Assembly: GCA_001772335.1 (NCBI GenBank) | Contig: METM01000024.1 | Span: 307-64,306 of the forward strand | From: a candidate division WOR-1 bacterium RIFCSPHIGHO2_01_FULL_53_15 | Lineage (GTDB): Bacteria > Margulisbacteria > WOR-1 > O2-12-FULL-45-9 > XYB2-FULL-48-7 | Direction of reading: 5' to 3' | DNA: 64,000 nucleotides | Shown: piece by piece, positions 1 to 64,000 of the stretch | How the letters are laid out: every line of letters starts with the position of its first letter | Position numbering within the stretch: position 1 is the first letter of the stretch | Position numbers and translations under genes: made by a program | The notes under the pieces: model-generated | Databases searched by the model: none | What the model saw: the letters and a program-made list of their open reading frames with translations, nothing else | What the model was told of the DNA's origin: nothing

Positions 1-635
1 TTTCTATATTATCGTAGACATAGCCCCAGGCGTTGGTGGTGCCCTGTTTGTAGACAGAGGCGATGACCGGGTCGGTCAGGAGTTGGCCGACGGTAAAGCT
101 GGTCGTGTTGGAGGCCTTGCCGTTGACGGTGACGGAGACGGGGCCGGTGGTTGTGCCGACCGGGACGTTAATATTTGCCGTCGTATTGTTGGCGGCTGAG
201 GGAGCTGTCGGCGCGGCGCCGCTGAAGCTGACGGAGATATTGCCGGCGACAGCGCCAAGGGCGGTGCCGTTAATGACGACCGGTGTGCCGATGGGGCCCT
301 GGTCCGGCTCGATGCCGTAGAGTTTGGGCCGCAGTTCAAAACTCTGGCTGTTGGTTTGGATGCCGCCCGCGGTGACGACGACAGGGAGGTCGCCGGCGAC
401 TAAATATGTTCCGCCTTCCTGGCTCGGGATGCCGAGGACGATCTTGTTAGCTGACCAGTAGTAGACCTGGATGCCGGCGTAAGGATCGACTTCGTCGGGA
501 ACGGTCAAACCGCCGATCGTGACGCTGTTGGTCGCCGTGTCGCGATTGCCGTCGCCGGGATCGGTCCCGAAGTTGGCGCCGTTTATTTCTATATTATCGT
601 AGACATAGCCCCAGGCGTTGGTGGTCCCCTGCTTG
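1..635 (-). repeat. ~585-bp periodic coding repeat (IPT/TIG-containing module) at the distal end of the adhesin gene
   Basis: nt 1-50 (tttctatattatcgtagacatagccccaggcgttggtggtgccctgtttg) recur at 586-635 with 3 mismatches. Both encode ...QGTTNAWGYVYDNIE. The left copy is cut by the window edge. Confidence 0.7.
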
Positions 636-3600
636 ACGACGCCGGTGATCGTCGGCGTCAAGATGGATGTTACGAACGAGCCGGTCGGCGAACTGAAGGT
701 CTGCGCGCTCCATCTGTCGACAGCAATGACGAACCAGTAGTAGGTCCTGTTCGGCTGGAGGCCGTCGCTCCCCTGGACTTGATAATTGGTCGCGGCGGTG
801 CCATTGACAATAACATAATTAGTAAAGCTCGGGCTGGTCGAAACCGCATAACGATAAGAGACCGAATCGCCGGGATCGGGATCGGTCGCGGCGGTCCAGA
901 TTAAATTGGGGACGACGGTCGTCGCCTGGCCGCCGATCGGCGAAGTCAGCGTTGGGGCGGTCGGCGGATTATTTAATGATGTCCCGGTTGTGAAAGTGAA
1001 CGGGTTGGGGACGGCGCCGGCGACGAGATCGTTGCCGCCAAGATCTTTGGCCGCCGTCACCTGGACGGTGTAGCTGGTGTTCGGCGCGAAATTGGCATGC
1101 CTGATCTCGACAGAGCTTGAAAACGGCGCCCAGTCGAGGGTGATATTCCCCGGGTCAGGTGAGATCGTGTAAGCCAAAGTCGCCTCATCGATCGCTTCGT
1201 TGTAACGGATATTGATATTGCCGTTGAGCGGGACATTGGTTTCACCGTTCATCGGCATGGTTTCGACGATCGCGGGAGAGCCGGCGGTATCGTCAACCGT
1301 ATTGAATGTCCAGGTCTGGGTGCTGTTGCGCGTACCGGAAGCATTGACCGCCGTGACATACCAGGTGACGGTCGTGCTGAGCGGGACATTGGCCCCCGCC
1401 GGGATCTTGAGATAATTGTTGGTCAGCGTCCCCGATGTCTCGGAGTAACTGCCGCCATTCCAGGTGAGATAAACCCGGTAATACTGGGCGTCAAAAGACG
1501 CTTCCCAGGACAGCGTTGCCTGTGTCCCCGCGTCGCGATTATTCTGCGGATAGAGCAGATTGAAGGGCGCCGGCGAGGTGGTCGAAAAACTGCGCGCAGA
1601 CGGCGTGCTGACGGTCTTCTTGCCCCAGTTATCGACGGCATAGACGCGCCAGAAATAGCTGGCGTTCGGCGCCAACTGCTGCGCGGCCGAAAGCGTGTAG
1701 CTTGTGCCGGCGATCCCGTAAGCTTTTACTTCGGAAGTGCTGAAGTTGCTGAACCGGCTGACCTGAAAGTTGTAGGTGATTGAGCTCCCCGCGTCGGGAT
1801 CGGTTGACGCTTCCCAGGTAAATGTCGGTCTCGTCGTGACCGGCGGGGTCGTGGGCGGCGTGCGCAGAATCGGCGAAGTTGGCGCGGTGTCAGTAGTCGT
1901 GCCGGTCGTGAAGCTCCACGGGTTAGGAGCGCCGGCGATCAGAGCGTTACCGCCAAGATCTTTAGCCGCCGTGACATTGACGGTATAGGCCGTGCTGGCA
2001 GTAAAGTTCGCCGTGTAAGAAAGATACAATGTCTTGCTGTCCGCGCTCCACTCGTAAACGGCCGAACCATTGGCCGGCGCAAGAGAGAACGCGAAAGTTC
2101 CCTGATCGATCGCCTCGTTAAAATTGATGATCAAGCTTGTGTTGAGCGGCACGCCGGTCGCGCCATTGGCTGGCACGGTTGAAACGATCTGCGGATCGCC
2201 GGGAGTGTCGGCGATCGTCCGGAATGTCCAGGCCTGATTGCTCTGCTTTGTGCCGCTGGCGTTGACCGCCACAACATACCAGCGAACCGTCGCGCCGAGA
2301 GGGACATTGGCCGAAGCGGGGACCTGATAAGTCGTACCGGTGATCGCGCCGGAGGTTTCGGAGTAACTGCCGCCGCTCCATGTCAGATAGACGGAGTAAG
2401 AGGCGGCGTTAGACGAAGCGCCCCAGGCAAGGGTCGGCGTGACGCCGGCGGCGGTGGCGTCCTGCGGAAACAGGAGGTCGAAGGCGCCGGGAACTGAGTC
2501 ATCATCGGTGATGGTGGCAGTGTGGACAGTAGTCACGCCCTTTGTGGCGTTGGTGGGTGTGCCCATCGTCACGATCACCGTTTCATTGGCTTCGTCGATC
2601 GTATCGCCGGTGATCGTTATGGTTGCGCTGCCGGTGGTAGAGTCGGCCGCGATGGTGATCGGGCTGGCGGTGATGGTGTAATCGGTGCCGCTGGTTGCTG
2701 TGCCGTTGACGGTGTAGGGGACGGTGACCGGCAGGCCGGAGGCCGTGGAGAGCTGGGCGGTAATGGTCATAGTTCCGCTTTCAGCCGCGCTGATTTGCGA
2801 AGCCGAAGTGAATCTGACGGTCGGCGCGGCATCATCATCGGTGATGGTGGCGGTGTGAACGGTGATCGCGCCAGCAGTCGCGTTGGTTGGCGCTCCCATC
2901 GTGACGATGACCGTTTCGTTCGCTTCATCTAAAGTATCTCCGGTAATAGTAATGGTGGCTGTTCCGGTGGTAGAACCGGCCGCGATGGTGATCGGGCTAG
3001 CGGTGATGGTGTAGTCGGCGCCGCTGATTGCCGTGCCGGAGAGGGTGAAAGGTATCGTCACCGTCTGGCCGGAAGCGGCCGAAAGCTGGGCAGTGACCGT
3101 CATGACTCCCGATTCGTTGGCGCTCGATTGAGCGGCGGAGGTAAATGAAACAGTGGGGGTGGTATCGTCGTCGGTAATAGTTGCCGTGTGAACTGTCGTT
3201 GCTCCCAGAGTCGCGCCGGTGGGTGTGCCCATCGTCACGATCACAGTTTCATTGGCTTCATCTAAAGCATCTCCGGTAATGGTGATGGTGGCAGTGCCGG
3301 TGGTTGAGCCGGCAGTGATAGTGATCGGGCTGGCGGTGATGGTGTAATCGGCGCCGCTGGTCGCCGTGCCGGAGAGAGTAAATGGCACCGTCACCGCCTG
3401 GCCGGAAGCGGCGGATAACTGCGCCGTGATGGTCATCGTCCCGCCTTCATCCACGCTGCTCTGGGTGGCCGAGGTGAACGAAACGGACGGAGCGATATCG
3501 TCATCCGTGATGGTGGCGGTGTGGACCGAAGTCGCGCCTTTTGTCGCGTTGGTCGGCGTCCCCATCGTGACGATAACCGTTTCATTAGCTTCATCTAAAG

Positions 3601-5926
3601 CATCTCCGGTAATGGTGATGGTGGCGGTGCCGGTGGTTGAGCCGGCAGTGATAGTGATCGGGCTGACGGTGATGGTGTAATCGGTGACGCTGGTTGCCGT
3701 GCCGTTGACGGTGAAGGGGACGCTGACCGGCAGGCCGGAGGCCGCGGAGAGCTGGGCGGTAATGGTCATAGTTCCGCTTTCAGCCGCGCTGCTCTGCGAG
3801 GCCGTTGTAAATGAAACAGTCGGCGTCGCATCGTCATCGGTAATAGTTGCCGTGTGAACGGTGGTTAAACCGAGGGTGGCGTTGGTGGGTGTGCCCATCG
3901 TGACGATGACCGTTTCGTTCGCTTCATCTAAAGTATCTCCGGCAATAGTAATGGTGGCTGTTCCTGTGGTTGAGCCGGCCGCGATGGAGATCGGGCTGAC
4001 GGTGATGGTGTAATCGGTGACGCTGGTTGCCGTGCCGTTGACGGTGTAGGGGACGGTGACCGGCAGGCCGGAGGCCGCGGAGAGCTGGGCGGTGATCGTC
4101 ATGGTCCCCGATTCATTGACGCTCGCTTGCGCGGCGGAGGTAAATGAGACAGTCGGCACGGCATCATCGTCAGTGATGGTGGCGGTATGGACGGTGGTCG
4201 CGCCTTTTGTGGCGTTAGTGGGTGTGCCCATCGTGACGATGACTGTCTCATTGGCTTCATCGATAGTGTCACTTGTAATAGTAATGGTGGCTGTCCCTGT
4301 GGTAGAGTCGGCCGCGATGGTGATCGGGCTGGCGGTGATGGTGTAATCGGTGACGCCGGTCGCCGTGCCGTTGACGGTGAAGGGGACGCTGACGGTTGAA
4401 CCATATATTGCCGATAATTGAGCCGTGATGGTCAGATTGCCGGATTCGTTGGCGCTTAATTGGCCGGCGGCTGTAAAATTAACTGCCGGAATAGTGGCGG
4501 CGACCACGAAATCGGCGCTGCCGGTCTCGTTAAATTCAACATTGCCGGAAGCGTTGCCGAACTGGTCAATTGCCTGGACGCGCCATTCGTAACTGCCGTC
4601 GGCCAGGCCGCTGATCTCAACCGTCGCGGCGCCGCCGCTGGCGGCCAGGGCGCTTTCAACTGTCGTATAAGCCGGCGCGCCAAGCAGGCGGTAATTGAAC
4701 CGGCCTTTAACCAGATCCGAAACCGGGTCAGAAATGGTGGCTGAGAGGCGGAGGTTTCTTTCGGCGACGATGCCGCCGGCCGGAATGGCCGTCCCGTTGC
4801 TGACTTTGAACTGGCCTAAAAAGGCGGGCGCGGCCGGCGCCGCGTTGGTAATAGCCGGATCTTTGGCCAGGAAAGCGCCGGTTTCACAGTCAGCCAGGGC
4901 GAGCAGCACTTTACCGGAGGCGCCCGACGGGTAGATAAGGGCGGCCAGGCCGTTCGTCCTCGAGGCGGTCGGGAGCGAAGCGCTGTCGGCCGTGGCGTTC
5001 AGAGCGATCGCGCTTGTCGCGATCTTGTAAACATCGTTAGCTGTTTCCAGCGCGTTCGACGCTTTTTTGTAGACCAGCCAGTCGTTATCCGGCGTCAGGT
5101 CAAAAGCGGTCCAGCCGAACTCGCCGGTCACGCCCGACTTGACGGTGCCGACCAGGGAGTTGCTCGAGGTATTGAATACCATGACATCGATGCCCGTAGC
5201 TCCGTTGACCGAAACATATAACTTCCCTTCCGCGTATTTCGCGTAGAGTGGATAGATAAGCTGGGAATAGGTCGCGCTGGTTATGGTGGTCACATAGCTG
5301 ACGGTGTCGTTGTTGTAATTGAAGACATAAATATTGCCGGCGGCGGCCTTTTGGGTCACATAAAGCTTGTAGGCGGAGCCGGCAGCGGCGGTCACTGCCA
5401 CATCGTAGAGGTTCGTTCTGCCGGCCAGCTGTGTGGTTATGTTTGCCACCCAGGTATTGTTCGCGGTATTGAATATTAGGACGCGGCCGACCCCTTTGTC
5501 GGCGACAAAGAGGCGGTTATTGCCGCCGAGGGCCAGGCCGGCTGGCGCGGAGGTTGAGGCCCAGGCGGCGCCGGTCATATCGGCGTAAGAAGCCGGAAAG
5601 CCGCTCAACGTGTAGTCCCTGACAGCGGAGTTCGCGCCTTTGGCGATACTGGCATAGAGTTTTGTTCCGTCGGCGCTTATCTCCAGGCCGTAGCACTTTG
5701 AGCCGGCCGGCAGAGCGGCGGTTGCCGCGGCAGCGGCGTTCCAGGTTTTTGTCCCGGCATTCCAGGTGAACTTATTGATGGCCGGCGCGCCGTTGTTGAC
5801 GACATAGAGGTCGTTTGTCGCCGGGTTGATGACCGAGTTGGCCGGCGTCACATCCGTGATCGCCGGCGCGCCGGCGGCCAAGGCCAGGCCGAGCAGGGAA
5901 CCGATCAGTAAAATCTTTATCTTCAT
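1..5926 (-). CDS. Giant secreted adhesin-like surface protein, N-terminal >=1975 codons. The 3' end lies beyond the left edge, so the ORF is absent from the track (no stop codon in the window).
   Basis: Own minus-strand translation from ATG ~5926 (AGAGG SD upstream). MKIKILLIGSLLGLALAAGAPAITDV is a Sec-type signal peptide. Then come beta-propeller-like repeats (NDLYVVNNG, TKLYASIAKG, NRLFVADKG, KLYVTQK, GKLYVSVNG), six Calx-beta-like units, FN3-like and SbsA/Big-like Ig modules (IVSTVPANGATGVPLNTSLIINFNEAID) and IPT/TIG-like modules (LYGIEPDQGPIGTPVVINGTALG). The frame stays open to nt 2. All track ORFs in 1-5930 lie in other frames or on the other strand. Confidence 0.85.
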   Translation of the reverse strand, partial: MKIKILLIGSLLGLALAAGAPAITDVTPANSVINPATNDLYVVNNGAPAINKFTWNAGTKTWNAAAAATAALPAGSKCYGLEISADGTKLYASIAKGANSAVRDYTLSGFPASYADMTGAAWASTSAPAGLALGGNNRLFVADKGVGRVLIFNTANNTWVANITTQLAGRTNLYDVAVTAAAGSAYKLYVTQKAAAGNIYVFNYNNDTVSYVTTITSATYSQLIYPLYAKYAEGKLYVSVNGATGIDVMVFNTSSNSLVGTVKSGVTGEFGWTAFDLTPDNDWLVYKKASNALETANDVYKIATSAIALNATADSASLPTASRTNGLAALIYPSGASGKVLLALADCETGAFLAKDPAITNAAPAAPAFLGQFKVSNGTAIPAGGIVAERNLRLSATISDPVSDLVKGRFNYRLLGAPAYTTVESALAASGGAATVEISGLADGSYEWRVQAIDQFGNASGNVEFNETGSADFVVAATIPAVNFTAAGQLSANESGNLTITAQLSAIYGSTVSVPFTVNGTATGVTDYTITASPITIAADSTTGTATITITSDTIDEANETVIVTMGTPTNATKGATTVHTATITDDDAVPTVSFTSAAQASVNESGTMTITAQLSAASGLPVTVPYTVNGTATSVTDYTITVSPISIAAGSTTGTATITIAGDTLDEANETVIVTMGTPTNATLGLTTVHTATITDDDATPTVSFTTASQSSAAESGTMTITAQLSAASGLPVSVPFTVNGTATSVTDYTITVSPITITAGSTTGTATITITGDALDEANETVIVTMGTPTNATKGATSVHTATITDDDIAPSVSFTSATQSSVDEGGTMTITAQLSAASGQAVTVPFTLSGTATSGADYTITASPITITAGSTTGTATITITGDALDEANETVIVTMGTPTGATLGATTVHTATITDDDTTPTVSFTSAAQSSANESGVMTVTAQLSAASGQTVTIPFTLSGTAISGADYTITASPITIAAGSTTGTATITITGDTLDEANETVIVTMGAPTNATAGAITVHTATITDDDAAPTVRFTSASQISAAESGTMTITAQLSTASGLPVTVPYTVNGTATSGTDYTITASPITIAADSTTGSATITITGDTIDEANETVIVTMGTPTNATKGVTTVHTATITDDDSVPGAFDLLFPQDATAAGVTPTLAWGASSNAASYSVYLTWSGGSYSETSGAITGTTYQVPASANVPLGATVRWYVVAVNASGTKQSNQAWTFRTIADTPGDPQIVSTVPANGATGVPLNTSLIINFNEAIDQGTFAFSLAPANGSAVYEWSADSKTLYLSYTANFTASTAYTVNVTAAKDLGGNALIAGAPNPWSFTTGTTTDTAPTSPILRTPPTTPPVTTRPTFTWEASTDPDAGSSITYNFQVSRFSNFSTSEVKAYGIAGTSYTLSAAQQLAPNASYFWRVYAVDNWGKKTVSTPSARSFSTTSPAPFNLLYPQNNRDAGTQATLSWEASFDAQYYRVYLTWNGGSYSETSGTLTNNYLKIPAGANVPLSTTVTWYVTAVNASGTRNSTQTWTFNTVDDTAGSPAIVETMPMNGETNVPLNGNINIRYNEAIDEATLAYTISPDPGNITLDWAPFSSSVEIRHANFAPNTSYTVQVTAAKDLGGNDLVAGAVPNPFTFTTGTSLNNPPTAPTLTSPIGGQATTVVPNLIWTAATDPDPGDSVSYRYAVSTSPSFTNYVIVNGTAATNYQVQGSDGLQPNRTYYWFVIAVDRWSAQTFSSPTGSFVTSILTPTITGVVKQGTTNAWGYVYDNIEINGANFGTDPGDGNRDTATNSVTIGGLTVPDEVDPYAGIQVYYWSANKIVLGIPSQEGGTYLVAGDLPVVVTAGGIQTNSQSFELRPKLYGIEPDQGPIGTPVVINGTALGAVAGNISVSFSGAAPTAPSAANNTTANINVPVGTTTGPVSVTVNGKASNTTSFTVGQLLTDPVIASVYKQGTTNAWGYVYDNIE
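2501..4490 (-). repeat. Six in-frame tandem repeats of ~330-333 bp (110-111 aa): a Calx-beta-like domain array inside the adhesin gene
   Basis: Unit ends (...TVHTATITDDD) recur near 2501, 2833, 3169, 3497, 3830 and 4162. The unit consensus is PTVSFTSAxQSSxxESGTMTITAQLSAASGxxVTVPFTVxGTATSGxDYTITxSPITIxAGSTTGTATITITGDxLDEANETVIVTMGTPTNA, which fits the Calx-beta pattern. Boundaries +/-5 nt. Confidence 0.8.
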
Positions 5927-5940
5927 CCGCCTCTTGCCTC

Positions 5941-6981
5941 TCATTTGGCGATGACCATCGGTGGCAGGGTGGTTTGATAAGTTGAAAAGCCGTTGGCTTG
6001 GCGGTTATTGACCAGGAGATTGAATAAAAGCTTGATCTGCCGCGCGTTCAGGAAAGTTGGCTGATCATTGGCCGGTATGGCGATCGGCAGGCCGCCGGCG
6101 GCCGGGACAAGAAAGCCGGCGTAAGCGCCGGGGTCGGCGAAGAAAGCGTTGAGACCCGCCTCGCTCGTTTCGATATTGCTCACAGCCGCCTGGCCGATCA
6201 GCCGGTCGTTCTCATCGCGGGCCTCGATCGCGTAGCCGGCCAGGTAGAGCGGGAGTTGATTTTCAGGATAGGTCGGGCAGGCGAGAAAGGTGGTATAGCC
6301 CGCCTCCTGACAGGCAAAGCCATTGTCGATGTTGGCTTGAGTCGCCTGATTGGCGGCCACCAGGCCGGGCTGGGGCGCCGCGTCAGCTGGCATATTGGGC
6401 AAGCGGGTGGAATCGGTCGCGATCACGATCTGATAATCGTTCCAGTTGACATTGCCGTAGTAGCCCTCGAAATTCCAGACAAAAGGGAGGATGGGCGTGC
6501 CGTCAAGATAATTTATCCCGGTGTTGGCGGCAAAGGCCTCATCGGAGAGGATCGAGTTGCCGTTTTGATCTTTGTTGAGAATACAGGTGTCCGTGAGATC
6601 GTTGAAAATGCCGTTATTGTTAGTATCGATGCAGGTGGGATCATCGGCCGGGTCGTTATCAGCGCCGGCGACAGCGGTGGTTTCGTCGGGATAGGCCTCG
6701 GGATCCGGCTGCTGGCCGGGAATGCCGCCGCGCGCCTCCTCTTTGAAATCACCGTCGCCCTCCGGCCGCTCCGTGCCGCAGGCAAGCATTAAGCCGCCCA
6801 GGGCGATGGGAATGCCGACCGCAGGATTAATTAAAGAAATTGCCAGTCCCGTCAGGATCACGGCAAAATTTGGCCCGCCGTCATTATCCGTGCCGCGGCT
6901 TTTTGTCGTCTGTGGACGCTGGCTCGCGCTGGTTTTATTATAAACTAGATTCGCAATCGGACTTATCGAATAATCGCTCAT
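5941..6981 (-). CDS. Membrane-anchored / lipoprotein-like protein with Asp/Asn-rich calcium-loop-like motifs (hypothetical)
   Basis: Track ORF 5941..7020. I prefer ATG 6981 (MSDYSISP...), which has GGGAGGGAA SD 5 nt upstream, because ATG 7020 sits on the -10 of the promoter motif. Hydrophobic stretch FAVILTGLAISLINPAVGIPIALGGLMLACG ends in a lipobox-like LACG. DTNNNGIFNDLTD and NKDQNGNSILSDE resemble DxDxDG Ca-binding loops. The stop lies 14 nt before the adhesin start. Confidence 0.7.
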   Translation of the reverse strand: MSDYSISPIANLVYNKTSASQRPQTTKSRGTDNDGGPNFAVILTGLAISLINPAVGIPIALGGLMLACGTERPEGDGDFKEEARGGIPGQQPDPEAYPDETTAVAGADNDPADDPTCIDTNNNGIFNDLTDTCILNKDQNGNSILSDEAFAANTGINYLDGTPILPFVWNFEGYYGNVNWNDYQIVIATDSTRLPNMPADAAPQPGLVAANQATQANIDNGFACQEAGYTTFLACPTYPENQLPLYLAGYAIEARDENDRLIGQAAVSNIETSEAGLNAFFADPGAYAGFLVPAAGGLPIAIPANDQPTFLNARQIKLLFNLLVNNRQANGFSTYQTTLPPMVIAK

Positions 6982-7023
6982 GCATTCCCTCCCGCAGATT
7001 AAGGCGCTATTTCCCTTCATATA

Positions 7024-7053
7024 TATATCGTCAAGACAGGACGGAAATTTCAG
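7024..7053 (-). promoter_or_regulatory. ECF-like promoter motif copy P1 (TGAAAT-N16-CGATAT)
   Basis: Minus strand: CTGAAATTTCCGTCCTGTCTTGACGATATATAT, ~40 nt upstream of ATG 6981. Spacing is cross-checked against the overlapping track ORF translation (YIYRQDRTEIS). Confidence 0.5.
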
Positions 7054-7114
7054 TTAATTGTGGTTCTTTTATTGGGAGAAAATCGTGAGCGGATATAAGG
7101 CCTGGCCGGCCATA

Positions 7115-8473
7115 TTACCCTTTCAGTGAACTGAGAAAATCCTGAATCGTCCTGGCTAAATCCTGGAACTGATCCTTGGCCTCGACAATGCGGGCGAGGA
7201 CATCATTAATGGGTTCGAGCTGGTCGCGCGCCGCGGCCGCGAGGGCTTGGAGTTGGCCGTTGATGCGTTTGACCGCGGCCTGGGCCCCCACTTTCACTTC
7301 ATCGTCTAAGTCAGTATTTAACAGATCCTCATTTCTCTTGCGCTTGGCGCGCAATTCCTTGGCCTGCCTGTCGATATCAGCTGCTGCTGCCTGAAATTTT
7401 TGTTTCAGCGATTCCGCCCTGGCGCCGGCCGCCGCGATAAACTGGTCAAAGGAATCTTTTGCCTGGCCGGAAGCTATTGTCAGGCCAAGATCCTGCCCGG
7501 CTGGGGCCGCCTTGGCCGCGGCCGATCTGGCCGCCGCATCGGCTCTCGCTTCGGCAATGTGTCTCGCCTCTTCCGATAAAGTTAGGCGCCTTTGCAGTTC
7601 GGCGAGCTCGGCGCTTAGGTCGGGAGATGTCCCAACTCTCTTTTCTGTCAGTTCCATGGCCTTCAAAAAATGTTTACAGAATTGGTAGACGAGCAGATGG
7701 GCGATGAAAAGCGCCTCTGTCGAATCCAGACGCCGCTCTTTGTCAGGCAGTTGGTTATTCAGTATTTCCGGAATAATTTTTAAAAACTTTTCGACGACCC
7801 GCCTGCCTTCCGTTTCATAATAATGTTTATAATCTTTTTCCCCGGCTCTGACTAGCTCAAAATCAAGGAGAGCCATCAGTCTCGTCAACGCCAGGCTGAG
7901 GCCCGAAACAAGCTTTGTCTCGGCCGGCCCCTTACCCACCAGATTGGGAAGAATGCGGACAATATCGGTTAATATGCGTTCCGCTTCTTCTGCCTTGCCT
8001 GATTTAACAAGGACTTTTCCAAACACAGCCATCGTTCGTGCTAAAGACGGGCCCAAATCTGTGTCCGCTCCTCCAGCCATTGACATCACCAGGTCAACAA
8101 TGTCAGCGCCGTCATTATTGCCTGGCAGCGCGGCGGCCGGCAATGAGAACGAGTTTCCGGCTCCCGCCTGAAGGAAGGCCAGCTCTCTTTGCACAAAATC
8201 CCGCGCCCCGCCGGCAACGGCAACGATCTCATTGTTGGTGTGGCGCAAGAGGGGGTCGATCTTTAGGGCGAGCATGTCGAGCAGGTCGCGGCCGTGTTCA
8301 CGGGTAATGGCCTTGTTGTCACGCACCATTACAAGGCGCGCTTTTAAGAGATCGGCTTTGGCCGCCGGGGCCAGCGAGTTAATAAAATCAACCGGTTTAA
8401 TTGCCATGGCGCCAAGCCGGATCGCGGGCCCGGCATTAACCAGCGGACGGGCGGCTCCTCCTATCCTTACCAT
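7115..8473 (-). CDS. Hypothetical protein with long C-terminal Ala/Gln/Arg-rich coiled coil
   Basis: 452-aa ORF. The C-terminal ~170 aa have heptad-like, low-complexity coiled-coil sequence (AESLKQKFQAAAADIDRQAKELRAKRKRNEDLL...). The ATG directly abuts the kinase stop (TAA-ATG at 8476-8471). I recognise no family. Confidence 0.65.
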   Translation of the reverse strand: MVRIGGAARPLVNAGPAIRLGAMAIKPVDFINSLAPAAKADLLKARLVMVRDNKAITREHGRDLLDMLALKIDPLLRHTNNEIVAVAGGARDFVQRELAFLQAGAGNSFSLPAAALPGNNDGADIVDLVMSMAGGADTDLGPSLARTMAVFGKVLVKSGKAEEAERILTDIVRILPNLVGKGPAETKLVSGLSLALTRLMALLDFELVRAGEKDYKHYYETEGRRVVEKFLKIIPEILNNQLPDKERRLDSTEALFIAHLLVYQFCKHFLKAMELTEKRVGTSPDLSAELAELQRRLTLSEEARHIAEARADAAARSAAAKAAPAGQDLGLTIASGQAKDSFDQFIAAAGARAESLKQKFQAAAADIDRQAKELRAKRKRNEDLLNTDLDDEVKVGAQAAVKRINGQLQALAAAARDQLEPINDVLARIVEAKDQFQDLARTIQDFLSSLKG

Positions 8474-10504
8474 TTAATTGCCTCCCGGCGCGGCTTCAAT
8501 TTCTGTCGCCAGATTGATGAGCGCCTGTTTCAGTTGTTCTTCCTGTTCGGTTGGCGCCGGGTTGGCGTCAAGCGCGTCATAAAGAGGGCCGATGGCGGCG
8601 CTTATTTCGCGCGCCCTTTCAATCGAGGGGATCGCAACTTCCTCCGCGATGATCCTATTAATAATATTTAGCATTTCAGCTGGCGCCCGGGTTAAATATT
8701 TTATGTCAATAAGGGAAAGCTCGTCAGCCGGGAGAGCAACCGGCCCCTGGCTATCAGTTTGCTCCAGGCCCTCGCCGAGATAAACATTCAGGTCATTGAT
8801 CAATTTCGCATAGTTGTCATAGTCCTTGCCTTTGATCATTTTCAGGGCGATCTCGAACAGTTTTTTGTCGACTTCATCAGGGCGATTGATCGCCTTAAGA
8901 TGTTTGCCGCTTTTCATGAGCTTTAACAATTCGGGCAGTGTATTGGCTTTGCCCTCCAGGGGAGGGTAGCCGAGCGTTGTTTCCAGCAGGGTCCAGCCAA
9001 GAGAGGCAATATCCTCCCGGGTTAATTCCTCGGAGCTTAAATCATGGAGCGGCTGTTTATCAAACAGCTTGCCGTAAGCCAGCTCAACTGTTTTCGGGCC
9101 CCAGTAGAGCGGGGTGCCGACCAGTCCCTGCAGTTCTTCCGCGTCCCCGGCGGAAACATCCAGGCCTGTGCCCCAATCGGTCCAGACCCAGGTCCAATCC
9201 TTAGCTGACACATCACCGCGCGATTCGCTCATCAGCACAAAGGCATTTCCCGGTTTGATGTCGCGATGGACGAAATCGACCTGTTTTGCTTCCTTGAGCG
9301 TGGTGGCGGCCTGCCTGAAGAGCCGGGCGATCGCCTTAGCGCTGAAGGTCTGGCTTTTACTCCTCATGTCTTTAATGAGTTTCCCCAGATCAAGACCGGC
9401 CAGAAACTCCATCACGATCACCGGTCGGCCGTCAGCAGTGTCGCCGCTGTTAATAATGTTAGCGATGTGCTTTTGAAAGGCCGGGTCGATGGCCGCTCTC
9501 AGCCGCTTCATGACATCGGCTTCCTTGCGGAGATCAGCCGGAGATTGTCCTGGTTTTGCCAGCTTGAGCGCCACAACCTTGCCGTTCTGATCTTTAGCGC
9601 GGAACACTTCGCCCATGCCGCCCGCGCCGATCGGTTCGACATCGGTGTAAGTGATTTTGCCAATGGTCAGGGTTTTGACGACTTCGGCCGCTTCAGCGTC
9701 TACCGGCTTTGGCGGCAATATTTCCTTGAGCTTTAAAAGCAGGCGTTTGATCACAAGCCCGTCGGGCAGAGATCCGATTATTTTTTCCAGTGTTTCGAGG
9801 TTGAATTTTAGCGAATCGGGCGTTCCCTTTTTTCCCTCTTCCATATATTTAGCGTAATAATCGTAAGCGGCAAAGATCGGCAGGAAATCCCTGGCCTGTT
9901 TCTTATCGAAAAGTGTTAAAGCCCAGTCGCGCATTTTATATCTGGCGATGGCTTCGCGATATTCAAGATCCGCATGAAGGTCCGCCACTGCCTGTCTCGC
10001 CCGCGCCGGCCGACGGGCTAAGCGGTAGGCGCCGTAGCCGGCCAGCGCCGTGATCAGCAGGCCGGGGACGACCCCAAGGAGGAGGCCGGCGTTGACGGAG
10101 AGCAGGGCGAACGTATACGCGCCGATGTTGGGCGTAAACCATGCCAAGACCGGAGTTGCCACGCCGGCGAATATGAGGGGCAAAGATCTTAAGAATTTAT
10201 CTTTGAGATTATCGGGATGATTTTTGCGATAATTGTCCAGGGTTTTTACAACATAGGCGAGGTGAAGGTCCGGAGCGGGAGCGGGGGCGGGGGGCGTCGA
10301 CGCGCTGGCGGGAGTTTTGGCCGCTTTGGCGAAGAGATTATTCGGATTAACCAGTTTGATATCACTTGGCCGAAGGCCCGGCATGCCCGCGATCGCGGCG
10401 CCCCTGAAAGGTTCACTGAATTTCCGCGTCGCGTTTCTAACGCCGGCGGCGATTCTTGGCGGAATTTGCCTCCCGGTTTTCGTTAAAAGAAAAATTACGC
10501 TCAT
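8474..10504 (-). CDS. Membrane-anchored Hanks-type Ser/Thr protein kinase (divergent)
   Basis: Kinase motifs: G-loop IGAGGMGEVF, VALKLAK (VAIK Lys), HRDIKPGNAF (HRD/catalytic loop), TDWGTG (DFG replaced by DWG), GTPLYWGP (APE-like). There are N-terminal hydrophobic segments (LPLIFAGVATPVLAWF, AYTFALLSVNAGLLLGVVPGLLITALAGYGAY). The start is uncertain (no SD; alternative Met41). Confidence 0.85.
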   Translation of the reverse strand: MSVIFLLTKTGRQIPPRIAAGVRNATRKFSEPFRGAAIAGMPGLRPSDIKLVNPNNLFAKAAKTPASASTPPAPAPAPDLHLAYVVKTLDNYRKNHPDNLKDKFLRSLPLIFAGVATPVLAWFTPNIGAYTFALLSVNAGLLLGVVPGLLITALAGYGAYRLARRPARARQAVADLHADLEYREAIARYKMRDWALTLFDKKQARDFLPIFAAYDYYAKYMEEGKKGTPDSLKFNLETLEKIIGSLPDGLVIKRLLLKLKEILPPKPVDAEAAEVVKTLTIGKITYTDVEPIGAGGMGEVFRAKDQNGKVVALKLAKPGQSPADLRKEADVMKRLRAAIDPAFQKHIANIINSGDTADGRPVIVMEFLAGLDLGKLIKDMRSKSQTFSAKAIARLFRQAATTLKEAKQVDFVHRDIKPGNAFVLMSESRGDVSAKDWTWVWTDWGTGLDVSAGDAEELQGLVGTPLYWGPKTVELAYGKLFDKQPLHDLSSEELTREDIASLGWTLLETTLGYPPLEGKANTLPELLKLMKSGKHLKAINRPDEVDKKLFEIALKMIKGKDYDNYAKLINDLNVYLGEGLEQTDSQGPVALPADELSLIDIKYLTRAPAEMLNIINRIIAEEVAIPSIERAREISAAIGPLYDALDANPAPTEQEEQLKQALINLATEIEAAPGGN

Positions 10505-10511
10505 TGGCTTA

Positions 10512-12773
10512 TTACAGCGCCCAGGTCGTGACCGATGAATTGATGGTTGTGACCTTGCCGTAGCTGTCTTCGATCTCCAGCTCGACGGTGAAAGTGCCGG
10601 TCGTGGTGATATATGTGTAATCGGTTATGCCGTCAAAGATGCCGTCCGGCGCGCTGCCCGCGGTTTCTTCGTAGATCGAGCCGTCGCCAAAAGTGAATTT
10701 GTAGCGGACGACCTGCGCTCCGGCCGCGGTGGCGTGGCTCTGCGAAGCGTCGAAGGTGGCGGTGAAAGGGACCGGCCCCATATTGGTCGGCTGGATCGCT
10801 AAGCTGGCGACCGGATTGCCGTGAGGCACGACATTTATTTCCGACCGTATGTAGAGCTTGTAATCGGGATCGGCAACGTTCGTCAGCGTAACAACCAGGC
10901 CATACTTGCCGGGTGCGGCGTAGGCATGGCTAACGGCCGTGCCGCTCTCGATGGCTGAACCGTCGCCGTACTGCCAGTCGACCGTCCAGGCGGCGGGATC
11001 GTCCAGCGTGATGGCCATGTTGACCGCGGTCTCTTCTTCCGCCGAACCGGGGACGTCCAGTTGATAGGTCGGGGGTTCGACCGTCTGCGGGACGACGGTG
11101 ATACTCTGGGTGACGACGCTCTTGACCGTCGGGTCGTCGAGCCGGGCGACCGTGAGCATGACGGTGTAAGTGCCGGTTTGAGTATAGGCCTTAGGAGCCG
11201 GGATCGAGCCGGAGCCGGTCGTGCCGTCACCGTAATCCCAGGTGTAGGAGTAGATGGCTTCATCGGCATTGGCGGCGGAGAGCGCGATATCCTGGTTGAC
11301 CTTGGCGCTGAAGGGTCCGATGATTCCCGCCTGCGGGACCGCGACAGAGACAGGATAGACGGAGATGGGCCTGATCTCGTAATTTTTGGTCGCGCCGTCG
11401 GCGCCGGTGACCTCGAGCCGGAAGTCATAATCGCCCTTGAGAGCGAAAGTGTAGGAGAGGATGGTGGCGTCGTCGAAGGTCTCGATATTGCCGTCCGGGG
11501 TGGTGATGCTCCACTTGAAGGTGGCGTAGAGATCGTCGGAATAAGCGGCGATGTCGGTCTGGGTGTCGCCCTCATTATATGAATACTTGAGGTTGCCGGA
11601 GATGACAGCCGAAGGGATGGCGACAAAGGCGGAGACAACCGAGACCGACTGGGTCAGATAATATTTGATGGACGTGTCGCTCTTGTTGGTGGCGGTGAGC
11701 TTGACGGTGTAAGTTCCCAACTGAGTATAGGCGTGGCTGACGGCGGTGCCGGCTTCGAGCGGCGAGCCGTCGCCGTATTCCCAGGTATAATCCCAGTTGG
11801 CGGTGTCGGGATTGACGACGGTCATGGCGGCCGCTTCATTAATGTAGGCGGCATAGGGGGCGTTAAGAGAGAGGGCCGGGGGTTCGACCGACTGCGAGAC
11901 GATGGTGATACTCTGGGTGACGACGCTCTTGACCGTCGGGTCGTCGAGCCGGGCGACGGTGAGCATGACGGTGTAGGTGCCGGTCTGGGTGTAGGCCTTG
12001 GCAGCCGGGATCGAGCCGGAGCCGGTGGTGCCGTCACCATAGTCCCAGGTGTAGGAGTAGACGGCTTCATCGGCATTGGCGGCGGAGAGGCCGATATTTT
12101 CGTTTACGCGGGCGGCATAGGGACCGATGATCCCCGCCTGAGGGATTTCGGTTGCCGCTTCGGGATAGAAGCGGTTGAGAATGAAACCAGTATTGCCGTA
12201 GTGATCGCTGGCAGTACAGACAGCGCTGCTCAACATCGGCTGGGAGAAATTGCGCTTCAAGTCTTCATCCGCCTTGTAGGTGAGCACAAGATTGCCAAGC
12301 GGATCGAGCGAGCCGTTGGGCGGCAGGGGCTGGCCTGCTTCGGGGACAAACTTGCACGTGACGGTGATCTTGTCGTAGGAGCCGTCACAACTTTCGGCAT
12401 ACGGCTTGACCGTGGGCCAGCTCACCGGCGCGCCACCCTCCTGGGCCAGCGCTTCGGCGCCGACATGGAATGGGTTCGGATCGATGGCGACGGGATATTG
12501 GGGATCGTTCTGTTTGAGTATTCTCGGATTTCTGCCGCCGGTGGAGTTGCAGAGCGAATTGGCTTTGGTCGTATCCTCCCCGCCGCAGCCGGCCGGGACC
12601 GCAGAAGCGATAAGATGCGCGGCGCCAAGCAATATCCGGCCGCCGGCTTTAACAATAGACATATTCGACGCGTCTTTTTCGGCTACGGCTGCCGCCTGAT
12701 CCCAGCTTTTACCTTTATATAGGACATTATCCCAGAATGCTCCCGCGAATTTAATTAACGATACATCGCTCAT
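10512..12773 (-). CDS. PKD-repeat surface protein with long N-terminal extension and lipobox-like motif
   Basis: There are at least 5 PKD-like units (YTWDYGDGTTGSG...AYTQTGTYTVMLTV, WEYGDGSPLEAGTAVSHAYTQLGTYTVKLTA, WQYGDGSAIESGTAVSHAYAAPGKYGLVVTL, FTFGDGSIYEE...). AGGAGG SD lies 8 nt before the ATG. Hydrophobic GGRILLGAAHLIASAVPAGCGG sits at aa ~45-66. Confidence 0.85.
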   Translation of the reverse strand: MSDVSLIKFAGAFWDNVLYKGKSWDQAAAVAEKDASNMSIVKAGGRILLGAAHLIASAVPAGCGGEDTTKANSLCNSTGGRNPRILKQNDPQYPVAIDPNPFHVGAEALAQEGGAPVSWPTVKPYAESCDGSYDKITVTCKFVPEAGQPLPPNGSLDPLGNLVLTYKADEDLKRNFSQPMLSSAVCTASDHYGNTGFILNRFYPEAATEIPQAGIIGPYAARVNENIGLSAANADEAVYSYTWDYGDGTTGSGSIPAAKAYTQTGTYTVMLTVARLDDPTVKSVVTQSITIVSQSVEPPALSLNAPYAAYINEAAAMTVVNPDTANWDYTWEYGDGSPLEAGTAVSHAYTQLGTYTVKLTATNKSDTSIKYYLTQSVSVVSAFVAIPSAVISGNLKYSYNEGDTQTDIAAYSDDLYATFKWSITTPDGNIETFDDATILSYTFALKGDYDFRLEVTGADGATKNYEIRPISVYPVSVAVPQAGIIGPFSAKVNQDIALSAANADEAIYSYTWDYGDGTTGSGSIPAPKAYTQTGTYTVMLTVARLDDPTVKSVVTQSITVVPQTVEPPTYQLDVPGSAEEETAVNMAITLDDPAAWTVDWQYGDGSAIESGTAVSHAYAAPGKYGLVVTLTNVADPDYKLYIRSEINVVPHGNPVASLAIQPTNMGPVPFTATFDASQSHATAAGAQVVRYKFTFGDGSIYEETAGSAPDGIFDGITDYTYITTTGTFTVELEIEDSYGKVTTINSSVTTWAL
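11071..12144 (-). repeat. Two ~267-bp near-identical copies (11071-11337 and 11878-12144) inside the PKD gene
   Basis: About 90% nucleotide identity by eye over the first ~210 bp. The encoded segments are ...SAANADEA(I/V)YSYTWDYGDGTTGSGSIPA(P/A)KAYTQTGTYTVMLTVARLDDPTVKSVVTQSIT(V/I)V. Offset 807 bp (269 aa). Confidence 0.8.
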
Positions 12774-12806
12774 AGCTTAAATCCTCCTGCTTATACCTAC
12801 CATATT

Positions 12807-12836
12807 ATTATCGTCAGGCCGATGCGAAAATTTCAC
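12807..12836 (-). promoter_or_regulatory. ECF-like promoter motif copy P2 (TGAAAT-N16-CGATAA)
   Basis: Minus strand: GTGAAATTTTCGCATCGGCCTGACGATAATAAT. It starts immediately after the TAA stop of the 1387-aa gene and lies ~30 nt upstream of the PKD gene ATG. Confidence 0.5.
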
Positions 12837-15800
12837 TTATTGTTCAAAGTCGAAATTGATGACAAAGCCCGCGTTCCAGGAATTGACCGGCAGTTTGTAA
12901 TCACCGTTTTTCCGCATGTCCTGGCGAACGCCCTGGTAACCGAGAGAAAGTTTTGGCGTGACGTACGGGATGACCTCGGAGAGGCTGGCCTCCAGGCCGC
13001 CGGCCAGGCCGAAATTGGCCACGCGCCGGGCCGCCCGCTCGTTGCCCCGCCATTCATAGTCGATGCCGGTTTCGCTGATGAACGATGCCCGCGGGCGCAG
13101 GATGAGCGCGTCGTCAAGAAAGCCGTAAACATATTTAAGGGAGGGTAGGGTGATCCGGTTCCGCGACGGGAAAGAACCGTTGTAGGGGAACCGGTAATAG
13201 CTGTATTCGGCGCCGACCGAGAACCGCTCCAGGGCTTCGATGTCCGTATCCTGGCCGACGGTGTAAAATAAATTGGCATAATATGTGCCCAATTCACGGT
13301 TCGCGTTGTCGAGCTCGGCCCGCCAGTAGCTGGTCAGGCCCTGGAGCCCGGCCGTTTCAAAGGGCGAATCGAGCCGCAGGCCGAAGCCGGTGTCGTGGCG
13401 GCGCAGGTATTGCTGGAGTAGCCGGTCGCCGGAGAGGAAATGGCTGGCCAGCCGCCCGTCGGCATCAAGCCCCACCCAGTCGACCGGCGAAAATTCGAGG
13501 CCGGAATAATAACTCTGCAATACGGCCCCGGCTTTGATGTCGGTCGTCATTTTGAGGAAAGGCCGCAGTGTCATCTCGGACGCAAGGTTGAAAGTGTAGC
13601 CGAGTTCTTCGGTCAGGCGGAACTCATGGTTGCCCTGGTCGTCGCCGAAATATTCGACGCCGAGGCGGACCTGCGAATCATCGCCCAGCGCGCGGCGCAG
13701 GCGGCGCAGGTCGCGCTCGATCAGCTCGCGGCGCCAGAGGGTGGCGATGCCGGGCAGGTAGGGCTTGACTTCGCTCAGGGCCCGCCGGAAATCGCCTATG
13801 CGGCGCTCCTCGAGGGCGAGCTGGGCATAGCCAAGCTGGATCTTTGCCAGATAATAATTCTTGAGATCGACGCTCTCGAGCTTGCCGGCCAGGGCCATGG
13901 CCGTTTCATAGTTTGCCCGGGCCTTGGCCGGGTCCTTGATGCGTTTGCCCGCGTCGTCCTTGCCTCGGCCGTAAGTATAAATGTTGCCCTGAAGGATATA
14001 ATATTCAACCCGATATTGCGGCGAGAGATTGTCCGGCTTTAACGCGCCGAGATACTTGAGCGCCGCGTCGAACCGTTTCGCGTAGCTCAGGACTTTGCCT
14101 TTTTCGACGCGCAACTCGCTTATGAATTCATTGACTCTGGCCTCCGAGACGCCGCGGGCCTTGAAGATCGCCCCGATCGCGCTCTTTTCGGCCAGAGCCG
14201 CGTCGATCTCTTTGAGCGAGAGGTCGTAGTCCTTATTGCCGTTGTAATAGAGGATCAGCCCCTTGATGATCCGGGAAGCCAGAAAGACATCGGCCTTCTG
14301 CTTAGGCAGAGCGGCAAGCGTTTTGGCCGCGGCGATCAGGTCTTCGAGCGCGCTTGCCGGATAACTTCTCTGGTAGAGCGAAAACTCGGCCCGGGCCACC
14401 TTGAGCCGGAGATCGTCTTCGGTCCCCGCTTCCGGCGTCTTGAAAATGCTGGAGAAAGCGTCGAACAAGCTCCGCGCCCGGTCGAAATTCCGGCTATAGA
14501 GCATGCCTTCGACCACCCGCAGATAGATCGAGCGGCTGGCGCCTTCTCCCTGGGAGGCGAGCAGGTTATCGGCGATCGCGATGAGCTGGGGGACGCCGGT
14601 CGATCTTTTGGCGATCAGGGCTTCGACGAGCGATTCTTCGGCGCGGCGCCTAAGGTAGGCCTCGGAATCTTTCTTGTCAAGAATGGCATTGGCCAGACCT
14701 ATTACCTCATCGGCCAGGTTGTCCGCCCCTTCCGAAGTTTTGGCGAATTGCTGCCGCAGGACGGCCTCCGCCCGGCCCAGCTGCGCGGCATCGCGCACGC
14801 TCTCGATCAGGCGCGGGTCTTTGATCAGCTTATCGTAGGCGTCGATCGCATTGTCGTATTCCATTGTCCAGTTATAGATGTCGGCCCGGCCGGCCGCCGC
14901 GAAATAATTGAGCGCGATGCCGTCGGCGGAAGAGAAGACGGAGATGGCGGCCTCATAATTTTGCCCGGCCTCGGGGATGCTGGAGAGGGCGAGATAGGCG
15001 TCGCCCCTGATCTGCAGGGCGGCCGAGAGCTGGTAATCGGCCAGGACGCCGTTGTTGGGCGGGGTATACTCCGTGTCGGAAACCAGAGACGGACCAAATT
15101 TGCCGTCAGGGCGGGCGGCCGCGATCAGCTCATCGGCCAATTTGAGCACGGCGCTTAAGATCTTTTCGTCTTTTTTCTGTTGGCCGAGAGCGAGCAGGGC
15201 TTTGGTTTGCGCGAGCCGGACCGGGCCGGCCAGGAGCTTGGTCCGGTCAAACGGCTCCGTCTTCTGCAAGATGGCGAGCGCCCGGGCGCCCTTGGTATCG
15301 GTGAGCGGATCGTAGGCGGGATCAAAGAGGGGGGCGGCCGCTCTCAAGAGGCCGGTGACCTTTTTTTCTTCGGGCAGTTTGCGGCGGACGGCGATCTCGG
15401 CGAGCGAGAGGCGGGCCTTGAGCGTCTGTTCGGCGGTGAGAAAATCCTGCTTATTCAGCGCGGCGGTCAGAATGCCGGAGGCGATATCCAAAGCGGCGTT
15501 CGCGGCGTCTTTCTGCGCCAGGATGATCTCGGCTTTCAAAAGCTGGAGATCGGCGGTGATCGAGTCGCGCCAGAATTTTGTCCCTTCGATCGGGCGGCGG
15601 CCATTAACCTTGATGGCGGCCTGATACTGGGTGGCTGCCTGGCCCAGGAGTCTTTCGGCATGCTCGGCCATGGTCTGGGCCCGATTGAGATAACGCTGGG
15701 AGTCCGACGCCGCTGCTTCGCCCGGCAAATAACTGTGGGCCAGACCCAACTGGTAGAGAGCGGAGGCCCCGAGGACTTCCGTGTCAAGGACATTGATCAG

Positions 15801-17000
15801 ATCGCTGTAGATCTTGTCGTCTTCCGAGTTAATAACAATGGTCTTGTATTGAGTTTCCTCCGCCACGGTCGTGAGCATGACATATTTATTGACCAGTTCC
15901 TGCGACTCCTTCAGGAGAGCGGCGATCTTTTTCAGCCGTTCAACATAGAACGGATGATGATTGGGGGTGTTGATCATCAGCAATTGGGCCTGGAGTTTAA
16001 GCGCCTGGGCCCGATAGCGGTAGGCCTCGGGCCGCATCCGGTCATAACTCGTTATGTCTTTTTTTATCGGGTTGCTGCGGTCCCGGATATATGACGCGAT
16101 GTATTCGTCGGCCAGGCCAAGAAAGTACTGCGTCTTGAAGACATTAAAGTTGCCGGACGGCATTTTGTCGAGTTGAGCAGTGTCGCCGAGGACTTTTTCT
16201 ATCCGCGTTTGCAGATAATTGTAATCGCGGCTTGGGCCGCCGGCGGGGGCGCTGTCGGCGTAGAAGTACTGCGCGATGAGGGCCTCGGCTTCGACCAGAG
16301 GATCGTTCAGCGCTTTGATCTTGCCGCCTTTTGGCGCGATGAGTTTGTCATAGATGTCACGAAAGATCTCGAATTTCTGCTGGCGGCTCATGGGCTGATT
16401 GTCCGGAATATTTGGAATAGCGATGCCAAAGACAAACCCTTTTGCGTGCGGCTGGCCTTCCCCGAATCGCATCCTAAGAAGGCGACGGGAAGAAGGATTG
16501 TCGATATCATTGGCCAGGATCAGCGCGATCCGGGCCCGCCAGTAATTGATGCGGAACGGCGCATCCGGGAAGCGGCGGTCGTCTAAAAGCGGAGCCAGGG
16601 TGATCTCGTCAGTGTACTGGAAAATATCTGGAAAATCTTCGCTCTCGATCGACTTGAGCGTCTTGCCGACACCCCAGTTGTAGCCGATCTCGCGCAGAAG
16701 CAGCCAGCGAATGAGCAGCAACTCATAGAGGACTTTTTTCGGCAGACGACAGCCCTTAAAACCTAAGCGGCGTTCGCCGGTGGCCTGGTCAGTAAATTCC
16801 CAACTGATGTCCGAATTTGAAGTGATGACCGCGTTGAGCATCTTGAAAGTATTTTCTTTGATCTTTAAGTAGGCGTCATTTTTCAGGTCGCAGGCGGTTG
16901 CGCCGCTCTTTTCGGCCGCGCCGCCGCCGGCGACCGGCGCGGACCGGAGCAGAGAGCAAATATCAGGATTGGCAATGCTTAATGTTCCATCAAGACCCAT
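12837..17000 (-). CDS. 1387-aa TPR-like helical-repeat protein with C-terminal beta-strand-rich (barrel-like) region
   Basis: aa ~430-1080 are Ala/Leu/Tyr-rich helical repeats with TPR-like spacing (YEAAISVFSSADGIALNYFAAAGRADIYNWTMEYDNAIDAYDKLI; ARANYETAMALAGKLESVDLKNYYLAKIQLGYAQLAL). The last ~290 aa show ~15 short alternating-hydrophobic strands (VRLGVEYFG, FRLTEELGYTFNL, GFGLRLDSPF, LGTYYANLFYTVG, FSVGAEYSYYRF, ITLPSLKYVYGF, SWNAGFVINFDFEQ). No N-terminal signal peptide is visible. Confidence 0.7.
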   Translation of the reverse strand: MGLDGTLSIANPDICSLLRSAPVAGGGAAEKSGATACDLKNDAYLKIKENTFKMLNAVITSNSDISWEFTDQATGERRLGFKGCRLPKKVLYELLLIRWLLLREIGYNWGVGKTLKSIESEDFPDIFQYTDEITLAPLLDDRRFPDAPFRINYWRARIALILANDIDNPSSRRLLRMRFGEGQPHAKGFVFGIAIPNIPDNQPMSRQQKFEIFRDIYDKLIAPKGGKIKALNDPLVEAEALIAQYFYADSAPAGGPSRDYNYLQTRIEKVLGDTAQLDKMPSGNFNVFKTQYFLGLADEYIASYIRDRSNPIKKDITSYDRMRPEAYRYRAQALKLQAQLLMINTPNHHPFYVERLKKIAALLKESQELVNKYVMLTTVAEETQYKTIVINSEDDKIYSDLINVLDTEVLGASALYQLGLAHSYLPGEAAASDSQRYLNRAQTMAEHAERLLGQAATQYQAAIKVNGRRPIEGTKFWRDSITADLQLLKAEIILAQKDAANAALDIASGILTAALNKQDFLTAEQTLKARLSLAEIAVRRKLPEEKKVTGLLRAAAPLFDPAYDPLTDTKGARALAILQKTEPFDRTKLLAGPVRLAQTKALLALGQQKKDEKILSAVLKLADELIAAARPDGKFGPSLVSDTEYTPPNNGVLADYQLSAALQIRGDAYLALSSIPEAGQNYEAAISVFSSADGIALNYFAAAGRADIYNWTMEYDNAIDAYDKLIKDPRLIESVRDAAQLGRAEAVLRQQFAKTSEGADNLADEVIGLANAILDKKDSEAYLRRRAEESLVEALIAKRSTGVPQLIAIADNLLASQGEGASRSIYLRVVEGMLYSRNFDRARSLFDAFSSIFKTPEAGTEDDLRLKVARAEFSLYQRSYPASALEDLIAAAKTLAALPKQKADVFLASRIIKGLILYYNGNKDYDLSLKEIDAALAEKSAIGAIFKARGVSEARVNEFISELRVEKGKVLSYAKRFDAALKYLGALKPDNLSPQYRVEYYILQGNIYTYGRGKDDAGKRIKDPAKARANYETAMALAGKLESVDLKNYYLAKIQLGYAQLALEERRIGDFRRALSEVKPYLPGIATLWRRELIERDLRRLRRALGDDSQVRLGVEYFGDDQGNHEFRLTEELGYTFNLASEMTLRPFLKMTTDIKAGAVLQSYYSGLEFSPVDWVGLDADGRLASHFLSGDRLLQQYLRRHDTGFGLRLDSPFETAGLQGLTSYWRAELDNANRELGTYYANLFYTVGQDTDIEALERFSVGAEYSYYRFPYNGSFPSRNRITLPSLKYVYGFLDDALILRPRASFISETGIDYEWRGNERAARRVANFGLAGGLEASLSEVIPYVTPKLSLGYQGVRQDMRKNGDYKLPVNSWNAGFVINFDFEQ

Positions 17001-17012
17001 GATTTAAATCCT

Positions 17013-20000
17013 TTATAAGGACCCTCCCGGTTTTCTCTTTGGCTTATGCGGCCTGGGTACGAAAGCGAAAAGCAGTTCTCGGGCGCGATCGACCGCCTGA
17101 CGCGTGCCGGCCGACAGATTTTCGCTATAAGCGAACTGCGCGTAAAGGTTCATATAGGCCAGGTTAAGATATTTCTGCTTGGAGCCCTTGAGCGAAATGG
17201 CCTTGACGATCGCCAGCTGATGATAAGTCGAGGCCAGGAGATCGTGGAGATCAAAGAGCGGCGGCTCTTTTTTCTCTTTCGCCGTAGCGGCCGCCTGCTC
17301 CAGTCTTTGGCGGACGCCCGGAGTTTTCGCATCTTTGTTGTCCAGAATGATCTCGGCCCTTTTCAGGATTGCATCTCTCTGAGTGTTATCGCCCTGTTTC
17401 TGGTATTCGGCGGCCATGACGGTGTAGGCCATGGCGAGCTTGAGATCGAATTTGGCCGCCAGGAGGAAGCGGCTGCGCTCCGGCTGGAGCTCGATCATCT
17501 GGCGGATCTCGGGCGTCAGGACGGCCGTCGCCTGCACGAGTTCTTTTATCACCGCCGCCGGGGTTTGGCCGTTCTTGCTATGGATGAGATGAAGATCGGC
17601 CAGGACGAGCGCGGCTTCGATCCTAAGATAGGCCGTGGCGGAGATCTCCCTGTTTTTCATGGCGCCTTCGATATTATCGATCAAGCTCTGGACGCTGGGA
17701 AAATCAATGTCGTAGATGTCTTTTTGGTCATAACATCTTTCACCGTCTTCATCGAGGTTTTTGCACTGGCTGAGCGGCACCTGCCTTGTGACGGTGACCT
17801 CCCAACCGCCGCCCGCGCGGGAGACGGAGGCATCGCTTTTATTGATCTGGAAAGTAATTGGGTCATTGAGCGTGGCCCGCCACCAATAATCTTTCTCATC
17901 TATTCTTGCTTCCGTGATCGTTGCCTGGTTTTTCCGGAGACTCAGGAGTCCCATCAGATTATACGCGTCGCCGTTTAATTCGGGCTGATAAGGCAGGGAA
18001 AAGTCGGGCCGGACCGTGATCTTATAAAAATCGCCCTCGACCAGCGGCTGGTTCGGCGTAATAAACTTAAAAGTTCTCATGAATGGATTGTTCAGCCGCC
18101 TGAAAGTTGAAAGACGCAGCTCGTTGTCGGCCATCTGGATGAGGAGGCCGGCCCGCAGGTCGGCTGCCCGTTCCTCAAATCTGTCATCAAGCTCAGGGGA
18201 GAGCCGGTTCCGCTGGCGCAGGACCGCCTCCCCCTTATCAAGATACGAACCAGCCAGCTTTGTCAGCTCGTCGGCAATGTCCAGACGGAAGTTGAGAATG
18301 GTATTGGCTTGTCTGATCAATTCTCTGGTTGTCCGCAATGAGGTCGTTGAGATAACGTCGGCCAGCGAGAGCCAAAACCCCCTGACCAATTCTTTGCTGT
18401 AGACAAGCTGGTAAAGGTCATAAGAGGCCATGACAGAGTTATAGCCGAAATTCTGCGTGAGCAGCCGATCCGTCTTCTTGATGAATTCAGCCGGCAGGAG
18501 ATCAGGCGCGGCTTTTTGAAGGAGATCTAGTGCTGCTTGAAAAGTCTTTCTTGAATCCTCCTCATATTTCTTGGGGTCATCATTTTTTTGCGAGGTGGAA
18601 AGGACCAAACTGTCGGAGAGCATTTTCAGGGCCAGAGCGATGAGCTGGTTGGCCCGGGCCAGGAAATAGCGGTTGTCGCCGTAGGGCGAGCCCTCAATGA
18701 TCTCGGTAAGACCGGCGTCAAGATAAGCCAGTATCTGGCAGAAGTCCTGATAGCCGGCTTCGTTATACGGCTTGTATGGATTTTCCAGCGCCAGGCCGGC
18801 CAGCCGGAGCAGGTCTTTGCCTTTCAGCACGCGGAAGATCTCGTGACTGCCGGCGTTCATCTCTGCTTCGGTGATGTGGCCGGCCTGATAAGAACTGTCC
18901 AATGACTTCTTGATCTCGTCGACGGAGGCGACGACCTCGATCCCGGAGGTTGCCAGGCTAAGCCCCCGGTTGTTTTTGAGATTGATCTCGGCGACGGCCT
19001 GGAAGAGTTTTTGGCTGACCTCGTAATGGTCCCGTGACGCGTCATAATTTTTTTCTTTGATCAACTGCTGGGCGATCCGGGCATGGAGGTCGGCGGCGAT
19101 GATGATGCCGTTAATGATGGCGTAATATTCGCGGTTGCTGTCACTGCCCTTTGGATTGAGGCGCTTGAGGGCGTCTTCGGCCAGCGCCAGGCCGATCTTG
19201 TAAGTTTCGGAGCGGGCTTCGCGCAGCAGGGAATAGCCCTCGGCAATTGAAAGGAGGAGGCGCGGGTACTCGTAATCCTGGCTGGGGACCTGCGGCGAGG
19301 CAAAGAAACGGGCTTCGATCTTTTTCTGTTCGAGTATCTGATCCTTCAAGCGCCGGCCGAGCCCGATGCTCTTTCTGACCTGCGACTGGTCATTATTCTC
19401 GATCGCCTTCTGGGTATAGACGCGGTGGAGAATGAGCATGTTGTCCCAGAAAGTCGACGGCTGATCGAGATAATCGGCTATGACCGGCGAGATCCCTTTC
19501 ACGATCTTAAGCAGATCCGGATTGACTTCCCGGGTGGTTTTCATGGCATCGCGCAGGAGCGAGAGAGGGTTTAGTTTGAAGCGGGCGACCGCCTCGAGCA
19601 GTTGTTCCACCGTCTTGAGCGGCAGATCGCCGCGCATCAGCCGGAGAGCCAGCTTCTTCTCGTTGAGTTTTCTGAGATGGACGCGCCGGTCGAAAATATC
19701 GCCGATGGAGCGTTTGATCTTTAATTCCTTGGCCGATAATTTGTTCGGGTCGACGACCGCGCCGTAGGGCGTAGCGTACGGCGGCAGGTCGCGCTCTTCG
19801 GGATAGGCGGAGAGGCAGTTGTCTCCCTTCTGCGGCGGCCGGCAGACCCGCTGGCCGATCTGCGAGGGGAGAACAAAATCCGGGATCTCCCGGATAATAG
19901 CGTTAGGGTTGGGGAGCGGCGCGGGCGGCGCCGGCAAAGGGTAAGGAGCCAGATTGGGATTATTTGCCAGTTTGGCGGGACGAAAATCGAATTGATCATT

Positions 20001-21077
20001 GTTCAGAGAAGCGAGAAATCCTTGAAATGGCTTAATGAGCCCGCCTTTTAGCGGTGTTATATGGGTGGCATAGACCGCGTCTTCCGGCACGTTATAGTAA
20101 ATGCTTAAGATCGGCTTGATGCCTTTGGCTTTCAGGGCCGGATGGGTGCCGTTAAAGACCGAAATGATCGACGGGAACTGCCAGTCAACTTTTGCCCCGG
20201 CTTCGCCGATGCCGTACGGGAGTTTAAGTAATTTGGTTTTTGGGCGATCGGGATGGCTTTTGTTGTATTTCTCGAGATCGTCGTTGTATTTGTCGATCTT
20301 TTCATCCATTTGAATAAAAGAGCGCGCCAGCCAATCGCCCACCTGGCCGCATTCCTGGGCGTGTAAGGGGCAATACGAATCAAAAAGAATAATGCCTATT
20401 TTGTTGGCGCCGTCGGCCGGATAGCCCGGATCGGTAGGCGGATAATATTGGAAAAAGTCAGCCTCTTCATTGATCCCGCCTTGGGCGATATTGGGGCGCA
20501 GGACGTGAAAATTCACGCCCCAGAGCGCATTCTCGACTTTTTCTTCGTTCGCTATTTTGAGAAAGTTATTAAAGGCCCGCTTATATTTTGTCGGCCCGTT
20601 GACCGAGGTTAATCCAAAATCTCCCGCATCTCCCCAGGGATACCAGTAATAATGGCCGGGCCGCTCGTCAAGCTCGCCAAAACTCCGGCCGTTCATTTCG
20701 TGGCCGATCGGATGGATCAATACTGGCACGCCGGCCGCTTTTACGCCGGCTAGGAAGCGCCGGATGATCGGATCATATTGGCCGCTGATGAGCCAGTCGA
20801 GATACCGGTCATTTTTGCGGTTGCATTCCATTTTGATGAAAGTGAGTATGCCTTTCTCCCAATTCAGCCGGACTTCTTCGACGGGGAACTGCCAGGCGTC
20901 CTCGATCTGCATAAAAATGACCTTGACATCGACATGGCCGATCTCTTCGTCGAATTTCTTTTCCCCTTCGCGGCTGATCACGGCGCTATTGACGGTGCCG
21001 CTTAAGGGGCCGCTGTCCTGGAAATTGATCATTTTATAGCCGGTGCCGGTTGGCCCGAGGGCCGAAAGTTCGCTCAT
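17013..21077 (-). CDS. 1354-aa protein: N-terminal GH26-like glycoside-hydrolase domain fused to a ~1000-aa helical solenoid
   Basis: aa ~60-330 carry VLIHPIGHEMNGRSFG...YYWYPWGD (compare GH26 RPLHEMNG-W-WWG, the acid/base Glu) and LPYGIGEAGA (a nucleophile-type xxE-G). The rest is helical and repeat-like. ATGA overlap with the upstream 529-aa gene; 12-nt gap to the next gene. Confidence 0.6.
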   Translation of the reverse strand: MSELSALGPTGTGYKMINFQDSGPLSGTVNSAVISREGEKKFDEEIGHVDVKVIFMQIEDAWQFPVEEVRLNWEKGILTFIKMECNRKNDRYLDWLISGQYDPIIRRFLAGVKAAGVPVLIHPIGHEMNGRSFGELDERPGHYYWYPWGDAGDFGLTSVNGPTKYKRAFNNFLKIANEEKVENALWGVNFHVLRPNIAQGGINEEADFFQYYPPTDPGYPADGANKIGIILFDSYCPLHAQECGQVGDWLARSFIQMDEKIDKYNDDLEKYNKSHPDRPKTKLLKLPYGIGEAGAKVDWQFPSIISVFNGTHPALKAKGIKPILSIYYNVPEDAVYATHITPLKGGLIKPFQGFLASLNNDQFDFRPAKLANNPNLAPYPLPAPPAPLPNPNAIIREIPDFVLPSQIGQRVCRPPQKGDNCLSAYPEERDLPPYATPYGAVVDPNKLSAKELKIKRSIGDIFDRRVHLRKLNEKKLALRLMRGDLPLKTVEQLLEAVARFKLNPLSLLRDAMKTTREVNPDLLKIVKGISPVIADYLDQPSTFWDNMLILHRVYTQKAIENNDQSQVRKSIGLGRRLKDQILEQKKIEARFFASPQVPSQDYEYPRLLLSIAEGYSLLREARSETYKIGLALAEDALKRLNPKGSDSNREYYAIINGIIIAADLHARIAQQLIKEKNYDASRDHYEVSQKLFQAVAEINLKNNRGLSLATSGIEVVASVDEIKKSLDSSYQAGHITEAEMNAGSHEIFRVLKGKDLLRLAGLALENPYKPYNEAGYQDFCQILAYLDAGLTEIIEGSPYGDNRYFLARANQLIALALKMLSDSLVLSTSQKNDDPKKYEEDSRKTFQAALDLLQKAAPDLLPAEFIKKTDRLLTQNFGYNSVMASYDLYQLVYSKELVRGFWLSLADVISTTSLRTTRELIRQANTILNFRLDIADELTKLAGSYLDKGEAVLRQRNRLSPELDDRFEERAADLRAGLLIQMADNELRLSTFRRLNNPFMRTFKFITPNQPLVEGDFYKITVRPDFSLPYQPELNGDAYNLMGLLSLRKNQATITEARIDEKDYWWRATLNDPITFQINKSDASVSRAGGGWEVTVTRQVPLSQCKNLDEDGERCYDQKDIYDIDFPSVQSLIDNIEGAMKNREISATAYLRIEAALVLADLHLIHSKNGQTPAAVIKELVQATAVLTPEIRQMIELQPERSRFLLAAKFDLKLAMAYTVMAAEYQKQGDNTQRDAILKRAEIILDNKDAKTPGVRQRLEQAAATAKEKKEPPLFDLHDLLASTYHQLAIVKAISLKGSKQKYLNLAYMNLYAQFAYSENLSAGTRQAVDRARELLFAFVPRPHKPKRKPGGSL

Positions 21078-22663
21078 GGCTGGCTCCTGTCTTTTCGCAT
21101 TTCATCGCGGATGCGGTTCTTGACGCTGTCATCAAGATCGAGGACAAAGTCGAGCAGGTGGTCGACGACATAATTGAGCCGCTCCCGCGGCGTCTTGAGA
21201 GCGCGGATGTCAAATTCGTATTTGACGGGCGTGTTATCCTGCAGGGCGACATCGCGCAGGCCGAGCTCAAGTCCTAAATTGCCGATGGCGGCTTTGGGGG
21301 TGGGATCCCAATCAAAGCCGACCCCGCGCGCGGTCCGCGAAAACCGGCTTTCTTCCCTGACCAGGAGGCCGAGGGCCTCGCGCAGGTCGGCGTATTTCGG
21401 CTGATAGAGCTTGTCCCAGTCGATATATTTTTCAAATTCCGCCGCGGGATCAAATTCCGTCGCGGGATCGGGTTCCGCCGCGGGATCGAGGGGAAAAAAA
21501 CAGGCGATCAGGATGCCGAAGAACGCCTCGAGGCCGATCTTCAAAAAACCGCCGTATTTGCGGGTGGTCTCCGGCCGGTCGAAAAGAATGACTTTATAAG
21601 CGCTGATCGCATCCTCGGCGGTCAGCTTATCCCTGGCTTTGATGTGGGCGTTCAGCAATTCCGCGGTCAGCTCGTCAAAACGCAGGTCTTTCCGGCTCAT
21701 TTCGTCGACCCACCAGAGAGCCGGGAGAAAGCGGCCCTGTTTTTCGCCGGACCAAATGACGCTCTTTGCCAGCAGATCCAGGACATTCGACTCGGCAAGT
21801 CCCCGCGAAGGGGGATTGAAGATATAGCGATAGCCCTTGAAGATGCGGATCTGGTTGAGATAGCCCTCGCGGGAGATATCGTCGATGCCGTGGCTTGCGA
21901 GGCAATCCGGGTTGTCCAACATCGCCTCGATCTCATTGGAGAACTCGATGGCGCCGCCGGGATTGTGCAGGCTCAGGGCCTGCAGGAGAAAAAGCTGGGT
22001 CTGGATGTAGTCGTGGACGGGATAAACCTGGTGCGATTTCTTCTCGGCATAAGGCAGGTGCCGGAGCTGGCTGTGGTCGACATTGGTCGCCAGGTTATAG
22101 CGGAGGAACTGCTCGGCGAGGGTCAGGTATTCCGGTTTCGCGCTGATGAAGAACATGTCGATCGCCCACCGGGCCGCGGTCATGAGCAGTTTAGCGTCTC
22201 TTTTGGGCATATCCATTTTGAACGGCCGGTCGATCAGGAAGCCGCCGTCCATTTTGCCGAAACCGTCGACAGCGAGGATTTCGAGGGCGTCAATCACACC
22301 CGCCGGCCGATACGGTTCGCTCTCCTTGCGGCAGAAATCCTGCCGCCGGCCTGTCAGCTCCTCTGCCTTCGCCTCGGCCGCGACCAGGCCGCTCTCCACG
22401 GCGGCGTTGGAAATTATGTCGGTAATATAGCCGATGACGCGCGCCCTTTCATTCCGTAGCAGGGTGCGGTTCCGCTCAAGCAGGCAGACGTGATAATCGG
22501 TCTCGCTCCCGCCTTTTTTTTGGACGCATTCGTCGGGGACGGAGAGCTGGCCGCGCTGGAAGTTGGTCACGCTGGGTTTGTGAAAATATATATTCCTTGT
22601 GTCAATGCCGCCGCCGCCGTTTTGGTAAACGGGGATGGCCGGCAACTCTGATATGTTGGTCAT
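21074..22663 (-). CDS. 529-aa hypothetical protein with one predicted TM helix and an acidic Pro-rich tandem repeat
   Basis: The ORF follows promoter copy P3 and SD GGAAAGGG. Single hydrophobic segment FLKIGLEAFFGILIACFFPL, followed by DPAAEPDPATEFDPAAEF. I recognise no family. Confidence 0.6.
   Translation of the reverse strand: MTNISELPAIPVYQNGGGGIDTRNIYFHKPSVTNFQRGQLSVPDECVQKKGGSETDYHVCLLERNRTLLRNERARVIGYITDIISNAAVESGLVAAEAKAEELTGRRQDFCRKESEPYRPAGVIDALEILAVDGFGKMDGGFLIDRPFKMDMPKRDAKLLMTAARWAIDMFFISAKPEYLTLAEQFLRYNLATNVDHSQLRHLPYAEKKSHQVYPVHDYIQTQLFLLQALSLHNPGGAIEFSNEIEAMLDNPDCLASHGIDDISREGYLNQIRIFKGYRYIFNPPSRGLAESNVLDLLAKSVIWSGEKQGRFLPALWWVDEMSRKDLRFDELTAELLNAHIKARDKLTAEDAISAYKVILFDRPETTRKYGGFLKIGLEAFFGILIACFFPLDPAAEPDPATEFDPAAEFEKYIDWDKLYQPKYADLREALGLLVREESRFSRTARGVGFDWDPTPKAAIGNLGLELGLRDVALQDNTPVKYEFDIRALKTPRERLNYVVDHLLDFVLDLDDSVKNRIRDEMRKDRSQP
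21434..21487 (-). repeat. 3 x 18-bp in-frame tandem repeat (encodes DPAAEP/DPATEF/DPAAEF)
   Basis: Plus strand: aaattccgccgcgggatc / aaattccgtcgcgggatc / gggttccgccgcgggatc. Confidence 0.75.
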
Positions 22664-22686
22664 ATTACACCCTTTCCTTCTATAAT

Positions 22687-22716
22687 ATTATCGTCAAGAA
22701 CTGGCAAAAATTTCAC
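22687..22716 (-). promoter_or_regulatory. ECF-like promoter motif copy P3 (TGAAAT-N16-CGATAA)
   Basis: Minus strand: GTGAAATTTTTGCCAGTTCTTGACGATAATATT. The TGA inside GTGAAA is the stop codon of the 2154-aa gene. Spacing is confirmed by track ORF 22597..23109 (YNIIVKNWQKFH). Confidence 0.5.
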
Positions 22717-25700
22717 GATTTCGAAGGGAGTTTTTCCCGAAGCTTTTCCGCCAATATTTTCCAGACCAGGCTGCTCTTTTTGGCGGGTGAAGCTATGATT
22801 TTTTGCAGAAGGCCGATCGCTTTTTCATTCTCGCCATTCTCCGCGTGGCCTAACGCCGCGACGTATTCATCGCCCTGCCGGTTGGAGTCGGCGTTGTGTT
22901 TTTTCACGGCGGCTGCGCGTTTTTGCCTGAATTTCAGGGGCCCGTATTCATTTGATTTATTCTGCGAATTGCCGGTCTCGCACTGCTTGATGAACCAGAG
23001 CCCGCCCCAATTCCAGCCGGCGGCGGCGAACGCCCAGCCCAAACTGATGAGGGAGCCCTTGTCGAAAGGATTGAAGCCGTACCTGACCCCGTCGGGCACG
23101 ACCTGGTAGAAGTAATAGGAGGCGGCTAACAGGTCGGCCCCGATAAGATATTTGAGGAAGGTCTTGTTCTCCTGCGGCACGGTCGAGGCCTTGCCGAGCG
23201 CGGTGACGACGAAGGCGCCGTACTGCCAGCCCTTGCGGAATAGATTGATAATGCCGCGCAGGGCGGGGTACATGAAGGCCTGGTTCATGGCAGGCCCGAT
23301 GAACATGGACCAGGTCAGCGGCCCATGATCGCTGGCTTCGGTATTGCGGCCGAGCATCTTCCTGGTGTAACTGTAGTTGGCGATGCCGAGAGCGAAGTCG
23401 AGCGCCCACGAAGCCATGAAATAGGGATCGTAGAAATAGGGCATGATCTTGCCGAGACTGAAGAGCGAGACGACGGGCGAGACCTGGCGGGCCAGCTCCG
23501 CCTTGGGGTATTCGTACCAGCTCCTGAACATGAGGTGTTCGTATTTCTGTTTCCAAGTGTCGGCGATCGGCTTGCCGCCCAGGAACTTGCGGATCTCTCT
23601 CAATTCATAGGGGATCAGGACATCCCGGGCCTGCGCGAGGGCGGTATTGTAGCGATTGTTATCCTGATTGTTAACCTGGTTGTAGGTGGTCGGGTGGGAC
23701 TCGAAGGCGGTGGTCTTGACGTGATATCTTAATTTATAACCCAGGGCTAAGGCCAGGGCCAGTACCCCCTGCTCGTCTTCGGAAACGCCCGAGAGCCAAC
23801 CCAGGTTGCGGTTGTAGAGGACAAGCTTGACGAAGTTCTTTTTGTGGACCGCCTGCTCGTAGGCGCCGACGCGGTCAAGCAGAGGCGCGGCGGCCAGCAT
23901 GGCCCCTTTGGGCAGGCCCATCGCGGCCTCGACCATCTCAAAGAGCTGACTGTGTTTGGTGACGAACTGGGTGCCGTTCTCGATCGGCTTGCCGCTGTAT
24001 TTGCCGTTGGCGTCGCGGTCGTGGGTCTTGCCGAGCTGGAGGGACCAGGCGCGGAAAAGGCGCCCGGGCGGGCTGGCCTCGGAAAAGAGCTCGCGGCCGA
24101 TACCGTAGAAATATTCGTCGCGGAACTGCGCCTGCCAGGTGGGAAAGAAGGCCTCGTCTTCGTAGGTGGCGCCGACCTGGCGCTGGCCGTGCACCACGCT
24201 GTGGAACTCGCCGTTGATGAACTCGGGGCGGAGCGTGTACATGATCTCGACGCCGATCTTTTCGGCTTTTGTTAGGTCGGCGGGGAGGAATTTGCGCAGG
24301 GCGGTTTCGATCGCCGCGGAAACGGCGCCCAGGTCATCGGCTTCGAACTTCGTGTCGCCGTTGTCAGTCCGATCCGGTTTTTTAAAGCCCATAGCGTGGA
24401 ATTTTCCGTCGGATTTATTGTAGCGCAGAAAATAGGTCAGCCGCGGCAGGCCCTCTAACGCCGGCAGGGCGGCGTTGAAATATTTTGTCTTGCCGTTAAT
24501 AGTCAGCGCGACGGCCGCCTGGTCGGGGGTCGGGATATAAGAGATCGGCTTGGTCAGCGAGAGGGGGAGCCACTTTATCGTCTTGCCGACCCTGACCCTG
24601 GCCGCGGAGGTGGGGATGGAGAAGAACATTTTTGCCGGCCGCTCGCCCGCGAGTTCTTGGGGGACCCGATCGAGCTTGACTTTTTCCACCCGCGTCAGGA
24701 TCAGCTTGATCTCGCCCTGGCTCTTGATGAGGCGCGGGCGGTATTCTCGGGTCCCTTCATAGTTGTTGGCGTCATTTTGATAGAAATCTTCCTGGCGACC
24801 CATGTGCCTTTGAGGGTTGGCCAGGAACTTTTTGCCTTCGAGATCGAGGAGATCGGCCGCGTCGAGTGTGAGACCGGTATCTTTGCCGTCTTCACCAAAA
24901 AGGCGGAGGGCGCCGTCGGCCTCAAGCCGGGTGGTCAGGTCATCTTTTTCGAGCCGCCAACTCAAGTCCTGATATTTCCCCTTGATCTTGACGTCGGGCA
25001 GGTCGTAAAGATTGGCCGGCAGGGTATAGACAAAATACGGATCGTCCATGATGGAGTCGCGGCGGCGCAGTTTGACGAAAGTCAGCGCGCCGTCTTCCCC
25101 GCGTATCACTTCGAGCGTTTTTCTGGCTTCGGCCGGGTCGGCGAGCGAGCGCGGCAAGTCCCGCAAAGGCACGATCGCCTCTGAACCGTCAGCCTTTCTG
25201 ATGTGGAGCAGGCCGTTCATTTTGAGGGCGCCCTGGCCGAGCTCTTCGGTGTGCTTATCGTCTTGGACCGGCGACCAGGTTTGGCCGGCCGGATCGTAGA
25301 ATATCTTGCCGGAAGCGTTGATCTCCAGCGCTTCAAGCTCTTCGGCGGAATCAACGCCGGCGAATTTCTTTTCGACGGGGAGGGTCTCGCAATTGGTCAG
25401 CAGGGTCGTGAAAGCGATCCGTTTGTTGTCGTCGTAAGTCAGCTTGCGGACGATAAAACCCGGGTTAAAGGGTTGTTTGGCCTCGCGGTCAAAATCGAGA
25501 AAAGCGAATCGGTGGCGGTTGTAGAACTGGTCGGCGTCTTTGTCCTCCGGATCGCGGTAGTTGTCGCCGTAGTCAGCCACCAGCCAGGTGGCGGCGCCGG
25601 TGCGGTCGGCAAAAACATCGAACCTGATGTCGTATTCACGGCCGGCTTCGGTGAATGTTTGGATCTTCTCTTTCGGATGCAGGTGGATGGGATATTCGGT

Positions 25701-28700
25701 CTTGACCCGGCCGAGATAGAAATGTTCTTGCGAATAGGCCTCGAGATAGCGCGCGCCGCGCTCGTTGGCCTTAATCCGGCCATAAGCGGCCTCTTTCCAG
25801 AAATCCTTGCCGTGAAAACCCGCCTCTTGCCGGTCTTCCCTGATAAAGCTGTCGCGGCTCTCAGGATACGGAATGTTGAAATCCTGGCCGTCCGCCGTTT
25901 TGTAGCGGATGCCGACAGAGGCGTCCTGGTAGCGCCAGCCCATGACCCAGTCGATCAGGCGCGCCGGGTCGGGATTGGGGAAATCGGCCTTGAGCGCGTC
26001 CTGGTTGACGACGCGCAGGAGCATGTCTTTGCGGGCGGTATGTTCGAGCTCGGCCGGCAGTTCGCGTTCGCTGTTGATGACAATGTACGCCTCGTCGCAG
26101 ATGTTGTAATACTCGGCGGGGGCAAGGACGAGCACCTCCGGTTTGTCGATAAACCAGAGAGCGCCCTTTTCGGCGAACCGGTCGTATTCTTTGCCGCCGT
26201 ATTCGGAGCGTCCCCAGTCCCTGAACACCTCCTTAAAGCCGGCCGGCGCGTCTTTTTCCCCGGCGATCCAGGTCAGATTGTCGCGGGCGATCTTTAGGCC
26301 GTGCCAGTCGATCAGGTGCTGTGGCGGAAGAACCTTCTCATTGCTGTAAAAGCCGCGGACGCCGCTAAGCGCGTGGCCGGCGACGGTCAGGTCGAACTCT
26401 TTTTCGTGGGCCTCGGGCGGCGTGTTGTTGACGAGCTTGAGCTCATTGGACATCGATCGCGAGAAGGGGAAAATTTCGAGCATATCTTCCCGCCTGACCC
26501 AGAGATATTTGTGGTTTTCGGGCGCCGAGCCAGGCCGGTGGTTGTAGTTCGGATTTCTAAGCCGGACGTGGGTGGCCGGAACGTTATGAGCGGCTAAATC
26601 GTAACCGGCGTCTTCGGGCGAGCTTCGCTCCCGCTCCTTGAGCTGCAAGACCTGGTAGAAGGTGTCGCCCAGACGGGTCTCGGGGGTCGAGAGGTTGGCG
26701 GTCTTTGTCTTATAGTTGTCGTCTCCGGTGTCGAACTTGCGCACGCTGTGAATGATCTCGACCGAAAAGATATCGAGCACTTCCCGGTAGAGTTTGAGCA
26801 GTTCATCATGAGAGATGGCGCCATGAGCGACTTTTAGCCGCAGGCCGCGGGCCTGCTCGCGGAAAAAGAGGCCGCGATACCTGATCGCCTCGTAGGTCAT
26901 CCGGATAAAGGGCTCTTCGCCGTTAAGATCGAACCAATCCTTTGTTATCGTTTGCGTGGCCGGATCTTTGCCCTGCGCGATCATTGCCCGCAGGCGGGGA
27001 ATGTAGGCGTCCGGGGCTTTAATATCATAATAGAGCCGGCCTAACTTCTCAAATTCGCCGATTAGCGCTTCGGCGGCCGCTTTGTCCTGTTCCGGCGTCG
27101 CGCCGGTTTCGGGCAGTTTCAGATAACATTCTTGGAATTTGTCATAGATCTTGTCGCGCTCGTCGCAGATGAACTTTTGCGCCGCCCCGGCGTTACGCAG
27201 GTCCTTGACGTTCTTGATGTCGCCGTAGGGCGGGGTTTCGCCGCAAAGCAAGACCTCGACGAACGGATACTCCTGCATCAACATATTGACAAATTTAGAT
27301 AAATTGCGCTCCGGCTCTTTGATGTAGGCGACCAGGCGGGTGCAGAAAGCGGTCATCTTTTTGCGCATCGAATCGGAGATATAGGGCTCTTCCTGGACGT
27401 TGAAGAGCGAGCGCTTCTGGTTGATGGCCGAGCCGATAGCGGCGGGGCCGGAGTGCCAGTCGGCGAAGAGAGTCCAGCCGCCGAAGTAGGCGGTCGCCAG
27501 GTCAAGGAAACAGGCGAGCGGGTCTTTGACGCCCAGGGCGGTCAGGGCCAGCAGTCCGCCGTATTTCAAGCCCAGGCCGCTGACATACTCCACCCCCATC
27601 TGGTGCATGGTCGAATATCTGATCCGGTTGGCCGTGCGGAAAGCGGAGCGCAGTTTATTGACCAGGTCGTCTTCCGCGCGCAGGCAGCGCTTGAGCCGCT
27701 CCCGCAAAGCCGCGGCCGCGTCGTCTTTCAGGAAGACGGGGAGGTTGCCGAGCAGGATCATTTCGTCCTCCGGTTTTTCCATGACAGTCGCGACAAGCTT
27801 TTCCAGGTCCTCGATATCCCGTGTTTCATTCATTAGCGCCTCGGTTTTGATCAGGCCGCGGAGGATCTCCATTAACCGCGGAAATTCCCCATCGGGGTGT
27901 TGGTCGTTTATCGCTTCCATGACCAGCCGGGCCTTTTCGCCCTGGATCTGCTTGATAAGATTTTCATTTAGAGTTTTGAGCGCTTTGTCCCTGGAGATGT
28001 CTTTGGTGCTCGGGGCTTCGATCCTGCGGATCCGCTCGCCGTCTTTGAGCTCAAAGTAGATCTGGTTATCCGTCCCTTTTTCGGCCTGGATCTTGACGGT
28101 GCGGCCGTCGCTCAGTTTCGCCTCCCGGTAATTCAAATGATCAACGCGCGCCTTGAGGCGGTTTGACCACTCTTCCGTCTTTCGCTCGCGCCAGTGACTG
28201 TCGAGCCAGGGATTGAAGCGCGCAACCAGGCCGACCCCGAGTGCGGCAAAGCCGGGCAGGGAGCTGAAATAATGATCAAGCAGGGCGCCGGCGCCGAAGA
28301 TCGTGAAGGTCAGCGACCGCCACGCGGTGTAGTTGATCTTGAGCAAGATCTGCGCGTTGGCTAAGCTCATCGCGGTGACGATCTGCCTCTTTGAGTAGGG
28401 AAGATGCAGTGTCGCCATCCGGCTGTTGAACGCGCTTCTGATCTGCAGATAAGTGACGCCCGCCGTCAGGGCGGTGACCCCGCCGATGAACGGGAGATAG
28501 ACGGAGCTGAAAGCGTCTTTGAAGTCGTCCCACCAGCCGCCGGGCGTATGATGGGCGGCCACCCCGCCGTAGAGCATATTAGCGGCGACAAAGACGGGGG
28601 TCAGGAGCGTGCCGAATTTTAAGATCTTGCCCCACTTTGAATGAGGGTCTTTTATCTCATGGGCGAAAAGCGTGCAGGTGATGGCCCCGGCCGTGCCGGG

Positions 28701-29177
28701 AGCCAGGAACCAGAAAGCGTTGACGCCCGCGAGCGTCAGGCCGATGGTGACCGCGCCGACAGAGGCGGCCGCCATGAGGAACTTGACCGCCGAATAGTTC
28801 TGGACCGAAGCCGCCAGGTCCGACTGGATGGCACAATGGACGTTTTCCAGCCCGGCGGCGATGTTTGAGAGCGCGGCGTCCGTGCGGTCAAAGAGAGGCG
28901 AAACCTGTTCGGCCTTGATCCGGCCGAGCATGTGGGGCTGGATCTCATTCAGATCGGAAATTGCCGGGCGGAAATTCGATTTTAGGATGCCGCGCTCGGC
29001 CAGCAGGTTGAGGACGTCGTCATGGCCGCCGGCCGCCGGGGTTAATTCGCGCAGGCCGGCGGAAAGACAATCGCGGTTGAGATAACCGGCTTTGCTGTAG
29101 AGCGAAGTCAGGCGCGGAGAAATGGTCTTTCTCGCGAAATCCTGCACTCTTGGCGCTATGAATGATTTAAGACCCAT
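22713..29177 (-). CDS. 2154-aa polytopic membrane protein of unknown function (two TM clusters flanking a ~1300-aa soluble region)
   Basis: Single uninterrupted ORF. Hydrophobic helices lie at aa ~130-320, ~533-573 and ~1890-2080. I see no Walker A, HExxH or GT2 D,D,D,QxxRW motif. Antisense track ORFs in this span are Arg/Gly/Asp-rich shadows. Confidence 0.75.
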   Translation of the reverse strand: MGLKSFIAPRVQDFARKTISPRLTSLYSKAGYLNRDCLSAGLRELTPAAGGHDDVLNLLAERGILKSNFRPAISDLNEIQPHMLGRIKAEQVSPLFDRTDAALSNIAAGLENVHCAIQSDLAASVQNYSAVKFLMAAASVGAVTIGLTLAGVNAFWFLAPGTAGAITCTLFAHEIKDPHSKWGKILKFGTLLTPVFVAANMLYGGVAAHHTPGGWWDDFKDAFSSVYLPFIGGVTALTAGVTYLQIRSAFNSRMATLHLPYSKRQIVTAMSLANAQILLKINYTAWRSLTFTIFGAGALLDHYFSSLPGFAALGVGLVARFNPWLDSHWRERKTEEWSNRLKARVDHLNYREAKLSDGRTVKIQAEKGTDNQIYFELKDGERIRRIEAPSTKDISRDKALKTLNENLIKQIQGEKARLVMEAINDQHPDGEFPRLMEILRGLIKTEALMNETRDIEDLEKLVATVMEKPEDEMILLGNLPVFLKDDAAAALRERLKRCLRAEDDLVNKLRSAFRTANRIRYSTMHQMGVEYVSGLGLKYGGLLALTALGVKDPLACFLDLATAYFGGWTLFADWHSGPAAIGSAINQKRSLFNVQEEPYISDSMRKKMTAFCTRLVAYIKEPERNLSKFVNMLMQEYPFVEVLLCGETPPYGDIKNVKDLRNAGAAQKFICDERDKIYDKFQECYLKLPETGATPEQDKAAAEALIGEFEKLGRLYYDIKAPDAYIPRLRAMIAQGKDPATQTITKDWFDLNGEEPFIRMTYEAIRYRGLFFREQARGLRLKVAHGAISHDELLKLYREVLDIFSVEIIHSVRKFDTGDDNYKTKTANLSTPETRLGDTFYQVLQLKERERSSPEDAGYDLAAHNVPATHVRLRNPNYNHRPGSAPENHKYLWVRREDMLEIFPFSRSMSNELKLVNNTPPEAHEKEFDLTVAGHALSGVRGFYSNEKVLPPQHLIDWHGLKIARDNLTWIAGEKDAPAGFKEVFRDWGRSEYGGKEYDRFAEKGALWFIDKPEVLVLAPAEYYNICDEAYIVINSERELPAELEHTARKDMLLRVVNQDALKADFPNPDPARLIDWVMGWRYQDASVGIRYKTADGQDFNIPYPESRDSFIREDRQEAGFHGKDFWKEAAYGRIKANERGARYLEAYSQEHFYLGRVKTEYPIHLHPKEKIQTFTEAGREYDIRFDVFADRTGAATWLVADYGDNYRDPEDKDADQFYNRHRFAFLDFDREAKQPFNPGFIVRKLTYDDNKRIAFTTLLTNCETLPVEKKFAGVDSAEELEALEINASGKIFYDPAGQTWSPVQDDKHTEELGQGALKMNGLLHIRKADGSEAIVPLRDLPRSLADPAEARKTLEVIRGEDGALTFVKLRRRDSIMDDPYFVYTLPANLYDLPDVKIKGKYQDLSWRLEKDDLTTRLEADGALRLFGEDGKDTGLTLDAADLLDLEGKKFLANPQRHMGRQEDFYQNDANNYEGTREYRPRLIKSQGEIKLILTRVEKVKLDRVPQELAGERPAKMFFSIPTSAARVRVGKTIKWLPLSLTKPISYIPTPDQAAVALTINGKTKYFNAALPALEGLPRLTYFLRYNKSDGKFHAMGFKKPDRTDNGDTKFEADDLGAVSAAIETALRKFLPADLTKAEKIGVEIMYTLRPEFINGEFHSVVHGQRQVGATYEDEAFFPTWQAQFRDEYFYGIGRELFSEASPPGRLFRAWSLQLGKTHDRDANGKYSGKPIENGTQFVTKHSQLFEMVEAAMGLPKGAMLAAAPLLDRVGAYEQAVHKKNFVKLVLYNRNLGWLSGVSEDEQGVLALALALGYKLRYHVKTTAFESHPTTYNQVNNQDNNRYNTALAQARDVLIPYELREIRKFLGGKPIADTWKQKYEHLMFRSWYEYPKAELARQVSPVVSLFSLGKIMPYFYDPYFMASWALDFALGIANYSYTRKMLGRNTEASDHGPLTWSMFIGPAMNQAFMYPALRGIINLFRKGWQYGAFVVTALGKASTVPQENKTFLKYLIGADLLAASYYFYQVVPDGVRYGFNPFDKGSLISLGWAFAAAGWNWGGLWFIKQCETGNSQNKSNEYGPLKFRQKRAAAVKKHNADSNRQGDEYVAALGHAENGENEKAIGLLQKIIASPAKKSSLVWKILAEKLREKLPSKS

Positions 29178-29208
29178 GAGTTTATCGCCTTTTCCTTTCT
29201 TCTATTAG

Positions 29209-29238
29209 TATATCGGCAGATTTTGGTGAAAATTTCAG
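29209..29238 (-). promoter_or_regulatory. ECF-like promoter motif copy P4 (TGAAAT-N16-CGATAT)
   Basis: Minus strand: CTGAAATTTTCACCAAAATCTGCCGATATACTA, ~30 nt upstream of ATG 29177. Confidence 0.45.
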
Positions 29239-29249
29239 GCGAAAATCGG

Positions 29250-29301
29250 GGGATTGGCTGTTTGGCGGAAATCAGTGAGTTTGAATTTAGGTTGGGCCGG
29301 G
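29250..29301. repeat. 52-bp direct repeat, copy 1 (partner at 32035-32086)
   Basis: gggattggctgtttggcggaaatcagtgagtttgaatttaggttgggccggg, 50/52 identical to copy 2. It lies just upstream (-15 to -65 relative to the -35 element) of promoter P4. Confidence 0.85.
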
Positions 29302-29397
29302 ATTTTTACCGTGGTCTCGCTAAATTATGGAACTTTCAATTCCTCTGAATGAGTGAGCGTTTTAAGATCTTAGAAAAAAATAGAAAGCTGGGAGGAA

Positions 29398-29426
29398 AGG
29401 AGGCGGCTTAGGGCAAGCCGCCTCCT
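29398..29426 (-). terminator. Stem-loop terminator candidate after the GH16 operon
   Basis: The stem-loop is ggaggcggctt-aggg-caagccgcctcc, 10 nt beyond the stop at 29436. The minus-strand transcript continues UUUCCUCCC (weak U tract). The plus strand has TTTTGTG, so it may be bidirectional. Confidence 0.5.
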
Positions 29427-29435
29427 TTTGTGACT

Positions 29436-29828
29436 CTAAAAATCGCCGGGGATCGTGACATCAACCTTGAATTCGAGCGTCTGCTTGGTCGTTGGATTGT
29501 TTATCTTGATCGACGCGTATTCCCCATTTTCCTGCTTGACCGAATGATTAAACCAGGCCTTCAGGGTGACCGATTTGGATCCGGGTTTAACATCGATCGC
29601 GGAATCGCCGGGCCAGCAACGATTGGTGCAAACTTCCATTTTTGCCTTGGTGAATCCGGCCGGGATCGGCTGTTTGAAATTTAGCGTCACCGCTAATTTT
29701 GGGCTGCCGTCGCTGCCCGGCTGGTTCAAGTCCTCTACTTTCGGCGTCCCTTCGATCTCGAGTTTGGGGGCCGTTTCGGCCTGCGCCAGAATGATCTGGC
29801 TGACCATGCTAAGAGTATTGATCTGCAT
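29436..29828 (-). CDS. 130-aa protein consisting of one copy of the unknown domain that also forms the GH16 C-terminus
   Basis: GAGGAGGTG SD. aa 30-130 align with GH16 aa ~255-357: GSDGSPKLAVTLNFKQPIPAGFTKAKMEVCTNRCWP...NGEYASIKINNPTTKQTLEFKVDVTIPG versus GSDGSALIRAKINLAKPIPDGFAKAKLQVCTGQCYP...RGEYALLKIHNPTTKQTIEIKFDMPIPG. Confidence 0.7.
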   Translation of the reverse strand: MQINTLSMVSQIILAQAETAPKLEIEGTPKVEDLNQPGSDGSPKLAVTLNFKQPIPAGFTKAKMEVCTNRCWPGDSAIDVKPGSKSVTLKAWFNHSVKQENGEYASIKINNPTTKQTLEFKVDVTIPGDF

Positions 29829-29854
29829 AATATTTCACCTCCTCTTTTTTAAAA

Positions 29855-30928
29855 TTAATAACCAGGGATCGGCATGTCAAACTTGATTTCGATCGTCTGT
29901 TTTGTCGTTGGATTATGGATCTTTAAGAGGGCGTATTCGCCTCTTGACTGGACCAGCGGGTGGTGCAGATAGGCCTCGACCGTCACTGTTTTGTCGCCGG
30001 GTTTGATATCAAAAGGCCCGCCCTGCGGATAGCACTGGCCGGTGCAAACCTGCAGTTTGGCTTTGGCAAATCCATCGGGAATGGGTTTCGCGAGATTAAT
30101 TTTCGCCCTGATGAGCGCGCTGCCGTCAGACCCCTTTTTGCCTGTATCCTGTGATTCAACATTTTGCACCCATTCGTTCATTGGCGCCGGCCGGCTTGTC
30201 GCGGGTGCGGCAGCCGCTTTTTTATCCAGCGGCGAGTAAGCGATAAAATCATATTTGGCCGCGACCGGCGCGCCCGGATATTTGAAGACGCCGGCCCAAT
30301 CGTCCAGGCCGAACGTCGGCCAGAGATTGACAATGATTTTGCCCGGTTGAGAAGGCAGGTCGGCGGGCGAACCGTCAACCGAGCGTTTATCCTTGCCGTC
30401 AACATACCAGACGATCCGGTCCGGCCGCCATTCGATACCGTAGTTGTGCAAGCCGCGGCAGGCGTTAAAGCCGAGATCAATCATTTGTTCATGGCCGCCG
30501 AGCCCCTGATAAATGTAATTTGTCTGCGCCCGGCCGCAGTCCTTGCCTAAAATTTCAAAGGCGATCTCTTCCTGGCCGCCCGAGGTCGTGTGAGATAAGA
30601 AGAATGATGTGACCACCCCGCTGCCTTCCGCGGCCTGCAGGCGGGCCTCAAAAAAGCCGTAAGGAGGCAATTCATTAAGCGAACGATATTCGCCGGCGGC
30701 GAATGGTTTGCCGTCGCAATGTTTGGGACAGCCGGCATCGTCGATCGTCAGCGTCATGGTCCCGTTGCCGAACATTATTTTGTCATACTGCCAGTTGGCG
30801 TTAAAACGAGGATCGTCGTTTGACCAGGCGGCGGTTTCCCAGTTCGCGCGATCATGCCGGTCAAGATCGTTGATCACCGCCGGCTTCCAGGAAATGAGCG
30901 CGCCATTGATCGCCGATGCGGGCGGCAT
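29855..30928 (-). CDS. GH16 beta-1,3-1,4-glucanase (lichenase)-like protein with C-terminal unknown domain
   Basis: VVTSFFLSHTTSGGQEEIAFEILGKDCGRAQTNYIYQGLGGHEQMIDLGFNACRGLHNYGIEWRPDRIVWYVDG...GKIIVNLWP is colinear with Bacillus lichenase GTVSSFF...[30 protein letters not shown]..LGFDA...HTYAFDW.P..I.WYVDG...PGKIMMNLW. The catalytic motif reads E-I-A-F-E (Asp replaced by Ala) at nt 30554-30568. No signal peptide is visible. Confidence 0.85.
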   Translation of the reverse strand: MPPASAINGALISWKPAVINDLDRHDRANWETAAWSNDDPRFNANWQYDKIMFGNGTMTLTIDDAGCPKHCDGKPFAAGEYRSLNELPPYGFFEARLQAAEGSGVVTSFFLSHTTSGGQEEIAFEILGKDCGRAQTNYIYQGLGGHEQMIDLGFNACRGLHNYGIEWRPDRIVWYVDGKDKRSVDGSPADLPSQPGKIIVNLWPTFGLDDWAGVFKYPGAPVAAKYDFIAYSPLDKKAAAAPATSRPAPMNEWVQNVESQDTGKKGSDGSALIRAKINLAKPIPDGFAKAKLQVCTGQCYPQGGPFDIKPGDKTVTVEAYLHHPLVQSRGEYALLKIHNPTTKQTIEIKFDMPIPGY

Positions 30929-30930
30929 GA

Positions 30931-31803
30931 TTACTTCTTCGCCCCGGCTGGTTTTAGGAATTTCACCGTTTGTCCGATGTTCAAGTTGATCGGGCTTTTC
31001 CAGTCGTGCCCGACAAGGGTCAGCTGGAGAGTGACTTCTTCGCCTTTTTCCGGATTGAATAAGCCGTCACCGAGCTTTTCGGTAATGCCGCGGACGGCTT
31101 CCCGGGCGTCGGGATTTTCGGAAAAATCTCTCCGGCGGTTCCAATCGATGAATTTATCCAGGGGGATGACCAGCTTCTGCCATTGGCCGGTCGGGTTGAG
31201 AGGCAGTTTAACGACGAATTCGTCGCCGGTCGTCGGCAGGTAATAATTCTTCGGGTCTTTGCCGAGGCCGCCGGCCAGGCAATCCTTGGGCCCGGGAGGC
31301 GTTGTCGACCAATCGGCGCACTGATTGGCCGGCGTTGGCTTGTCCTGGTCATAGAGTTCTAGGATCAGGGTGCCCGGCGTCTCCGGCAGGATCCAAATTT
31401 CGAGCTGCGTGGCCGGAAGATATCGGCCGTCGTCTTTGAGCGCGATCGCCATGCCGCCGGCAAAAGGATTGGGATCCTTTGGATTGATCGACGGGTGCCC
31501 GCTCTCTAGGGGAAAACTTTTCAAGTTGATTGCTCTCTTCCCTTGGATAAGCACCGGATTGCTGATCAATGTTGTTTCCGTGTCAGGCAGTTTATCGCTA
31601 TTCGTGTCGACTTGTATACCGTAAGACCACCAATCTTTTGACAGGTCGACTTCGGCGACCGTTTGGAATCTTTTGCCGACGCCGCCTTCGAAACACTGAG
31701 TGTCGTAGCGCCCTTCAGCGCTGAGGCGGGAATTGGGGCCGCTGTAGATGTAACCTTGCGGGGACTGGCTGCCGGAACAATTGAGAGCGATTGCAGATGG
31801 CAT
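30931..31803 (-). CDS. 290-aa hypothetical protein, first gene of the GH16 operon
   Basis: GGGAGGAA SD. The stop lies 2 nt before the GH16 ATG. The N-terminus MPSAIALN resembles the GH16 MPPASAIN. I recognise no family and see no signal peptide. Confidence 0.6.
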   Translation of the reverse strand: MPSAIALNCSGSQSPQGYIYSGPNSRLSAEGRYDTQCFEGGVGKRFQTVAEVDLSKDWWSYGIQVDTNSDKLPDTETTLISNPVLIQGKRAINLKSFPLESGHPSINPKDPNPFAGGMAIALKDDGRYLPATQLEIWILPETPGTLILELYDQDKPTPANQCADWSTTPPGPKDCLAGGLGKDPKNYYLPTTGDEFVVKLPLNPTGQWQKLVIPLDKFIDWNRRRDFSENPDAREAVRGITEKLGDGLFNPEKGEEVTLQLTLVGHDWKSPINLNIGQTVKFLKPAGAKK

Positions 31804-31883
31804 AGAAATTCCTCCCGGAAAGCATATTTACGTATCCGTATCGAGACCTCTGATTAATTCGACCTTCTCAGTTGTCCCAGAAC

Positions 31884-31914
31884 ATTATCGACGCCCCCCC
31901 CCCGGAAATTTCAC
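31884..31914 (-). promoter_or_regulatory. ECF-like promoter motif copy P5 with a G10 (plus-strand C10) tract in the spacer (TGAAAT-N17-CGATAA)
   Basis: Minus strand: GTGAAATTTCCGGGGGGGGGGCGTCGATAATGTT. The C10 run (31894-31903) is confirmed by track ORF 31872..32063 (DAPPPE = gac gcc ccc ccc ccg gaa). The spacer is 1 nt longer than in the other six copies. Confidence 0.5.
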
Positions 31915-32034
31915 CCAATTTTGAAAATCGACAAAATGGGGAAGCGGCGGTTTTCATTTTATCGTCGACAAAACGGCTTGATTCCGGCAAAAGCGCGATT
32001 TGCGAATTTTGTGTAATTGTCATTTTGGACGGTT

Positions 32035-32086
32035 GGGATCGGCTGTTTGGCGGAAATCAGTGAGTTTGAATTTAGGCTGGGCCGGG
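32035..32086. repeat. 52-bp direct repeat, copy 2 (partner at 29250-29301)
   Basis: gggatcggctgtttggcggaaatcagtgagtttgaatttaggctgggccggg. It lies ~120 nt upstream of promoter P5 and ~95 nt downstream of the AAA-ATPase stop. Confidence 0.85.
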
Positions 32087-32179
32087 CTTGATGAAAAATG
32101 CCGGCGGCGGCCAGAATAAGCTGATGGGGGCCGGTCCACATTTTGATTTATTGGTAACGGGAGCGGGGCGGGACGAGGG

Positions 32180-33415
32180 TTAGGGCAAAATTGACAAAAA
32201 ACGATCGGCGCCCATGACCCAAAGGCCCTTGCCTTTTTGGACGCAGAATTGTTTTTTATTGATCAGTTGAATGGCCAGGGGGGCGTCTGTTTTTTCTTGG
32301 AGATAAGGGAGGTTGGGGGAGAGGGCTTCCTCTCCGGCTTTAACTTCAATGAGTAAATATACCCTTTGCCGGTCAGCCACGGCAAAATCAACCTCCCGGC
32401 CGTCTTTGGTGCGAACGTAGTAAAGTTTGAAATTGCCTCTGCCCCATTCATTCCAGGCCGCCACGGCGCGTTCCAGCTGGACGGCGATAAAATCCTCAAA
32501 ACAAGCGCCTTTATTGTTCACCAAGCCCCAATCCCAGAAGTAATATTTTTCTTCTTTGCGCACCGCGCGGGACAGCCGGCCGGTCCAGGGGGGCACGGAA
32601 AAAACCAAATACACCTTTTTAAGCGCTTCGAGCCAAAGTGAGATGGAGCCGTGCGCGGATTCTAAGGCTTGTTTTAAAGCATTGAGGCTTAGGGGGCTGC
32701 CGATCTTTTCCGGCAGGAGATAGAGCAGGGTTTCCAGCTTCTTAATATGAGTGATCTTTGTCAGGTCTCTCAAGTCCTCATTAATAATGAGAGAAATGTG
32801 ATTTTCCCGCCAGCGCGTCGTAAAACTGTCCCGGCCAACGGTAAAAGGTTCGGGGAACCCGCCATGTTCCAACAATGCCTGGATGGCTTCCGCGGCGGAA
32901 GGCTCGGCGGACGGGATCATTGGGAGCGCTCGTTCGGGCGACCAGGCGCTCTCAATCGCGAAGCGCCGCCCAAGCGCCTCTTTTATCCCCAGAGGGAGCA
33001 TTTTGAAAAGGAAATAACGGCCAACCAGGCTATCGCCGGTTTTGCGGAAAAAATCAAGCCGAGCGCTGCCGGTGACGACAAATTGGACGCGCTCCTTCCA
33101 TTCGTCGTAGTAGCCTTTTAAAATGTTTTTCCATTTCGGATACTTATGGATTTCATCAAGCGCCACATAGGGGCGCGGGATATCCGGGGGAATATCCTCC
33201 ATGAAAAAGGCCGGATTTTGAGCAAACCTTTTTTTGACGGTTTGCGCGTCCCAATTATAATAGAGCTTCGCCTGATGGCGGGCGGTTAAAAAATCCCTGA
33301 CGGCGGTGGTCTTGCCGACTTGCCGGGGCCCGGCGATAAATGACATTCGGCCGTGCAGGTATTCTTCCGCCAGCGCCCATTCCAGCAACTGTCGTTTAAT
33401 AGCCATTATGGTCAT
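32180..33415 (-). CDS. AAA-family ATPase of the AAA_14/DUF4143 type
   Basis: Walker A GPRQVGKTT and Walker B-like YVALDEIH, with the usual ~400-aa architecture and the C-terminal ...YYVRTKDGREVDFAV... motif typical of DUF4143 ATPases. Confidence 0.8.
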   Translation of the reverse strand: MTIMAIKRQLLEWALAEEYLHGRMSFIAGPRQVGKTTAVRDFLTARHQAKLYYNWDAQTVKKRFAQNPAFFMEDIPPDIPRPYVALDEIHKYPKWKNILKGYYDEWKERVQFVVTGSARLDFFRKTGDSLVGRYFLFKMLPLGIKEALGRRFAIESAWSPERALPMIPSAEPSAAEAIQALLEHGGFPEPFTVGRDSFTTRWRENHISLIINEDLRDLTKITHIKKLETLLYLLPEKIGSPLSLNALKQALESAHGSISLWLEALKKVYLVFSVPPWTGRLSRAVRKEEKYYFWDWGLVNNKGACFEDFIAVQLERAVAAWNEWGRGNFKLYYVRTKDGREVDFAVADRQRVYLLIEVKAGEEALSPNLPYLQEKTDAPLAIQLINKKQFCVQKGKGLWVMGADRFLSILP

Positions 33416-33479
33416 TTTACACCATCATGGAATAAAGTCAAGGCCAATTTACAGTATCATGGAAAACGGCCGGAGGCGC

Positions 33480-33513
33480 TTAAAGACCAGAGCGAGCCCG
33501 GCCGGGAATATTT
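33480..33513. repeat. 34-bp direct repeat L, copy 1 (partner at 35245-35278)
   Basis: ttaaagaccagagcgagcccggccgggaatattt, identical in both copies. Each copy lies upstream of a nucleotidyltransferase cassette. Confidence 0.85.
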
Positions 33514-33586
33514 GCCGGCGCGGAAACCATGAGGGCGGCGCCGAGCTGGAAGGCGGCCTTGAGCGAAGCCAGCCAGAGAAATGCAC

Positions 33587-33642
33587 TTGACATTTCTGTT
33601 CATAGGTTATAAGCTATATCGACTATAGGTTATAAACTATAT
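33587..33642 (+). promoter_or_regulatory. Putative promoter (TTGACA) overlapped by an 18-bp direct repeat x2 (operator-like)
   Basis: TTGACA at ~33587. ataggttataagctatat (33602-33619) and ataggttataaactatat (33625-33642) have a 23-bp period and 17/18 identity, ending 20 nt before ATG 33662. Confidence 0.45.
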
Positions 33643-33661
33643 TTATATAACGGGAGTTATC

Positions 33662-34384
33662 ATGTCGATCAATGAGGCGATCCGCGCCGCACAACTGAAG
33701 CTGCTGGATTCATTGGCCGGAACGGCAAAGACGTTCGCCCTGGCCGGCGGCACGGCGCTGGAGCTCTATTATTTAAAACACAGGTTCTCGCGCGATCTCG
33801 ATCTTTTATCGCCGGAATACGGCGCGGCTGAGATCGAGAATATCATCAAGGCCTTTGAGGGGGCCCTCAGCGCCAGGTTCACTCTTGAGAGCGAATTCAC
33901 GGCGCAGAACAGGGCCAGCGTCAGGTTTTACACCGCTCAGGTCCAGGGGAGCGCCGAGCCGCTGAAGATAGATTTTGTCGAGGATGTGCTTTCCCCAAGG
34001 CCGAAGCTAAGGCATTTCAACGGCGTGCCGGTCTATGACGCGGCGGCCATATATTTTCAAAAGATCGTGACGCTGACGGGCGCGCAATTGAGAACGGATG
34101 AGATCGGACGCGAGAGCCCGGCCGGCCGCAATGAGCCGAGGGATATTTTTGACATTTACTATCTGTCCAAAATGATCAGCCCGCTGCATAAATTCCTCAA
34201 AGGCCTAAGCCGGCAATATCAGAGAGGGATGATTCAGTGGTATCGCGGCTATTCAAGACAGGAAATGAAATTAGGGGTTCTTGATCTTGACATTTATGAT
34301 AAGGATTTTAATGCTGCGGAAATGATCTCGCATATTGTCCGTGAGGTCAAAATTTTTATCTCGGAGACGATTGATGAGCTATAA
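33662..34384 (+). CDS. Nucleotidyltransferase AbiEii/AbiGii (DUF1814) toxin-family protein
   Basis: FALAGGTALELYYLKHRFSRDLDLLSPE is the characteristic GGTAL...R.S.D.D motif. 240 aa. Confidence 0.8.
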   Translation: MSINEAIRAAQLKLLDSLAGTAKTFALAGGTALELYYLKHRFSRDLDLLSPEYGAAEIENIIKAFEGALSARFTLESEFTAQNRASVRFYTAQVQGSAEPLKIDFVEDVLSPRPKLRHFNGVPVYDAAAIYFQKIVTLTGAQLRTDEIGRESPAGRNEPRDIFDIYYLSKMISPLHKFLKGLSRQYQRGMIQWYRGYSRQEMKLGVLDLDIYDKDFNAAEMISHIVREVKIFISETIDEL

Positions 34385-34856
34385 AAAATATTTCTGGGGC
34401 TTAAAGCCGCAAGCGCTAAGAGAAACAGGCCGGATATTGAAGTCGCCCGATCGTCCAAAATTCATTGAGCGCATCTTTGTTCTCCTCTCCAGGTGCGATT
34501 CGCCGAAAGAGCTGTTCTCTCTCATTAGCCGGAAGCAGTTTGTCGCGGTTTGGCCGAAGATCAGGCGCTACTGGCTGAAGAAAGATCAGGCGCCGGATTT
34601 CCGGGCCTGGTGGGAAACTGTTTATGAACAGTTAGCGGGCCGGGAACAGCCGCGCGGCAAGAACTTTGAGAGGGTCGGCAAGCTGATCAGGGAAAAACGA
34701 CTGGAGCTGGGTTTAAGTCAGGCGGATCTGGCTCGACGCGCCGGCATGAAACAACCGGATATTTCGACGATCGAGCTTGGGGCAAAGAATATCACTCTGG
34801 AAACACTGGTCCGGCTGGGCAGGATTTTGGGGATAAAAAACTTACCGATCATTTAG
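34374..34856 (+). CDS. XRE-family HTH protein (C-terminal HTH), probable partner/antitoxin of the AbiEii-like gene
   Basis: LGLSQADLARRAGMKQPDISTIELGAKNITLETLVRLGRILGI is a Cro/C1-type HTH. I prefer ATG 34374 (MSYKKYFW), which overlaps the upstream stop by 11 nt. The track start is TTG 34335. Confidence 0.7.
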   Translation: MSYKKYFWGLKPQALRETGRILKSPDRPKFIERIFVLLSRCDSPKELFSLISRKQFVAVWPKIRRYWLKKDQAPDFRAWWETVYEQLAGREQPRGKNFERVGKLIREKRLELGLSQADLARRAGMKQPDISTIELGAKNITLETLVRLGRILGIKNLPII

Positions 34857-34938
34857 CTTGCAAGCGCTATGACTTAAATCATGTCTTGGTCGGCGTCAGG
34901 TAACTGTACTCCGAATTAAAAAGATGTTCGGCCGCCCA
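34830..34938. repeat. ~109-bp direct repeat R, copy 1 (partner at 35900-36008)
   Basis: gggataaaaaacttaccgat(c/t)atttagcttgcaagcgctatgacttaaatcatgtcttggtcggcgtcagg is near-identical for ~72 bp, then ~75% identical. It includes the last 8 codons of the XRE gene (GIKNLPII*) and the 3' end of the minus-strand pseudogene. Confidence 0.85.
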
Positions 34939-35210
34939 GCTTTCGCCGTTCAACAAGGCCCGCATTACCTGCGGCCAGACGGCGACCGGGCTGGTCTGGA
35001 CCGAGGTCGGCGGCGAGTCGCGGATTTTGCTGAATCGCCGTTTTGGCGGGTGAAAAGTGTTTTGTATTCTCTGTCCGTGAAAATCCCGAAATAATCTTCG
35101 GTGTAGACGATAATCGCCTGGCCGCCGATAAAACCGCGCTCGCCCGCGGCCTCGATGGCTTCTTTGTTTTCCTGCCATTCCTGGCCGCGCTTCATTTCCA
35201 TGATCTTCAC
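34879..35210 (-). pseudogene. Frameshifted small gene of unknown family
   Basis: Two overlapping same-strand track ORFs (34965..35210 and 34879..35178). The first reads protein-like at its N-terminal end (MEMKRGQEWQENKEAIEAAGERGFIGGQAIIVYTEDYFGIFTDREYKTLFT). The second reads protein-like at its C-terminal end (VMRALLNGESWAAEHLFNSEYSYLTPTKT). This is consistent with a -1/+1 shift near 35050. Confidence 0.4.
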
Positions 35211-35244
35211 GGCGTTGTAGGGCTTGAGAACCTGTTATCCGCCA

Positions 35245-35278
35245 TTAAAGACCAGAGCGAGCCCGGCCGGGAATATTT
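35245..35278. repeat. 34-bp direct repeat L, copy 2
   Basis: Identical to 33480-33513. It lies ~45 nt upstream of the start at 35322, near an extended -10 (TGGTATACT). Confidence 0.85.
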
Positions 35279-35321
35279 ACTCATAATTGCCGGTTGAATA
35301 GCAAAGTGGTATACTATTTAT

Positions 35322-35507
35322 GTGAGTCCGATCTTAAAACTAAAGAAGCCAAACGAAAAGAAAGAGATCGATTTTGAGCTCGATTATCTCTCCTCTATTC
35401 CTTATAAGGCCCGGTTGGAAATGATGCTTAAGGCCTCAAAACACGGCCTGACGGTGTTGATAAAAAATGGATATCGAAAGCCTTCTGAAATCATTAAACG
35501 CAAATAA
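35322..35507 (+). CDS. 61-aa protein, probable antitoxin-like partner of the downstream nucleotidyltransferase
   Basis: Small AT-rich ORF with a GTG start, overlapping the next gene by 41 nt. Its position and size fit a type II/VII TA partner. I recognise no family. Confidence 0.45.
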   Translation: MSPILKLKKPNEKKEIDFELDYLSSIPYKARLEMMLKASKHGLTVLIKNGYRKPSEIIKRK

Positions 35508-35898
35508 GGTCGTCTATGTTATCATCGGCGCCATGGCCTTCCCTTACTATGGGTATTCCCGCTCAACCCTCGACATTGACATCTTTATCAAGCCAACCGA
35601 GGATAATGCCGGGAGAACGCTGGCCGCATTGAAAAAATTCGGCTATGACACGGCCGACATCTCCATCAATGATCTTTTGACCAAAAAAATCCTGATCAGG
35701 CAATACTCCGTGGAGACGGACATCCATCCGTTCGTCGCCGGAGTCACATTTGCCGAGGTATGGAAAACAAAGAAAAAAGGAGATTTTGAAAGCGTCCCGG
35801 TTTATTTCCCATCATTAAAAGCTCTCATCAAAATGAAGCGAGCCGCCGGCCGGCCGAAAGACAAAGAGGACTTAAAGTATCTCAGGAAATTGAAATAG
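35467..35898 (+). CDS. Small nucleotidyltransferase-fold protein (TA-associated type)
   Basis: VVYVIIGAMAFPYYGYSRSTLDIDIFI fits the minimal NTase G-x-[AG]...D-x-D pattern. C-terminal RPKDKEDLKYL is common in this family. Confidence 0.6.
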   Translation: MDIESLLKSLNANKVVYVIIGAMAFPYYGYSRSTLDIDIFIKPTEDNAGRTLAALKKFGYDTADISINDLLTKKILIRQYSVETDIHPFVAGVTFAEVWKTKKKGDFESVPVYFPSLKALIKMKRAAGRPKDKEDLKYLRKLK

Positions 35899-35899
35899 C

Positions 35900-36008
35900 G
35901 GGATAAAAAACTTACCGATTATTTAGCTTGCAAGCGCTATGACTTAAATCATGTCTTGGTCGGCGTCAGGCAACTATATTCCGAATTGAACAGATATTCA
36001 GCGGCCCA
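35900..36008. repeat. ~109-bp direct repeat R, copy 2
   Basis: It starts right after the NTase stop. It retains an orphan GIKNLPII* coding remnant and an orphan copy of the pseudogene 3' end, and it abuts the stop of the UDPGP-type gene. Confidence 0.85.
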
Positions 36009-36010
36009 AT

Positions 36011-37240
36011 TTAAGCCTTGAAAAAATCCGGGAAGCGGCTGACCAGTCTTGCCTTCCAGGCCTCAAGCTGATCGAGACCTTTAAGCTGGGTGAACATGCC
36101 TTCCCGATAGACGCCCGGAATTGTGTCGGGTAAAAAGTTGGCCGGTTCAGCCATGGTTATTGAGCCCGACATGGTTTCAAGTTTTACGTATTTCAAGATG
36201 ACTTCACCGCTGTTTGGATCTTTGTCTTCCCTTTCGATCACAACAACGGGGAGTCTGGCCGCGTCGAATTTCCTGAGGAACCCAAGATTATAAATAAGAG
36301 TTAATGGGTTAAAATATGGGAGCAAGGAATTGAACTGTTCTAAGTATTTGGGCTCGATCTGATTGGTTTCGATTATCGCCAGCCGCCGTTTCCCTTCTTC
36401 CGGCTTGTACCAGAGAGGAATCCCTCCCATGAATAACGGCTCTTTCCTTGAGACCTGCGCTGTTATTTCTCTTTCGGCGTTCGCGTGATAGCCAACATAG
36501 GCCAGGAACGGGTTGCTGTCCTGACTATCGAGGGCGACCAGCGGATTGTCAATGTTTGACTGGACCACATATTTGACGCCTCTTTTTGCCATCCAATCGA
36601 GAACGCCCGTATTTTGCATGGTCGGAAAAACAGCGCCGTGGCCGGTCGGGGCAAAGAGAATCCTTTCATTGAATCCGACCATCTCGCCTCCGGGCGTCAG
36701 GACCGGCAGCATGCTTTGATCAGAAACCATGAAATCTATTCCTTCTTCATAGCCAAGTTCATTCGCCATTTTAACGACATCGTGGCGCGTCGCCGGGCTG
36801 GTCATGATGTAGAGAGGAATATCAATCCCGCCTTCCCGGGCCCGGCCAATAGTCGCGTATAATTTCAGCTGTAACAGGGTTTTCCCACCCTCGATCTCCC
36901 AGAATATTTTATTTTTGGTGAGACGCGAAGCGGTCCCGCCGGCCAGGATTACGGCGCCGATCTCGCCATTTCTAAAAGCGGCTTTACCTGCTTCAAGCAG
37001 GCCTTTATAGGTTTTAGCCGATATTGGCGGGAATTCATCTTCGGCGCAAGGGCCCAATCTGTTATTCGGTATCTCGTTCCCCTTGACGGTGAGCTGGGCG
37101 CTCCTTAAGTCGGAAGCGAATTGAGAGAACCTGGCCGGCGTATAACTTCCGCTGAGTCTCTTGAAATCTGCCGACGGCGCATGGTAGAACGCGTCCGGCC
37201 TGCCCAACCTGGTCACAACCCGCGTGCTTAAATTCAGCAT
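36011..37240 (-). CDS. UDPGP-family UDP-sugar pyrophosphorylase (UTP-sugar-1-phosphate uridylyltransferase)
   Basis: AVILAGGTASRL, IPLYIMTSPATRHDV, FAPTGHGAVF and VKYVVQSNIDNPL are colinear with UDPGP (PF01704-type) motifs LAGGQGTRLG / IP.YIMTS..T / PDGNGG / VDN.L. I prefer ATG 37240 (AGGAGG SD) over the track TTG 37297, which overlaps promoter P6. Confidence 0.7.
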   Translation of the reverse strand: MLNLSTRVVTRLGRPDAFYHAPSADFKRLSGSYTPARFSQFASDLRSAQLTVKGNEIPNNRLGPCAEDEFPPISAKTYKGLLEAGKAAFRNGEIGAVILAGGTASRLTKNKIFWEIEGGKTLLQLKLYATIGRAREGGIDIPLYIMTSPATRHDVVKMANELGYEEGIDFMVSDQSMLPVLTPGGEMVGFNERILFAPTGHGAVFPTMQNTGVLDWMAKRGVKYVVQSNIDNPLVALDSQDSNPFLAYVGYHANAEREITAQVSRKEPLFMGGIPLWYKPEEGKRRLAIIETNQIEPKYLEQFNSLLPYFNPLTLIYNLGFLRKFDAARLPVVVIEREDKDPNSGEVILKYVKLETMSGSITMAEPANFLPDTIPGVYREGMFTQLKGLDQLEAWKARLVSRFPDFFKA

Positions 37241-37277
37241 TGCCCGCCTCCTAAAATATGATAGCCCGGCCAAATCT

Positions 37278-37307
37278 TTTATCGATGTCGCGAGCAAAAA
37301 ATTTCAC
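37278..37307 (-). promoter_or_regulatory. ECF-like promoter motif copy P6 (TGAAAT-N16-CGATAA)
   Basis: Minus strand: GTGAAATTTTTTGCTCGCGACATCGATAAAAGA, ~35 nt upstream of ATG 37240. Confidence 0.45.
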
Positions 37308-37389
37308 CTTACTTTTTATTGACCTAGATTTATTTCAGATCAGGAGGAGGAGAGATGCGCTGACGTCTTCGCCCTGATCAAACGCGCGG

Positions 37390-37701
37390 TCAAAGAGATC
37401 GAGCGCCTGGATTGCGAACATCGTGGCCCAGGCGCTGGTCGCGCGTCGCCCCGTAGAGCGCCAGAAAACCGATCGCCAGTTTGGCGTGGTGGCTGCCCGG
37501 ATGCCTTGACCAGACCCGGGTTTCGTCGACCGGCTTGTTCAGGTTGACATTGTAGGTGGCGTGGAACGCCCCGTCGTTCATCTGCATTTTCTCGATCATC
37601 GAAAGAGCGATGGCCCGCGCCGTTTTAACCGGACTTAGTTTGACGACCTCCGGCCGGGTGCCAAGCACAGTTGTAATGTTTGTGACCGTTCTTGCCCTCA
37701 T
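37390..37701 (-). pseudogene. Short ORF resembling a fragment of an alpha/alpha-toroid-type protein; possibly truncated or frameshifted
   Basis: 103-aa ORF (…MNDGAFHATYNVNLNKPVDETRVWSRHPGSHHAKLAIGFLALYGATRD…). A second frame continues protein-like past its stop (ATSAWATMFAIQALDLFDRAFDQGEDV). It is far shorter than any such family, and my family guess is weak. Confidence 0.3.
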
Positions 37702-37708
37702 GCATTTT

Positions 37709-37738
37709 ATTTTCGGCGCGTGCGCGGGGAAATTTCAG
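37709..37738 (-). promoter_or_regulatory. ECF-like promoter motif copy P7 (TGAAAT-N16-CGAAAA)
   Basis: Minus strand: CTGAAATTTCCCCGCGCACGCGCCGAAAATAAA. The TGA within CTGAAA is the DUF1015 stop. The -10 ends ~7 nt before ATG 37701, so the transcript would be leaderless. Spacing is confirmed by track ORF 37556..37771. Confidence 0.4.
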
Positions 37739-39072
37739 TTTTTAATTTTTTCGCCGTGTTCGAAGCGGTAGAGGACGAGGCCGGAGAGGGTCTTGGGGTA
37801 GAAGTAGGTCGATTTTTGGGGCATTTTCTCAAGCTCGCTGGCGACCGCCATGATCTCTTCGACGCGGGTCGGGTTGAGGATAAAAGCCATGACGGCCTTC
37901 TGCTCATCGACGGCGCGGACGGCGTCGGCCGCGTTCTTGAAATAACTGACCTTGTCCTCGGTTTCCTGCGCCAGGTTGAGCAGGCGGTCAAAGATCGTGT
38001 AGTGGAGGATCGTGACGTCGAGGTGTTTCCAGGCCTTCGGCTTTTCCTCGGCCACCATCTCGTCGATCGTCTTCTCGTCCTTGAGCGTCAAGAGAAAATA
38101 GTGATAGTTGCCCAGATAGAGGCCAAGGGCGTGCCGGCCCGGATCTTTTTGCATATCTTTCTCGAGTTTTTTCCTGACCTGCTCGGCCGTCCGCTTGTTG
38201 GCAGTATAGGGAATGACGTCAAAAAATTCGGCCAGGTCTTGCTCGAACCTGATCGGATCAAGATAAGGGAGATTGGAGACGGCGCGGTGGATGGGGAGGA
38301 CGACCAGGCCATTGCTCTCGACGGGCGTAAAATATGTCATGACGTGGTTATAGGCCTCTTCTTCGGTGAACTTGGTGTTTTTGACCTTGAGTTCGCTCTT
38401 GTAGCGCTGGGCGGCCTCATAGCGGTGATGGCCGTCGGCGATAAAGACGGCCTTGTCTTTCATCTCCGCTATGATCTTATTGATGGCCGGCCGGCGGTCG
38501 ATCTTCCAAAGCCGATGGAGGATGCCGTCGGCAGCCTTGACCTCGACGGCCGGCTTCTTTCTCATGAATTGCTTCATGGTCTTCACGATCTTTTCTTTGT
38601 TGTCGGAGTAAAAGACGAAGATCGAGTCGAGATCGGCGTTCGTGGCGCGCATCAATTGCAGGCGGTCGAGCTTGGCCTTCGGATAGGTCTCTTCGTGAGG
38701 GAAGACCTTGCCGCGGCCCATCTCTTCGAGCCGCAGGAGCGCGATGAAACCGAGGCGGTTGAAGCGCTTGCCGAAAAGAGAGAAGACCTCCTCATAAACA
38801 TAGATCGCCGGTTTGTCGTCCTGGACGAGGACCCGGTGGCGCAGCCAGCCGTTCAAGAACGCCGCCGCCCGCACATAGCGGTTGTTATATTCGCCGTCGC
38901 CGGGGAATTCCTTGCCGAGGATCAGGCGGATGAAATTGAAATCGCTGCGCTCATAGAGCCGGGCCTGCTCAGCGGGCCCGATGATGTCGTAAGGCGGGGA
39001 CATGACGCGGCCGATCTTTTTGATCTTCTTTTTGTTGTAGAGGATGCCGCGGAAAGGGAAGACCTTGACCAT
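37735..39072 (-). CDS. DUF1015 family protein
   Basis: N-terminal MVKVFPFRGILYN...VMSPPYDII and overall length match the DUF1015 signature (PF.A.RY ... PPYDVI). The start lies 2 nt after the parB stop. Confidence 0.85.
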   Translation of the reverse strand: MVKVFPFRGILYNKKKIKKIGRVMSPPYDIIGPAEQARLYERSDFNFIRLILGKEFPGDGEYNNRYVRAAAFLNGWLRHRVLVQDDKPAIYVYEEVFSLFGKRFNRLGFIALLRLEEMGRGKVFPHEETYPKAKLDRLQLMRATNADLDSIFVFYSDNKEKIVKTMKQFMRKKPAVEVKAADGILHRLWKIDRRPAINKIIAEMKDKAVFIADGHHRYEAAQRYKSELKVKNTKFTEEEAYNHVMTYFTPVESNGLVVLPIHRAVSNLPYLDPIRFEQDLAEFFDVIPYTANKRTAEQVRKKLEKDMQKDPGRHALGLYLGNYHYFLLTLKDEKTIDEMVAEEKPKAWKHLDVTILHYTIFDRLLNLAQETEDKVSYFKNAADAVRAVDEQKAVMAFILNPTRVEEIMAVASELEKMPQKSTYFYPKTLSGLVLYRFEHGEKIKN

Positions 39073-39074
39073 GC

Positions 39075-39986
39075 CTATTGAGCGCTGTAGGCCGTCGGCG
39101 GCGGGAGCGGCGTCGTCGTCGCGCGAACGGCCATCAGTTCCAGCACGCGCTCCAGGTCTTCCTTTGAATAATATTCGATCTCGATGCGGCCGCGCTCCGG
39201 CGAGCCGTGGATCTTGACTTTGGTGGCAAAGTGCTCCGTCAGCCGCTCGACCAGCGCGTTGAGTTCGACATTCTGGGTGAAAACGCGCTTGCGGCCGCCC
39301 TTTTTGGCTTTTGGTTTTTCTTCCTTGCCGGTGACGAGGATCTCCGTGTCGCGCACGCTGAGGCCGCCCTTAACGATCTCATGCCAGAAATGGAGCTGTT
39401 TGTCGGCGTCTTCGACAGTAAGAAGCGGGCGCGCGTGGCCGACGGTGATCTCTTCTTTGTGCAGGCTCTCTTTGATCTGTTTGGGCAGGGAGAGAAGGCG
39501 GATCATGTTGGCCACCGTCGAGCGGTCCTTGCCGACCTGTTTGGCGACGGCCTCCTGCGTCAAGCCGAACTCGGCGGTCAGGCGGGCGTAGCCCTCGGCT
39601 TCGTCCATCGGGTTGAGGTCTTCACGCTGGAGGTTCTCGATCAGGGAGAGGGCGAGCGACTGCTCGTCGTTGAAATCCTTGACGATGGCGGGGATGACCG
39701 AGATGCCGGCCATTTTGGCCGCGCGCAATCGGCGCTCACCGGCGACCAGCTCGTACTTGCCGTCGCGCATGCGGGTCAGGATCGGTTCGATGACCCCCTG
39801 CGCCTTGATCGATTCCGAGAGGTCGTGCAGGGCTTCCTTGGGGAAGCGGGTGCGCGGCTGGCGAGGGTTGGGCATTACATTATTAATATCGACATTGACG
39901 ATAGTGCGCCCGCCGATAAAGACCGAGCCCGGCGGGATGAGCGCCCCTAATCCTTTGCCCAGTCCTCTCTTGCCTGCGTTAGCCAT
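39075..39986 (-). CDS. parB: Chromosome partitioning protein ParB (Spo0J)
   Basis: GLGKGLGALIP N-terminal box, NPRQPR (ParB box II) and an HTH (GLTQEAVAKQVGKDRSTVANMIRLL). I prefer ATG 39986 (MANAGKRGLG), which overlaps the parA stop by 8 nt. The track start 40184 adds an Arg/Ser-rich antisense-like extension. Confidence 0.95.
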   Translation of the reverse strand: MANAGKRGLGKGLGALIPPGSVFIGGRTIVNVDINNVMPNPRQPRTRFPKEALHDLSESIKAQGVIEPILTRMRDGKYELVAGERRLRAAKMAGISVIPAIVKDFNDEQSLALSLIENLQREDLNPMDEAEGYARLTAEFGLTQEAVAKQVGKDRSTVANMIRLLSLPKQIKESLHKEEITVGHARPLLTVEDADKQLHFWHEIVKGGLSVRDTEILVTGKEEKPKAKKGGRKRVFTQNVELNALVERLTEHFATKVKIHGSPERGRIEIEYYSKEDLERVLELMAVRATTTPLPPPTAYSAQ

Positions 39987-40740
39987 CGTCCAACACCTCC
40001 CGACACAGATTTTCGTAGGCCTCGGCGCCTTTACTGCCCGGGTCGTAGAAAAGGATCGGCTGGCCGAAACTCGGCGCCTCGGCCAGGCGGACATTGCGGG
40101 GGATGACGGTCTTAAAGACTTTGTTGCCGAAATACTTGCGGGCCTCTTCGGCCACCTGCGAAGAGAGGAGCGTGCGCGGATCAAACATCGTCAGGACGAT
40201 CCCGCGGATCTTGAGCGACGGATTCAAACTTTCTCTGACCAGTTCGAGTGTGTGGGTGAGCTGGCTGATCCCCTCAAGGGCGTAGTACTCGCACTGGATC
40301 GGGATGATGACTTCATCGGCGGCGGTCAGGGCGTTGACCGTCAAGAGCGAAAGCGAAGGCGGGCAGTCGATGACGACTAAGTCATATTCGGCCTTGATCT
40401 GGTTGATCGAATCTTTAAGCCGGGTTTCGCGCGGCACCAGGCCGACGAGTTCGACTTCGGCGCCGGCCAGGCGCGGCGTCGAGGCGAGGACATGAAGGTT
40501 GGAGATGTTGCTCTTGATGATCGCCTCGGCGGGCGCCACTCCCTCGATCAGGATGTCATAGAGGCATTCCTTGATCTGCGTTTTGTCGACGCCCAGGCCG
40601 ACGGAGGCGTTGCTCTGTGGATCGATATCGATGAGGAGGACTTTTTTACCGAAGGTTGCCAGGTAGGCCGCTAAGTTGACTGTGGTGGTTGTTTTCCCGA
40701 CTCCGCCTTTCTGGTTGACGACCGCGTAGGTGGTGGCCAT
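39979..40740 (-). CDS. parA: ParA/Soj chromosome partitioning ATPase
   Basis: Deviant Walker A NQKGGVGKTTT, with DIDPQ and IVIDCPPS motifs. 253 aa. Confidence 0.95.
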   Translation of the reverse strand: MATTYAVVNQKGGVGKTTTTVNLAAYLATFGKKVLLIDIDPQSNASVGLGVDKTQIKECLYDILIEGVAPAEAIIKSNISNLHVLASTPRLAGAEVELVGLVPRETRLKDSINQIKAEYDLVVIDCPPSLSLLTVNALTAADEVIIPIQCEYYALEGISQLTHTLELVRESLNPSLKIRGIVLTMFDPRTLLSSQVAEEARKYFGNKVFKTVIPRNVRLAEAPSFGQPILFYDPGSKGAEAYENLCREVLDDG

Positions 40741-40755
40741 AAGAATGATATTATA

Positions 40756-41313
40756 TCAGGTTTTCCTGATAACGACAAGCGAGCGCAGAGCGCCGCCGAC
40801 TTTGACCGTTTTAACTTCGGCGGGCAGTCCACCCAGCTCCGATCGTACCTCTGCCTGTTTCTGGGCGACAAAGAGACCGCCGGGCTTAAGAAAAGGGAGG
40901 GCGTATTTGACCAGGATCGGCAATTTGGCGACGGCGCGGGCCAGCGCCACGTCGAACTGCCCCGCGTATCTTTTATCCTTTTGAACTTCTTCCGCCCGGC
41001 CCCAGATGATCTCGACATCGGCCAAATTCAAGACCTCGACCAGATGCCTGAGAAACTCGATTTTTTTGCGGGTGGCTTCAACGAGGGTCAGCTTGATGCC
41101 GGGGCGGACGATCTTGAGCGGCAAGCCGGGGAAACCGGCGCCCGGACCAATATCGACGACTCTTTGATCGGAGAGATCAATCGCTTCCAAGACGGAAAGT
41201 GAGTCTTCAAAGTGGCGGACCCTGATCTCGGCGGGATCCGTGACGGCGGTCAGGTTAAACTTCTTGTTCCACTCGATCAGCTCTTGCAGGTATAAATTAA
41301 AAAGCTTGTCCAA
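40756..41313 (-). CDS. rsmG: 16S rRNA (guanine527-N7)-methyltransferase RsmG (GidB)
   Basis: WNKKFNLTAV...HFEDSL...VVDIGPGAGFPGLPLKI is the RsmG SAM-binding pattern. Canonical rsmG-parA-parB order. Confidence 0.9.
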   Translation of the reverse strand: MDKLFNLYLQELIEWNKKFNLTAVTDPAEIRVRHFEDSLSVLEAIDLSDQRVVDIGPGAGFPGLPLKIVRPGIKLTLVEATRKKIEFLRHLVEVLNLADVEIIWGRAEEVQKDKRYAGQFDVALARAVAKLPILVKYALPFLKPGGLFVAQKQAEVRSELGGLPAEVKTVKVGGALRSLVVIRKT

Positions 41314-42970
41314 TTGAGAAGTGCATTATCCCCTCGCCGAACTGCTTGCCGGCGGGGACGCCGTAATCGAGGCGGATCGGGCCGAGCGGCGTGTTGATGC
41401 GCACGCCGGGCCCCCAGCCGGAGATAAATTGATTGGTGTCGGGGGCCACGGTATTCCAGGCGCCGCCCCAATCGTAGAAGAAGACCCCCTGGAAAAGATC
41501 GGAGAAATTGAGGCGGTACTCGATGTTGGCGATGAATTTTCTTTTTCCCGTCTGGGCCTCGGTCGGATAGTAGCCCCGCACGGTGTTGGGCCCGCCCGCC
41601 CAGTAGAGGTCGCCGACCGGCACGTCGCCGACGGCAAAACCGGCGCCGGCGTGGAGGGCGAGGACCTGGTTGTCGACGACCGGGATATAATGATTGACGT
41701 CGGAGCCGACCTTGGTGAAGGTTGTCACGGCGCTCGTCGTCTTGAAACCCTGCTTGAAGTCGAGCGTATAAAATCTTCCTTCCTTAGGATTGAGCCAGAA
41801 GTCGCGGGTGTCATAGGAGAGGCCGACGCCGAAAGTGTCCGAGCGGTAGGCGTCAAAGACCGAGGCGCCGTAGGGGCTGACGTTCTCGCTGCCGACCGTC
41901 CAGTTAACGTTGTAATATTCCCGCAGCGGTTTGCTGATAGTGAAATCAAAGCCATTATAGAGACCGTCCTGGGTGGTCAGCAGGATATCGCGGCCGATCG
42001 TCAGCCAGCGCCGGAAAGTCAGCGCGGTGCGGTCGCCGAGACGCTCGGGCAGGAACCAGGGATTGGTATACCTGAATTGATAAGTGGAGAACTGCTGGCC
42101 GGATTGCCCGCGGATCAGGATCCCCTGAGCCGTGCCCATCAGGTTGTTGATCGAGAGATCGACGAAGCCGAACCAGCCCTCGCGCTCGCCGTAGCCGCCG
42201 CCGAAATTGATGGTGGATGAGCGCGTCTCCTTGATCTTGAGCGCGAGGACAATGGCCTCGCTGGAGATGCCGGTCTCAAAATTCGGCGTCACCTCGGAAA
42301 AGAAGCCGAGGTTAAAGACCCGGCGCAGGTCTTTCTTGAGCACTTCTTCGTTGAGTACGGTGCCGGGTTTTGTCTTGAGCTCGCGCAGGATGACATAGTC
42401 CTTGGTCGCTTCGTTGCCGTCGAGCGAGATCGATTCGACCACGCCTTCAACGATCTTGAAATGGAGCTTTTTCGTTTTTTTGTCGGCCTCGACGTCGATG
42501 ACCCGGGCCAGGATGTAGCCGGCTTGCTTGTACTTTTCGTTGATCTTCTCGATATCGTCCTGCATCTTCTTGAAGTTGAGGAGCGCTCCCTTTTTTGTCT
42601 CGAGCAGGGCGAAGATCTCCGCGGTCGAATAAACGGTATTGCCTTCGATCACGATCTCATCGATTCGCGGGTTTTCGACCACATTGAAGACAAGCCGGGT
42701 GCCGCCGGAATAGGCCTCAAACGACGGCACGATATCGGAGAAATAACCGAGGGAATAGATCGCCTTGAGCTCGCCCTTGACCTTGCCTTCGTTTAAGGCA
42801 TCGCCGACCCGGGTGAAAACGGCGTCCATGATCTCTTTGGCCGGCACGGCTTTGTTGCCCCTGACTTCTAGCGCGGTGATGGTCGAAGCGGCGGAAATCT
42901 CATCAGTCACTGCCAGAACCGGGCCGATCAGGCACAGGCAGATCAAAATGATCAAATTGAGTTTTTTCAT
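41297..42970 (-). CDS. bamA: Outer-membrane protein assembly factor BamA (Omp85 family)
   Basis: Signal peptide MKKLNLIILICLCLIGPVLA, then POTRA-like repeats (ITALEVRGNKAVP.., IDEIVIEGNTVYS.., VESISLDGNEATKD..). The C-terminal barrel ends ...MHFSIGQAF. I prefer ATG 42970; the track gives 42988. Confidence 0.9.
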   Translation of the reverse strand: MKKLNLIILICLCLIGPVLAVTDEISAASTITALEVRGNKAVPAKEIMDAVFTRVGDALNEGKVKGELKAIYSLGYFSDIVPSFEAYSGGTRLVFNVVENPRIDEIVIEGNTVYSTAEIFALLETKKGALLNFKKMQDDIEKINEKYKQAGYILARVIDVEADKKTKKLHFKIVEGVVESISLDGNEATKDYVILRELKTKPGTVLNEEVLKKDLRRVFNLGFFSEVTPNFETGISSEAIVLALKIKETRSSTINFGGGYGEREGWFGFVDLSINNLMGTAQGILIRGQSGQQFSTYQFRYTNPWFLPERLGDRTALTFRRWLTIGRDILLTTQDGLYNGFDFTISKPLREYYNVNWTVGSENVSPYGASVFDAYRSDTFGVGLSYDTRDFWLNPKEGRFYTLDFKQGFKTTSAVTTFTKVGSDVNHYIPVVDNQVLALHAGAGFAVGDVPVGDLYWAGGPNTVRGYYPTEAQTGKRKFIANIEYRLNFSDLFQGVFFYDWGGAWNTVAPDTNQFISGWGPGVRINTPLGPIRLDYGVPAGKQFGEGIMHFSIGQAF

Positions 42971-42981
42971 TTCAAGTCTTC

Positions 42982-45900
42982 TCACCAAAAAGAAAAACCG
43001 GCTTTCAGAGTTAATTTTTGATAGCCGGTCGTCTGGGCAGCGCTTGTCTGGAACGCGCTCACCGGTTCATTATAATATATTATAGCCCAGATCGGCGTCA
43101 ATTTATAGGTCAGCTGGTAATTGAAGAGCGTCTGCGCGCCGGCGCCGGTCGTCTGGTCGGTCCCCTGCGCGTAGCGGACGTCGAGATAGAGCCGGTCAAA
43201 GAACCCCTTGACGAAACCGACGCTCCAGGCGGGTTTTTCCTCAAAGCCCTTGATATCCCTAACCCCCATCGCCTCGCCGATCTTGGGGCCGAAGTTATAC
43301 TCGAGAGTCAAACTTTCGAGCCCCAGGCGCTGTTCCGCCTCGCGCTCAAGCCCGCGGAAAAGCAAACTCTGAACGCGGCTGGAGAGATAATCGGCCACCA
43401 CCGCGTTGGCGTCGGCCTGGCTTTCGGTCCCCGGCTGACCGATGCCGGCCAGCGACTTGATAAAATCGGGGAGCAGCATGACCTTGAGGTCCTGCTCGCT
43501 GTAGGCGGCCGGCGTAAATTGCGGCGGCGATTTTGTCTTGTCTTCGGTATAACCCGCCAGGGCGATCTTGAGCCCCCGCTCTTCGTCCCGCTCGCCGATC
43601 ATCCCCCGCAGGCGGGCCAGCACGTTGACCTTCTTCTTGACGTAGGCGCCGCCTTCCTTTTCCTGGTTGTCCACGTCGACGCTGGCGGTGATGTCAAGGT
43701 CCGGCTTGTTGCCCTCGCCGCGGAAGACGGCTGTGTTTTCGGAGTCGGCCGCGGTCGGGGCGTAGGTCGCGTATTTTTTGCGCAGCTCGGCGGTGAGGAG
43801 AGTGAATTCGCGGTTAAAGATATTGACCGTGCCGCGCCGGATCCCGATCCGGCCCAGCAGGTCGGGCGCCTTCAGGCCGCCCGAGATATTGAGCCCGCCG
43901 TTGATCTCAAGATTCATCAGGACATTGCTCAAATTGAGCGTCGCGACGTTACCCATGACCGCGTAGACGTTTTTCTCCAGGCCCACGTCCAGTCCCAGGC
44001 GCAGAGGGAAAACAGGCCCGCCGCCCGCCGTTTCCGGGAGAGTGATGACCGCATTACTGACCTCGACACTCCCCTGCAGGAGAGGGCCTTCGCTCCAGTC
44101 AAAATAGAGCGGCCCCTTGAGCGAGAGCGCCTTGACGTCCAGTGCGCCGGTATAAAGATCGCGAAAATCGGCATAGAGCAGGGTGGGAGAAAAAGCGAGG
44201 TCGAGATCGACGCGTCCCCGCTCGGCCAGCGCGCTCCCCAGATCGACCAAGCCGGAGAACCCGATGAAGTTGCCGATGTCTTTGGTCGTCCTGCCGGTCC
44301 AGATGCCGGTCAAGCCGTTGATCCGGAGAACATTGTTCTCGATCGTGGCCGAGCCGCTCAACTGCCGCAGATCGGCAGCCAGCGCTTTTACGTAAACGGT
44401 GTTGTCGGCGATCGTCACGGTCCCGTTGATCTTCGGCGCGGCCAGCGTGCCTGAAGCTTTTGCTTTGATGGTTGAATCGCCCTTTTGCCACTTGATCTGG
44501 TCGGTGAAAAGATTGATCAGGCCGAAGGCGCCGTCCTTGAGGTTCGCTTCGAGCGCGACCTTGCCGGGACGGTCGAAGCTGACGGAGCCGTAGGCGCTGG
44601 AGAGCTGGCCGCCATTGAGAAGAGAGAGCTCGTGGAGATAAAGCCCGTTCCCCTTTTTTGTGATCGAAATGGAGGCCTTGTCGAAATCGACGCCGGCCAG
44701 CGAGATGTTCCTGCCGCCGGCCGCCAGGGAATACCTTAAATTATCAAGCGGGCCGTCGATGCCGGCGTTCATGTTGAAAGCGCCATTGAATGCCTTGCCC
44801 GGGAAAGCCAGCTCCATGATGTCGAGCGGCAGGTTGTTGGCCACGGCGTGCAGAAAGAGCTCGCCTTTGAGGGAGTAATCGCCGCGGGCGGAGAGGCTGC
44901 CGCCCCCTTTGGTCAACAGCGCTTTTTCGATCTTGAAGGTCTGGTCCTTATAGCTGGCCGCGGCGTCGAGTGAATCAAAGTGATAGCTCCGGAAATTGCC
45001 CTTGCCGATCCGGCCGCTGAGCCGGCCCGCGAGGTTATTGACCGGCCCCTTGAGAGAGGCGCGCGCGGAGACGACCCCGCCCAGGACCTCCATTGGCGCG
45101 GCGGCCGTGAGCTTTTCCGACTCGACCCGCTGAAACCGCCAGGCGTCAAGGTAAGTTTTGGTCTTTTTGCCGTTGGCTGAATACAGCCGCAGGGCGCCGT
45201 CGCGGCTAAAAGCGGCCGCAGCCGGCAGGGCGAAACTGGTCATGTTCATTTTGACGATCGGCGGCCGCTCCGGCGAAGGAGAAAAGCGGCTGACGAGCTC
45301 GCCTTCGACTTTATAGAGGAGCTGGAACGCCGAGGCGAGGCCGGCCTCGACGATCTCGAACTGAAGATCGAGCCGGCTCGCCTCTATTTTCGCCGCGTCG
45401 AGCGAGAGCTCGCCGGTGAGCAAGTATTTGTCCCGGCCGTCCTGGAAGATGATCGGCTTCGTGACGGCGAATTTATTTTGATAAAAAGCCAGGCCGCCCG
45501 AGATATCGTCAATGAAAATATCGTTGAAGCTGAACTTTTTCAGCCAGAAACCGGCGGCGGCCTGCGGCTGGTCAAGCGTGCCGCCCAGGCGCAGAGCAAA
45601 CCCGGTCAGGCCGCTGAACCGGCCGTATCTTTTTGTCAGCCCCTTAAAGTAAGAAAGCTCGGCGATCCCTTCGAGCGAGCCGCTCAGGCCGCTGTCGCCC
45701 CCGAACCGGAGGTCGAGGTCCAGCTGGCCGGTCGGCATGACCAGCCGGCCGCTGATCTCCGTTGCCCGCGCCAGATCGCCTTTGGCCATGATCTCGAGTT
45801 TGGCTCGCCCGGCCAGATCGCGGACCTCCCCGCTCAGGTCGATTTTTCCGCCGCCGATCGCGATCGCGCCGCGTGCTTCATCAAAGAGCTGTTCGCCGAC

Positions 45901-47388
45901 CTCGCCGTCGGACAAGAGGACCTCGCCGGAGGCCGTCAGGTTCTTGAGGGGCGAGGTCAAAAAATCGGGGGTCAGCTGCCAGCGGGTGCGGCCGCTGAAC
46001 CGGTCGAGCGTTGCCCGCATCTTGCCGAAAACGCCCCGGCCGGCCAGGCGCAGGCCGGCCGCTTCCGTCCGCAGATCGAAGACCAGGTCGCGCGAAACGG
46101 TGCCGGAGGCCCGCAGTGAGACATTGCCCGAAGCGGCGACAAGATCGTCCAGCAAGAAATCATGGTCCTTGATCCGGAATGCAGTATTGAGCGTTGCCAT
46201 CGGCTGGCCGAAAACCAGGCCGCCCGAGAGTTTTGCCGCGAGTTTGCCGCTCAGGTCGCCGACGGGCCCGGCCAGGTCGAGCGAGCCGTCGGCACGGCCT
46301 TCGACCCCCGGGGCTTGCTGGGCCAGCGTCGCCAGATTGAGTCTGGAGAATTTAGCTTTGATGTCGAGCTTTGGCTTTTCGTTGAGTCGCAGGCCAAGAT
46401 CAGCGTCCAGAGCGCCGTCAAAAAATGAGCGGCTGGCTAACTCAAGCGAGAGGGCCTTTCCGTCGAAGCGCCCGCGCGCGGTGAGCGGGATATTGTTCAG
46501 CCTGCCGGCCGCCTTATCGATCGAGAGCTTGTCATCATCAAAAAAGAGTTCGCCGGCAATGGCATTGACTTTATACGCCTGAAAGTCGGCTGAGGCGCCG
46601 TAGAGCGCTGCCCGACCGACGAGGGCGACCGGCCAGCCGGCCGTTTTGGGCGGCGCGAGGCGCAGTTCAACATCGGCCGTGCCGCCGCGCGCCGTAAAGT
46701 CCGGTATGGGCAGGGTATAATTTCCCCATTTTTCGAAGCCGAGCTTTGCGGCCAAGACATTGAGCTCGTACCGGCCGGTAGGCAATTCAAACGAGCCGTG
46801 GGTTTTGACAACTTCAGGGACCTTGCCGGAGAAGGAGAACCTGACCCAGTCCTTTTTGCGCAGGTCGGCGGCGCCGTTCAAATCAGCCGCGGTGACTGTG
46901 AAACTGGCCGGCTTTTGTTTAAAGCCGCGCTGATCGGCATAAATGACGCGGCAATTTTGCAGGACGAGCCGGCCGCGAAACGGCGGAGGAGCGGCCGCGC
47001 CGCCGCCGCCCATAAAAGAAGCGAGGAGGGGAAAATCGCCCCGGCTGTCGCGCTCGACCGTAAAATCGCCGTTAACGACGGTGATCTTGGTCAGGGCCGG
47101 CGCCATATCGCCTTTGGCCAGGGCGTATTTAACCGGATTGTAAGTCAGGCTGACCTTGTTCGCGCGGCCGAGCCCCGCCACCTGGAAATTAATGAGGTCG
47201 ATCTGACCGATGACGATCCCGCCGGCGCGCTCGATCGTGACGCGGCGGTTAAAGAGGGCAGAAAATTCGCCTTCGGCCTGCCGCTTGATCTGATCGTAGA
47301 GCGTGGCGCCCCAATCCCGCAGGGAAAAACCCGAAGTGAAGAGGACAACTCCTAACAAAAGGGCGGCAGGGAGAAACTTTTTCATCAA
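42982..47388 (-). CDS. tamB: TamB/AsmA-like translocation and assembly module protein
   Basis: 1468 aa with a single N-terminal anchor (MMKKFLPAALLLGVVLFTSGF) and a long repetitive beta-rich body. The DUF490-like C-terminus ends ...YQKLTLKAGFSFW. It lies directly upstream of bamA (11-nt gap). Confidence 0.8.
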   Translation of the reverse strand: MMKKFLPAALLLGVVLFTSGFSLRDWGATLYDQIKRQAEGEFSALFNRRVTIERAGGIVIGQIDLINFQVAGLGRANKVSLTYNPVKYALAKGDMAPALTKITVVNGDFTVERDSRGDFPLLASFMGGGGAAAPPPFRGRLVLQNCRVIYADQRGFKQKPASFTVTAADLNGAADLRKKDWVRFSFSGKVPEVVKTHGSFELPTGRYELNVLAAKLGFEKWGNYTLPIPDFTARGGTADVELRLAPPKTAGWPVALVGRAALYGASADFQAYKVNAIAGELFFDDDKLSIDKAAGRLNNIPLTARGRFDGKALSLELASRSFFDGALDADLGLRLNEKPKLDIKAKFSRLNLATLAQQAPGVEGRADGSLDLAGPVGDLSGKLAAKLSGGLVFGQPMATLNTAFRIKDHDFLLDDLVAASGNVSLRASGTVSRDLVFDLRTEAAGLRLAGRGVFGKMRATLDRFSGRTRWQLTPDFLTSPLKNLTASGEVLLSDGEVGEQLFDEARGAIAIGGGKIDLSGEVRDLAGRAKLEIMAKGDLARATEISGRLVMPTGQLDLDLRFGGDSGLSGSLEGIAELSYFKGLTKRYGRFSGLTGFALRLGGTLDQPQAAAGFWLKKFSFNDIFIDDISGGLAFYQNKFAVTKPIIFQDGRDKYLLTGELSLDAAKIEASRLDLQFEIVEAGLASAFQLLYKVEGELVSRFSPSPERPPIVKMNMTSFALPAAAAFSRDGALRLYSANGKKTKTYLDAWRFQRVESEKLTAAAPMEVLGGVVSARASLKGPVNNLAGRLSGRIGKGNFRSYHFDSLDAAASYKDQTFKIEKALLTKGGGSLSARGDYSLKGELFLHAVANNLPLDIMELAFPGKAFNGAFNMNAGIDGPLDNLRYSLAAGGRNISLAGVDFDKASISITKKGNGLYLHELSLLNGGQLSSAYGSVSFDRPGKVALEANLKDGAFGLINLFTDQIKWQKGDSTIKAKASGTLAAPKINGTVTIADNTVYVKALAADLRQLSGSATIENNVLRINGLTGIWTGRTTKDIGNFIGFSGLVDLGSALAERGRVDLDLAFSPTLLYADFRDLYTGALDVKALSLKGPLYFDWSEGPLLQGSVEVSNAVITLPETAGGGPVFPLRLGLDVGLEKNVYAVMGNVATLNLSNVLMNLEINGGLNISGGLKAPDLLGRIGIRRGTVNIFNREFTLLTAELRKKYATYAPTAADSENTAVFRGEGNKPDLDITASVDVDNQEKEGGAYVKKKVNVLARLRGMIGERDEERGLKIALAGYTEDKTKSPPQFTPAAYSEQDLKVMLLPDFIKSLAGIGQPGTESQADANAVVADYLSSRVQSLLFRGLEREAEQRLGLESLTLEYNFGPKIGEAMGVRDIKGFEEKPAWSVGFVKGFFDRLYLDVRYAQGTDQTTGAGAQTLFNYQLTYKLTPIWAIIYYNEPVSAFQTSAAQTTGYQKLTLKAGFSFW

Positions 47389-47732
47389 AAGACGATCCCG
47401 ACGAGGATCGCAAAAACGGGGGAGACGAAGAGTTCGAGCGCCAGCTCGGCCTTGAGCTTGACCTTTTGCGCAGCGAGCCCAGGTTCGCTCGTCTTGAAGA
47501 TCAAACCGGAAAGCCCGGCGAGCCTAAAAAGTATTTTCAAGGCGATAATAGCTGGGATCAGGAAGAGCCAGCTTTGAGACATGATTAAAAATGTTATCAG
47601 CCCTCTTTCGACGACCCCGTCCCAGTCAAAAACAAAGCCGGCCTTTTCCGTCAGCAGAAAATTCGTCAGGTAGTGGATGAGAAAAGCCCCGCCAAAGGCA
47701 GAAACGGCGAGCGTGCCGGCAAATTGCCACAT
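47385..47732 (-). CDS. Small integral membrane protein (3-4 TM), unknown function
   Basis: 115-aa hydrophobic ORF with a 4-nt overlap with the tamB start. Confidence 0.55.
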   Translation of the reverse strand: MWQFAGTLAVSAFGGAFLIHYLTNFLLTEKAGFVFDWDGVVERGLITFLIMSQSWLFLIPAIIALKILFRLAGLSGLIFKTSEPGLAAQKVKLKAELALELFVSPVFAILVGIVF

Positions 47733-47767
47733 GATAATAAAAATATAGCGTATAGAGGGAGAAAAAG

Positions 47768-47794
47768 CAAGGCGCCCCGCAACGGGACGCCTTG
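47768..47794 (-). terminator. Rho-independent terminator after the lipoprotein gene
   Basis: Minus strand: CAAGGCGTCCCG-TTG-CGGGGCGCCTTG followed by CTTTTTCTCCC, ~25 nt after the stop at 47821. Confidence 0.7.
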
Positions 47795-47820
47795 TTCAAA
47801 CTTAGGGCCTAAAAAGTATT

Positions 47821-48609
47821 TTATGCCGGGGCAACGCTAATTGTTGACGAATAATCGCCGTAAGTGAATGAAGCGGTCGCCGTCCCGTTGAAAGTTATTG
47901 ACATCGTGGGCTGGCTGACGCCGTCATAAGTTGTGACGATCGAGATCGTGCCGGTCGGATAGTCGTCGGCTCCCGCGGTGACCGGCAGAGAATAACTGGA
48001 GATCGTGAAAGTCATGGCGATGGTGTGATCGCCCGCGCTGGCCGAAGAAGTAGAGATGTTAAAGATTATTGTTCCTGAAGCCGCAATGCTCGTCAGCGTC
48101 GAGCCCGACCAGGTGGCCGAGCCGTGATAGGGACTGCTGGCGCTGCCGAATGTTTCCGTATAAGAAAAAGACGACGCTCCCGAATAGGAATAGCCATAAC
48201 TGCCGTAGAGATAAACATCGGTCACCAGGCCAGCTTCGTTAGTGACGAGTCTGATAAAAAGATCCGCCTCATAGGTGGTGCCGATAGTGGAGGAAACTTC
48301 TTGAGTGATGTGGTAGTAGCCGTTGGCATCAGGACCGGTGACAGTGGTTGTTTGGGCCTTGACTGAAGCGCTCTTGATACCGGCGGTCGTGACTCCGGAA
48401 GAAACACTGCCGCTCCCGGCCCACACGCCCATTGATTCATTGACGGAGTTTGCCAGGCCGGCGCCGGTTGAGGCAAAGGACTCACCGGCCGTGTTCGTCA
48501 AAGCATTACTAGTCGAGGTGGTCGAAGCCGTCTGACAGCCGGCACTTAAAATGACGAATGACAAAACCAGAATGACGAAATAAGGAACAAACTTCAATTT
48601 TTTAAACAC
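47821..48609 (-). CDS. Ser/Thr/Gly-rich lipoprotein (hypothetical)
   Basis: GTG start after AGGAGGAAAATA. The signal peptide has the lipobox LSAGC (MFKKLKFVPYFVILVLSFVILSAGCQ). The mature part is very Ser/Thr-rich. Confidence 0.7.
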   Translation of the reverse strand: MFKKLKFVPYFVILVLSFVILSAGCQTASTTSTSNALTNTAGESFASTGAGLANSVNESMGVWAGSGSVSSGVTTAGIKSASVKAQTTTVTGPDANGYYHITQEVSSTIGTTYEADLFIRLVTNEAGLVTDVYLYGSYGYSYSGASSFSYTETFGSASSPYHGSATWSGSTLTSIAASGTIIFNISTSSASAGDHTIAMTFTISSYSLPVTAGADDYPTGTISIVTTYDGVSQPTMSITFNGTATASFTYGDYSSTISVAPA

Positions 48610-48620
48610 TATTTTCCTCC

Positions 48621-49712
48621 TTATAAGCCAATAGTAATGTCAGCCACGGTTGTCGTGCGGCCGGTGTTCTTGGCATCCATAACCGTGACGAGCCCGACAC
48701 GGGCGATCTTCAAGTTGATCTCAGCGCCGGCGGTCGTGAGAGCGAGATTCTGTCCGGAGGCCAGCCCGGCCCGCAGGACCACGATTCCCATGATCAGAGG
48801 ATATTCCAGGCCGAAGTGGAGATTGGTTTGACTGCCGGCCATTTCAAGGTCGGCCGCCACGCCCAGCCCCACACCGGGGATAGTTGTGTAAGCGCCGATG
48901 GCGGTTGAGCTAGTGAGATTAATGGTCTGGTCCGGGAGAGGGGTTTCCGGACCGAGCGTGGTCGTGCCGGCCGTCGCATCCATTGTAGCAACGCGGCGGG
49001 TCATCTTTAATGTATAGCTTGTTGAGAGGTTGCGGAGCGCCGCGCCGACCGCGACTTTGGAGACCATCGGCACGTCAAATGAGGTCAAGACACCGAGATC
49101 AAAACCGGTTCCAGCACCTGAGCCGTAATCCTGGTTGCCTGTGCCGGTGGTGACTGGTATACCGGTCGTGGCTGTAATGGAGCCCGAAACGCCGCTTAAT
49201 GACTTGAGATTAACACCGACATCGAGGGCGGCCGGCAGGTACGGGACCGCGAAAGTCGTGCCGAGCGTCAGCACGCCGTCGTAGTGGCCTTCGGCGGTGA
49301 CATAGCCGGCAAATGAATTGGCCGGTTTATTGACATTCGTGTCCAGGACCGGGATGACGCTGACGCCGATCTTTCTCAGGTTGATGCCGACAATGCCGTT
49401 AAGGTTGCCGTTAAAACTTAGATTATTGGCATAGTTGTCCAGCATGAATTTGGCTGGCGTGCTGGCGTTGGCAATGGAGTTCGAGAGTTGGGTGAGATCG
49501 GTGTAACCGGCCCCCGCGCCAACCTTGATCTCCGTCAGCAGAACATCGCTTCTCATCAGCGCGGCGGGATTATAGTAGGCGGCGGCTATGTCGTTTGACG
49601 CGGCCACCCCGGCGCCGCCCATGCCGGAAGCGCGGCCGCCGATCAGCAGTTGGGCTTGCGACATGGAAACACAGAGAAGCAGGAACAGAACAACGGAAAT
49701 TAACCTTTTCAT
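48621..49712 (-). CDS. Outer-membrane beta-barrel protein (FadL/PorV-like N-terminal motif)
   Basis: Signal peptide MKRLISVVLFLLLCVSMSQA. GGRASGMGGAGVAASNDIAAAYYNPAAL resembles the conserved N-terminal motif of FadL/TraF/PorV-type barrels. The rest has an alternating beta-strand pattern. Confidence 0.65.
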   Translation of the reverse strand: MKRLISVVLFLLLCVSMSQAQLLIGGRASGMGGAGVAASNDIAAAYYNPAALMRSDVLLTEIKVGAGAGYTDLTQLSNSIANASTPAKFMLDNYANNLSFNGNLNGIVGINLRKIGVSVIPVLDTNVNKPANSFAGYVTAEGHYDGVLTLGTTFAVPYLPAALDVGVNLKSLSGVSGSITATTGIPVTTGTGNQDYGSGAGTGFDLGVLTSFDVPMVSKVAVGAALRNLSTSYTLKMTRRVATMDATAGTTTLGPETPLPDQTINLTSSTAIGAYTTIPGVGLGVAADLEMAGSQTNLHFGLEYPLIMGIVVLRAGLASGQNLALTTAGAEINLKIARVGLVTVMDAKNTGRTTTVADITIGL

Positions 49713-49756
49713 AATGATCCTCCTTGGGAATAGTGAATAAATTTTAACACAGGCGG

Positions 49757-49785
49757 TTGATTTGTCAAGCCGACTATGGTAAAAT
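49757..49785 (+). promoter_or_regulatory. Sigma70-type promoter for gmk (TTGATT-N17-TAAAAT with TG extension)
   Basis: TTGATTtgtcaagccgactatggTAAAAT, 10 nt upstream of ATG 49796. Confidence 0.5.
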
Positions 49786-49795
49786 TATCATTCAG

Positions 49796-50407
49796 ATGCC
49801 CAAAAAAGCAAAACGTAAACGCGGTTTGCTGGTCGTGATCTCCGGCCCCTCGGGGGTCGGCAAGTCAACGGTGGTGCGGCGTCTCTTCAAGATCTATCCG
49901 GGGCTTGAGATGTCGATCTCATCGACGACGCGGACGCCGCGGCCGGGCGAAGAACACGGGCATCATTATTTTTTCATCACGCAGGAAGAATTTGACCTGC
50001 GGGTCAAGCAGGGACAGTTCTTAGAGTGGGCCAAGGTGCACGGCTCCTATTACGGCACGCCTCGCAAGTTCATCGAAGAAGAGCTGGGCAAGGGCGAAGT
50101 CGTGGTACTCGAGGTCGATGTCCAGGGGGCCGCTTCGATCAAGCGCTTCGTCGAAGAGGGGAAGCTGAAGGCCTCGGCGGTCTTCATCTTCCTGATCCCG
50201 CCTTCGGTCGACATCCTGGCGTTCCGCCTCAAGAAGCGGAAGACCGAAGATGAGGATGTGGTCAACTACCGCCTGCGGGCGGCGATCGCCGAATTGCAAG
50301 TCATGGAAAAGTACGACTATATAGTCGTCAACGACAAGGTCGAGTCGGCTTCGGAAAAGATCAAGGCCATTATTAACGTTGAAAAAGAAAGGACGTTGCT
50401 AAATTGA
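49796..50407 (+). CDS. gmk: Guanylate kinase
   Basis: GPSGVGKST P-loop, then SSTTRTPRPGEEHGHHYFF and EWAKVHGSYYGT. I prefer ATG 49796 over the track TTG 49757. Confidence 0.95.
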   Translation: MPKKAKRKRGLLVVISGPSGVGKSTVVRRLFKIYPGLEMSISSTTRTPRPGEEHGHHYFFITQEEFDLRVKQGQFLEWAKVHGSYYGTPRKFIEEELGKGEVVVLEVDVQGAASIKRFVEEGKLKASAVFIFLIPPSVDILAFRLKKRKTEDEDVVNYRLRAAIAELQVMEKYDYIVVNDKVESASEKIKAIINVEKERTLLN

Positions 50408-50739
50408 CGGAACTATCGATCGATAATTTGCTGACGAAGGCGAAGAATAAATTTTTACTGGTCAATGCCGCCGCGGGAAGGGCCAAGCAGGTCGCCGAAG
50501 GCTCACTGCCGTACGTCGATAACTTTGACCCGACCAATCCGATCATCACTGCCCTGCGCGAGATCGCGGCGGACAAGATCAGGATCAAGGTCCTGACCGG
50601 CCCGGCCGCCAAGAAAGCCGCCCAGGAGCTGATCGTGGCCGAAGAAGCGGCCAAGGGGCCCTCGGCTCTGGAGCGGCTGGCCAAGGGCAAAGAGAAGAAA
50701 GTCGCGCTGGTGAAGAAGAAAGAGAAAAAGAAGAAATAG
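50404..50739 (+). CDS. rpoZ: DNA-directed RNA polymerase subunit omega with a Lys-rich C-terminal tail
   Basis: NKFLLVNAAAGRAKQV...PIITALREIAADKI matches the omega core (NRFxLVxxAAxRAxQ...ALxEI). Conserved gmk-rpoZ linkage. The tail reads KGKEKKVALVKKKEKKKK. Confidence 0.88.
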   Translation: MTELSIDNLLTKAKNKFLLVNAAAGRAKQVAEGSLPYVDNFDPTNPIITALREIAADKIRIKVLTGPAAKKAAQELIVAEEAAKGPSALERLAKGKEKKVALVKKKEKKKK

Positions 50740-50822
50740 CCCTCACCCGCCAACGTTGAACCGGCCCCCCTCTCCCCCCGATGTGGGAATCGGGGCAAGC
50801 AGAGGGAGAGGGTAATATCAAG

Positions 50823-52046
50823 ATGTTAAACGGAAAAACAATTATTCTTGGCGTCACGGGCGGCATTGCCGCTTATAAAGCTTGCGAGCTTGTGTCCCGG
50901 CTGAAGAAGCTTAATGCCGATGTCCGGGTGGTGATGACCAAAGAGGCGACCAAGTTGATCGGGCCGATAACCCTGCGCACTTTGTCGGGCAACCCGGTCG
51001 TGACCGATCTTTTTACCGACGAGCCAGCCGACCTGCCTGTCCCGCATATTGCCCTCGCCCAAAAAGCCGACTTGATCATCATCGCTCCCTGCACCGCCAA
51101 TATCATCGGCAAGCTCGCGGGCGGCATCGCCGACGACGCTTTGACCACCATTGTCATGGCCTCGCCCGCAAAAAAGTTGATCGCGCCGGCGATGAACTGC
51201 GAGATGTGGCGTAATCCTGTCGTCCAGGATAACATTGCGAAGTTAGGCGTTCGGAGTTTTGAGTTCGTAGGCCCCGAAGAAGGGATGCTAGCCTGCGGCG
51301 TGGAAGACATCGGCAAAATGTCCAAGCCGCGCGCGATCGTCAAGGCGGCGATAAAACTATTAGGTGAAAACAAAGAAACCCTAACCCCTGACCTGCACGG
51401 GCAGAAAGTGCTGATCACGGCCGGCGGGACGCGCGAGGCGATCGACCCAATTCGCTTTATCGGCAACCGCTCGTCTGGAAAGATGGGCTATGCTTTGGCC
51501 GCAGCGGCGCGCCGGAGAGGGGCGGACGTTACCCTTGTTTCGGGGCCGACGCAGGCAGCGGCGCCGGAGGGTGTCACGGTTATTAGCGTTGAGGATGCCA
51601 AAGGCATGCGCGAAGCGGTGCTGGCCAACCGGCCCGGGCAAAATATCATCATTATGGCGGCGGCGGTCGCCGACTACCGGCCGACGATCACCTTCTGGCA
51701 AAAACTTAAGAAAGAGAACGAGGTGTTCGAACTGGAACTCTCCCGGACAGTCGATATCCTGGCGGAGCTCGGCCGGACCAAGAATGGGACCTGCCTGGTC
51801 GGCTTTGCCGCGGAGACCAACGACCATATTGAGAACGCCAGGGCCAAGCTGAGCGAAAAAAACCTCGATCTGATCGTCGTCAACGACGCTTCGGCGATCG
51901 AGCAGGACTCGTCGGAGATCAAACTAATTGATAAGCATGGCAATGTAGAAGAATATCCGATGCAGGCCAAGCCGCAGTCAGCCAATATTATTCTGGATAA
52001 GATCATTTCCCTAATACCCAGATCTCCTGATCCCCGGCTATCCTAA
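50823..52046 (+). CDS. coaBC: Bifunctional phosphopantothenoylcysteine decarboxylase / phosphopantothenate-cysteine ligase
   Basis: ILGVTGGIAAYKA (flavoprotein N-domain), PAMNCEMW and ITAGGTREAIDPIRFIGNRSSGKMG (CoaB). I prefer ATG 50823. Confidence 0.95.
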   Translation: MLNGKTIILGVTGGIAAYKACELVSRLKKLNADVRVVMTKEATKLIGPITLRTLSGNPVVTDLFTDEPADLPVPHIALAQKADLIIIAPCTANIIGKLAGGIADDALTTIVMASPAKKLIAPAMNCEMWRNPVVQDNIAKLGVRSFEFVGPEEGMLACGVEDIGKMSKPRAIVKAAIKLLGENKETLTPDLHGQKVLITAGGTREAIDPIRFIGNRSSGKMGYALAAAARRRGADVTLVSGPTQAAAPEGVTVISVEDAKGMREAVLANRPGQNIIIMAAAVADYRPTITFWQKLKKENEVFELELSRTVDILAELGRTKNGTCLVGFAAETNDHIENARAKLSEKNLDLIVVNDASAIEQDSSEIKLIDKHGNVEEYPMQAKPQSANIILDKIISLIPRSPDPRLS

Positions 52047-52051
52047 CCCAG

Positions 52052-52291
52052 ATGCCGTTCTACGATTATAAGTGTGAGAACTGCGGCCAGGTCAGCGAAG
52101 TGAGGCATGGGATGAGCGAGAAGCCAACGGGTATGAAGTGTGAGGTATGTGGTATGGGGGAGCTAAAAAGAGTTTTTCAGTCGGTTGGCTGGCTCGGTAG
52201 TTCGGTTAGGGAGTCCTCGCATAGTCAAGCTCACAGCGGCGGCGAGTGTTCTTCTTGCAGTTCGGGCGCCTGCGGCAGCTGCGCGCATTAA
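52052..52291 (+). CDS. FmdB-family zinc-ribbon protein
   Basis: MPFYDYKCENCG...CEVCG is the canonical FmdB CxxC...CxxC N-terminus, with a Cys/Ser-rich tail. Confidence 0.8.
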   Translation: MPFYDYKCENCGQVSEVRHGMSEKPTGMKCEVCGMGELKRVFQSVGWLGSSVRESSHSQAHSGGECSSCSSGACGSCAH

Positions 52292-52319
52292 TTTATCGCA
52301 ATAAGCGCAATAAGATAGT

Positions 52320-52348
52320 TTGACCTGATTTACCAAACATATTAGTAT
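52320..52348 (+). promoter_or_regulatory. Sigma70-type promoter (TTGACC-N17-TAGTAT) for the 52.4-kb nucleotidyltransferase pair
   Basis: TTGACCtgatttaccaaacatatTAGTAT, ~33 nt upstream of ATG 52382. Confidence 0.5.
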
Positions 52349-52381
52349 ATTAGCCATGTTGTTGGTTAACGGAAATATTTA

Positions 52382-52696
52382 ATGGTTATCAAAAGCATCT
52401 TAAGGGAAGAGCTGGAAAATTCTTCGCGTCTGAAGCAAGAATATGAGCGGGCCTTGAAAAAACTGCCGCAGGGCGCCCTGGTCTCAAAGACGATCAATGG
52501 CCACAAATATTATTATCTGGTGAGAAGGGCGGGCAGGAAAGTGAAGTATGAATATAAAGGGAAGGTGTCGGGGGCGGTAAAGAGAAAGTACGAGGAAGCG
52601 AAGAAACTGCGCGCCAAATATATCGGCCTGCTGGCCAGAGTGAAGAAACAGATCGCCTTTTTAAGGAGCGCTTTGCGTGGAAAAGAAGAAATATGA
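52382..52696 (+). CDS. 104-aa basic helical protein, probable antitoxin-like partner
   Basis: Small Lys/Arg-rich ORF overlapping the downstream NTase-fold gene by 20 nt. I recognise no family. Confidence 0.5.
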   Translation: MVIKSILREELENSSRLKQEYERALKKLPQGALVSKTINGHKYYYLVRRAGRKVKYEYKGKVSGAVKRKYEEAKKLRAKYIGLLARVKKQIAFLRSALRGKEEI

Positions 52697-53372
52697 GGTT
52701 TGCCTCGAGGTCTTGAGGCGGTTTTCCGAGGCCGGGATATTGGATAATATTATCCTCATCGGCAGCTGGTGCCTCTATTTTTATAAGGAATATTTTACCG
52801 GCGTCTACTTCCCGCCCTCGATCCGGACCAGGGACATGGATTTTCTCGTCCCGCTTCCGCCGCACATGAAAAAGAAAGTTGACGTCGCGGATCTGTTAAA
52901 AGATCTCGGCTTCATCCCCGAATTCGTGAGCTCGCAGGGCTACATACGGCTCGGCCATCCGGAGTTGATCGTTGAATTTTTGGTGCCCGAGCGGGGCAGA
53001 GGCTCGGACAAGCCGTTTCCTCTGCCCCAGATCGGCCTCAATGCTCAGCCGCTGCGTTTCCTGGATTTTTTGGCCAAGAACGTTATTGAGATCAATGTCG
53101 GCCGCCTGCGGGTCCGGCTGCCTCATCCCGTTGCTTTTGCCTTGCATAAGCTCATTATCACCGGCCGGAGAACGAAGCGGGAAAAAGCCGAAAAAGACCG
53201 CGATCAGGCCCTCTCGCTTCTTCATTTTGTCATAAAGCATGACCGGCCGGATAAAATAAGATCGGTTTATGGCTCGATGCCCAAAAAGTGGCGTGATCAG
53301 ATCAGAAAACGACTCGCAGAGTCCGATGAAAAAGAGATAATATCCGTCTTGTCCGGAACTGCAAGGAAATAG
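52677..53372 (+). CDS. Nucleotidyltransferase-fold protein (GSU2403-like family)
   Basis: ILIGSWCLYFY...IRTRDMDFLVP (NTase G-S...D-x-D) followed by HPVAFALHKLI. Size and motifs resemble the GSU2403-type NTase family. GTG start. Confidence 0.55.
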   Translation: MEKKKYEVCLEVLRRFSEAGILDNIILIGSWCLYFYKEYFTGVYFPPSIRTRDMDFLVPLPPHMKKKVDVADLLKDLGFIPEFVSSQGYIRLGHPELIVEFLVPERGRGSDKPFPLPQIGLNAQPLRFLDFLAKNVIEINVGRLRVRLPHPVAFALHKLIITGRRTKREKAEKDRDQALSLLHFVIKHDRPDKIRSVYGSMPKKWRDQIRKRLAESDEKEIISVLSGTARK

Positions 53373-53375
53373 GAC

Positions 53376-55442
53376 ATGTTCGCCGAAATCGTTCTCGCCA
53401 GGGCCTCGCGCGGCATTGATAAACTCTATCACTATTCAATTCCGGAAGAACTGCGCCAAAAAATAAAGATCGGCCAGCAGGTGCGCGTCCCTTTCGGTTT
53501 CCGCAGCGAGATCGGCTATGTCGCCGGCTTTGTCGAACAGGCCGAAGTCAGCAAAGTCAAAGACATTCTTGAGATAACTTCTGAATTGCCGCTTTTTACC
53601 GAGCAGGCGATCGAACTTGTGAAATGGCTGGCCGACTACTACTCGTCCTTTTTTATTACGGCGTTGAGATTGGTCATGCCGCCTGGGACGAAGGGGAAAG
53701 AGGGAAGAACAAAGAAAGCAGAGAGCAGAAAGCCGAGCGCCGAACGCAGGCAAGAAAAACCCCTGAGTTCGGCTTTCAGTGTTCGGCTTTCTGCTTTCTC
53801 TCTCACTTCCGCCCAACAAAATGCCCTCAACTCTATCTTGCAGGCGATCGGTAACGGCCAGCCCGAAAAATTCCTCCTCTACGGCGTAACCGGCTCCGGC
53901 AAGACAGAAATATATCTCCAGGCGATCGCCGAGATCCTGCGGCGAGGGAAGAGTGCGATCGTCATGGTGCCGGAAATTTCGCTCACGCCACAGCTTGTCC
54001 AGCGGTTCCGCGATCGCTTCCATGACCACGCGGCCGTCCTCCACAGCGACCTGACCTTGAAACAGCGGGACGGGGAGTGGCGGCGGGTGGCGTCGGGCGA
54101 GGCGTCGGTCGTTCTGGGGACGCGGTCGGCTCTCTTTGCTCCGATCAAGAATCTTGGCTTGATCATAATGGATGAAGAATATGAGACGACGTACAAGAAT
54201 GAAAAGAGCCCGCGCTATCACGCCCGCACTGTCGCCCTCAAGCTGGCTGAGATGAACGACGCGATCGTCATCATGGGCTCGGCCACGCCGTCGGTTGAGA
54301 CTTACTATCATAGTTCGGAGCAAGGGAGTTCGGCCGTGCCTGCCGGCAGGCAGGAGTTAGGAGCATACATAAAATTAGTTTTACCAAAACGGATCGATGA
54401 CCGGCCGCTGCCGCCGGTTGAAGTGATCGACATGCGCGCGGAGCTCAAAGCGGGGAACTTCGGCGTCCTGTCGGGTAAATTAAGGGACGAGTTGGAAAAA
54501 ACTCTCGCGAACGGCGAACAGGCGATCCTCTTTATCAACCGTCTCGGCTTCTTTACATTTATTATATGCCGCTCTTGCGGTTATGTGATCGAGTGTCCGC
54601 GCTGTTCGGTTTCACTCGTCTACAGCTCCCATGACAGGCAGATTCGCTGTAATCGCTGCGGCTATTCGGCCGAGACACCGAAGACCTGCCCGCGCTGCAA
54701 CAGCGCCTCGATCAAATATTTCGGCACCGGCACGCAAAGAATCGAGGAAGAAGCGGCCAAAGCTTTTCCCGGGGCCAGGATATTGAGGTACGACCGCGAC
54801 ACGACGGGCAAACGCGGCTCGCACGAGATTTTCTTTTCCACATTCGCGGAGGGGAAGGCCGATCTCCTGATCGGCACGCAGATGGTGACCAAGGGCCTTG
54901 ATGTGGCAAAGGTCACGCTGGTCGGCGTCGTTTCGGCCGACACGGGCCTGCATCTGCCCGACTTTCGCTCGGCCGAGCACACCTTCCAGCTTCTGACGCA
55001 GGTGGCCGGCCGGGCCGGGCGCCATCACCTGCCGGGCAAAGTCATCATCCAAACCTACTCGCCGGACCACTATGTGATCGAGACAGCCGCCGGCCACGAC
55101 TATGAGGCCTTTTATCGGCGGGAGATCGAGCACCGCCGGGAGCTCGGTTATCCGCCGTTTTCACAACTGATCAGCGTTCTCGTTGCCGGGGCCGACCAGA
55201 AAAAAACCGCCGAGATCTCTCAATCAATTGGCGATTTTCTCGGTCGTCGATTAACTGAAGGAGTGTTAGGGCCGGTCATGGCAGTCATCCCGAAACTGCG
55301 CGGCGAGTGGCGCTACAGGATATTGCTCAAAGGCAGCGAATTAGAAGTAATGCGTAATGCGATACGCGAAACGATGGGAAGGATCGTCATCCCCAGGGGC
55401 ATCAAAGCGATCATTGATGTTGAGCCGATGAGTTTGCTTTAG
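53376..55442 (+). CDS. priA: Primosomal protein N' (replication restart helicase PriA)
   Basis: MFAEIVLARASRGIDKLYHYSIP, Walker A GVTGSGKTE, DEEY (DEAH-like), a Cys-rich zinc region (CRSCGYVIECPRCSVSLVYS...CNRCGY...CPRC) and QVAGRAGR. Confidence 0.95.
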   Translation: MFAEIVLARASRGIDKLYHYSIPEELRQKIKIGQQVRVPFGFRSEIGYVAGFVEQAEVSKVKDILEITSELPLFTEQAIELVKWLADYYSSFFITALRLVMPPGTKGKEGRTKKAESRKPSAERRQEKPLSSAFSVRLSAFSLTSAQQNALNSILQAIGNGQPEKFLLYGVTGSGKTEIYLQAIAEILRRGKSAIVMVPEISLTPQLVQRFRDRFHDHAAVLHSDLTLKQRDGEWRRVASGEASVVLGTRSALFAPIKNLGLIIMDEEYETTYKNEKSPRYHARTVALKLAEMNDAIVIMGSATPSVETYYHSSEQGSSAVPAGRQELGAYIKLVLPKRIDDRPLPPVEVIDMRAELKAGNFGVLSGKLRDELEKTLANGEQAILFINRLGFFTFIICRSCGYVIECPRCSVSLVYSSHDRQIRCNRCGYSAETPKTCPRCNSASIKYFGTGTQRIEEEAAKAFPGARILRYDRDTTGKRGSHEIFFSTFAEGKADLLIGTQMVTKGLDVAKVTLVGVVSADTGLHLPDFRSAEHTFQLLTQVAGRAGRHHLPGKVIIQTYSPDHYVIETAAGHDYEAFYRREIEHRRELGYPPFSQLISVLVAGADQKKTAEISQSIGDFLGRRLTEGVLGPVMAVIPKLRGEWRYRILLKGSELEVMRNAIRETMGRIVIPRGIKAIIDVEPMSLL

Positions 55443-55455
55443 TATAATACCTGGT

Positions 55456-55947
55456 ATGCGGCGAAAGATCGTTAAATTTCCCGACCCATTCCTGCGCCGG
55501 CAGGCCAAGCCGGTCAAAAAGGTGACGCCGGAAATCGTCAAACTGATCGACGACATGATCGAAACGATGCACGCGGCGCCCGGCGTGGGACTGGCCGCGC
55601 CGCAGGTCAAAAAATCGCTCCGAGTCATTGTGGCCGATCCGGGCTCCGGCGCCATTGCGCTCGTCAATCCAAAAATCCTCGAGAGCTCCGGCTGTCAGAC
55701 CTTTACCGAGGGTTGTCTTTGCCTGCCGGGAGTTGAGGCGCCGGTTGAGCGCGCCTCGCACGTGAAAATCAAAGGCCATGACCGGGACGGCCAGCCGATC
55801 ACGATCACAACCGACGGTTTTCTGGCCACGATCTTACAGCACGAGGTTGACCACCTCGACGGCATTGTGTTTATCGACCGGGTCAAGGACCCGAGTTTGA
55901 TCAAACACGTTCAGCCAAAGAAGGAAACTAAAGAAGAGTTATTATAA
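55456..55947 (+). CDS. def: Peptide deformylase
   Basis: GVGLAAPQV, EGCLCLPG and HEVDHLDG, the three Def motifs. Confidence 0.95.
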   Translation: MRRKIVKFPDPFLRRQAKPVKKVTPEIVKLIDDMIETMHAAPGVGLAAPQVKKSLRVIVADPGSGAIALVNPKILESSGCQTFTEGCLCLPGVEAPVERASHVKIKGHDRDGQPITITTDGFLATILQHEVDHLDGIVFIDRVKDPSLIKHVQPKKETKEELL

Positions 55948-55960
55948 GGAGGTTTCGGAG

Positions 55961-56290
55961 ATGAAAAGGATAATTTGCGCCGCTTTCTGTTTTCTGATCC
56001 TAACGGCGGTCGGAGGAATGGCCCAGGAGAAGAGCGTCTATACCTATAATTTCCCCAAGCCGCCGGCCGACTGGGGTCCGGCGGTTTCGTTCGGCAACCT
56101 TTCGCCGGGCTTTTTCCAGGTCTTATACCAGAACAAGACGACCGGCGTGGTCAAGATCGCGACTTACGGGATAGTCGGGGCCTCCATGGACAATCTCAAA
56201 GATCCCCAGCTCATGATGGTCTTTTCTTTTGACCAGAAAGCGGGCGCCGCGAAGAAATTCTTACAGGAGAAATTGGCCATCCGTGACTAA
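55961..56290 (+). CDS. Small secreted hypothetical protein
   Basis: Signal peptide MKRIICAAFCFLILTAVGGMAQE. 109 aa. I recognise no family. Confidence 0.55.
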   Translation: MKRIICAAFCFLILTAVGGMAQEKSVYTYNFPKPPADWGPAVSFGNLSPGFFQVLYQNKTTGVVKIATYGIVGASMDNLKDPQLMMVFSFDQKAGAAKKFLQEKLAIRD

Positions 56291-56570
56291 GCGACTCTTA
56301 ATTATTATTGCCGCGCTGGCGGTCCTCGACGGCGTCGGGTTCTCCGCCAAACAAGAGTTCACTTTTGCGCCGCCGCAGTCGACGATCTACTGGCAGCCGC
56401 CGGCCGGTTTTGAGCAGGGCGGGACCTGGTCGCCGCCGCCCGAGTATAAGGGGGAGTTCAAGGCGTGGGAGCCGCCGCCGGGCTTTGAGAAAACACAGCA
56501 GCCATGGTCGCCGCCCTCCGGTTGGCAGGAACAGCAAGATAAATGGTCGCCGCCGACCGAATGGAAATAG
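56283..56570 (+). CDS. Small secreted W-x-P-P repeat protein
   Basis: I prefer GTG 56283 (VTKRLLIIIAALAVLDG signal-like), which overlaps the previous stop. The protein has five W-[QSE]-P-P motifs at ~11-14 aa spacing (WQPPAGF..WSPPPEY..WEPPPGF..WSPPSGW..WSPPTEW). Confidence 0.5.
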   Translation: MTKRLLIIIAALAVLDGVGFSAKQEFTFAPPQSTIYWQPPAGFEQGGTWSPPPEYKGEFKAWEPPPGFEKTQQPWSPPSGWQEQQDKWSPPTEWK

Positions 56571-56573
56571 CTG

Positions 56574-57983
56574 ATGAATAAGAGCGGCCCCGCCGTCGGC
56601 TTTGTCCCCGCGCCCGAGATCGCGGTCCGTTCCGGCCTCATATATTATATTGTAGTTGTCATACTCCTCTTTCTCTCCTGCGCGCTGCTCGGCTGGCTGA
56701 TCCTTGAGCGGCGGCGCAAAGAGCGGCGGCCGGATTTCGTGCCGCGGGAGTCGGCGGTTACCGCCCCGAAAATGCGGCGCTTCCCTTTCTTTACCAAGCT
56801 TCTCCTGCTCTTTATCCTGCTGGCGCTGATCCCGATCACCGCCGCTTCGCTTCTGATGTTCTTTTCGTTCAAAGAAATCATCGATATCTATGTGTACAAA
56901 CCGCTGCTCTTCAACCTTAAAACTTCGCGCGAGGCCTTTCTTGCGGCTTTGAACAATGTCCAGGTCCAGGCGGTCTCATTGATGACGCTGACCGGCCTGC
57001 TGGTCGTGGTAGCGGCCGTGGCCGTTTCCCGCAGTATCGCGGGCTCTCTGCGCAAGGTCTCGCTCGGCATGGAGAAGGTTTCGCGGGGCGATTTTTCTTT
57101 CAAGCTCCTGCCCGACGCAAACGACGAGATCGGCGACATGGTCAATTATTTCAATTCGATGTCGGCCGAAATAAAGCGGGCCCGCGACATCATGGAGAAC
57201 TGGAACCGGGAGCTCGAGGTCAAAGTCGCCGAGCGGACCGAGGACCTGCGCAAGGCCCTGAAACGGTTGACCGAGCTTGACCGCCTCAAGAACGAGTTCG
57301 TTTCCATGGTCTCGCACGAACTGCGCACCCCCGTCACCTCGGCTGACGGCTATATTTCTCTCTTCTTGGCGGGGGTGACCGGGCCGCTCTCCGACGACCA
57401 GAAGAAATATCTGACGATCGTGAAAGAGAACAACCAGCGTCTCCTCACGCTGATTGACCGCCTGCTTGATTTTTCAAAGATCGAGACCGGCCGCTTCAAT
57501 CTCAGGCTCGAGCTGATCTCGATCCACGAGCTTGTGCAATCCGTGGTCGAGATCATGAAGCCGCAGCTGAATAAGCAGGGGGCGGAATTGAAATTGAAGC
57601 TCGAGGCGAAGGGCCCCGGCTTTATGGGCGATCGGGAGAAAATGGGCGGCGCCCTGATCAATATCATCGAGAACGCGCTGAAGTTCTCCAAAGAAGGCGA
57701 GAAACCGGTCATTGAGATCGCGACAAGAAACGACGATAATTTTATTGCCGTGACCGTCTCCGACGACGGCATCGGCATCGCGCAAGAATACCTGGAAACG
57801 ATCTTCGACAAATTCTTCCAGGTCGCCGATACGCTGACCAGAAAAGCGGGGGGCGTCGGGCTTGGCCTGGCGCTGGCCAAAGACGTGATCGAAGCGCATC
57901 ATGGTAAAATATGGGCGGAGTCGGCGGGGCTGGGGCAGGGGTCAAGGTTTGTCTTTCAGGTCCCGGTGGCGGAGAAAATATGA
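56574..57983 (+). CDS. Membrane sensor histidine kinase (TM-HAMP-HisKA-HATPase_c)
   Basis: Two TM segments, a HAMP-like linker, H-box FVSMVSHELRTP, N-box NIIENALKFS and G-boxes DDGIGI / GGVGLGLA. Confidence 0.9.
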   Translation: MNKSGPAVGFVPAPEIAVRSGLIYYIVVVILLFLSCALLGWLILERRRKERRPDFVPRESAVTAPKMRRFPFFTKLLLLFILLALIPITAASLLMFFSFKEIIDIYVYKPLLFNLKTSREAFLAALNNVQVQAVSLMTLTGLLVVVAAVAVSRSIAGSLRKVSLGMEKVSRGDFSFKLLPDANDEIGDMVNYFNSMSAEIKRARDIMENWNRELEVKVAERTEDLRKALKRLTELDRLKNEFVSMVSHELRTPVTSADGYISLFLAGVTGPLSDDQKKYLTIVKENNQRLLTLIDRLLDFSKIETGRFNLRLELISIHELVQSVVEIMKPQLNKQGAELKLKLEAKGPGFMGDREKMGGALINIIENALKFSKEGEKPVIEIATRNDDNFIAVTVSDDGIGIAQEYLETIFDKFFQVADTLTRKAGGVGLGLALAKDVIEAHHGKIWAESAGLGQGSRFVFQVPVAEKI

Positions 57984-58927
57984 GAATCGTCTTTTTCGGC
58001 ACGCCGGAGCCGGCGGCGCAAGTTTTAACAACATTGATCGACGCGAAGCAGGAGATCGCGGGCGTAGTGACCCAGCCGGACCGGCCGGCGGGGCGGGGGC
58101 AAAGGATCGTTTTCTCCGCCGTAAAAGAAGTCGCTCTCAAAGCGGCCCTGCCGCTCGAACAGCCGGAATCGGTCAAAAACAATAACGCTTTCAAAGCGTG
58201 GCTGGAGTCGGTCAAGGCCGATCTCTGCGTTGTTGTCGCCTACGGTAAAATTCTGCCGAAAGATATTCTTGAGATTCCCAAACACGGGTTTATCAATATC
58301 CACGCTTCGCTCCTGCCCAAATACCGCGGCGCGGCGCCAATCCAGTGGGCGCTCTTGAAAGGCGAGAAAGAGAGCGGCGCGACTATTTTTAAATTGGTGG
58401 AACAGCTCGACGCCGGGCCGATCGCGGCGCGGAAAGAAGTCGAGATTACTGAAGATGATAATTACGAGACGCTGTCGAGAAAGATCTTTGCGGCGGCCTG
58501 TCCACTGCTCATCAAGGTTCTCCATGAGATAAAGACCGGCAAAGTCGAATATGTGCCGCAAAATGAAGCCGGCGTGACGCTGGCCCCGTCGTTCGCCAAG
58601 GAGAGCGGCGAGATCGACTGGCGCAAAACGGCGGTCGAGATACACGACAGGATCCGGGCGCTGATCGTCTGGCCGACGGCGCACACATTTTTTCGCGGCA
58701 AGCGGTTGAAGATATTCAGAGCGCGGCCGGTGCCGCTCGATATCTCAACGCGGGAGAAACAGCCGGGGGAGATCATTGAGATCATCAAGCACGAAGGCCT
58801 CCTGGTCGCGACCGGACGGGGAAACCTGCTGTTATTGGAACTCCAGCTCGAGGGGAAAAAGCGGATGAAGGCCGCTGATTTCGTGATCGGCCACGACGTG
58901 AAACCCGGCGAGACCCTGCCGGATTAA
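57980..58927 (+). CDS. fmt: Methionyl-tRNA formyltransferase
   Basis: MRIVFFGTPEPAA, PDRPAGRGQ, NIHASLLPKYRGAAPIQWA. ATG 57980 overlaps the kinase stop (ATGA). Confidence 0.95.
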   Translation: MRIVFFGTPEPAAQVLTTLIDAKQEIAGVVTQPDRPAGRGQRIVFSAVKEVALKAALPLEQPESVKNNNAFKAWLESVKADLCVVVAYGKILPKDILEIPKHGFINIHASLLPKYRGAAPIQWALLKGEKESGATIFKLVEQLDAGPIAARKEVEITEDDNYETLSRKIFAAACPLLIKVLHEIKTGKVEYVPQNEAGVTLAPSFAKESGEIDWRKTAVEIHDRIRALIVWPTAHTFFRGKRLKIFRARPVPLDISTREKQPGEIIEIIKHEGLLVATGRGNLLLLELQLEGKKRMKAADFVIGHDVKPGETLPD

Positions 58928-58929
58928 AC

Positions 58930-60408
58930 CTACCGCGGGCCGACAACGATAGCGTTGCTTACCTTCTGCTCGTAGCCGGTCGCCGGCCGGTTGACGACGG
59001 TGCCGTCGATCCACATGGTGGTCGAGCCGCCGCCGTCCAGATTCATCGCCTCGACCGCCCCCAGGCTGATCATCAAATTCGCCAGCTCTTCGAGGGTTAC
59101 CCCGAGACTGCTCTTATCGCCGCGGGCCGACTTTTCCCTGGGCAGCCCGTCGACCGTGACCAGCAGAAGCTTCCCTTCTTTCGTGACGCCGACCGCCGTG
59201 CGGGCGGCGCGGCCCCTGGCGATATCGGATTTGAATTTTTCTTCGTTCTTTGAAACATAGACGACGCCGTTCTTGAGCAGGCGCGGCCCGCCGCTGACCA
59301 TGTGGCGGATTGGGCCGGGGTTGACGGCGAACGGGATGATCTTGATGTGCAGGTCGATCCTGTCGCCGGCCTTCACGTTGTCGCCGATAAATTGCGCGGC
59401 CGGCCCGCTGATCGAGATGACGTAGCCGTCCTGGGGGATGTTTGAGTTGCCCGGCCGGATCTCTTTGACGACCTGCCCGGCGATGACAAGCTCGACCCCT
59501 TTCTCATCGCTGCCGGTCTGCTCGCCCCAGGCCGGGGTATAGAGGATGATCGCGCTGCCGTCGCGCCCCTGGTTGACGCCGGTGATCTCGTATCTGACGC
59601 CCCGGGCCGTCAGAAAATAACAGTCGATTATGACATTGTCGATATAGGTCTTGCGATCCTCGGCCAAAATGAGCGCTGTCCGATCGTAGATCGGGGTCGA
59701 GACGAGCTCCCGGTCGATCAGGAGCGAGCCAAGGGGTTTGCCGGTGTAGGCGAAATAGGTGCCGTTGACGGCGGCGACGGCGCGCTGTTCCTCGGCGATC
59801 TGGCCGACGCGGGCGCGGAAGAAATGCGGGTCGGCGCCGGTCTCTTTCCAGGGATTAAAAGCGTTGACGAAGGACTCGAGGACATTGGGTTTGTTCTTGC
59901 GGGCAAGCGCTGGATAAACATCGGCTTTGCCCGGATCGATCTTTAAGACATGCGCGTTGACGCGCCCCTTTTCGCTCCCCTTCGAGACGATCAAGTGCTC
60001 GACGCCGTCGATGATCGTGCCGCCCGAGACGACGTTGGTGAAAGCGCGGTCAAAATCGATGACCAGCCGGTCTGGATCGCTCAGGGAAAAAATGTTATAG
60101 GGGACCGGTTCCGCCAGCGGGATCGTGATCTTCAAGCCGGCGTCATCTTTTTCCACCTCAAAATATTTGACGATCATGTCGCTGACGTCGATGTAGTTCT
60201 GGATGTCGGGGCTGGCTTCGGTCTTCTGCAGATGGATGGTGATTTTTTCTTTCGATTCCTCGAGCGCGTAGGTGAAAGCCGAGTCAAAATCAAAGGCGGC
60301 GCGCAGTTTGTCCGGGTAGAAGCCGAGGCGGACCTTGTTGAGCCGCGCCGCCTGGCCGGCCGCGGCAATAAAGAGCGAGAAGATCAATAAAAAAATGATT
60401 TTTTTCAT
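58930..60408 (-). CDS. Secreted AMIN-domain / phosphodiester glycosidase (NAGPA, DUF2233) family protein
   Basis: Signal peptide MKKIIFLLIFSLFIAAAG. The N-terminus is AMIN-like (VRLGFYPDKLRAAFDF...ITIHL...RLVIDF). The C-terminus has AVEAMNLDGGGSTTMW, typical of phosphodiester glycosidases. I prefer ATG 60408. Confidence 0.7.
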   Translation of the reverse strand: MKKIIFLLIFSLFIAAAGQAARLNKVRLGFYPDKLRAAFDFDSAFTYALEESKEKITIHLQKTEASPDIQNYIDVSDMIVKYFEVEKDDAGLKITIPLAEPVPYNIFSLSDPDRLVIDFDRAFTNVVSGGTIIDGVEHLIVSKGSEKGRVNAHVLKIDPGKADVYPALARKNKPNVLESFVNAFNPWKETGADPHFFRARVGQIAEEQRAVAAVNGTYFAYTGKPLGSLLIDRELVSTPIYDRTALILAEDRKTYIDNVIIDCYFLTARGVRYEITGVNQGRDGSAIILYTPAWGEQTGSDEKGVELVIAGQVVKEIRPGNSNIPQDGYVISISGPAAQFIGDNVKAGDRIDLHIKIIPFAVNPGPIRHMVSGGPRLLKNGVVYVSKNEEKFKSDIARGRAARTAVGVTKEGKLLLVTVDGLPREKSARGDKSSLGVTLEELANLMISLGAVEAMNLDGGGSTTMWIDGTVVNRPATGYEQKVSNAIVVGPR

Positions 60409-60446
60409 GTTGAAATGCGAATTCTCCGGTAGTATTATAACACAGG

Positions 60447-62000
60447 ATGTCGGAACAAAAACCAAGAGAGCAGTGGGGGACCAAGCTCGGCGTCATCATG
60501 GCGGTGGCCGGCTCGGCCGTCGGCCTCGGCAATTTCCTGCGCTTCCCGGTCCAGGCGGCGCAGAACGGCGGCGGCGCCTTCATGATCCCATATTTTATTT
60601 CTTTCCTGCTGCTCGGCATACCGCTCATGTGGATCGAATGGGCGATCGGCCGCTACGGCGGGCTCTTTGGCCACGGCAGCGCCCCCTTTATCCTCAACCG
60701 CCTCTGGAAGCACCGCGTCGTCAAATACCTTGGCGTGATCGGGATCTTCGGCCCGATCGTCGTTTTTATTTACTATACATATATTGAATCGTGGCTGCTG
60801 GGCTACGCCTTCTTTGCCCTGACCGGAAAGCTCTTAGCCATTGCCACACCGGAAGGGATGAAGGGCTTTCTGGCCGCCTATCAGGGACTGGCGCCGGGGA
60901 GCAACATCTGGACGGCTTATATATTTTTCCTGATCACCTTTGCGCTGAATTTCTATTTCCTCTATCGCGGCGTCCAGGCGGGGATCGAACTCCTCTGCAA
61001 GATCGCCCTGCCGGTCCTTTTCCTCTTCGGCGCCATTGTCGCGGTCCGGGTGCTGACTTTTGGCGCGCCTGACCCGGCGCGCCCCGACTGGAACGTCCTT
61101 AACGGGCTTGGCTTTTTGTGGAATCCCGACTTTTCTGTCCTGACGAACGCCAATGTCTGGCTGGCGGCGGCGGGGCAGATCTTTTTTACTTTGAGCGTCG
61201 GCATGGGTGCGATCCTGACTTACGCCAGCTATCTCAAGCGCGGCGATGACGTCGTCCTCTCCGGGCTGACCGCGGCCTCGACCAATGAATTGGCGGAGGT
61301 CGTTCTCGGCGGCTCGATCGTCATTCCCGCGGCGTTCGCCTTCTTCGGCCTGGCCGGCGCTACCGCCGCCGCCCACAGCGGCGCCTTCAACCTCGGCTTT
61401 GTCACGATGCCGCTGATCTTCGGCCAGATACCCCTCGGCGAGATCTTTGCTCTCCTCTGGTTCGCGCTTCTCTTTCTGGCCGGGCTGACTTCGTCGGTCT
61501 CGCTGGCCGAGCCGGCCGTCGCTTTTGTCTGCGATGAGTTTGACCTTGACCGCAAAACGGCCATCCGGCGGCTGGGCGTTGTCCTTTTTATCCTCATGCA
61601 GTTCCCGATCTTCTTCTTAGGGCACGGTGTGGTCGACGAACTCGACTTCTGGGCCGGGACGTTCTGCCTTGTCCTCTTCGGTACGATCGAGGCGGTCCTC
61701 TTTGTCTGGGTCTTCGGCATCGAGAAGGCCTGGGATGAAATGCATCACGGCGCCGAGATGCGGATCCCCGGCTTTTACAAGCCGATCATCAAGTATGTGA
61801 CACCGCTCTTCCTCTGCTTCATACTCGGCTTTTGGTTTTACCAACAGGCACTGCCCCTCCTCTTGATGCAGGGGGTTTCCCCGGAAGCGCGGCCCTATGT
61901 CCTGGCCACGCGCTTCGGCCTGATCCTGCTCTTCTTAGCCATTGCTTTACTTGTCAGGATCGCGTGGTACAGAAAAAAAGCGCAGGGGAAAGTCGAATGA
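60447..62000 (+). CDS. Sodium-dependent transporter, NSS/SNF family
   Basis: WGTKLGVIMAVAGSAVGLGNFLRFPVQAAQNGGGAFMIPY is the canonical NSS N-terminal motif. About 12 TM segments. Confidence 0.9.
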   Translation: MSEQKPREQWGTKLGVIMAVAGSAVGLGNFLRFPVQAAQNGGGAFMIPYFISFLLLGIPLMWIEWAIGRYGGLFGHGSAPFILNRLWKHRVVKYLGVIGIFGPIVVFIYYTYIESWLLGYAFFALTGKLLAIATPEGMKGFLAAYQGLAPGSNIWTAYIFFLITFALNFYFLYRGVQAGIELLCKIALPVLFLFGAIVAVRVLTFGAPDPARPDWNVLNGLGFLWNPDFSVLTNANVWLAAAGQIFFTLSVGMGAILTYASYLKRGDDVVLSGLTAASTNELAEVVLGGSIVIPAAFAFFGLAGATAAAHSGAFNLGFVTMPLIFGQIPLGEIFALLWFALLFLAGLTSSVSLAEPAVAFVCDEFDLDRKTAIRRLGVVLFILMQFPIFFLGHGVVDELDFWAGTFCLVLFGTIEAVLFVWVFGIEKAWDEMHHGAEMRIPGFYKPIIKYVTPLFLCFILGFWFYQQALPLLLMQGVSPEARPYVLATRFGLILLFLAIALLVRIAWYRKKAQGKVE

Positions 62001-62104
62001 ACATCTCTGGCTGGATATTTTTGATCGTCTCGTGGGGCTTTATCATTGGGATAAGCTTTTACTGCTTCTGGCGCGTCCTGCGGGAGCCGACCGAAGAGCT
62101 TTGA
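61997..62104 (+). CDS. 35-aa single-TM micro-protein, putative small subunit of the NSS transporter (MetS-like)
   Basis: ATGA overlap with the transporter stop. MNISGWIFLIVSWGFIIGISFYCFWRVLREPTEEL is one TM helix plus a charged tail, the arrangement known for MetP/MetS-type pairs. Confidence 0.5.
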   Translation: MNISGWIFLIVSWGFIIGISFYCFWRVLREPTEEL

Positions 62105-62927
62105 TCACGTCCTGAACGACCCACTCCGGGGTCGAGGCGCCGGCGGTGATGCCGACCTTTTTCTTGCCGACTAACCAACCAACAGACAATTCTTCGACCG
62201 TCTCGATCTGATGGGTCTCCGTCCCGGTCTTGGCGCAAAGCTCGGTCAGCCGCTTGGTGTTGGCGCTCAGCCGGTCGCCGATGACGAGCACGAGGTTGAC
62301 CCGGCGCGCCAGCTCGACCGCCGCGCTCTGGCGCTTGGTGGTGGCGCCGCAGATCGTGTCGTACTCGCGGACATCCTTGGCGATCTTTCGAAGCGCGGAG
62401 ACCATCGCGTCAAAGTGCTCTTCGGGCTGGGTCGTTTGCGCCAGAATGCCGACAGGCGTTTCAGACGCGAGTCCCAACTTTCCCAGGTCCTCGACTTTTT
62501 CCACAACGTTGGCCTTGCCGCCGCTCCAGCCGACGATCCCCTTGACCTCGGGGTGGCCCTTGTCGCCGACGATAATGACGAGGCGCCCCTCGTCAGAAAA
62601 TTCCTTGGCGATCTTCTGCGCCTTTTTGACCCAGGGGCAGGTCGTGTCAAGAATCTCGAGCTTAAGTTTTTTGGCGGCCTCATAAACCTCGGGGCCGACG
62701 CCGTGGGCGGAAATGATGAGGATACCCTGCGCGCCATGGGGGATTTCCGAGATATCGGAGACGGTCTTGACGCCGAAGTTCTTGAGGCGCTCGACGACTA
62801 ATTTGTTGTGGACGAGATTGCCCAGCATGTAGGCCGATTTTGACGCCTCGGCGGTCTCGAGCGCGATGCGGAACGCCCGCTCAACCCCGACGCAGAAACC
62901 GGAGTGCTCGGCGATGAGTACTTCCAA
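62043..62927 (-). CDS. ispH: 4-hydroxy-3-methylbut-2-enyl diphosphate reductase (IspH/LytB)
   Basis: GFCVGVERA, SAHGV, TTCPWVKKAQ, GHPEVKG, AQTTQ, TICGATTKRQ, GDRLSANTKRL. TTG start. Confidence 0.95.
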   Translation of the reverse strand: MEVLIAEHSGFCVGVERAFRIALETAEASKSAYMLGNLVHNKLVVERLKNFGVKTVSDISEIPHGAQGILIISAHGVGPEVYEAAKKLKLEILDTTCPWVKKAQKIAKEFSDEGRLVIIVGDKGHPEVKGIVGWSGGKANVVEKVEDLGKLGLASETPVGILAQTTQPEEHFDAMVSALRKIAKDVREYDTICGATTKRQSAAVELARRVNLVLVIGDRLSANTKRLTELCAKTGTETHQIETVEELSVGWLVGKKKVGITAGASTPEWVVQDVIKALRSAPAGRARSSKSLSQ

Positions 62928-62932
62928 ACTAT

Positions 62933-64000
62933 TTAATCCGCTTTGAACGGCACAATGTCGGTAATAGTATAGCCCTCGGCCGAGACGCGGCTGTCGGCCG
63001 TCGTGCTGGTCAGAAGCTGGGAGGCCACGTAAGAAGTGTTGTTGCTGAGATCATAGACGTCATAATAGAGCTTGCCCGTGCTCGAGTCATAGTTAAAGTT
63101 GAATATCTCGACATTCGAGAGGGTGGGGATCATGTCGGTCGGGGCGGCCGCCGGATCGTTCAAGTCAAGCCGGAAGATCTTGTACATGCCGACTTTGTTC
63201 GAGAGATAAACCGCATAATTGCCGAAGGAGCGCACCTTGCTCATCGACTTGAAATAATTTGCGGTATCCTGCTGGAAGCCGACTATCTCGGCGCTGCCGG
63301 AGGCGTTAACAATCTGGAAAAGCTTATCGCCCTTGGAGCTCCCCGCGCCCCAGTCATCGAGCCGCATGACCGCGTAGAGCTTGCCGCTTGAGGCGAAGAC
63401 GATCTGCTTGGCGTTGCCGAAGCGGATGCCGTTCAAGCCGTTCTCTTCGCGCCACTTGGTCCACGTCACGCCGGTGACGTTGGCCGCGATCAAATTATCA
63501 AGAAAATTGTTTATCTGCCAGCTTTCAAGCGTGGCGGCCAGCCCTGCGAAAGTTATGCTGTCAAGCGTGTCGGCTGTGACGCTCTGGTATTTTTTACGGA
63601 TGAAAGCGCGAATTGAGGCCTCGGTTACTCCTGCTTCAAGTGAGAGTGAAGGTTTGACCTGCCCGTAACTGTCAGTTATAAAAAATCTTTTGTTGGCCAT
63701 CTCGGTCGGGTCCCAGTAGCCCCAGGTGAGCTGGCTGCCGATCGTGGTGTAGGTGTCGTTGTACATGTTGTTGTCGTCGTAGAGCGCCTCGACCAGCGCG
63801 GGAGCGCCGGTTGAATTGAGCTTGACCCGGGTGATGCCGGAATATTTCTGGGGGATCGCGCTTTCGTTGAGGAGTGTCAGGTTCTCGCCGATCAGCATGA
63901 CGTAATTCTCGCCGCCGTAGGTGTAATAGTAATAGGCGCGCAGCCAGCCGGCGCCGTCATTATAAAAGATGGTGTTGACGGTGCTGCCGTAGATGATCCG
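62933..64000 (-). CDS. Large hypothetical protein, C-terminal >=355 codons (5' end beyond the right edge)
   Basis: The frame is open from 62933 to the window end; sequence upstream of track Met 63898 reads ...IIYGSTVNTIFYNDGAGWLRAYYYYTYGGENYV without a stop. It is Tyr/Asn/Thr/Gly-rich and beta-rich. The stop lies 5 nt before the ispH start. I recognise no family. Confidence 0.65.
   Translation of the reverse strand, partial: RIIYGSTVNTIFYNDGAGWLRAYYYYTYGGENYVMLIGENLTLLNESAIPQKYSGITRVKLNSTGAPALVEALYDDNNMYNDTYTTIGSQLTWGYWDPTEMANKRFFITDSYGQVKPSLSLEAGVTEASIRAFIRKKYQSVTADTLDSITFAGLAATLESWQINNFLDNLIAANVTGVTWTKWREENGLNGIRFGNAKQIVFASSGKLYAVMRLDDWGAGSSKGDKLFQIVNASGSAEIVGFQQDTANYFKSMSKVRSFGNYAVYLSNKVGMYKIFRLDLNDPAAAPTDMIPTLSNVEIFNFNYDSSTGKLYYDVYDLSNNTSYVASQLLTSTTADSRVSAEGYTITDIVPFKAD

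Follow-up and report, generated by a model that had tools for sequence, protein, structure and literature searches.

Within the 64,000-nt stretch of DNA that we analysed (the window), a complete open reading frame encodes a large protein that combines a conserved N-terminal region, a TPR-like solenoid and a predicted C-terminal β-barrel, hereafter the TPR-barrel protein (Table 1). Its extent was as given in a first-pass annotation of this DNA. The protein is identical to the NCBI entry 'hypothetical protein A3D23_04525' of candidate division WOR-1 bacterium RIFCSPHIGHO2_02_FULL_53_26, and its source genome belongs to the Saganbacteria (WOR-1). The ATG start lies 12 nt past the stop codon of the upstream gene, to which the TPR-barrel gene is translationally coupled and which encodes a giant GH26-like protein. 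In the GH26-like domain of this partner, the HEMNG motif could be aligned, and a profile comparison with GH26 structures in the PDB gave an E-value of 2e-6. A Pfam GH26 match was found in the homologous locus L010, and the partner gene is syntenic in five loci. All evidence reported here is computational and derives from metagenome-assembled genomes.

Table 1. Coordinates in the window of the TPR-barrel gene, its protein regions and the neighbouring cluster genes
Feature	Position (nt)	Strand	Description
Membrane-anchored Ser/Thr protein kinase	8474..10504	-	Cluster member in L005, L010 and L011 too
Downstream PKD-repeat protein	10512..12773	-	Lipoprotein-type signal after internal Met (...LIASAVPAG/C)
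TPR-barrel open reading frame	12837..17000	-	Complete, 1387 aa; stop codon 12837..12839
Predicted 14-strand outer-membrane β-barrel, residues 1111-1385	12846..13670	-	AlphaFold2 and Foldseek
Predicted connecting helix, residues 1086-1105	13686..13745	-	AlphaFold2; immediately before the barrel
Central divergent TPR-like solenoid, residues ~451-1085	13746..15650	-	Sub-threshold TPR matches; TPR_19 in relatives; BcsC TPR match
Conserved N-terminal region, residues 1-450	15651..17000	-	Best-conserved part of the protein
N-terminus, residues 1-38	16887..17000	-	No hydrophobic h-region; net charge negative; conserved Cys pair C15/C37
Upstream partner gene	17013..21077	-	1354 aa; N-terminal divergent GH26-like domain, then long helical region; no signal peptide
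~500-aa cluster protein	21074..22663	-	Conserved; one TM-like segment (~372-395); N-terminal Cys pair
2154-aa cluster protein	22713..29177	-	Several moderately hydrophobic segments (130-320, 530-575)

The same operon order was found in the window and in the loci L001, L005, L010, L011 and L012, at only 23–36% protein identity. Among the six loci that extend past the TPR-barrel gene, five (the window, L005, L010, L011 and L012) have the PKD gene directly downstream or one small gene further on, while in L001 it follows a GH16 gene. Glycoside hydrolases recur as well: L011 and L012 carry GH8, and GH16 is present in the window, L001 and L010. The operon closes with a giant protein bearing a signal peptide. 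Further upstream, the 2154-aa protein gave no family or PDB match; it probably crosses the inner membrane several times. Pfam and NCBIfam revealed neither a glycosyltransferase or synthase nor a PilZ/GGDEF-type c-di-GMP receptor among the cluster proteins, although the 2154-aa protein could hide one. The window also encodes BamA-like and TamB proteins, and the organism is therefore a diderm.

The TPR-barrel family is small: a set of 1.84 billion proteins yielded 15 representatives, and those whose source is named all come from Margulisbacteria or Saganbacteria. Residues 1–450 share 39% identity with a Margulisbacteria orthologue and contain the motifs WLxxRExG, YWRAxIAxIL..D.DNP.SR, DPLxEAE and KIYSDLIN; searches of this region against Pfam and the PDB gave no match. 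Judged from its sequence, the middle of the protein is a divergent TPR solenoid. Its own TPR matches are sub-threshold (TPR_1 at residues 704–724, E 2.4e-4; TPR_11 at 666–687; TPR_19 at ∼1022–1083, E 0.01), and TPR_19 exceeds the Pfam gathering score in two relatives, P0005 and P0013 (40.2 and 31.5 bits). Residues 650–727 also match residues 343–413 of BcsC, a generic TPR-to-TPR similarity.

The C-terminal region is richer in aromatic residues (FWY, 14.3%) and glycine (9.8%) than the rest of the protein (8–10% and 5.7%, respectively). Using the family alignment of 15 sequences as input, AlphaFold2 (pLDDT 83.7, pTM 0.77) modelled one helix (1086–1105) followed by 14 long antiparallel strands (1111–1383) in the last ∼275 residues, the strand number being counted on the DSSP string of the predicted model. 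When this model was compared with the PDB using Foldseek, 129 matches were obtained at E ≤ 1e-3, and the best 50 were outer-membrane (OM) barrels without exception (50/50), among them OmpG (TMq 0.56), PgaA (4y25, 0.50), PelB (9h80_M, 0.48), porins and CymA. Alternating (dyad) hydrophobicity spans the whole barrel domain and is conserved across the family; its strength in the target does not fall below that of the BamA barrel in the same window (0.185 against 0.166). The first-pass annotation had proposed a TPR-like solenoid followed by a C-terminal barrel, an architecture that the model and the fold matches confirm. The predicted fold is of the OM type, with 14 strands rather than the ∼15 then counted; all 13 strand-like segments listed at that stage overlap predicted strands (13/13), and the only strand missed was strand 5 (1176–1190). 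The option then raised that this is not an OM protein at all is now unlikely, given a confident model whose top fold matches are all membrane barrels.

The C-terminal end had also been held against OM insertion, as the protein terminates in ...FDFEQ and not in an aromatic residue. The ending was read correctly, but the missing aromatic turned out to be a minor point: the last barrel strand (...NAGFVINFDF) stops at F1385, which aligns with the terminal Phe or Trp of most relatives, and residues 1386–1387 (EQ) form a short tail. Ten of 16 family representatives terminate exactly in F or W. Because the target carries just two residues beyond a family-conserved terminal aromatic, its odd C-terminus need not speak against OM insertion.

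To our knowledge, all characterised bacterial β-barrel OM proteins depend on an N-terminal Sec signal for passage through the inner membrane. None of the ten full-length members of the TPR-barrel family has a signal peptide, TM anchor, Tat motif or lipobox, which leaves these proteins with no known way across the inner membrane. Their N-termini are weakly hydrophobic and neutral or acidic, with KD10 maxima of −0.03 to 1.6 and net charges of −2 to 0, whereas six real Sec substrates encoded in the same loci, used as a control, were canonical (KD10 2.2–3.8, charge +2 to +4). Over the entire target protein, the KD19 maximum was 1.17. The lack of a signal peptide reported previously thus extends to the whole family, and the homologues, which were to be checked for N-terminal extensions carrying one, have none: upstream in-frame starts were sought in five loci and not found, and the ten members themselves are signal-less. 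The deficiency recurs in four further protein families of the cluster. Signals are missing from the GH26, GH8 and GH16 partners, while other operon members carry export or lipoprotein signals. What is conserved at the N-terminus across the family is a pair of Cys residues rather than a hydrophobic core. The whole target contains just three Cys residues, and the N-terminal pair would fit a disulfide formed in the periplasm.

In its overall plan, the protein resembles BcsC (cellulose), PgaA (PNAG), PelB (Pel) and the AlgK plus AlgE pair (alginate), in that a long N-terminal TPR solenoid is combined with an OM barrel, predicted here on one polypeptide. The barrel model superposes on those of PgaA and PelB, and the gene adjoins and is coupled to one for a glycoside-hydrolase-bearing protein, as in the settings of BcsZ (GH8), PelA and PgaB. 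The earlier comparison with TPR-porin exporters holds as to architecture, and the GH-rich gene context adds to it, but it does not extend to sequence relationship. None of the Pfam or NCBIfam barrel families scored above threshold in the family. BCSC_C (PF05420) and PgaA_barrel (PF21197) gave no match, nor did the target match B-barrel_PelB_C (PF24604), a model for which one of 15 members scored 19.3 bits, below the cut-off of 31. hhalign probabilities were 0.3% against E. coli BcsC and 0.1% against PgaA, while BcsC and PgaA themselves, run as positive controls, matched their own Pfam models at 401 and 460 bits. On these grounds (no BCSC_C or PgaA_barrel match, a sub-cut-off PelB_C score, hhalign below 1%) we rejected membership in the BcsC, PgaA or PelB sequence families.

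There are further differences. The barrels of BcsC, PgaA and PelB are 16-stranded and that of AlgE has 18 strands (PMC12141448), compared with 14 predicted here. Unlike the TPR-porin exporters, the TPR-barrel protein has neither a Sec signal nor an N-terminal TM segment, and it carries an extra conserved N-terminal region of ∼450 residues with a Cys pair. Its operon includes a Ser/Thr kinase but no detected GT2 synthase or c-di-GMP module, and the hydrolases are fused to helical proteins of >1000 residues. The strand number is that of OmpG and CymA, which are monomeric 14-strand sugar channels, and OmpG gave the best superposition (2iwv_A, TMq 0.56, TMt 0.60, rmsd 5.4 Å). However, identity to these proteins is only 9–14%, and they bear signal peptides and consist of a barrel alone, lacking a solenoid in the periplasm.

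A second known system with a comparable layout is Slam (type XI secretion, T11SS), which consists of an N-terminal TPR domain and a 14-stranded DUF560 barrel and in about half of the cases adjoins a lipoprotein substrate gene (PMC5449769). A Slam-like translocon would move the PKD-repeat lipoprotein, or a giant adhesin-like protein, rather than a polysaccharide across the OM, and the equal strand number of the predicted barrel, the nearby PKD gene with its lipoprotein-type signal and the signal-peptide-bearing giant at the operon end would all suit it. We nevertheless consider this improbable: DUF560 and TPR_Slam did not match in the 15 members (E ≤ 5) or in the full-length target (E ≤ 0.1), the helical arm of ∼1100 residues is ∼5–10 times longer than the short Slam TPR domain, and the conserved GH26, GH8 and GH16 partners would be left unexplained. 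Slams also bear ordinary signal peptides, which the TPR-barrel protein does not.

Two further readings were weighed. The protein might be an ordinary Sec- and BAM-dependent OM protein, normally targeted by a cryptic signal that is too weakly hydrophobic to show up in hydropathy scans. Mildly apolar stretches do occur near the first Cys in some members (ICVPPPLIPA, KD10 1.49; GISPVFLNIC, 1.6), the C-terminal strand resembles a β-signal and would suggest normal BAM handling, and bamA and tamB lie nearby. These stretches are, however, proline-rich and lack a positively charged n-region, the hydropathy and charge of the N-termini lie below those of the Sec substrates of the same loci, four other cluster families show the deficiency too, and the Cys pair is conserved in place of a hydrophobic core; we therefore regard a hidden signal as unlikely. 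It is also conceivable that the signal-less set (the GH26/GH8 giants, the ∼500-aa protein, the TPR-barrel protein and GH16) forms a cytoplasmic or membrane-peripheral complex, and that the 'barrel' is an over-interpreted soluble or oligomeric β structure. The shared absence of signals would fit, and the barrel, with its presumed closure and apolar outer surface, was read from the DSSP string of a model. Yet a barrel of 14 strands offers no hydrophobic core that could be buried in an aqueous setting. The confidence of the model and the exclusively membrane-barrel top matches, the domain-wide conserved dyad hydrophobicity, the terminal aromatic residue, a Cys pair suited to an oxidising compartment and the export signals on other operon members make a cytoplasmic complex very unlikely, and going by the model, a location of the TPR-barrel protein outside the OM is unlikely altogether.

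We therefore favour, at roughly even odds, the view that the protein is the OM conduit of a trans-envelope glycan system confined to Margulisbacteria and Saganbacteria, and that this protein works like BcsC, PelB and PgaA without being their sequence homologue. The 14-strand barrel at the C-terminus would form the conduit in the OM, and the helical/TPR arm would span the periplasm and scaffold the co-encoded giant GH proteins (with a GH26-like domain in the window and GH8 in other lineages), in parallel with the TPRs of PelB and PgaA that bind PelA and PgaB. A hydrolase-on-TPR arrangement is documented in known exporter systems (PelBC; PMC12141448). The polytopic 2154-aa and single-pass ∼500-aa proteins would be the inner-membrane partners and the membrane Ser/Thr kinase a regulator. 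We infer that the substrate is most likely a β-linked glycan. Counting against a conduit are the lack of an export signal, the signal-less GH partners, the absence of a detected synthase or c-di-GMP receptor and the lack of exporter-barrel homology. As to targeting, it is a rather slim possibility that Margulisbacteria and Saganbacteria possess a dedicated Sec-independent delivery of an OM barrel protein and its giant GH partners, in which the Cys-pair segment would be a sorting or maturation signal and the 2154-aa and ∼500-aa proteins the inner-membrane machinery. If true, this would be the first bacterial β-barrel OM protein family to reach the OM without a signal peptide.

The family pairs a predicted barrel, a conserved terminal aromatic and a TPR arm with N-termini that lack a Sec signal, and its hydrolase partners are signal-less as well. 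This points either to an unrecognised targeting route or to a gap in the recognition of export signals in deep-branching relatives of Cyanobacteria. With its predicted strand number, the family would extend the TPR-porin architecture by a variant of 14 strands. TPR-barrel protein, GH26/GH8 giants, PKD lipoprotein, Ser/Thr kinase and giant membrane protein together make up a previously undescribed, lineage-restricted putative trans-envelope cluster, which probably accounts for a surface glycan of organisms that metagenomes alone have revealed.

The gene for the TPR-barrel protein is an intact ORF of 1387 codons, whose ATG lies 12 nt beyond the stop codon of the preceding gene. The ORF cannot start any earlier, since a stop codon lies in frame two codons before this ATG. 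A hypothetical protein encoded in a Rifle groundwater MAG of candidate division WOR-1 (Saganbacteria) has the identical sequence. Elsewhere in the window are genes for two proteins with canonical signals, TamB and a BamA-like Omp85 protein, indicating a diderm organism that targets its outer-membrane machinery by the ordinary Sec route. Overall, our analysis confirmed the first-pass annotation of the protein as a TPR-like region joined to a barrel and lacking a signal peptide.

The last ∼287 residues were enriched in aromatics (14.3%) and glycine (9.8%). When 1.84 billion representative proteins were searched exhaustively by HMMER with a profile of the barrel region, only 15 came up, each with the domain at its C-terminus; a word-indexed homology search with the barrel alignments returned nothing. 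Hydrophobic and polar columns alternated across the whole domain in the family alignment, and the dyad signal of the barrel in this protein (0.185) was no weaker than that of the window's own BamA barrel (0.166; helical regions, ∼0.12). With an alignment of 15 sequences, AlphaFold2 predicted a helix (residues 1086–1105) followed by 14 long antiparallel strands across residues 1111–1383 (pLDDT 83.7, pTM 0.77); a run on three sequences was unusable (pLDDT 47), and our conclusion is taken from the larger alignment. All 13 strand-like segments originally listed from the sequence coincided with predicted strands. Foldseek yielded 129 PDB matches at E ≤1e-3, the best 50 of which were all outer-membrane barrels, with the 14-strand OmpG (TMq 0.56, TMt 0.60), PgaA (0.50) and PelB (0.48) as top superpositions. 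In the PDB, sequence profiles from two barrel alignments (A2, A4) and one N-terminal alignment (A3) matched nothing above noise. The probable closure of the barrel and its likely surface polarity are inferred from the sequence pattern together with the TM-scores.

The C-terminus had been held against outer-membrane insertion, an argument that our alignment weakens. Phe or Trp is the very last residue in 10 of 16 family representatives (...EWKF, ...QGTF, ...ERIF, ...IGF, ...KKF, ...FIF, ...RFW, ...HTF, ...FRF), and other members carry tails of one residue, two residues or longer. F1385 aligns with this terminal aromatic and is followed by Glu-Gln; the C-terminus therefore probably does not speak against insertion. 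The apparently missing aromatic would thus reflect a small tail behind a beta-signal-like last strand, GFVINFDF.

Evidence for the helical arm came from fragments and profiles. The full-length protein had no match in Pfam and NCBIfam, and at E ≤0.1 Pfam returned nothing except a chance PAS match. Fragment searches gave sub-threshold matches to TPR_1 (residues 704–724, E 2.4e-4), TPR_11 (666–687), TPR_19 (∼1022–1083) and TPR_16 (within 441–600); two relatives passed the gathering score of TPR_19, and in the family profile residues 650–727 lined up with a pair of TPRs from E. coli BcsC. Conservation is highest in the first ∼450 residues of the protein, which matched nothing known.

The absence of a signal peptide was borne out across the family. 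In 10 full-length members, the best 10-residue hydropathy within the first 45 residues lay between −0.03 and 1.6, and residues 2–12 had a net charge of −2 to 0; as controls, six genuine Sec substrates encoded at these loci gave 2.2–3.8 and +2 to +4, respectively. Over the whole protein, the 19-residue hydropathy maximum was 1.17. We considered whether translation might start further upstream, or the N-terminus be longer than called, and rejected this, as the five loci examined offered no alternative in-frame start upstream. What the N-termini do share is a Cys pair, kept in nine of the 10 members, with one Cys at position 10–18 and the second 16–25 residues on, in proteins that have only 3–5 Cys per 1400–1550 residues. 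A conserved pair in such Cys-poor proteins would fit a disulfide in an oxidising compartment. An echo of it occurs in the ∼500-aa family encoded in the same cluster: in three of its four members, the sole Cys residues are two N-terminal ones, 12–14 residues apart. In the signal-less cluster proteins (n = 26), a hydrophobic residue at −1 (62% versus 40% for internal Cys) and a Pro within +3 (46% versus 26%) lend only weak support to one phi-C-x-P motif common to all; the conserved pair in the two families is the firmer statement.

The gene sits in a tightly packed minus-strand operon. The same core gene order surrounds relatives of only 23–36% identity at five other loci, L001 (Margulisiibacteriota), L005, L010, L011 and L012; a locus search with alignment A1 recovered only the two loci already known. 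At L012, the TPR part and the barrel (P0007) are called as two ORFs with a 4-nt overlap; either two polypeptides are made naturally, or the split may reflect a frameshift or a faulty assembly.

Coordinates of the operon genes, their counterparts at other loci and neighbouring features
Feature	Locus	Coordinates	Strand	Remarks
Gene 1, 2154 aa	window	22713..29177	-	several moderately hydrophobic segments, residues 130-320 and 530-575
Gene 2, 529 aa	window	21074..22663	-	one TM-like segment; ∼500-aa family with Cys pair
∼500-aa family	L001	1627..3120		
∼500-aa family	L005	4132..5562		
∼500-aa family	L010	4553..6010		
Gene 3, 1354 aa	window	17013..21077	-	GH26-like domain fused to ∼1000 helical residues
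Gene 4, TPR-barrel protein	window	12837..17000	-	TPR-like arm and predicted barrel
TPR part, 1427 aa	L012	5721..10004		
Barrel, 382 aa (P0007)	L012	10001..11149		
Gene 5, PKD-repeat protein	window	10512..12773	-	lipoprotein-type signal
Gene 6, Ser/Thr kinase	window	8474..10504	-	membrane-anchored, eukaryote-type
Ser/Thr kinase	L005	18050..20320		
Ser/Thr kinase	L010	21358..23439		
Ser/Thr kinase	L011	17554..20394		
Genes 7-8, 452 and 359 aa	window		-	
Last gene, at least 1981 aa	window	1..5944	-	runs off the left end; canonical signal peptide MKIKILLIGSLLGLALAAGAPA
GH16 gene	window	29855..30928	-	
GH16 gene	L001	11375..12745		
GH16 gene	L010	18055..19425		
AAA_14/DUF4143 ATPase and AbiEii-type nucleotidyltransferase toxin	window	32180..34384	- (ATPase), + (toxin)	just beyond the cluster

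Several neighbours point to glycan handling. Searched against the PDB, a profile of four orthologues of the 1354-aa partner matched GH26 mannanases at E 2e-6, with the acid/base motif HEMNG in register; two orthologues were also matched by Pfam GH26, and that of L010 carried a precomputed GH26 match. Judged by these similarities, the N-terminal domain of the partner is a divergent GH26. In the L005 orthologue, ∼290 additional residues are inserted N-terminally of this domain. A paralogous relation between the partner and the TPR-barrel protein was rejected (BLASTP E 0.17). GH8, the BcsZ family, was found on a ∼1150-aa cluster protein in L011 and L012, and GH16 genes lie near the cluster at three loci. 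We detected no signal peptide in the GH26, GH8 and GH16 cluster proteins; for GH16, a normally secreted family, this is unusual, and it holds at all three loci. Pfam and NCBIfam revealed no glycosyltransferase in the cluster. The 2154-aa protein, without a Pfam, NCBIfam or PDB sequence relative, shares 47% identity over its C-terminal ∼520 residues with the partial first ORF of L001 and is a candidate for the system's engine in the inner membrane. Conservation of the membrane-anchored kinase suggests control by phosphorylation rather than c-di-GMP.

Before its signal/lipobox-like segment (MSIVKAGGRILLGAAHLIASAVPAG|C), the PKD protein as called carries ∼37 further N-terminal residues, a layout shared by orthologues in L001, L005 and L012, in which P-x-G-C recurs instead of a classical lipobox. 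The L005 counterpart of the giant last protein has 1733 aa with Big_5/TIG domains. The ATPase and toxin genes lie in a stretch of lowered GC (0.49–0.53) that may be a small defence or toxin–antitoxin islet.

In architecture and hydrolase partnership, the protein matches the synthase-dependent exopolysaccharide exporters BcsC, PgaA and PelB, in which TPRs are joined to a barrel of 16 strands; PelA docks on those TPRs in PelB (PMC12141448). Unlike them, it has 14 predicted strands, no N-terminal targeting sequence, no sequence relation to BCSC_C, PgaA_barrel or PelB_C, and no recognisable synthase in its cluster. Homology to BcsC and PgaA was rejected by hhalign, the full-length profile giving a generic TPR match only. 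Fold and context support the proposed TPR-porin reading; family membership does not. We give about an even chance to what we regard as the most likely function, within a lineage-specific envelope system that handles glycans, where the protein would form the conduit in the outer membrane and a scaffold in the periplasm.

Slam/T11SS proteins likewise join TPRs to a barrel, in their case also of 14 strands, and adjoin lipoprotein genes (PMC5449769). A Slam-like protein translocon is nevertheless improbable: the family lacks DUF560 similarity, its helical arm is far longer than Slam's, and its cluster contains hydrolases, which Slam systems do not. An ordinary outer-membrane protein with a cryptic Sec signal is also unlikely, if somewhat less so; this reading is about targeting alone and could go with either function. 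A complex outside the envelope appears the least likely.

Family members with a name come only from Margulisbacteria and Saganbacteria, and the literature searched described neither the cluster nor TPR-barrels without signals from these phyla. The most interesting aspect of this rare family is the conserved absence of export signals in the barrel protein and its hydrolase partners.

What the first reader, a model, noticed from the sequence alone, without database searches (positions are those of the whole stretch)
22713..29177. 2154-aa membrane giant: two TM clusters bracketing a ~1300-aa motif-less soluble domain
Hydrophobic helices cluster in three places:
- aa ~130-320: VKFLMAAASVGAVTIGLTLAGV, AFWFLAPGTAGAITCTLFA, FGTLLTPVFVAANMLYGGVAA, VYLPFIGGVTALTAGVTYL, LTFTIFGAGALL, LPGFAALGVGLVA.
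- aa ~533-573: a pair of helices.
- aa ~1890-2080: FMASWALDFALGIANY, LTWSMFIGPAMNQAFMYPAL, YGAFVVTALG, LIGADLLAASYYFYQVV, LISLGWAFAAAGWNWGGLWFI.

The intervening region is rich in Asp, Glu, Lys, Tyr and Phe. It has no Walker A, HExxH, DxD/QxxRW or other motif I can recognise.

A 'TM cluster - huge cytoplasmic domain - TM cluster' layout is how very large processive polysaccharide synthases (for example FKS-type glucan synthases) are built. I see no sequence similarity to them, so the resemblance is in layout only. The gene has its own copy of the island promoter and sits next to glucanase genes.
Basis: inference. Interest (0 to 1): 0.75.

Follow-up and report, generated by a model that had tools for sequence, protein, structure and literature searches.

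The report
Giant cryptic cellulose-synthase-like membrane protein
This 2154-residue membrane protein of an uncultivated Saganbacteria (WOR-1) bacterium belongs to a small unannotated family whose C-terminal end is a very distant relative of the catalytic and channel half of bacterial cellulose synthase BcsA, and it sits in a conserved sugar-polymer gene cluster, so it is probably a new, highly divergent kind of polysaccharide synthase/exporter.

Summary
The ORF (22713-29177, minus strand, 2154 aa) is real and is not an assembly chimera. An exhaustive HMMER search found about 40 relatives, about 12 of them full-length, in Margulisbacteria/Saganbacteria-type genomes, including a single-cell genome. 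Pfam, NCBIfam, PDB sequence searches and AlphaFold/Foldseek all gave nothing.

The protein is not motif-less. A 24-sequence family profile of aa 1795-2110 aligns to a diverse BcsA profile with hhalign probability 88% and P = 3e-6, well above shuffled, reversed and cross controls. The alignment places:
- S1799-E-D1801 on the catalytic TED;
- D1839-N-N-R-Y1843 on QxxRW;
- F1989-V-V-T-A on the FxVTxK gating loop;
- four hydrophobic helices on TM5-TM8.

These residues are invariant in 23-24 of 24 members. The donor-binding half of the GT-A fold was not detected.

The gene heads a conserved block: a TPR or 529-aa protein, a GH8- or GH26-fused helical protein, and a ~1300-aa TPR protein with a beta-rich C-terminus. 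Relatives often have GT5 and nucleotide-sugar genes upstream. Distant relatives encode the protein as two genes.

The large downstream proteins have no signal peptides, which remains unexplained. Verdict: probably a new, divergent BcsA-like processive synthase/translocon; activity and product are unproven.

The parts
22713..29177 (-). Giant ORF, 2154 aa (GenBank: hypothetical protein A2625_01030, candidate division WOR-1 bacterium RIFCSPHIGHO2_01_FULL_53_15)
   Evidence: colinear full-length relatives
25728..29177 (-). N-module, aa 1 to ~1150: a ~130-aa N-terminal soluble segment, the TM cluster, a lineage-specific insert (aa ~400-500), the TM hairpin, and a soluble domain of unknown fold. It is a separate gene in distant relatives.
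   Evidence: split mapping; conservation and gap profile
28212..28784 (-). N-terminal TM cluster, aa 132-322 (about 6 helices). Basic loops at aa 173-185, 246-266 and after 322 suggest that the following soluble domains are cytoplasmic (inference from the positive-inside rule).
   Evidence: no similarity to BcsA TM1-4
27459..27590 (-). Hydrophobic helix pair (hairpin), aa 530-573
22716..25430 (-). C-module, aa ~1250-2154: a beta-rich region, the conserved core, the C-terminal helix bundle and a ~90-aa tail. It is a separate gene in distant relatives.
22980..23789 (-). BcsA-like half, aa 1797-2066: finger-helix motif, interface helix, TM5-like (1877-1907), TM6-like (1913-1944), IF3-like (1956-1980), gating loop, TM7-like (2004-2027) and TM8-like (2039-2064)
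   Evidence: hhalign probability 83-88%, P 9e-6 and 3e-6; block-shuffle null 22.5 +/- 3.0 against 52.9; cross-controls at or below 0.2%
23775..23783 (-). S1799-E1800-D1801, aligned to the catalytic TED of BcsA; invariant in 24/24 family members
23649..23666 (-). Q1838-D-N-N-R1842-Y1843. D-N-N-R-Y aligns without gaps to BcsA Q-R-I-R-W. Q1838, R1842 and Y1843 are invariant in 24/24.
23190..23231 (-). G1983-W-Q-Y-G-A-F1989-V-V-T1992-A-L-G-K1996, aligned to the BcsA gating loop FxVTxK. F 23/24, T 24/24, Q1985 24/24, K 17/24.
24102..24122 (-). R1686-D1687-E-Y-F1690-Y1691-G: an invariant acidic motif upstream of SED (R, D, F, Y in 24/24). It is a candidate nucleotide- or metal-binding Asp (inference only).
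29250..29304 (-). 55-nt element, 95% identical to 32035-32089, about 70 nt upstream of the start codon. It is a possible shared promoter or operator. It is preceded by a strong hairpin (about 29399-29425) that ends the upstream GH16 operon.
   Evidence: absent from all other loci
21074..22663 (-). 529-aa protein with no known domain. It has an orthologue in the same position in L007. Other loci have a TPR protein with an N-terminal anchor at this position.
17013..21077 (-). 1354-aa protein: a weakly GH26-like N-terminal domain plus a long helical region. The equivalent proteins elsewhere carry GH8 or GH26 domains.
   Evidence: E about 3e-7 to GH26 proteins; GH8 up to 72 bits; GH26
12837..17000 (-). 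1387-aa protein: TPR-type helical repeats plus a ~290-aa beta-amphipathic C-terminal domain (possible outer-membrane barrel); no signal peptide
   Evidence: TPR; beta moment, C-terminal aromatic signal in orthologues; no signal peptide

Best explanation
The gene encodes the inner-membrane core of a previously undescribed, very divergent synthase-dependent polysaccharide system.

The protein is a natural fusion of two modules.
- The C-module ends in a remote homologue of the acceptor-side and channel half of BcsA-type (GT2) processive synthases.
- This half has an SED finger-helix motif with the catalytic Asp (D1801) and an interface helix with R1842-Y1843 in place of the RW of QxxRW.
- It also has two TM helices, an F-x-V-T-A gating loop of the kind that contacts UDP in BcsA, and two more TM helices.

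Proposed mechanism (inferred):
- The large soluble domains face the cytoplasm.
- A UDP-sugar is bound next to the SED/RY site, and D1801 deprotonates the acceptor hydroxyl.
- The growing chain is pushed through a channel made by the C-terminal helices, possibly together with the N-terminal TM cluster.
- The co-transcribed proteins scaffold, trim and perhaps export the polymer. These are the 529-aa or TPR protein, the GH8/GH26-fused helical protein, and the TPR protein with a beta-rich C-terminus.

Shown here: the family, the module structure, the conserved residues, the profile-level homology and the synteny.
Inferred: catalytic activity, topology, the nature of the polymer (probably beta-linked, judging from GH8/GH26/GH16), and export.
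For: 1. The family is real and colinear. There are 40 representatives, 21 with E <= 1e-30. Eleven relatives (P0002-P0012; nine are 1988-2329 aa, two shorter) have 40-50% identity. They come from independent assemblies, including SAG AM-311-D05.

2. hhalign of the 24-sequence family alignment against nine diverse BcsA sequences (25-59% identical to E. coli BcsA, all with TED, QxxRW and FxVTxK):
- Probability 83%, P 9.1e-6, 232 columns at default stringency.
- C-half against C-half: 88%, P 2.9e-6.
- Nulls: 40 block shuffles 22.5 +/- 3.0 (max 30.8) against 52.9; reversed 26.3; cross-controls P 0.35-0.42; other giant segments P >= 0.37.
- Three sub-branches tested alone give colinear hits at P 4e-4, 2e-3 and 8e-3.

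3. The alignment places SED on TED, DNNRY on QRIRW and G.F.VTA on the gating loop. These residues are invariant in 23-24 of 24 members. Their roles in BcsA are described in PMC8892547.

4. Gene context.
- The downstream block is conserved in about 20 loci: TPR, GH8 (72 bits), GH26, and the 1387-aa TPR family.
- The upstream gene in relatives is GT5, NTP-transferase, UDPGP or UDP-GlcNAc 2-epimerase.
- Several loci, including the whole 64-kb window, contain no other candidate polymerising glycosyltransferase.

5. The organism is diderm: BamA and TamB are encoded in the window.
Against: - No Pfam, NCBIfam or PDB sequence hit for any tested member, even at E <= 10.
- An hhalign probability of 83-88% is below the usual 95% comfort level. 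I chose the template after spotting the motifs. The signal was absent with shallow alignments or single templates.
- The donor-binding half of GT-A (the two UDP-coordinating Asp) is not detectable (probability 0.6%; P 0.23). My candidate D1720-x-D1722 is missing in the distant branch.
- QxxRW is not literally present (Q replaced by D/N/E, W by Y). The gating-loop Lys is displaced by two residues and present in only 17/24.
- The AlphaFold model of aa 1450-2110 with an 11-sequence alignment is low confidence (pLDDT 47, core below 50). Foldseek found nothing.
- The C-terminal helices are only weakly hydrophobic in this protein.
- The large downstream proteins lack signal peptides in every locus, unlike BcsC, BcsZ, BcsB and PgaA.
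- The window itself lacks the GT5 and NTP-transferase genes seen next to most relatives.
Confidence: 0.58

Rival explanations
1. The protein is a non-catalytic translocon or scaffold. The BcsA-like half has lost, or never had, a donor-binding domain and serves only as the membrane channel and acceptor clamp. The polymer is made by a separate soluble glycosyltransferase: the GT5 protein encoded immediately upstream in many relatives. This would resemble the way cytosolic PelF works with the PelD/E/G membrane complex.
For: - The donor half of GT-A is undetectable.
- A GT5 gene lies directly upstream in L001, L002, L014, L019, L020 and L025.
- The huge extra cytoplasmic domains could dock partner enzymes.
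- TPR scaffold proteins are abundant in the block.
Against: - The catalytic Asp of SED, R1842/Y1843, and the gating-loop F/T that contacts UDP in BcsA are invariant. That is hard to explain for a passive channel.
- GT5 is absent from the window and from L003, L006, L011 and L017 next to the giant.
- About 160 conserved residues (aa 1640-1797, with invariant G1656, Q1665, R1686, D1687, F1690, Y1691, G1735) precede SED. That is enough for a compact, divergent donor-binding half.
Confidence: 0.2
2. The BcsA similarity is fortuitous. The family would then be an unrelated giant membrane protein, for example a cell-envelope scaffold, sensor or transporter, that merely resides in glycan-metabolism neighbourhoods.
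For: - No standard profile library or fold search recognises it.
- hhalign probability is below 95%.
- The hypothesis was formed post hoc from motifs.
- Hydrophobic helical regions can inflate profile scores.
- The reversed control reached P 0.03.
Against: - The real score is about 10 SD above block shuffles that keep composition and local motifs.
- Cross-controls and all other segments of the same protein score at background.
- The three functional BcsA motifs (TED, QxxRW, FxVTxK) fall on the family's invariant columns in the correct order.
- The spacing from TED to the RW position is 38-39 residues in both proteins.
- The context repeats the GH8 plus TPR logic of bcs operons.
Confidence: 0.17
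3. The ORF is an assembly or binning chimera, or an artefactual fusion of neighbouring genes.
For: - Distant relatives have the same sequence split into two genes, plus a paralogue of the N-terminus (L023-L026).
- The source is a metagenome-assembled genome.
Against: - Single uninterrupted ORFs of 1988-2329 aa, colinear over the whole length, occur in at least 12 independent assemblies, including a single-cell genome.
- The split in distant relatives is itself conserved across samples (L023 and L025).
- Composition is uniform across the gene.
Confidence: 0.02
4. It is an FKS/GT48-type or Cgs-type (cyclic beta-1,2-glucan synthase) giant glucan synthase, as its layout suggests.
For: Only the layout: TM cluster, large cytoplasmic region, TM cluster, and a very large size.
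Against: - No Pfam hit to Glucan_synthase (GT48), GT84 or GH94 families in any member, even at E <= 10.
- The only detectable relationship is to BcsA-type GT2 enzymes.
Confidence: 0.03

Closest known systems
BcsA, the bacterial cellulose synthase catalytic subunit (GT2 membrane-integrated processive synthases; also CesA, PgaC, chitin and hyaluronan synthases)
   Same: - Colinear profile-level similarity from the TED finger helix, through the QxxRW interface helix, TM5-6 and the FxVTxK gating loop, to TM7-8.
- The catalytic Asp, the Arg and the aromatic residue are invariant.
- The neighbouring genes include a GH8-domain protein (as BcsZ) and a TPR protein with a beta-rich C-terminus (as BcsC).
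   Different: - About 2.5 times larger than E. coli BcsA.
- About 1600 residues of unknown domains precede the similar region.
- The N-terminal TM cluster is unrelated to BcsA TM1-4.
- The donor-binding half is undetectable.
- The motifs are degenerate: SED, [DNE]xxRY, FxVTAxxK.
- No PilZ domain and no BcsB partner were recognised by Pfam or NCBIfam.
- Not recognised by any Pfam GT2 model.
- Distant relatives are split into two genes.
Pel system (cytosolic GT-B PelF, inner-membrane PelD/E/G, PelA hydrolase, PelB TPR plus porin)
   Same: The logic of a soluble GT-B enzyme (GT5 here, in relatives) encoded beside an inner-membrane platform, a glycoside hydrolase and a TPR/porin-like protein. The Pel composition is from my own knowledge of the field and the abstracts listed.
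   Different: - No sequence similarity to any Pel protein was seen in the Pfam scans.
- GT5 is not GT4.
- The membrane component here carries BcsA-like catalytic motifs.
- The TPR and hydrolase proteins lack signal peptides.
Fungal FKS1 (GT48) and bacterial Cgs giant glucan synthases
   Same: Very large polytopic proteins with TM clusters flanking big cytoplasmic domains (layout only).
   Different: No profile similarity. The catalytic region here lies directly before the C-terminal helices, rather than being a central GT48 domain or a GT84/GH94 pair.

Membership tests
GT2 membrane-integrated processive synthases (BcsA type) | [quoted passage not shown] | tested here: met
   hhalign aligns G-V-S1799-E-D1801 to T-V-T-E-D. 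S, E and D are invariant in 24/24. Thr is conservatively replaced by Ser.
GT2 membrane-integrated processive synthases (BcsA type) | Q(Q/R)xRW motif on the membrane-proximal interface helix; Arg and Trp contact the terminal sugar | tested here: inconclusive
   D1839-N-N-R1842-Y1843 aligns without gaps to Q-R-I-R-W. R and Y are 24/24, but Q is replaced by D/N/E and W by Y. An invariant Q1838 sits one residue earlier. The literal motif is absent.
GT2 membrane-integrated processive synthases (BcsA type) | FxVTxK gating loop between TM6 and TM7 that coordinates UDP | tested here: met
   F1989-V-V-T1992-A-L-G-K1996 aligns to F-N-V-T-A-K. F 23/24, T 24/24, A 18/24. The Lys is displaced by two residues and present in 17/24.
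GT2 membrane-integrated processive synthases (BcsA type) | GT-A donor-binding half with two UDP-coordinating Asp (DDG and DxD) | tested here: inconclusive
   No detectable homology of aa 1600-1794 or 1250-1800 to the BcsA N-half (probability 0.6%, P 0.098; P 0.23). D1720-x-D1722 is not universal. Invariant D1687 is a candidate only. The structure model is too poor to decide.
GT2 membrane-integrated processive synthases (BcsA type) | Four TM helices plus interface helices after QxxRW that form the translocation channel | tested here: met
   Colinear alignment of aa 1877-2064 to BcsA TM5-TM8. The AlphaFold model gives long helices there with pLDDT 60-84. Hydropathy is weak in this protein and stronger in relatives.
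GT2 membrane-integrated processive synthases (BcsA type) | Recognition by curated family models (Pfam Glyco_tranf_2_3, Cellulose_synt and related) | tested here: not met
   Zero hits for the window protein and every other member scanned (members of A3 plus distant giants), even at E <= 10. Genuine BcsA sequences carry these Pfam domains.
Bcs-type cellulose synthase complex specifically | C-terminal PilZ domain (c-di-GMP) on the synthase, and a BcsB partner | tested here: not met
   No PilZ or BcsB Pfam hit in the giant or in any neighbour scanned. The tail aa 2066-2154 is short, helical and poorly conserved.
Synthase-dependent exopolysaccharide secretion systems (Bcs, Pga, Pel, Alg) | Operon-encoded glycoside hydrolase or lyase that acts on the polymer | tested here: met
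   GH8 domain in the downstream ~1100-aa proteins of L001, L002 and L025 (72, 46 and 54 bits). GH26 in L003. The window's 1354-aa protein is weakly GH26-like (E about 3e-7). None has a signal peptide.
Synthase-dependent exopolysaccharide secretion systems (Bcs, Pga, Pel, Alg) | TPR-containing outer-membrane beta-barrel porin (BcsC, PgaA, PelB) with a signal peptide | tested here: inconclusive
   TPR confirmed (Pfam TPR_6 35.6 bits in the L001 orthologue; PDB consensus TPR E 8e-4). The C-terminal ~290 aa are beta-amphipathic, and two orthologues end in a canonical ...x-F signal. No similarity to the BcsC or PgaA barrels, and no signal peptide.
FKS/GT48 beta-1,3-glucan synthases | GT48 catalytic domain (Pfam Glucan_synthase) between two TM clusters | tested here: not met
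   No Pfam hit at E <= 10 in any member scanned.

The most novel reading that the evidence does not exclude
The family is a 'half-BcsA' machine. It would be a BcsA-like acceptor site and channel whose canonical GT-A donor half has been replaced by a new fold, or by a separate GT-B (GT5) polymerase docking on the giant cytoplasmic domains. It would be coupled to TPR, hydrolase and barrel-like partners that reach the envelope without classical signal peptides. That would amount to a new architecture for polysaccharide synthesis and export, and possibly a new export route for its own accessory proteins, in the lineage sister to Cyanobacteria.
Probability: 0.2. Interest if true: 0.85.

Novelty: new variant of a known kind. 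Interest (0 to 1): 0.62.

Why it matters
- Membrane-integrated processive synthases (cellulose, chitin, hyaluronan, PNAG, alginate) are among the best-understood polymer machines. They are normally recognised through their GT2 signature.
- This family shows that a lineage close to the cyanobacterial root carries a version so divergent that standard annotation sees nothing. It has about 1600 extra residues, a fused or split two-module organisation, and its own set of TPR and hydrolase partners.
- If the protein is active, it widens the known sequence space of these enzymes. It also gives a handle on the unknown cell-surface polymers of Saganbacteria and Margulisbacteria.
- It offers a natural experiment on which parts of the BcsA mechanism are indispensable: SED, R-aromatic and the gating-loop F/T are kept, while the canonical DxD and QxxRW letters are not.
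- It is also a methodological warning. A word-indexed search of 5.8 billion proteins called this protein an orphan, while an exhaustive HMMER search found about 40 relatives.

Tried and rejected
- Pfam, NCBIfam and PDB sequence searches of the giant, its relatives and the family profiles found nothing.
- The search for homologous proteins with the single protein and with the 10-sequence profile returned only the protein itself, although the relatives are in the collection. I therefore spent the third search on BcsA/PgaC to build a template. It returned only 85-100% identical BcsA sequences and helped little.
- Single-sequence AlphaFold of aa 600-1799 gave pLDDT 32 and is unusable.
- AlphaFold of aa 1450-2110 with an 11-sequence alignment gave pLDDT 47. 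Foldseek against PDB gave a best E of 0.17 and TM <= 0.14, which is meaningless.
- Protein comparison (hhalign) failed internally, so I ran hhalign in run_python.
- hhalign against single BcsA or PgaC sequences, or with only 10-11 family sequences, gave no signal. I report this because it shows the result depends on alignment depth.
- My first guess for the DxD (D1720-x-D1722) is rejected as a family-wide feature.
- The N-terminal TM cluster shows no similarity to BcsA TM1-4.
- The 1387-aa family shows no similarity to BcsC or PgaA beyond TPRs.
- No internal repeats in the giant and no paralogues in the window.
- Rfam found nothing in the window. The 55-nt upstream element is not found in any other locus.
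- The look-up of encoding contigs for P0001 found nothing on record.
- The chimera hypothesis is rejected.

Full report
**1. Observation**

The window contains one uninterrupted ATG-initiated ORF of 2154 codons at 22713..29177 on the minus strand. It is identical to GenBank 'hypothetical protein A2625_01030' of candidate division WOR-1 (Saganbacteria) bacterium RIFCSPHIGHO2_01_FULL_53_15, annotated from an internal start as 2144 aa.

Kyte-Doolittle analysis gives:
- a strong N-terminal hydrophobic cluster (aa 132-322, peaks 1.4-1.9);
- a helix pair at aa 530-573 (1.4-1.5);
- only weak hydrophobicity for the C-terminal cluster (aa 1895-2060, 0.8-0.9).

The GH16 neighbour is confirmed. The repeated upstream element (55 nt, 95% identical, at 29250-29304 and 32035-32089) is also confirmed. 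A strong hairpin after the preceding 130-aa ORF suggests the giant starts its own transcription unit. The window also encodes BamA, TamB and ParAB, so it is chromosomal DNA of a diderm bacterium.

**2. Not an orphan, not a chimera**

Pfam, NCBIfam and PDB sequence searches found nothing. The word-indexed search of 5.8 billion proteins returned only the protein itself.

An exhaustive phmmer search of aa 600-1799 against 1.84 billion representatives found 40 proteins, 21 of them at E <= 1e-30. Eleven relatives (P0002-P0012) are 40-50% identical; nine of these are 1988-2329 aa and two are shorter. Several more distant giants reach 3007 aa. A family HMM shows that all of them are colinear from the N-terminal TM cluster to the C-terminal helices.

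The named members are Candidatus Margulisiibacteriota or Saganbacteria MAGs, plus one single-amplified genome. The distant ones are labelled only 'bacterium'. Conservation is even along the protein. A lineage-specific insert lies at aa ~400-500, and the best-conserved block is aa 1650-2000.

In the most distant loci (L023-L026) the same sequence is encoded by two adjacent genes. The N-half corresponds to profile positions 5-1084 and the C-half to 1155-1990. A third gene is a paralogue of the first ~200 residues. The arrangement recurs in different samples. The window protein is therefore a natural fusion of two modules joined near aa 1150-1250.

**3. Gene neighbourhood**

I compared 24 related loci by tblastn, jackhmmer and Pfam.

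Downstream, the giant is almost always followed by:
- a TPR protein with one N-terminal hydrophobic segment, or the 529-aa protein in the window and L007;
- then a 800-1400-aa protein with a GH8 domain (72 bits in L001) or a GH26 domain fused to a long helical region (the window's 1354-aa protein is weakly GH26-like);
- then a 1130-1420-aa protein of the 1387-aa family. This family has TPR repeats (Pfam; PDB consensus TPR E 8e-4) and a C-terminal ~290-residue beta-amphipathic domain.

Two of the four complete 1387-family orthologues end in a canonical outer-membrane-protein signal (...ATVSF...LDLTF). The window's copy ends ...FVINFDFEQ.

Upstream, relatives carry a GT5 starch-synthase-like protein of 860-1150 aa (six loci). 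Others carry an NTP-transferase, a UDPGP, or a UDP-GlcNAc 2-epimerase fused to an (alpha/alpha)6 GH-like domain. Further out lie a GH26 lipoprotein and sugar ABC permeases.

The window lacks GT5 and the NTP-transferase. Between its UDPGP gene (36011-37297) and the giant it has an AbiEii / AAA_14-DUF4143 pair and a 290-aa/GH16/130-aa operon that carries the second copy of the 55-nt element.

**4. The cryptic BcsA-like half**

Reading the family consensus, I noticed GW.SGVSEDEQG, then QD..RY about 39 residues later. These resemble the TED and QxxRW motifs of GT2 processive synthases (a lead only, note 4).

The first tests were negative:
- hhalign against single E. coli BcsA or PgaC sequences gave probabilities below 3%.
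- AlphaFold with an 11-sequence alignment gave pLDDT 47, with the conserved core below 50.
- Foldseek gave no meaningful hit.
- A Pfam scan of 11 members at E <= 10 showed no recurring GT family.

With a 24-sequence family alignment and a poor BcsA/PgaC profile, hhalign scored 24.3 (P 0.04). This was above 60 block shuffles (15.8 +/- 1.8, max 19.7), the reversed profile (15.5), and all other segments of the giant (13-17). The alignment also put G.F.VTA on the BcsA gating loop, which I had not noticed before.

I then built a diverse template from E. coli BcsA plus eight plasmid-borne BcsA or cellulose-synthase genes. These are 25-59% identical to E. coli BcsA, and all carry TED, QxxRW and FxVTxK. 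Against this template:
- The family profile gives probability 83%, P 9.1e-6 and score 52.9 over 232 columns at default stringency.
- Forty block shuffles give 22.5 +/- 3.0 (max 30.8), and the reversed profile gives 26.3.
- Splitting both profiles at TED gives 88% (P 2.9e-6) for C-half against C-half.
- The region before SED against the donor-binding half gives 0.6%, and the two cross-controls give 0.1-0.2%.
- Three sub-branches of the family tested alone give colinear hits at P 4e-4, 2e-3 and 8e-3.

The alignment maps the following:

| Giant | BcsA |
|---|---|
| S1799-E-D1801 | TED |
| D1839-N-N-R-Y1843 | Q-R-I-R-W (ungapped) |
| aa 1877-1907 and 1913-1944 | TM5 and TM6 |
| aa 1956-1980 | IF3 |
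| F1989-V-V-T-A-L-G-K1996 | FxVTxK gating loop |
| aa 2004-2027 and 2039-2064 | TM7 and TM8 |

Conservation across 24 members:
- S, E, D, Q1838, R1842, Y1843, Q1985 and T1992 are invariant.
- F1989 is present in 23/24.
- Upstream, G1656, Q1665, R1686, D1687, F1690, Y1691 and G1735 are also invariant.
- D1720 and D1722 are not.

According to the Bcs review (PMC8892547), the TED Asp is the catalytic base on the finger helix. The Arg and Trp of QxxRW stack on the terminal sugar. The FxVTxK loop coordinates UDP.

**5. Interpretation**

The most economical reading is that the C-module ends in a very divergent member of the membrane-integrated GT2 synthase superfamily. On that reading the gene heads a bcs-like block (hydrolase, TPR scaffold, possible porin), and the protein is the inner-membrane synthase/translocon of an unknown, probably beta-linked, polysaccharide.

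The positive-inside distribution of charges around the N-terminal helices places the large soluble domains in the cytoplasm. The BcsA-like topology implies the same. Both are inference.

What the other ~1600 residues do is unknown. These are the N-terminal TM cluster, the soluble domain at aa 600-1150, and the beta-rich region at aa 1250-1640. Candidate roles are channel completion, partner docking (for example GT5) and regulation.

**6. Weak points**

- The homology is at 83-88% probability, was tested after a motif-based hunch, and disappears with shallow alignments.
- The donor-binding half of GT-A is not detectable, so catalysis is not established.
- A reading as a non-catalytic channel for a separate GT5 polymerase remains open (about 0.2).
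- The large downstream proteins lack signal peptides in every locus. E. coli BcsC, BcsZ, BcsB and PgaA have them, and so do the small GH26 lipoproteins in the same loci.
- The missing signal peptides conflict with a simple periplasm/outer-membrane role and remain unexplained.
- The window's own locus has lost, or never had, the adjacent GT5 and NTP-transferase genes.

**7. Comparison and novelty**

The closest known family is BcsA-type GT2 synthases.
- Membership features met: TED (as SED), the gating loop, and the TM5-TM8 bundle.
- Inconclusive: QxxRW and the donor half.
- Not met: recognition by curated GT2 models, a PilZ domain, and a BcsB partner.

I therefore describe the protein as working like, and being remotely related to, BcsA. 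I do not file it as a cellulose synthase. FKS/GT48 and Cgs are rejected.

No paper in the searchable library links Margulisbacteria to cellulose synthase. I rate it a new variant of a known kind, with interest 0.62.

Noticed in passing
window 29250-29304 and 32035-32089 (minus strand): A 55-nt element, 95% identical, precedes both the giant and the 290-aa/GH16/130-aa operon. The flanks are unrelated. It has no Rfam match and is absent from all 34 other loci. It may be a shared promoter or operator that co-regulates the two units.
   Followed up: partly
window ~32180-35300: A DUF4143/AAA_14 ATPase (32180-33415, minus strand) and an AbiEii toxin gene (33662-34384, plus strand) sit between the UDPGP gene (36011-37297) and the GH16 operon. 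GC drops to 0.49-0.53 here. This looks like an insertion that displaced the GT5 and NTP-transferase genes found next to the giant in relatives.
   Followed up: partly
window 2499-4463: Six tandem copies of a 333-nt unit (76-87% identical), plus further ~915-nt repeats at 1014-2434, lie inside a long minus-strand reading frame that runs off the window start. It is probably a repetitive surface protein.
   Followed up: no
window 8474-12773: A protein with five PKD domains (10512-12773) and a 676-aa Ser/Thr protein kinase (8474-10504) follow the 1387-aa gene on the same strand. They may belong to the same unit in this genome. They are not conserved in the other loci.
   Followed up: no
window 34830-34956 and 35900-36026: A 127-nt direct repeat (87% identical) flanks about 1 kb next to the AbiEii gene. 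It may mark the boundary of a mobile element.
   Followed up: no
L021-L026 (for example L023 11489-13936, L025 11248-13608): Distant loci carry an extra 730-815-aa gene whose first ~200 residues are paralogous to the giant's N-terminus (soluble head plus first TM helices). This suggests that the N-terminal head is an independent, reusable module.
   Followed up: partly
L003 3714-6089 and L006 7295-9751: The gene directly upstream of the giant in these loci is a UDP-GlcNAc 2-epimerase fused to a GH88/GH76-like (alpha/alpha)6 domain. This is an unusual fusion and hints at an amino-sugar-containing polymer in those lineages.
   Followed up: no
L004 (JAQTMD010000147.1, 3.9 kb): A fragment of the family, 48% identical to the window protein, is binned as Candidatus Omnitrophota. 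Given the short contig and the otherwise Margulisbacteria-restricted distribution, this is probably a binning error.
   Followed up: no
method: The word-indexed 5.8-billion-protein search did not return family members, even when they were part of the query alignment. Yet they are in the collection and were found by the exhaustive representative search. 'Orphan' calls from that tool alone are unsafe for long proteins.
   Followed up: yes
N-termini of the 1387-aa family (window 16900-17000; L001, L002, L023): The N-termini share a loosely conserved, uncharged start (MG.D...L.FNIS / MAI..I..SL...). They have no basic n-region and only mild hydrophobicity. This could be a non-classical targeting signal.
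   Followed up: no
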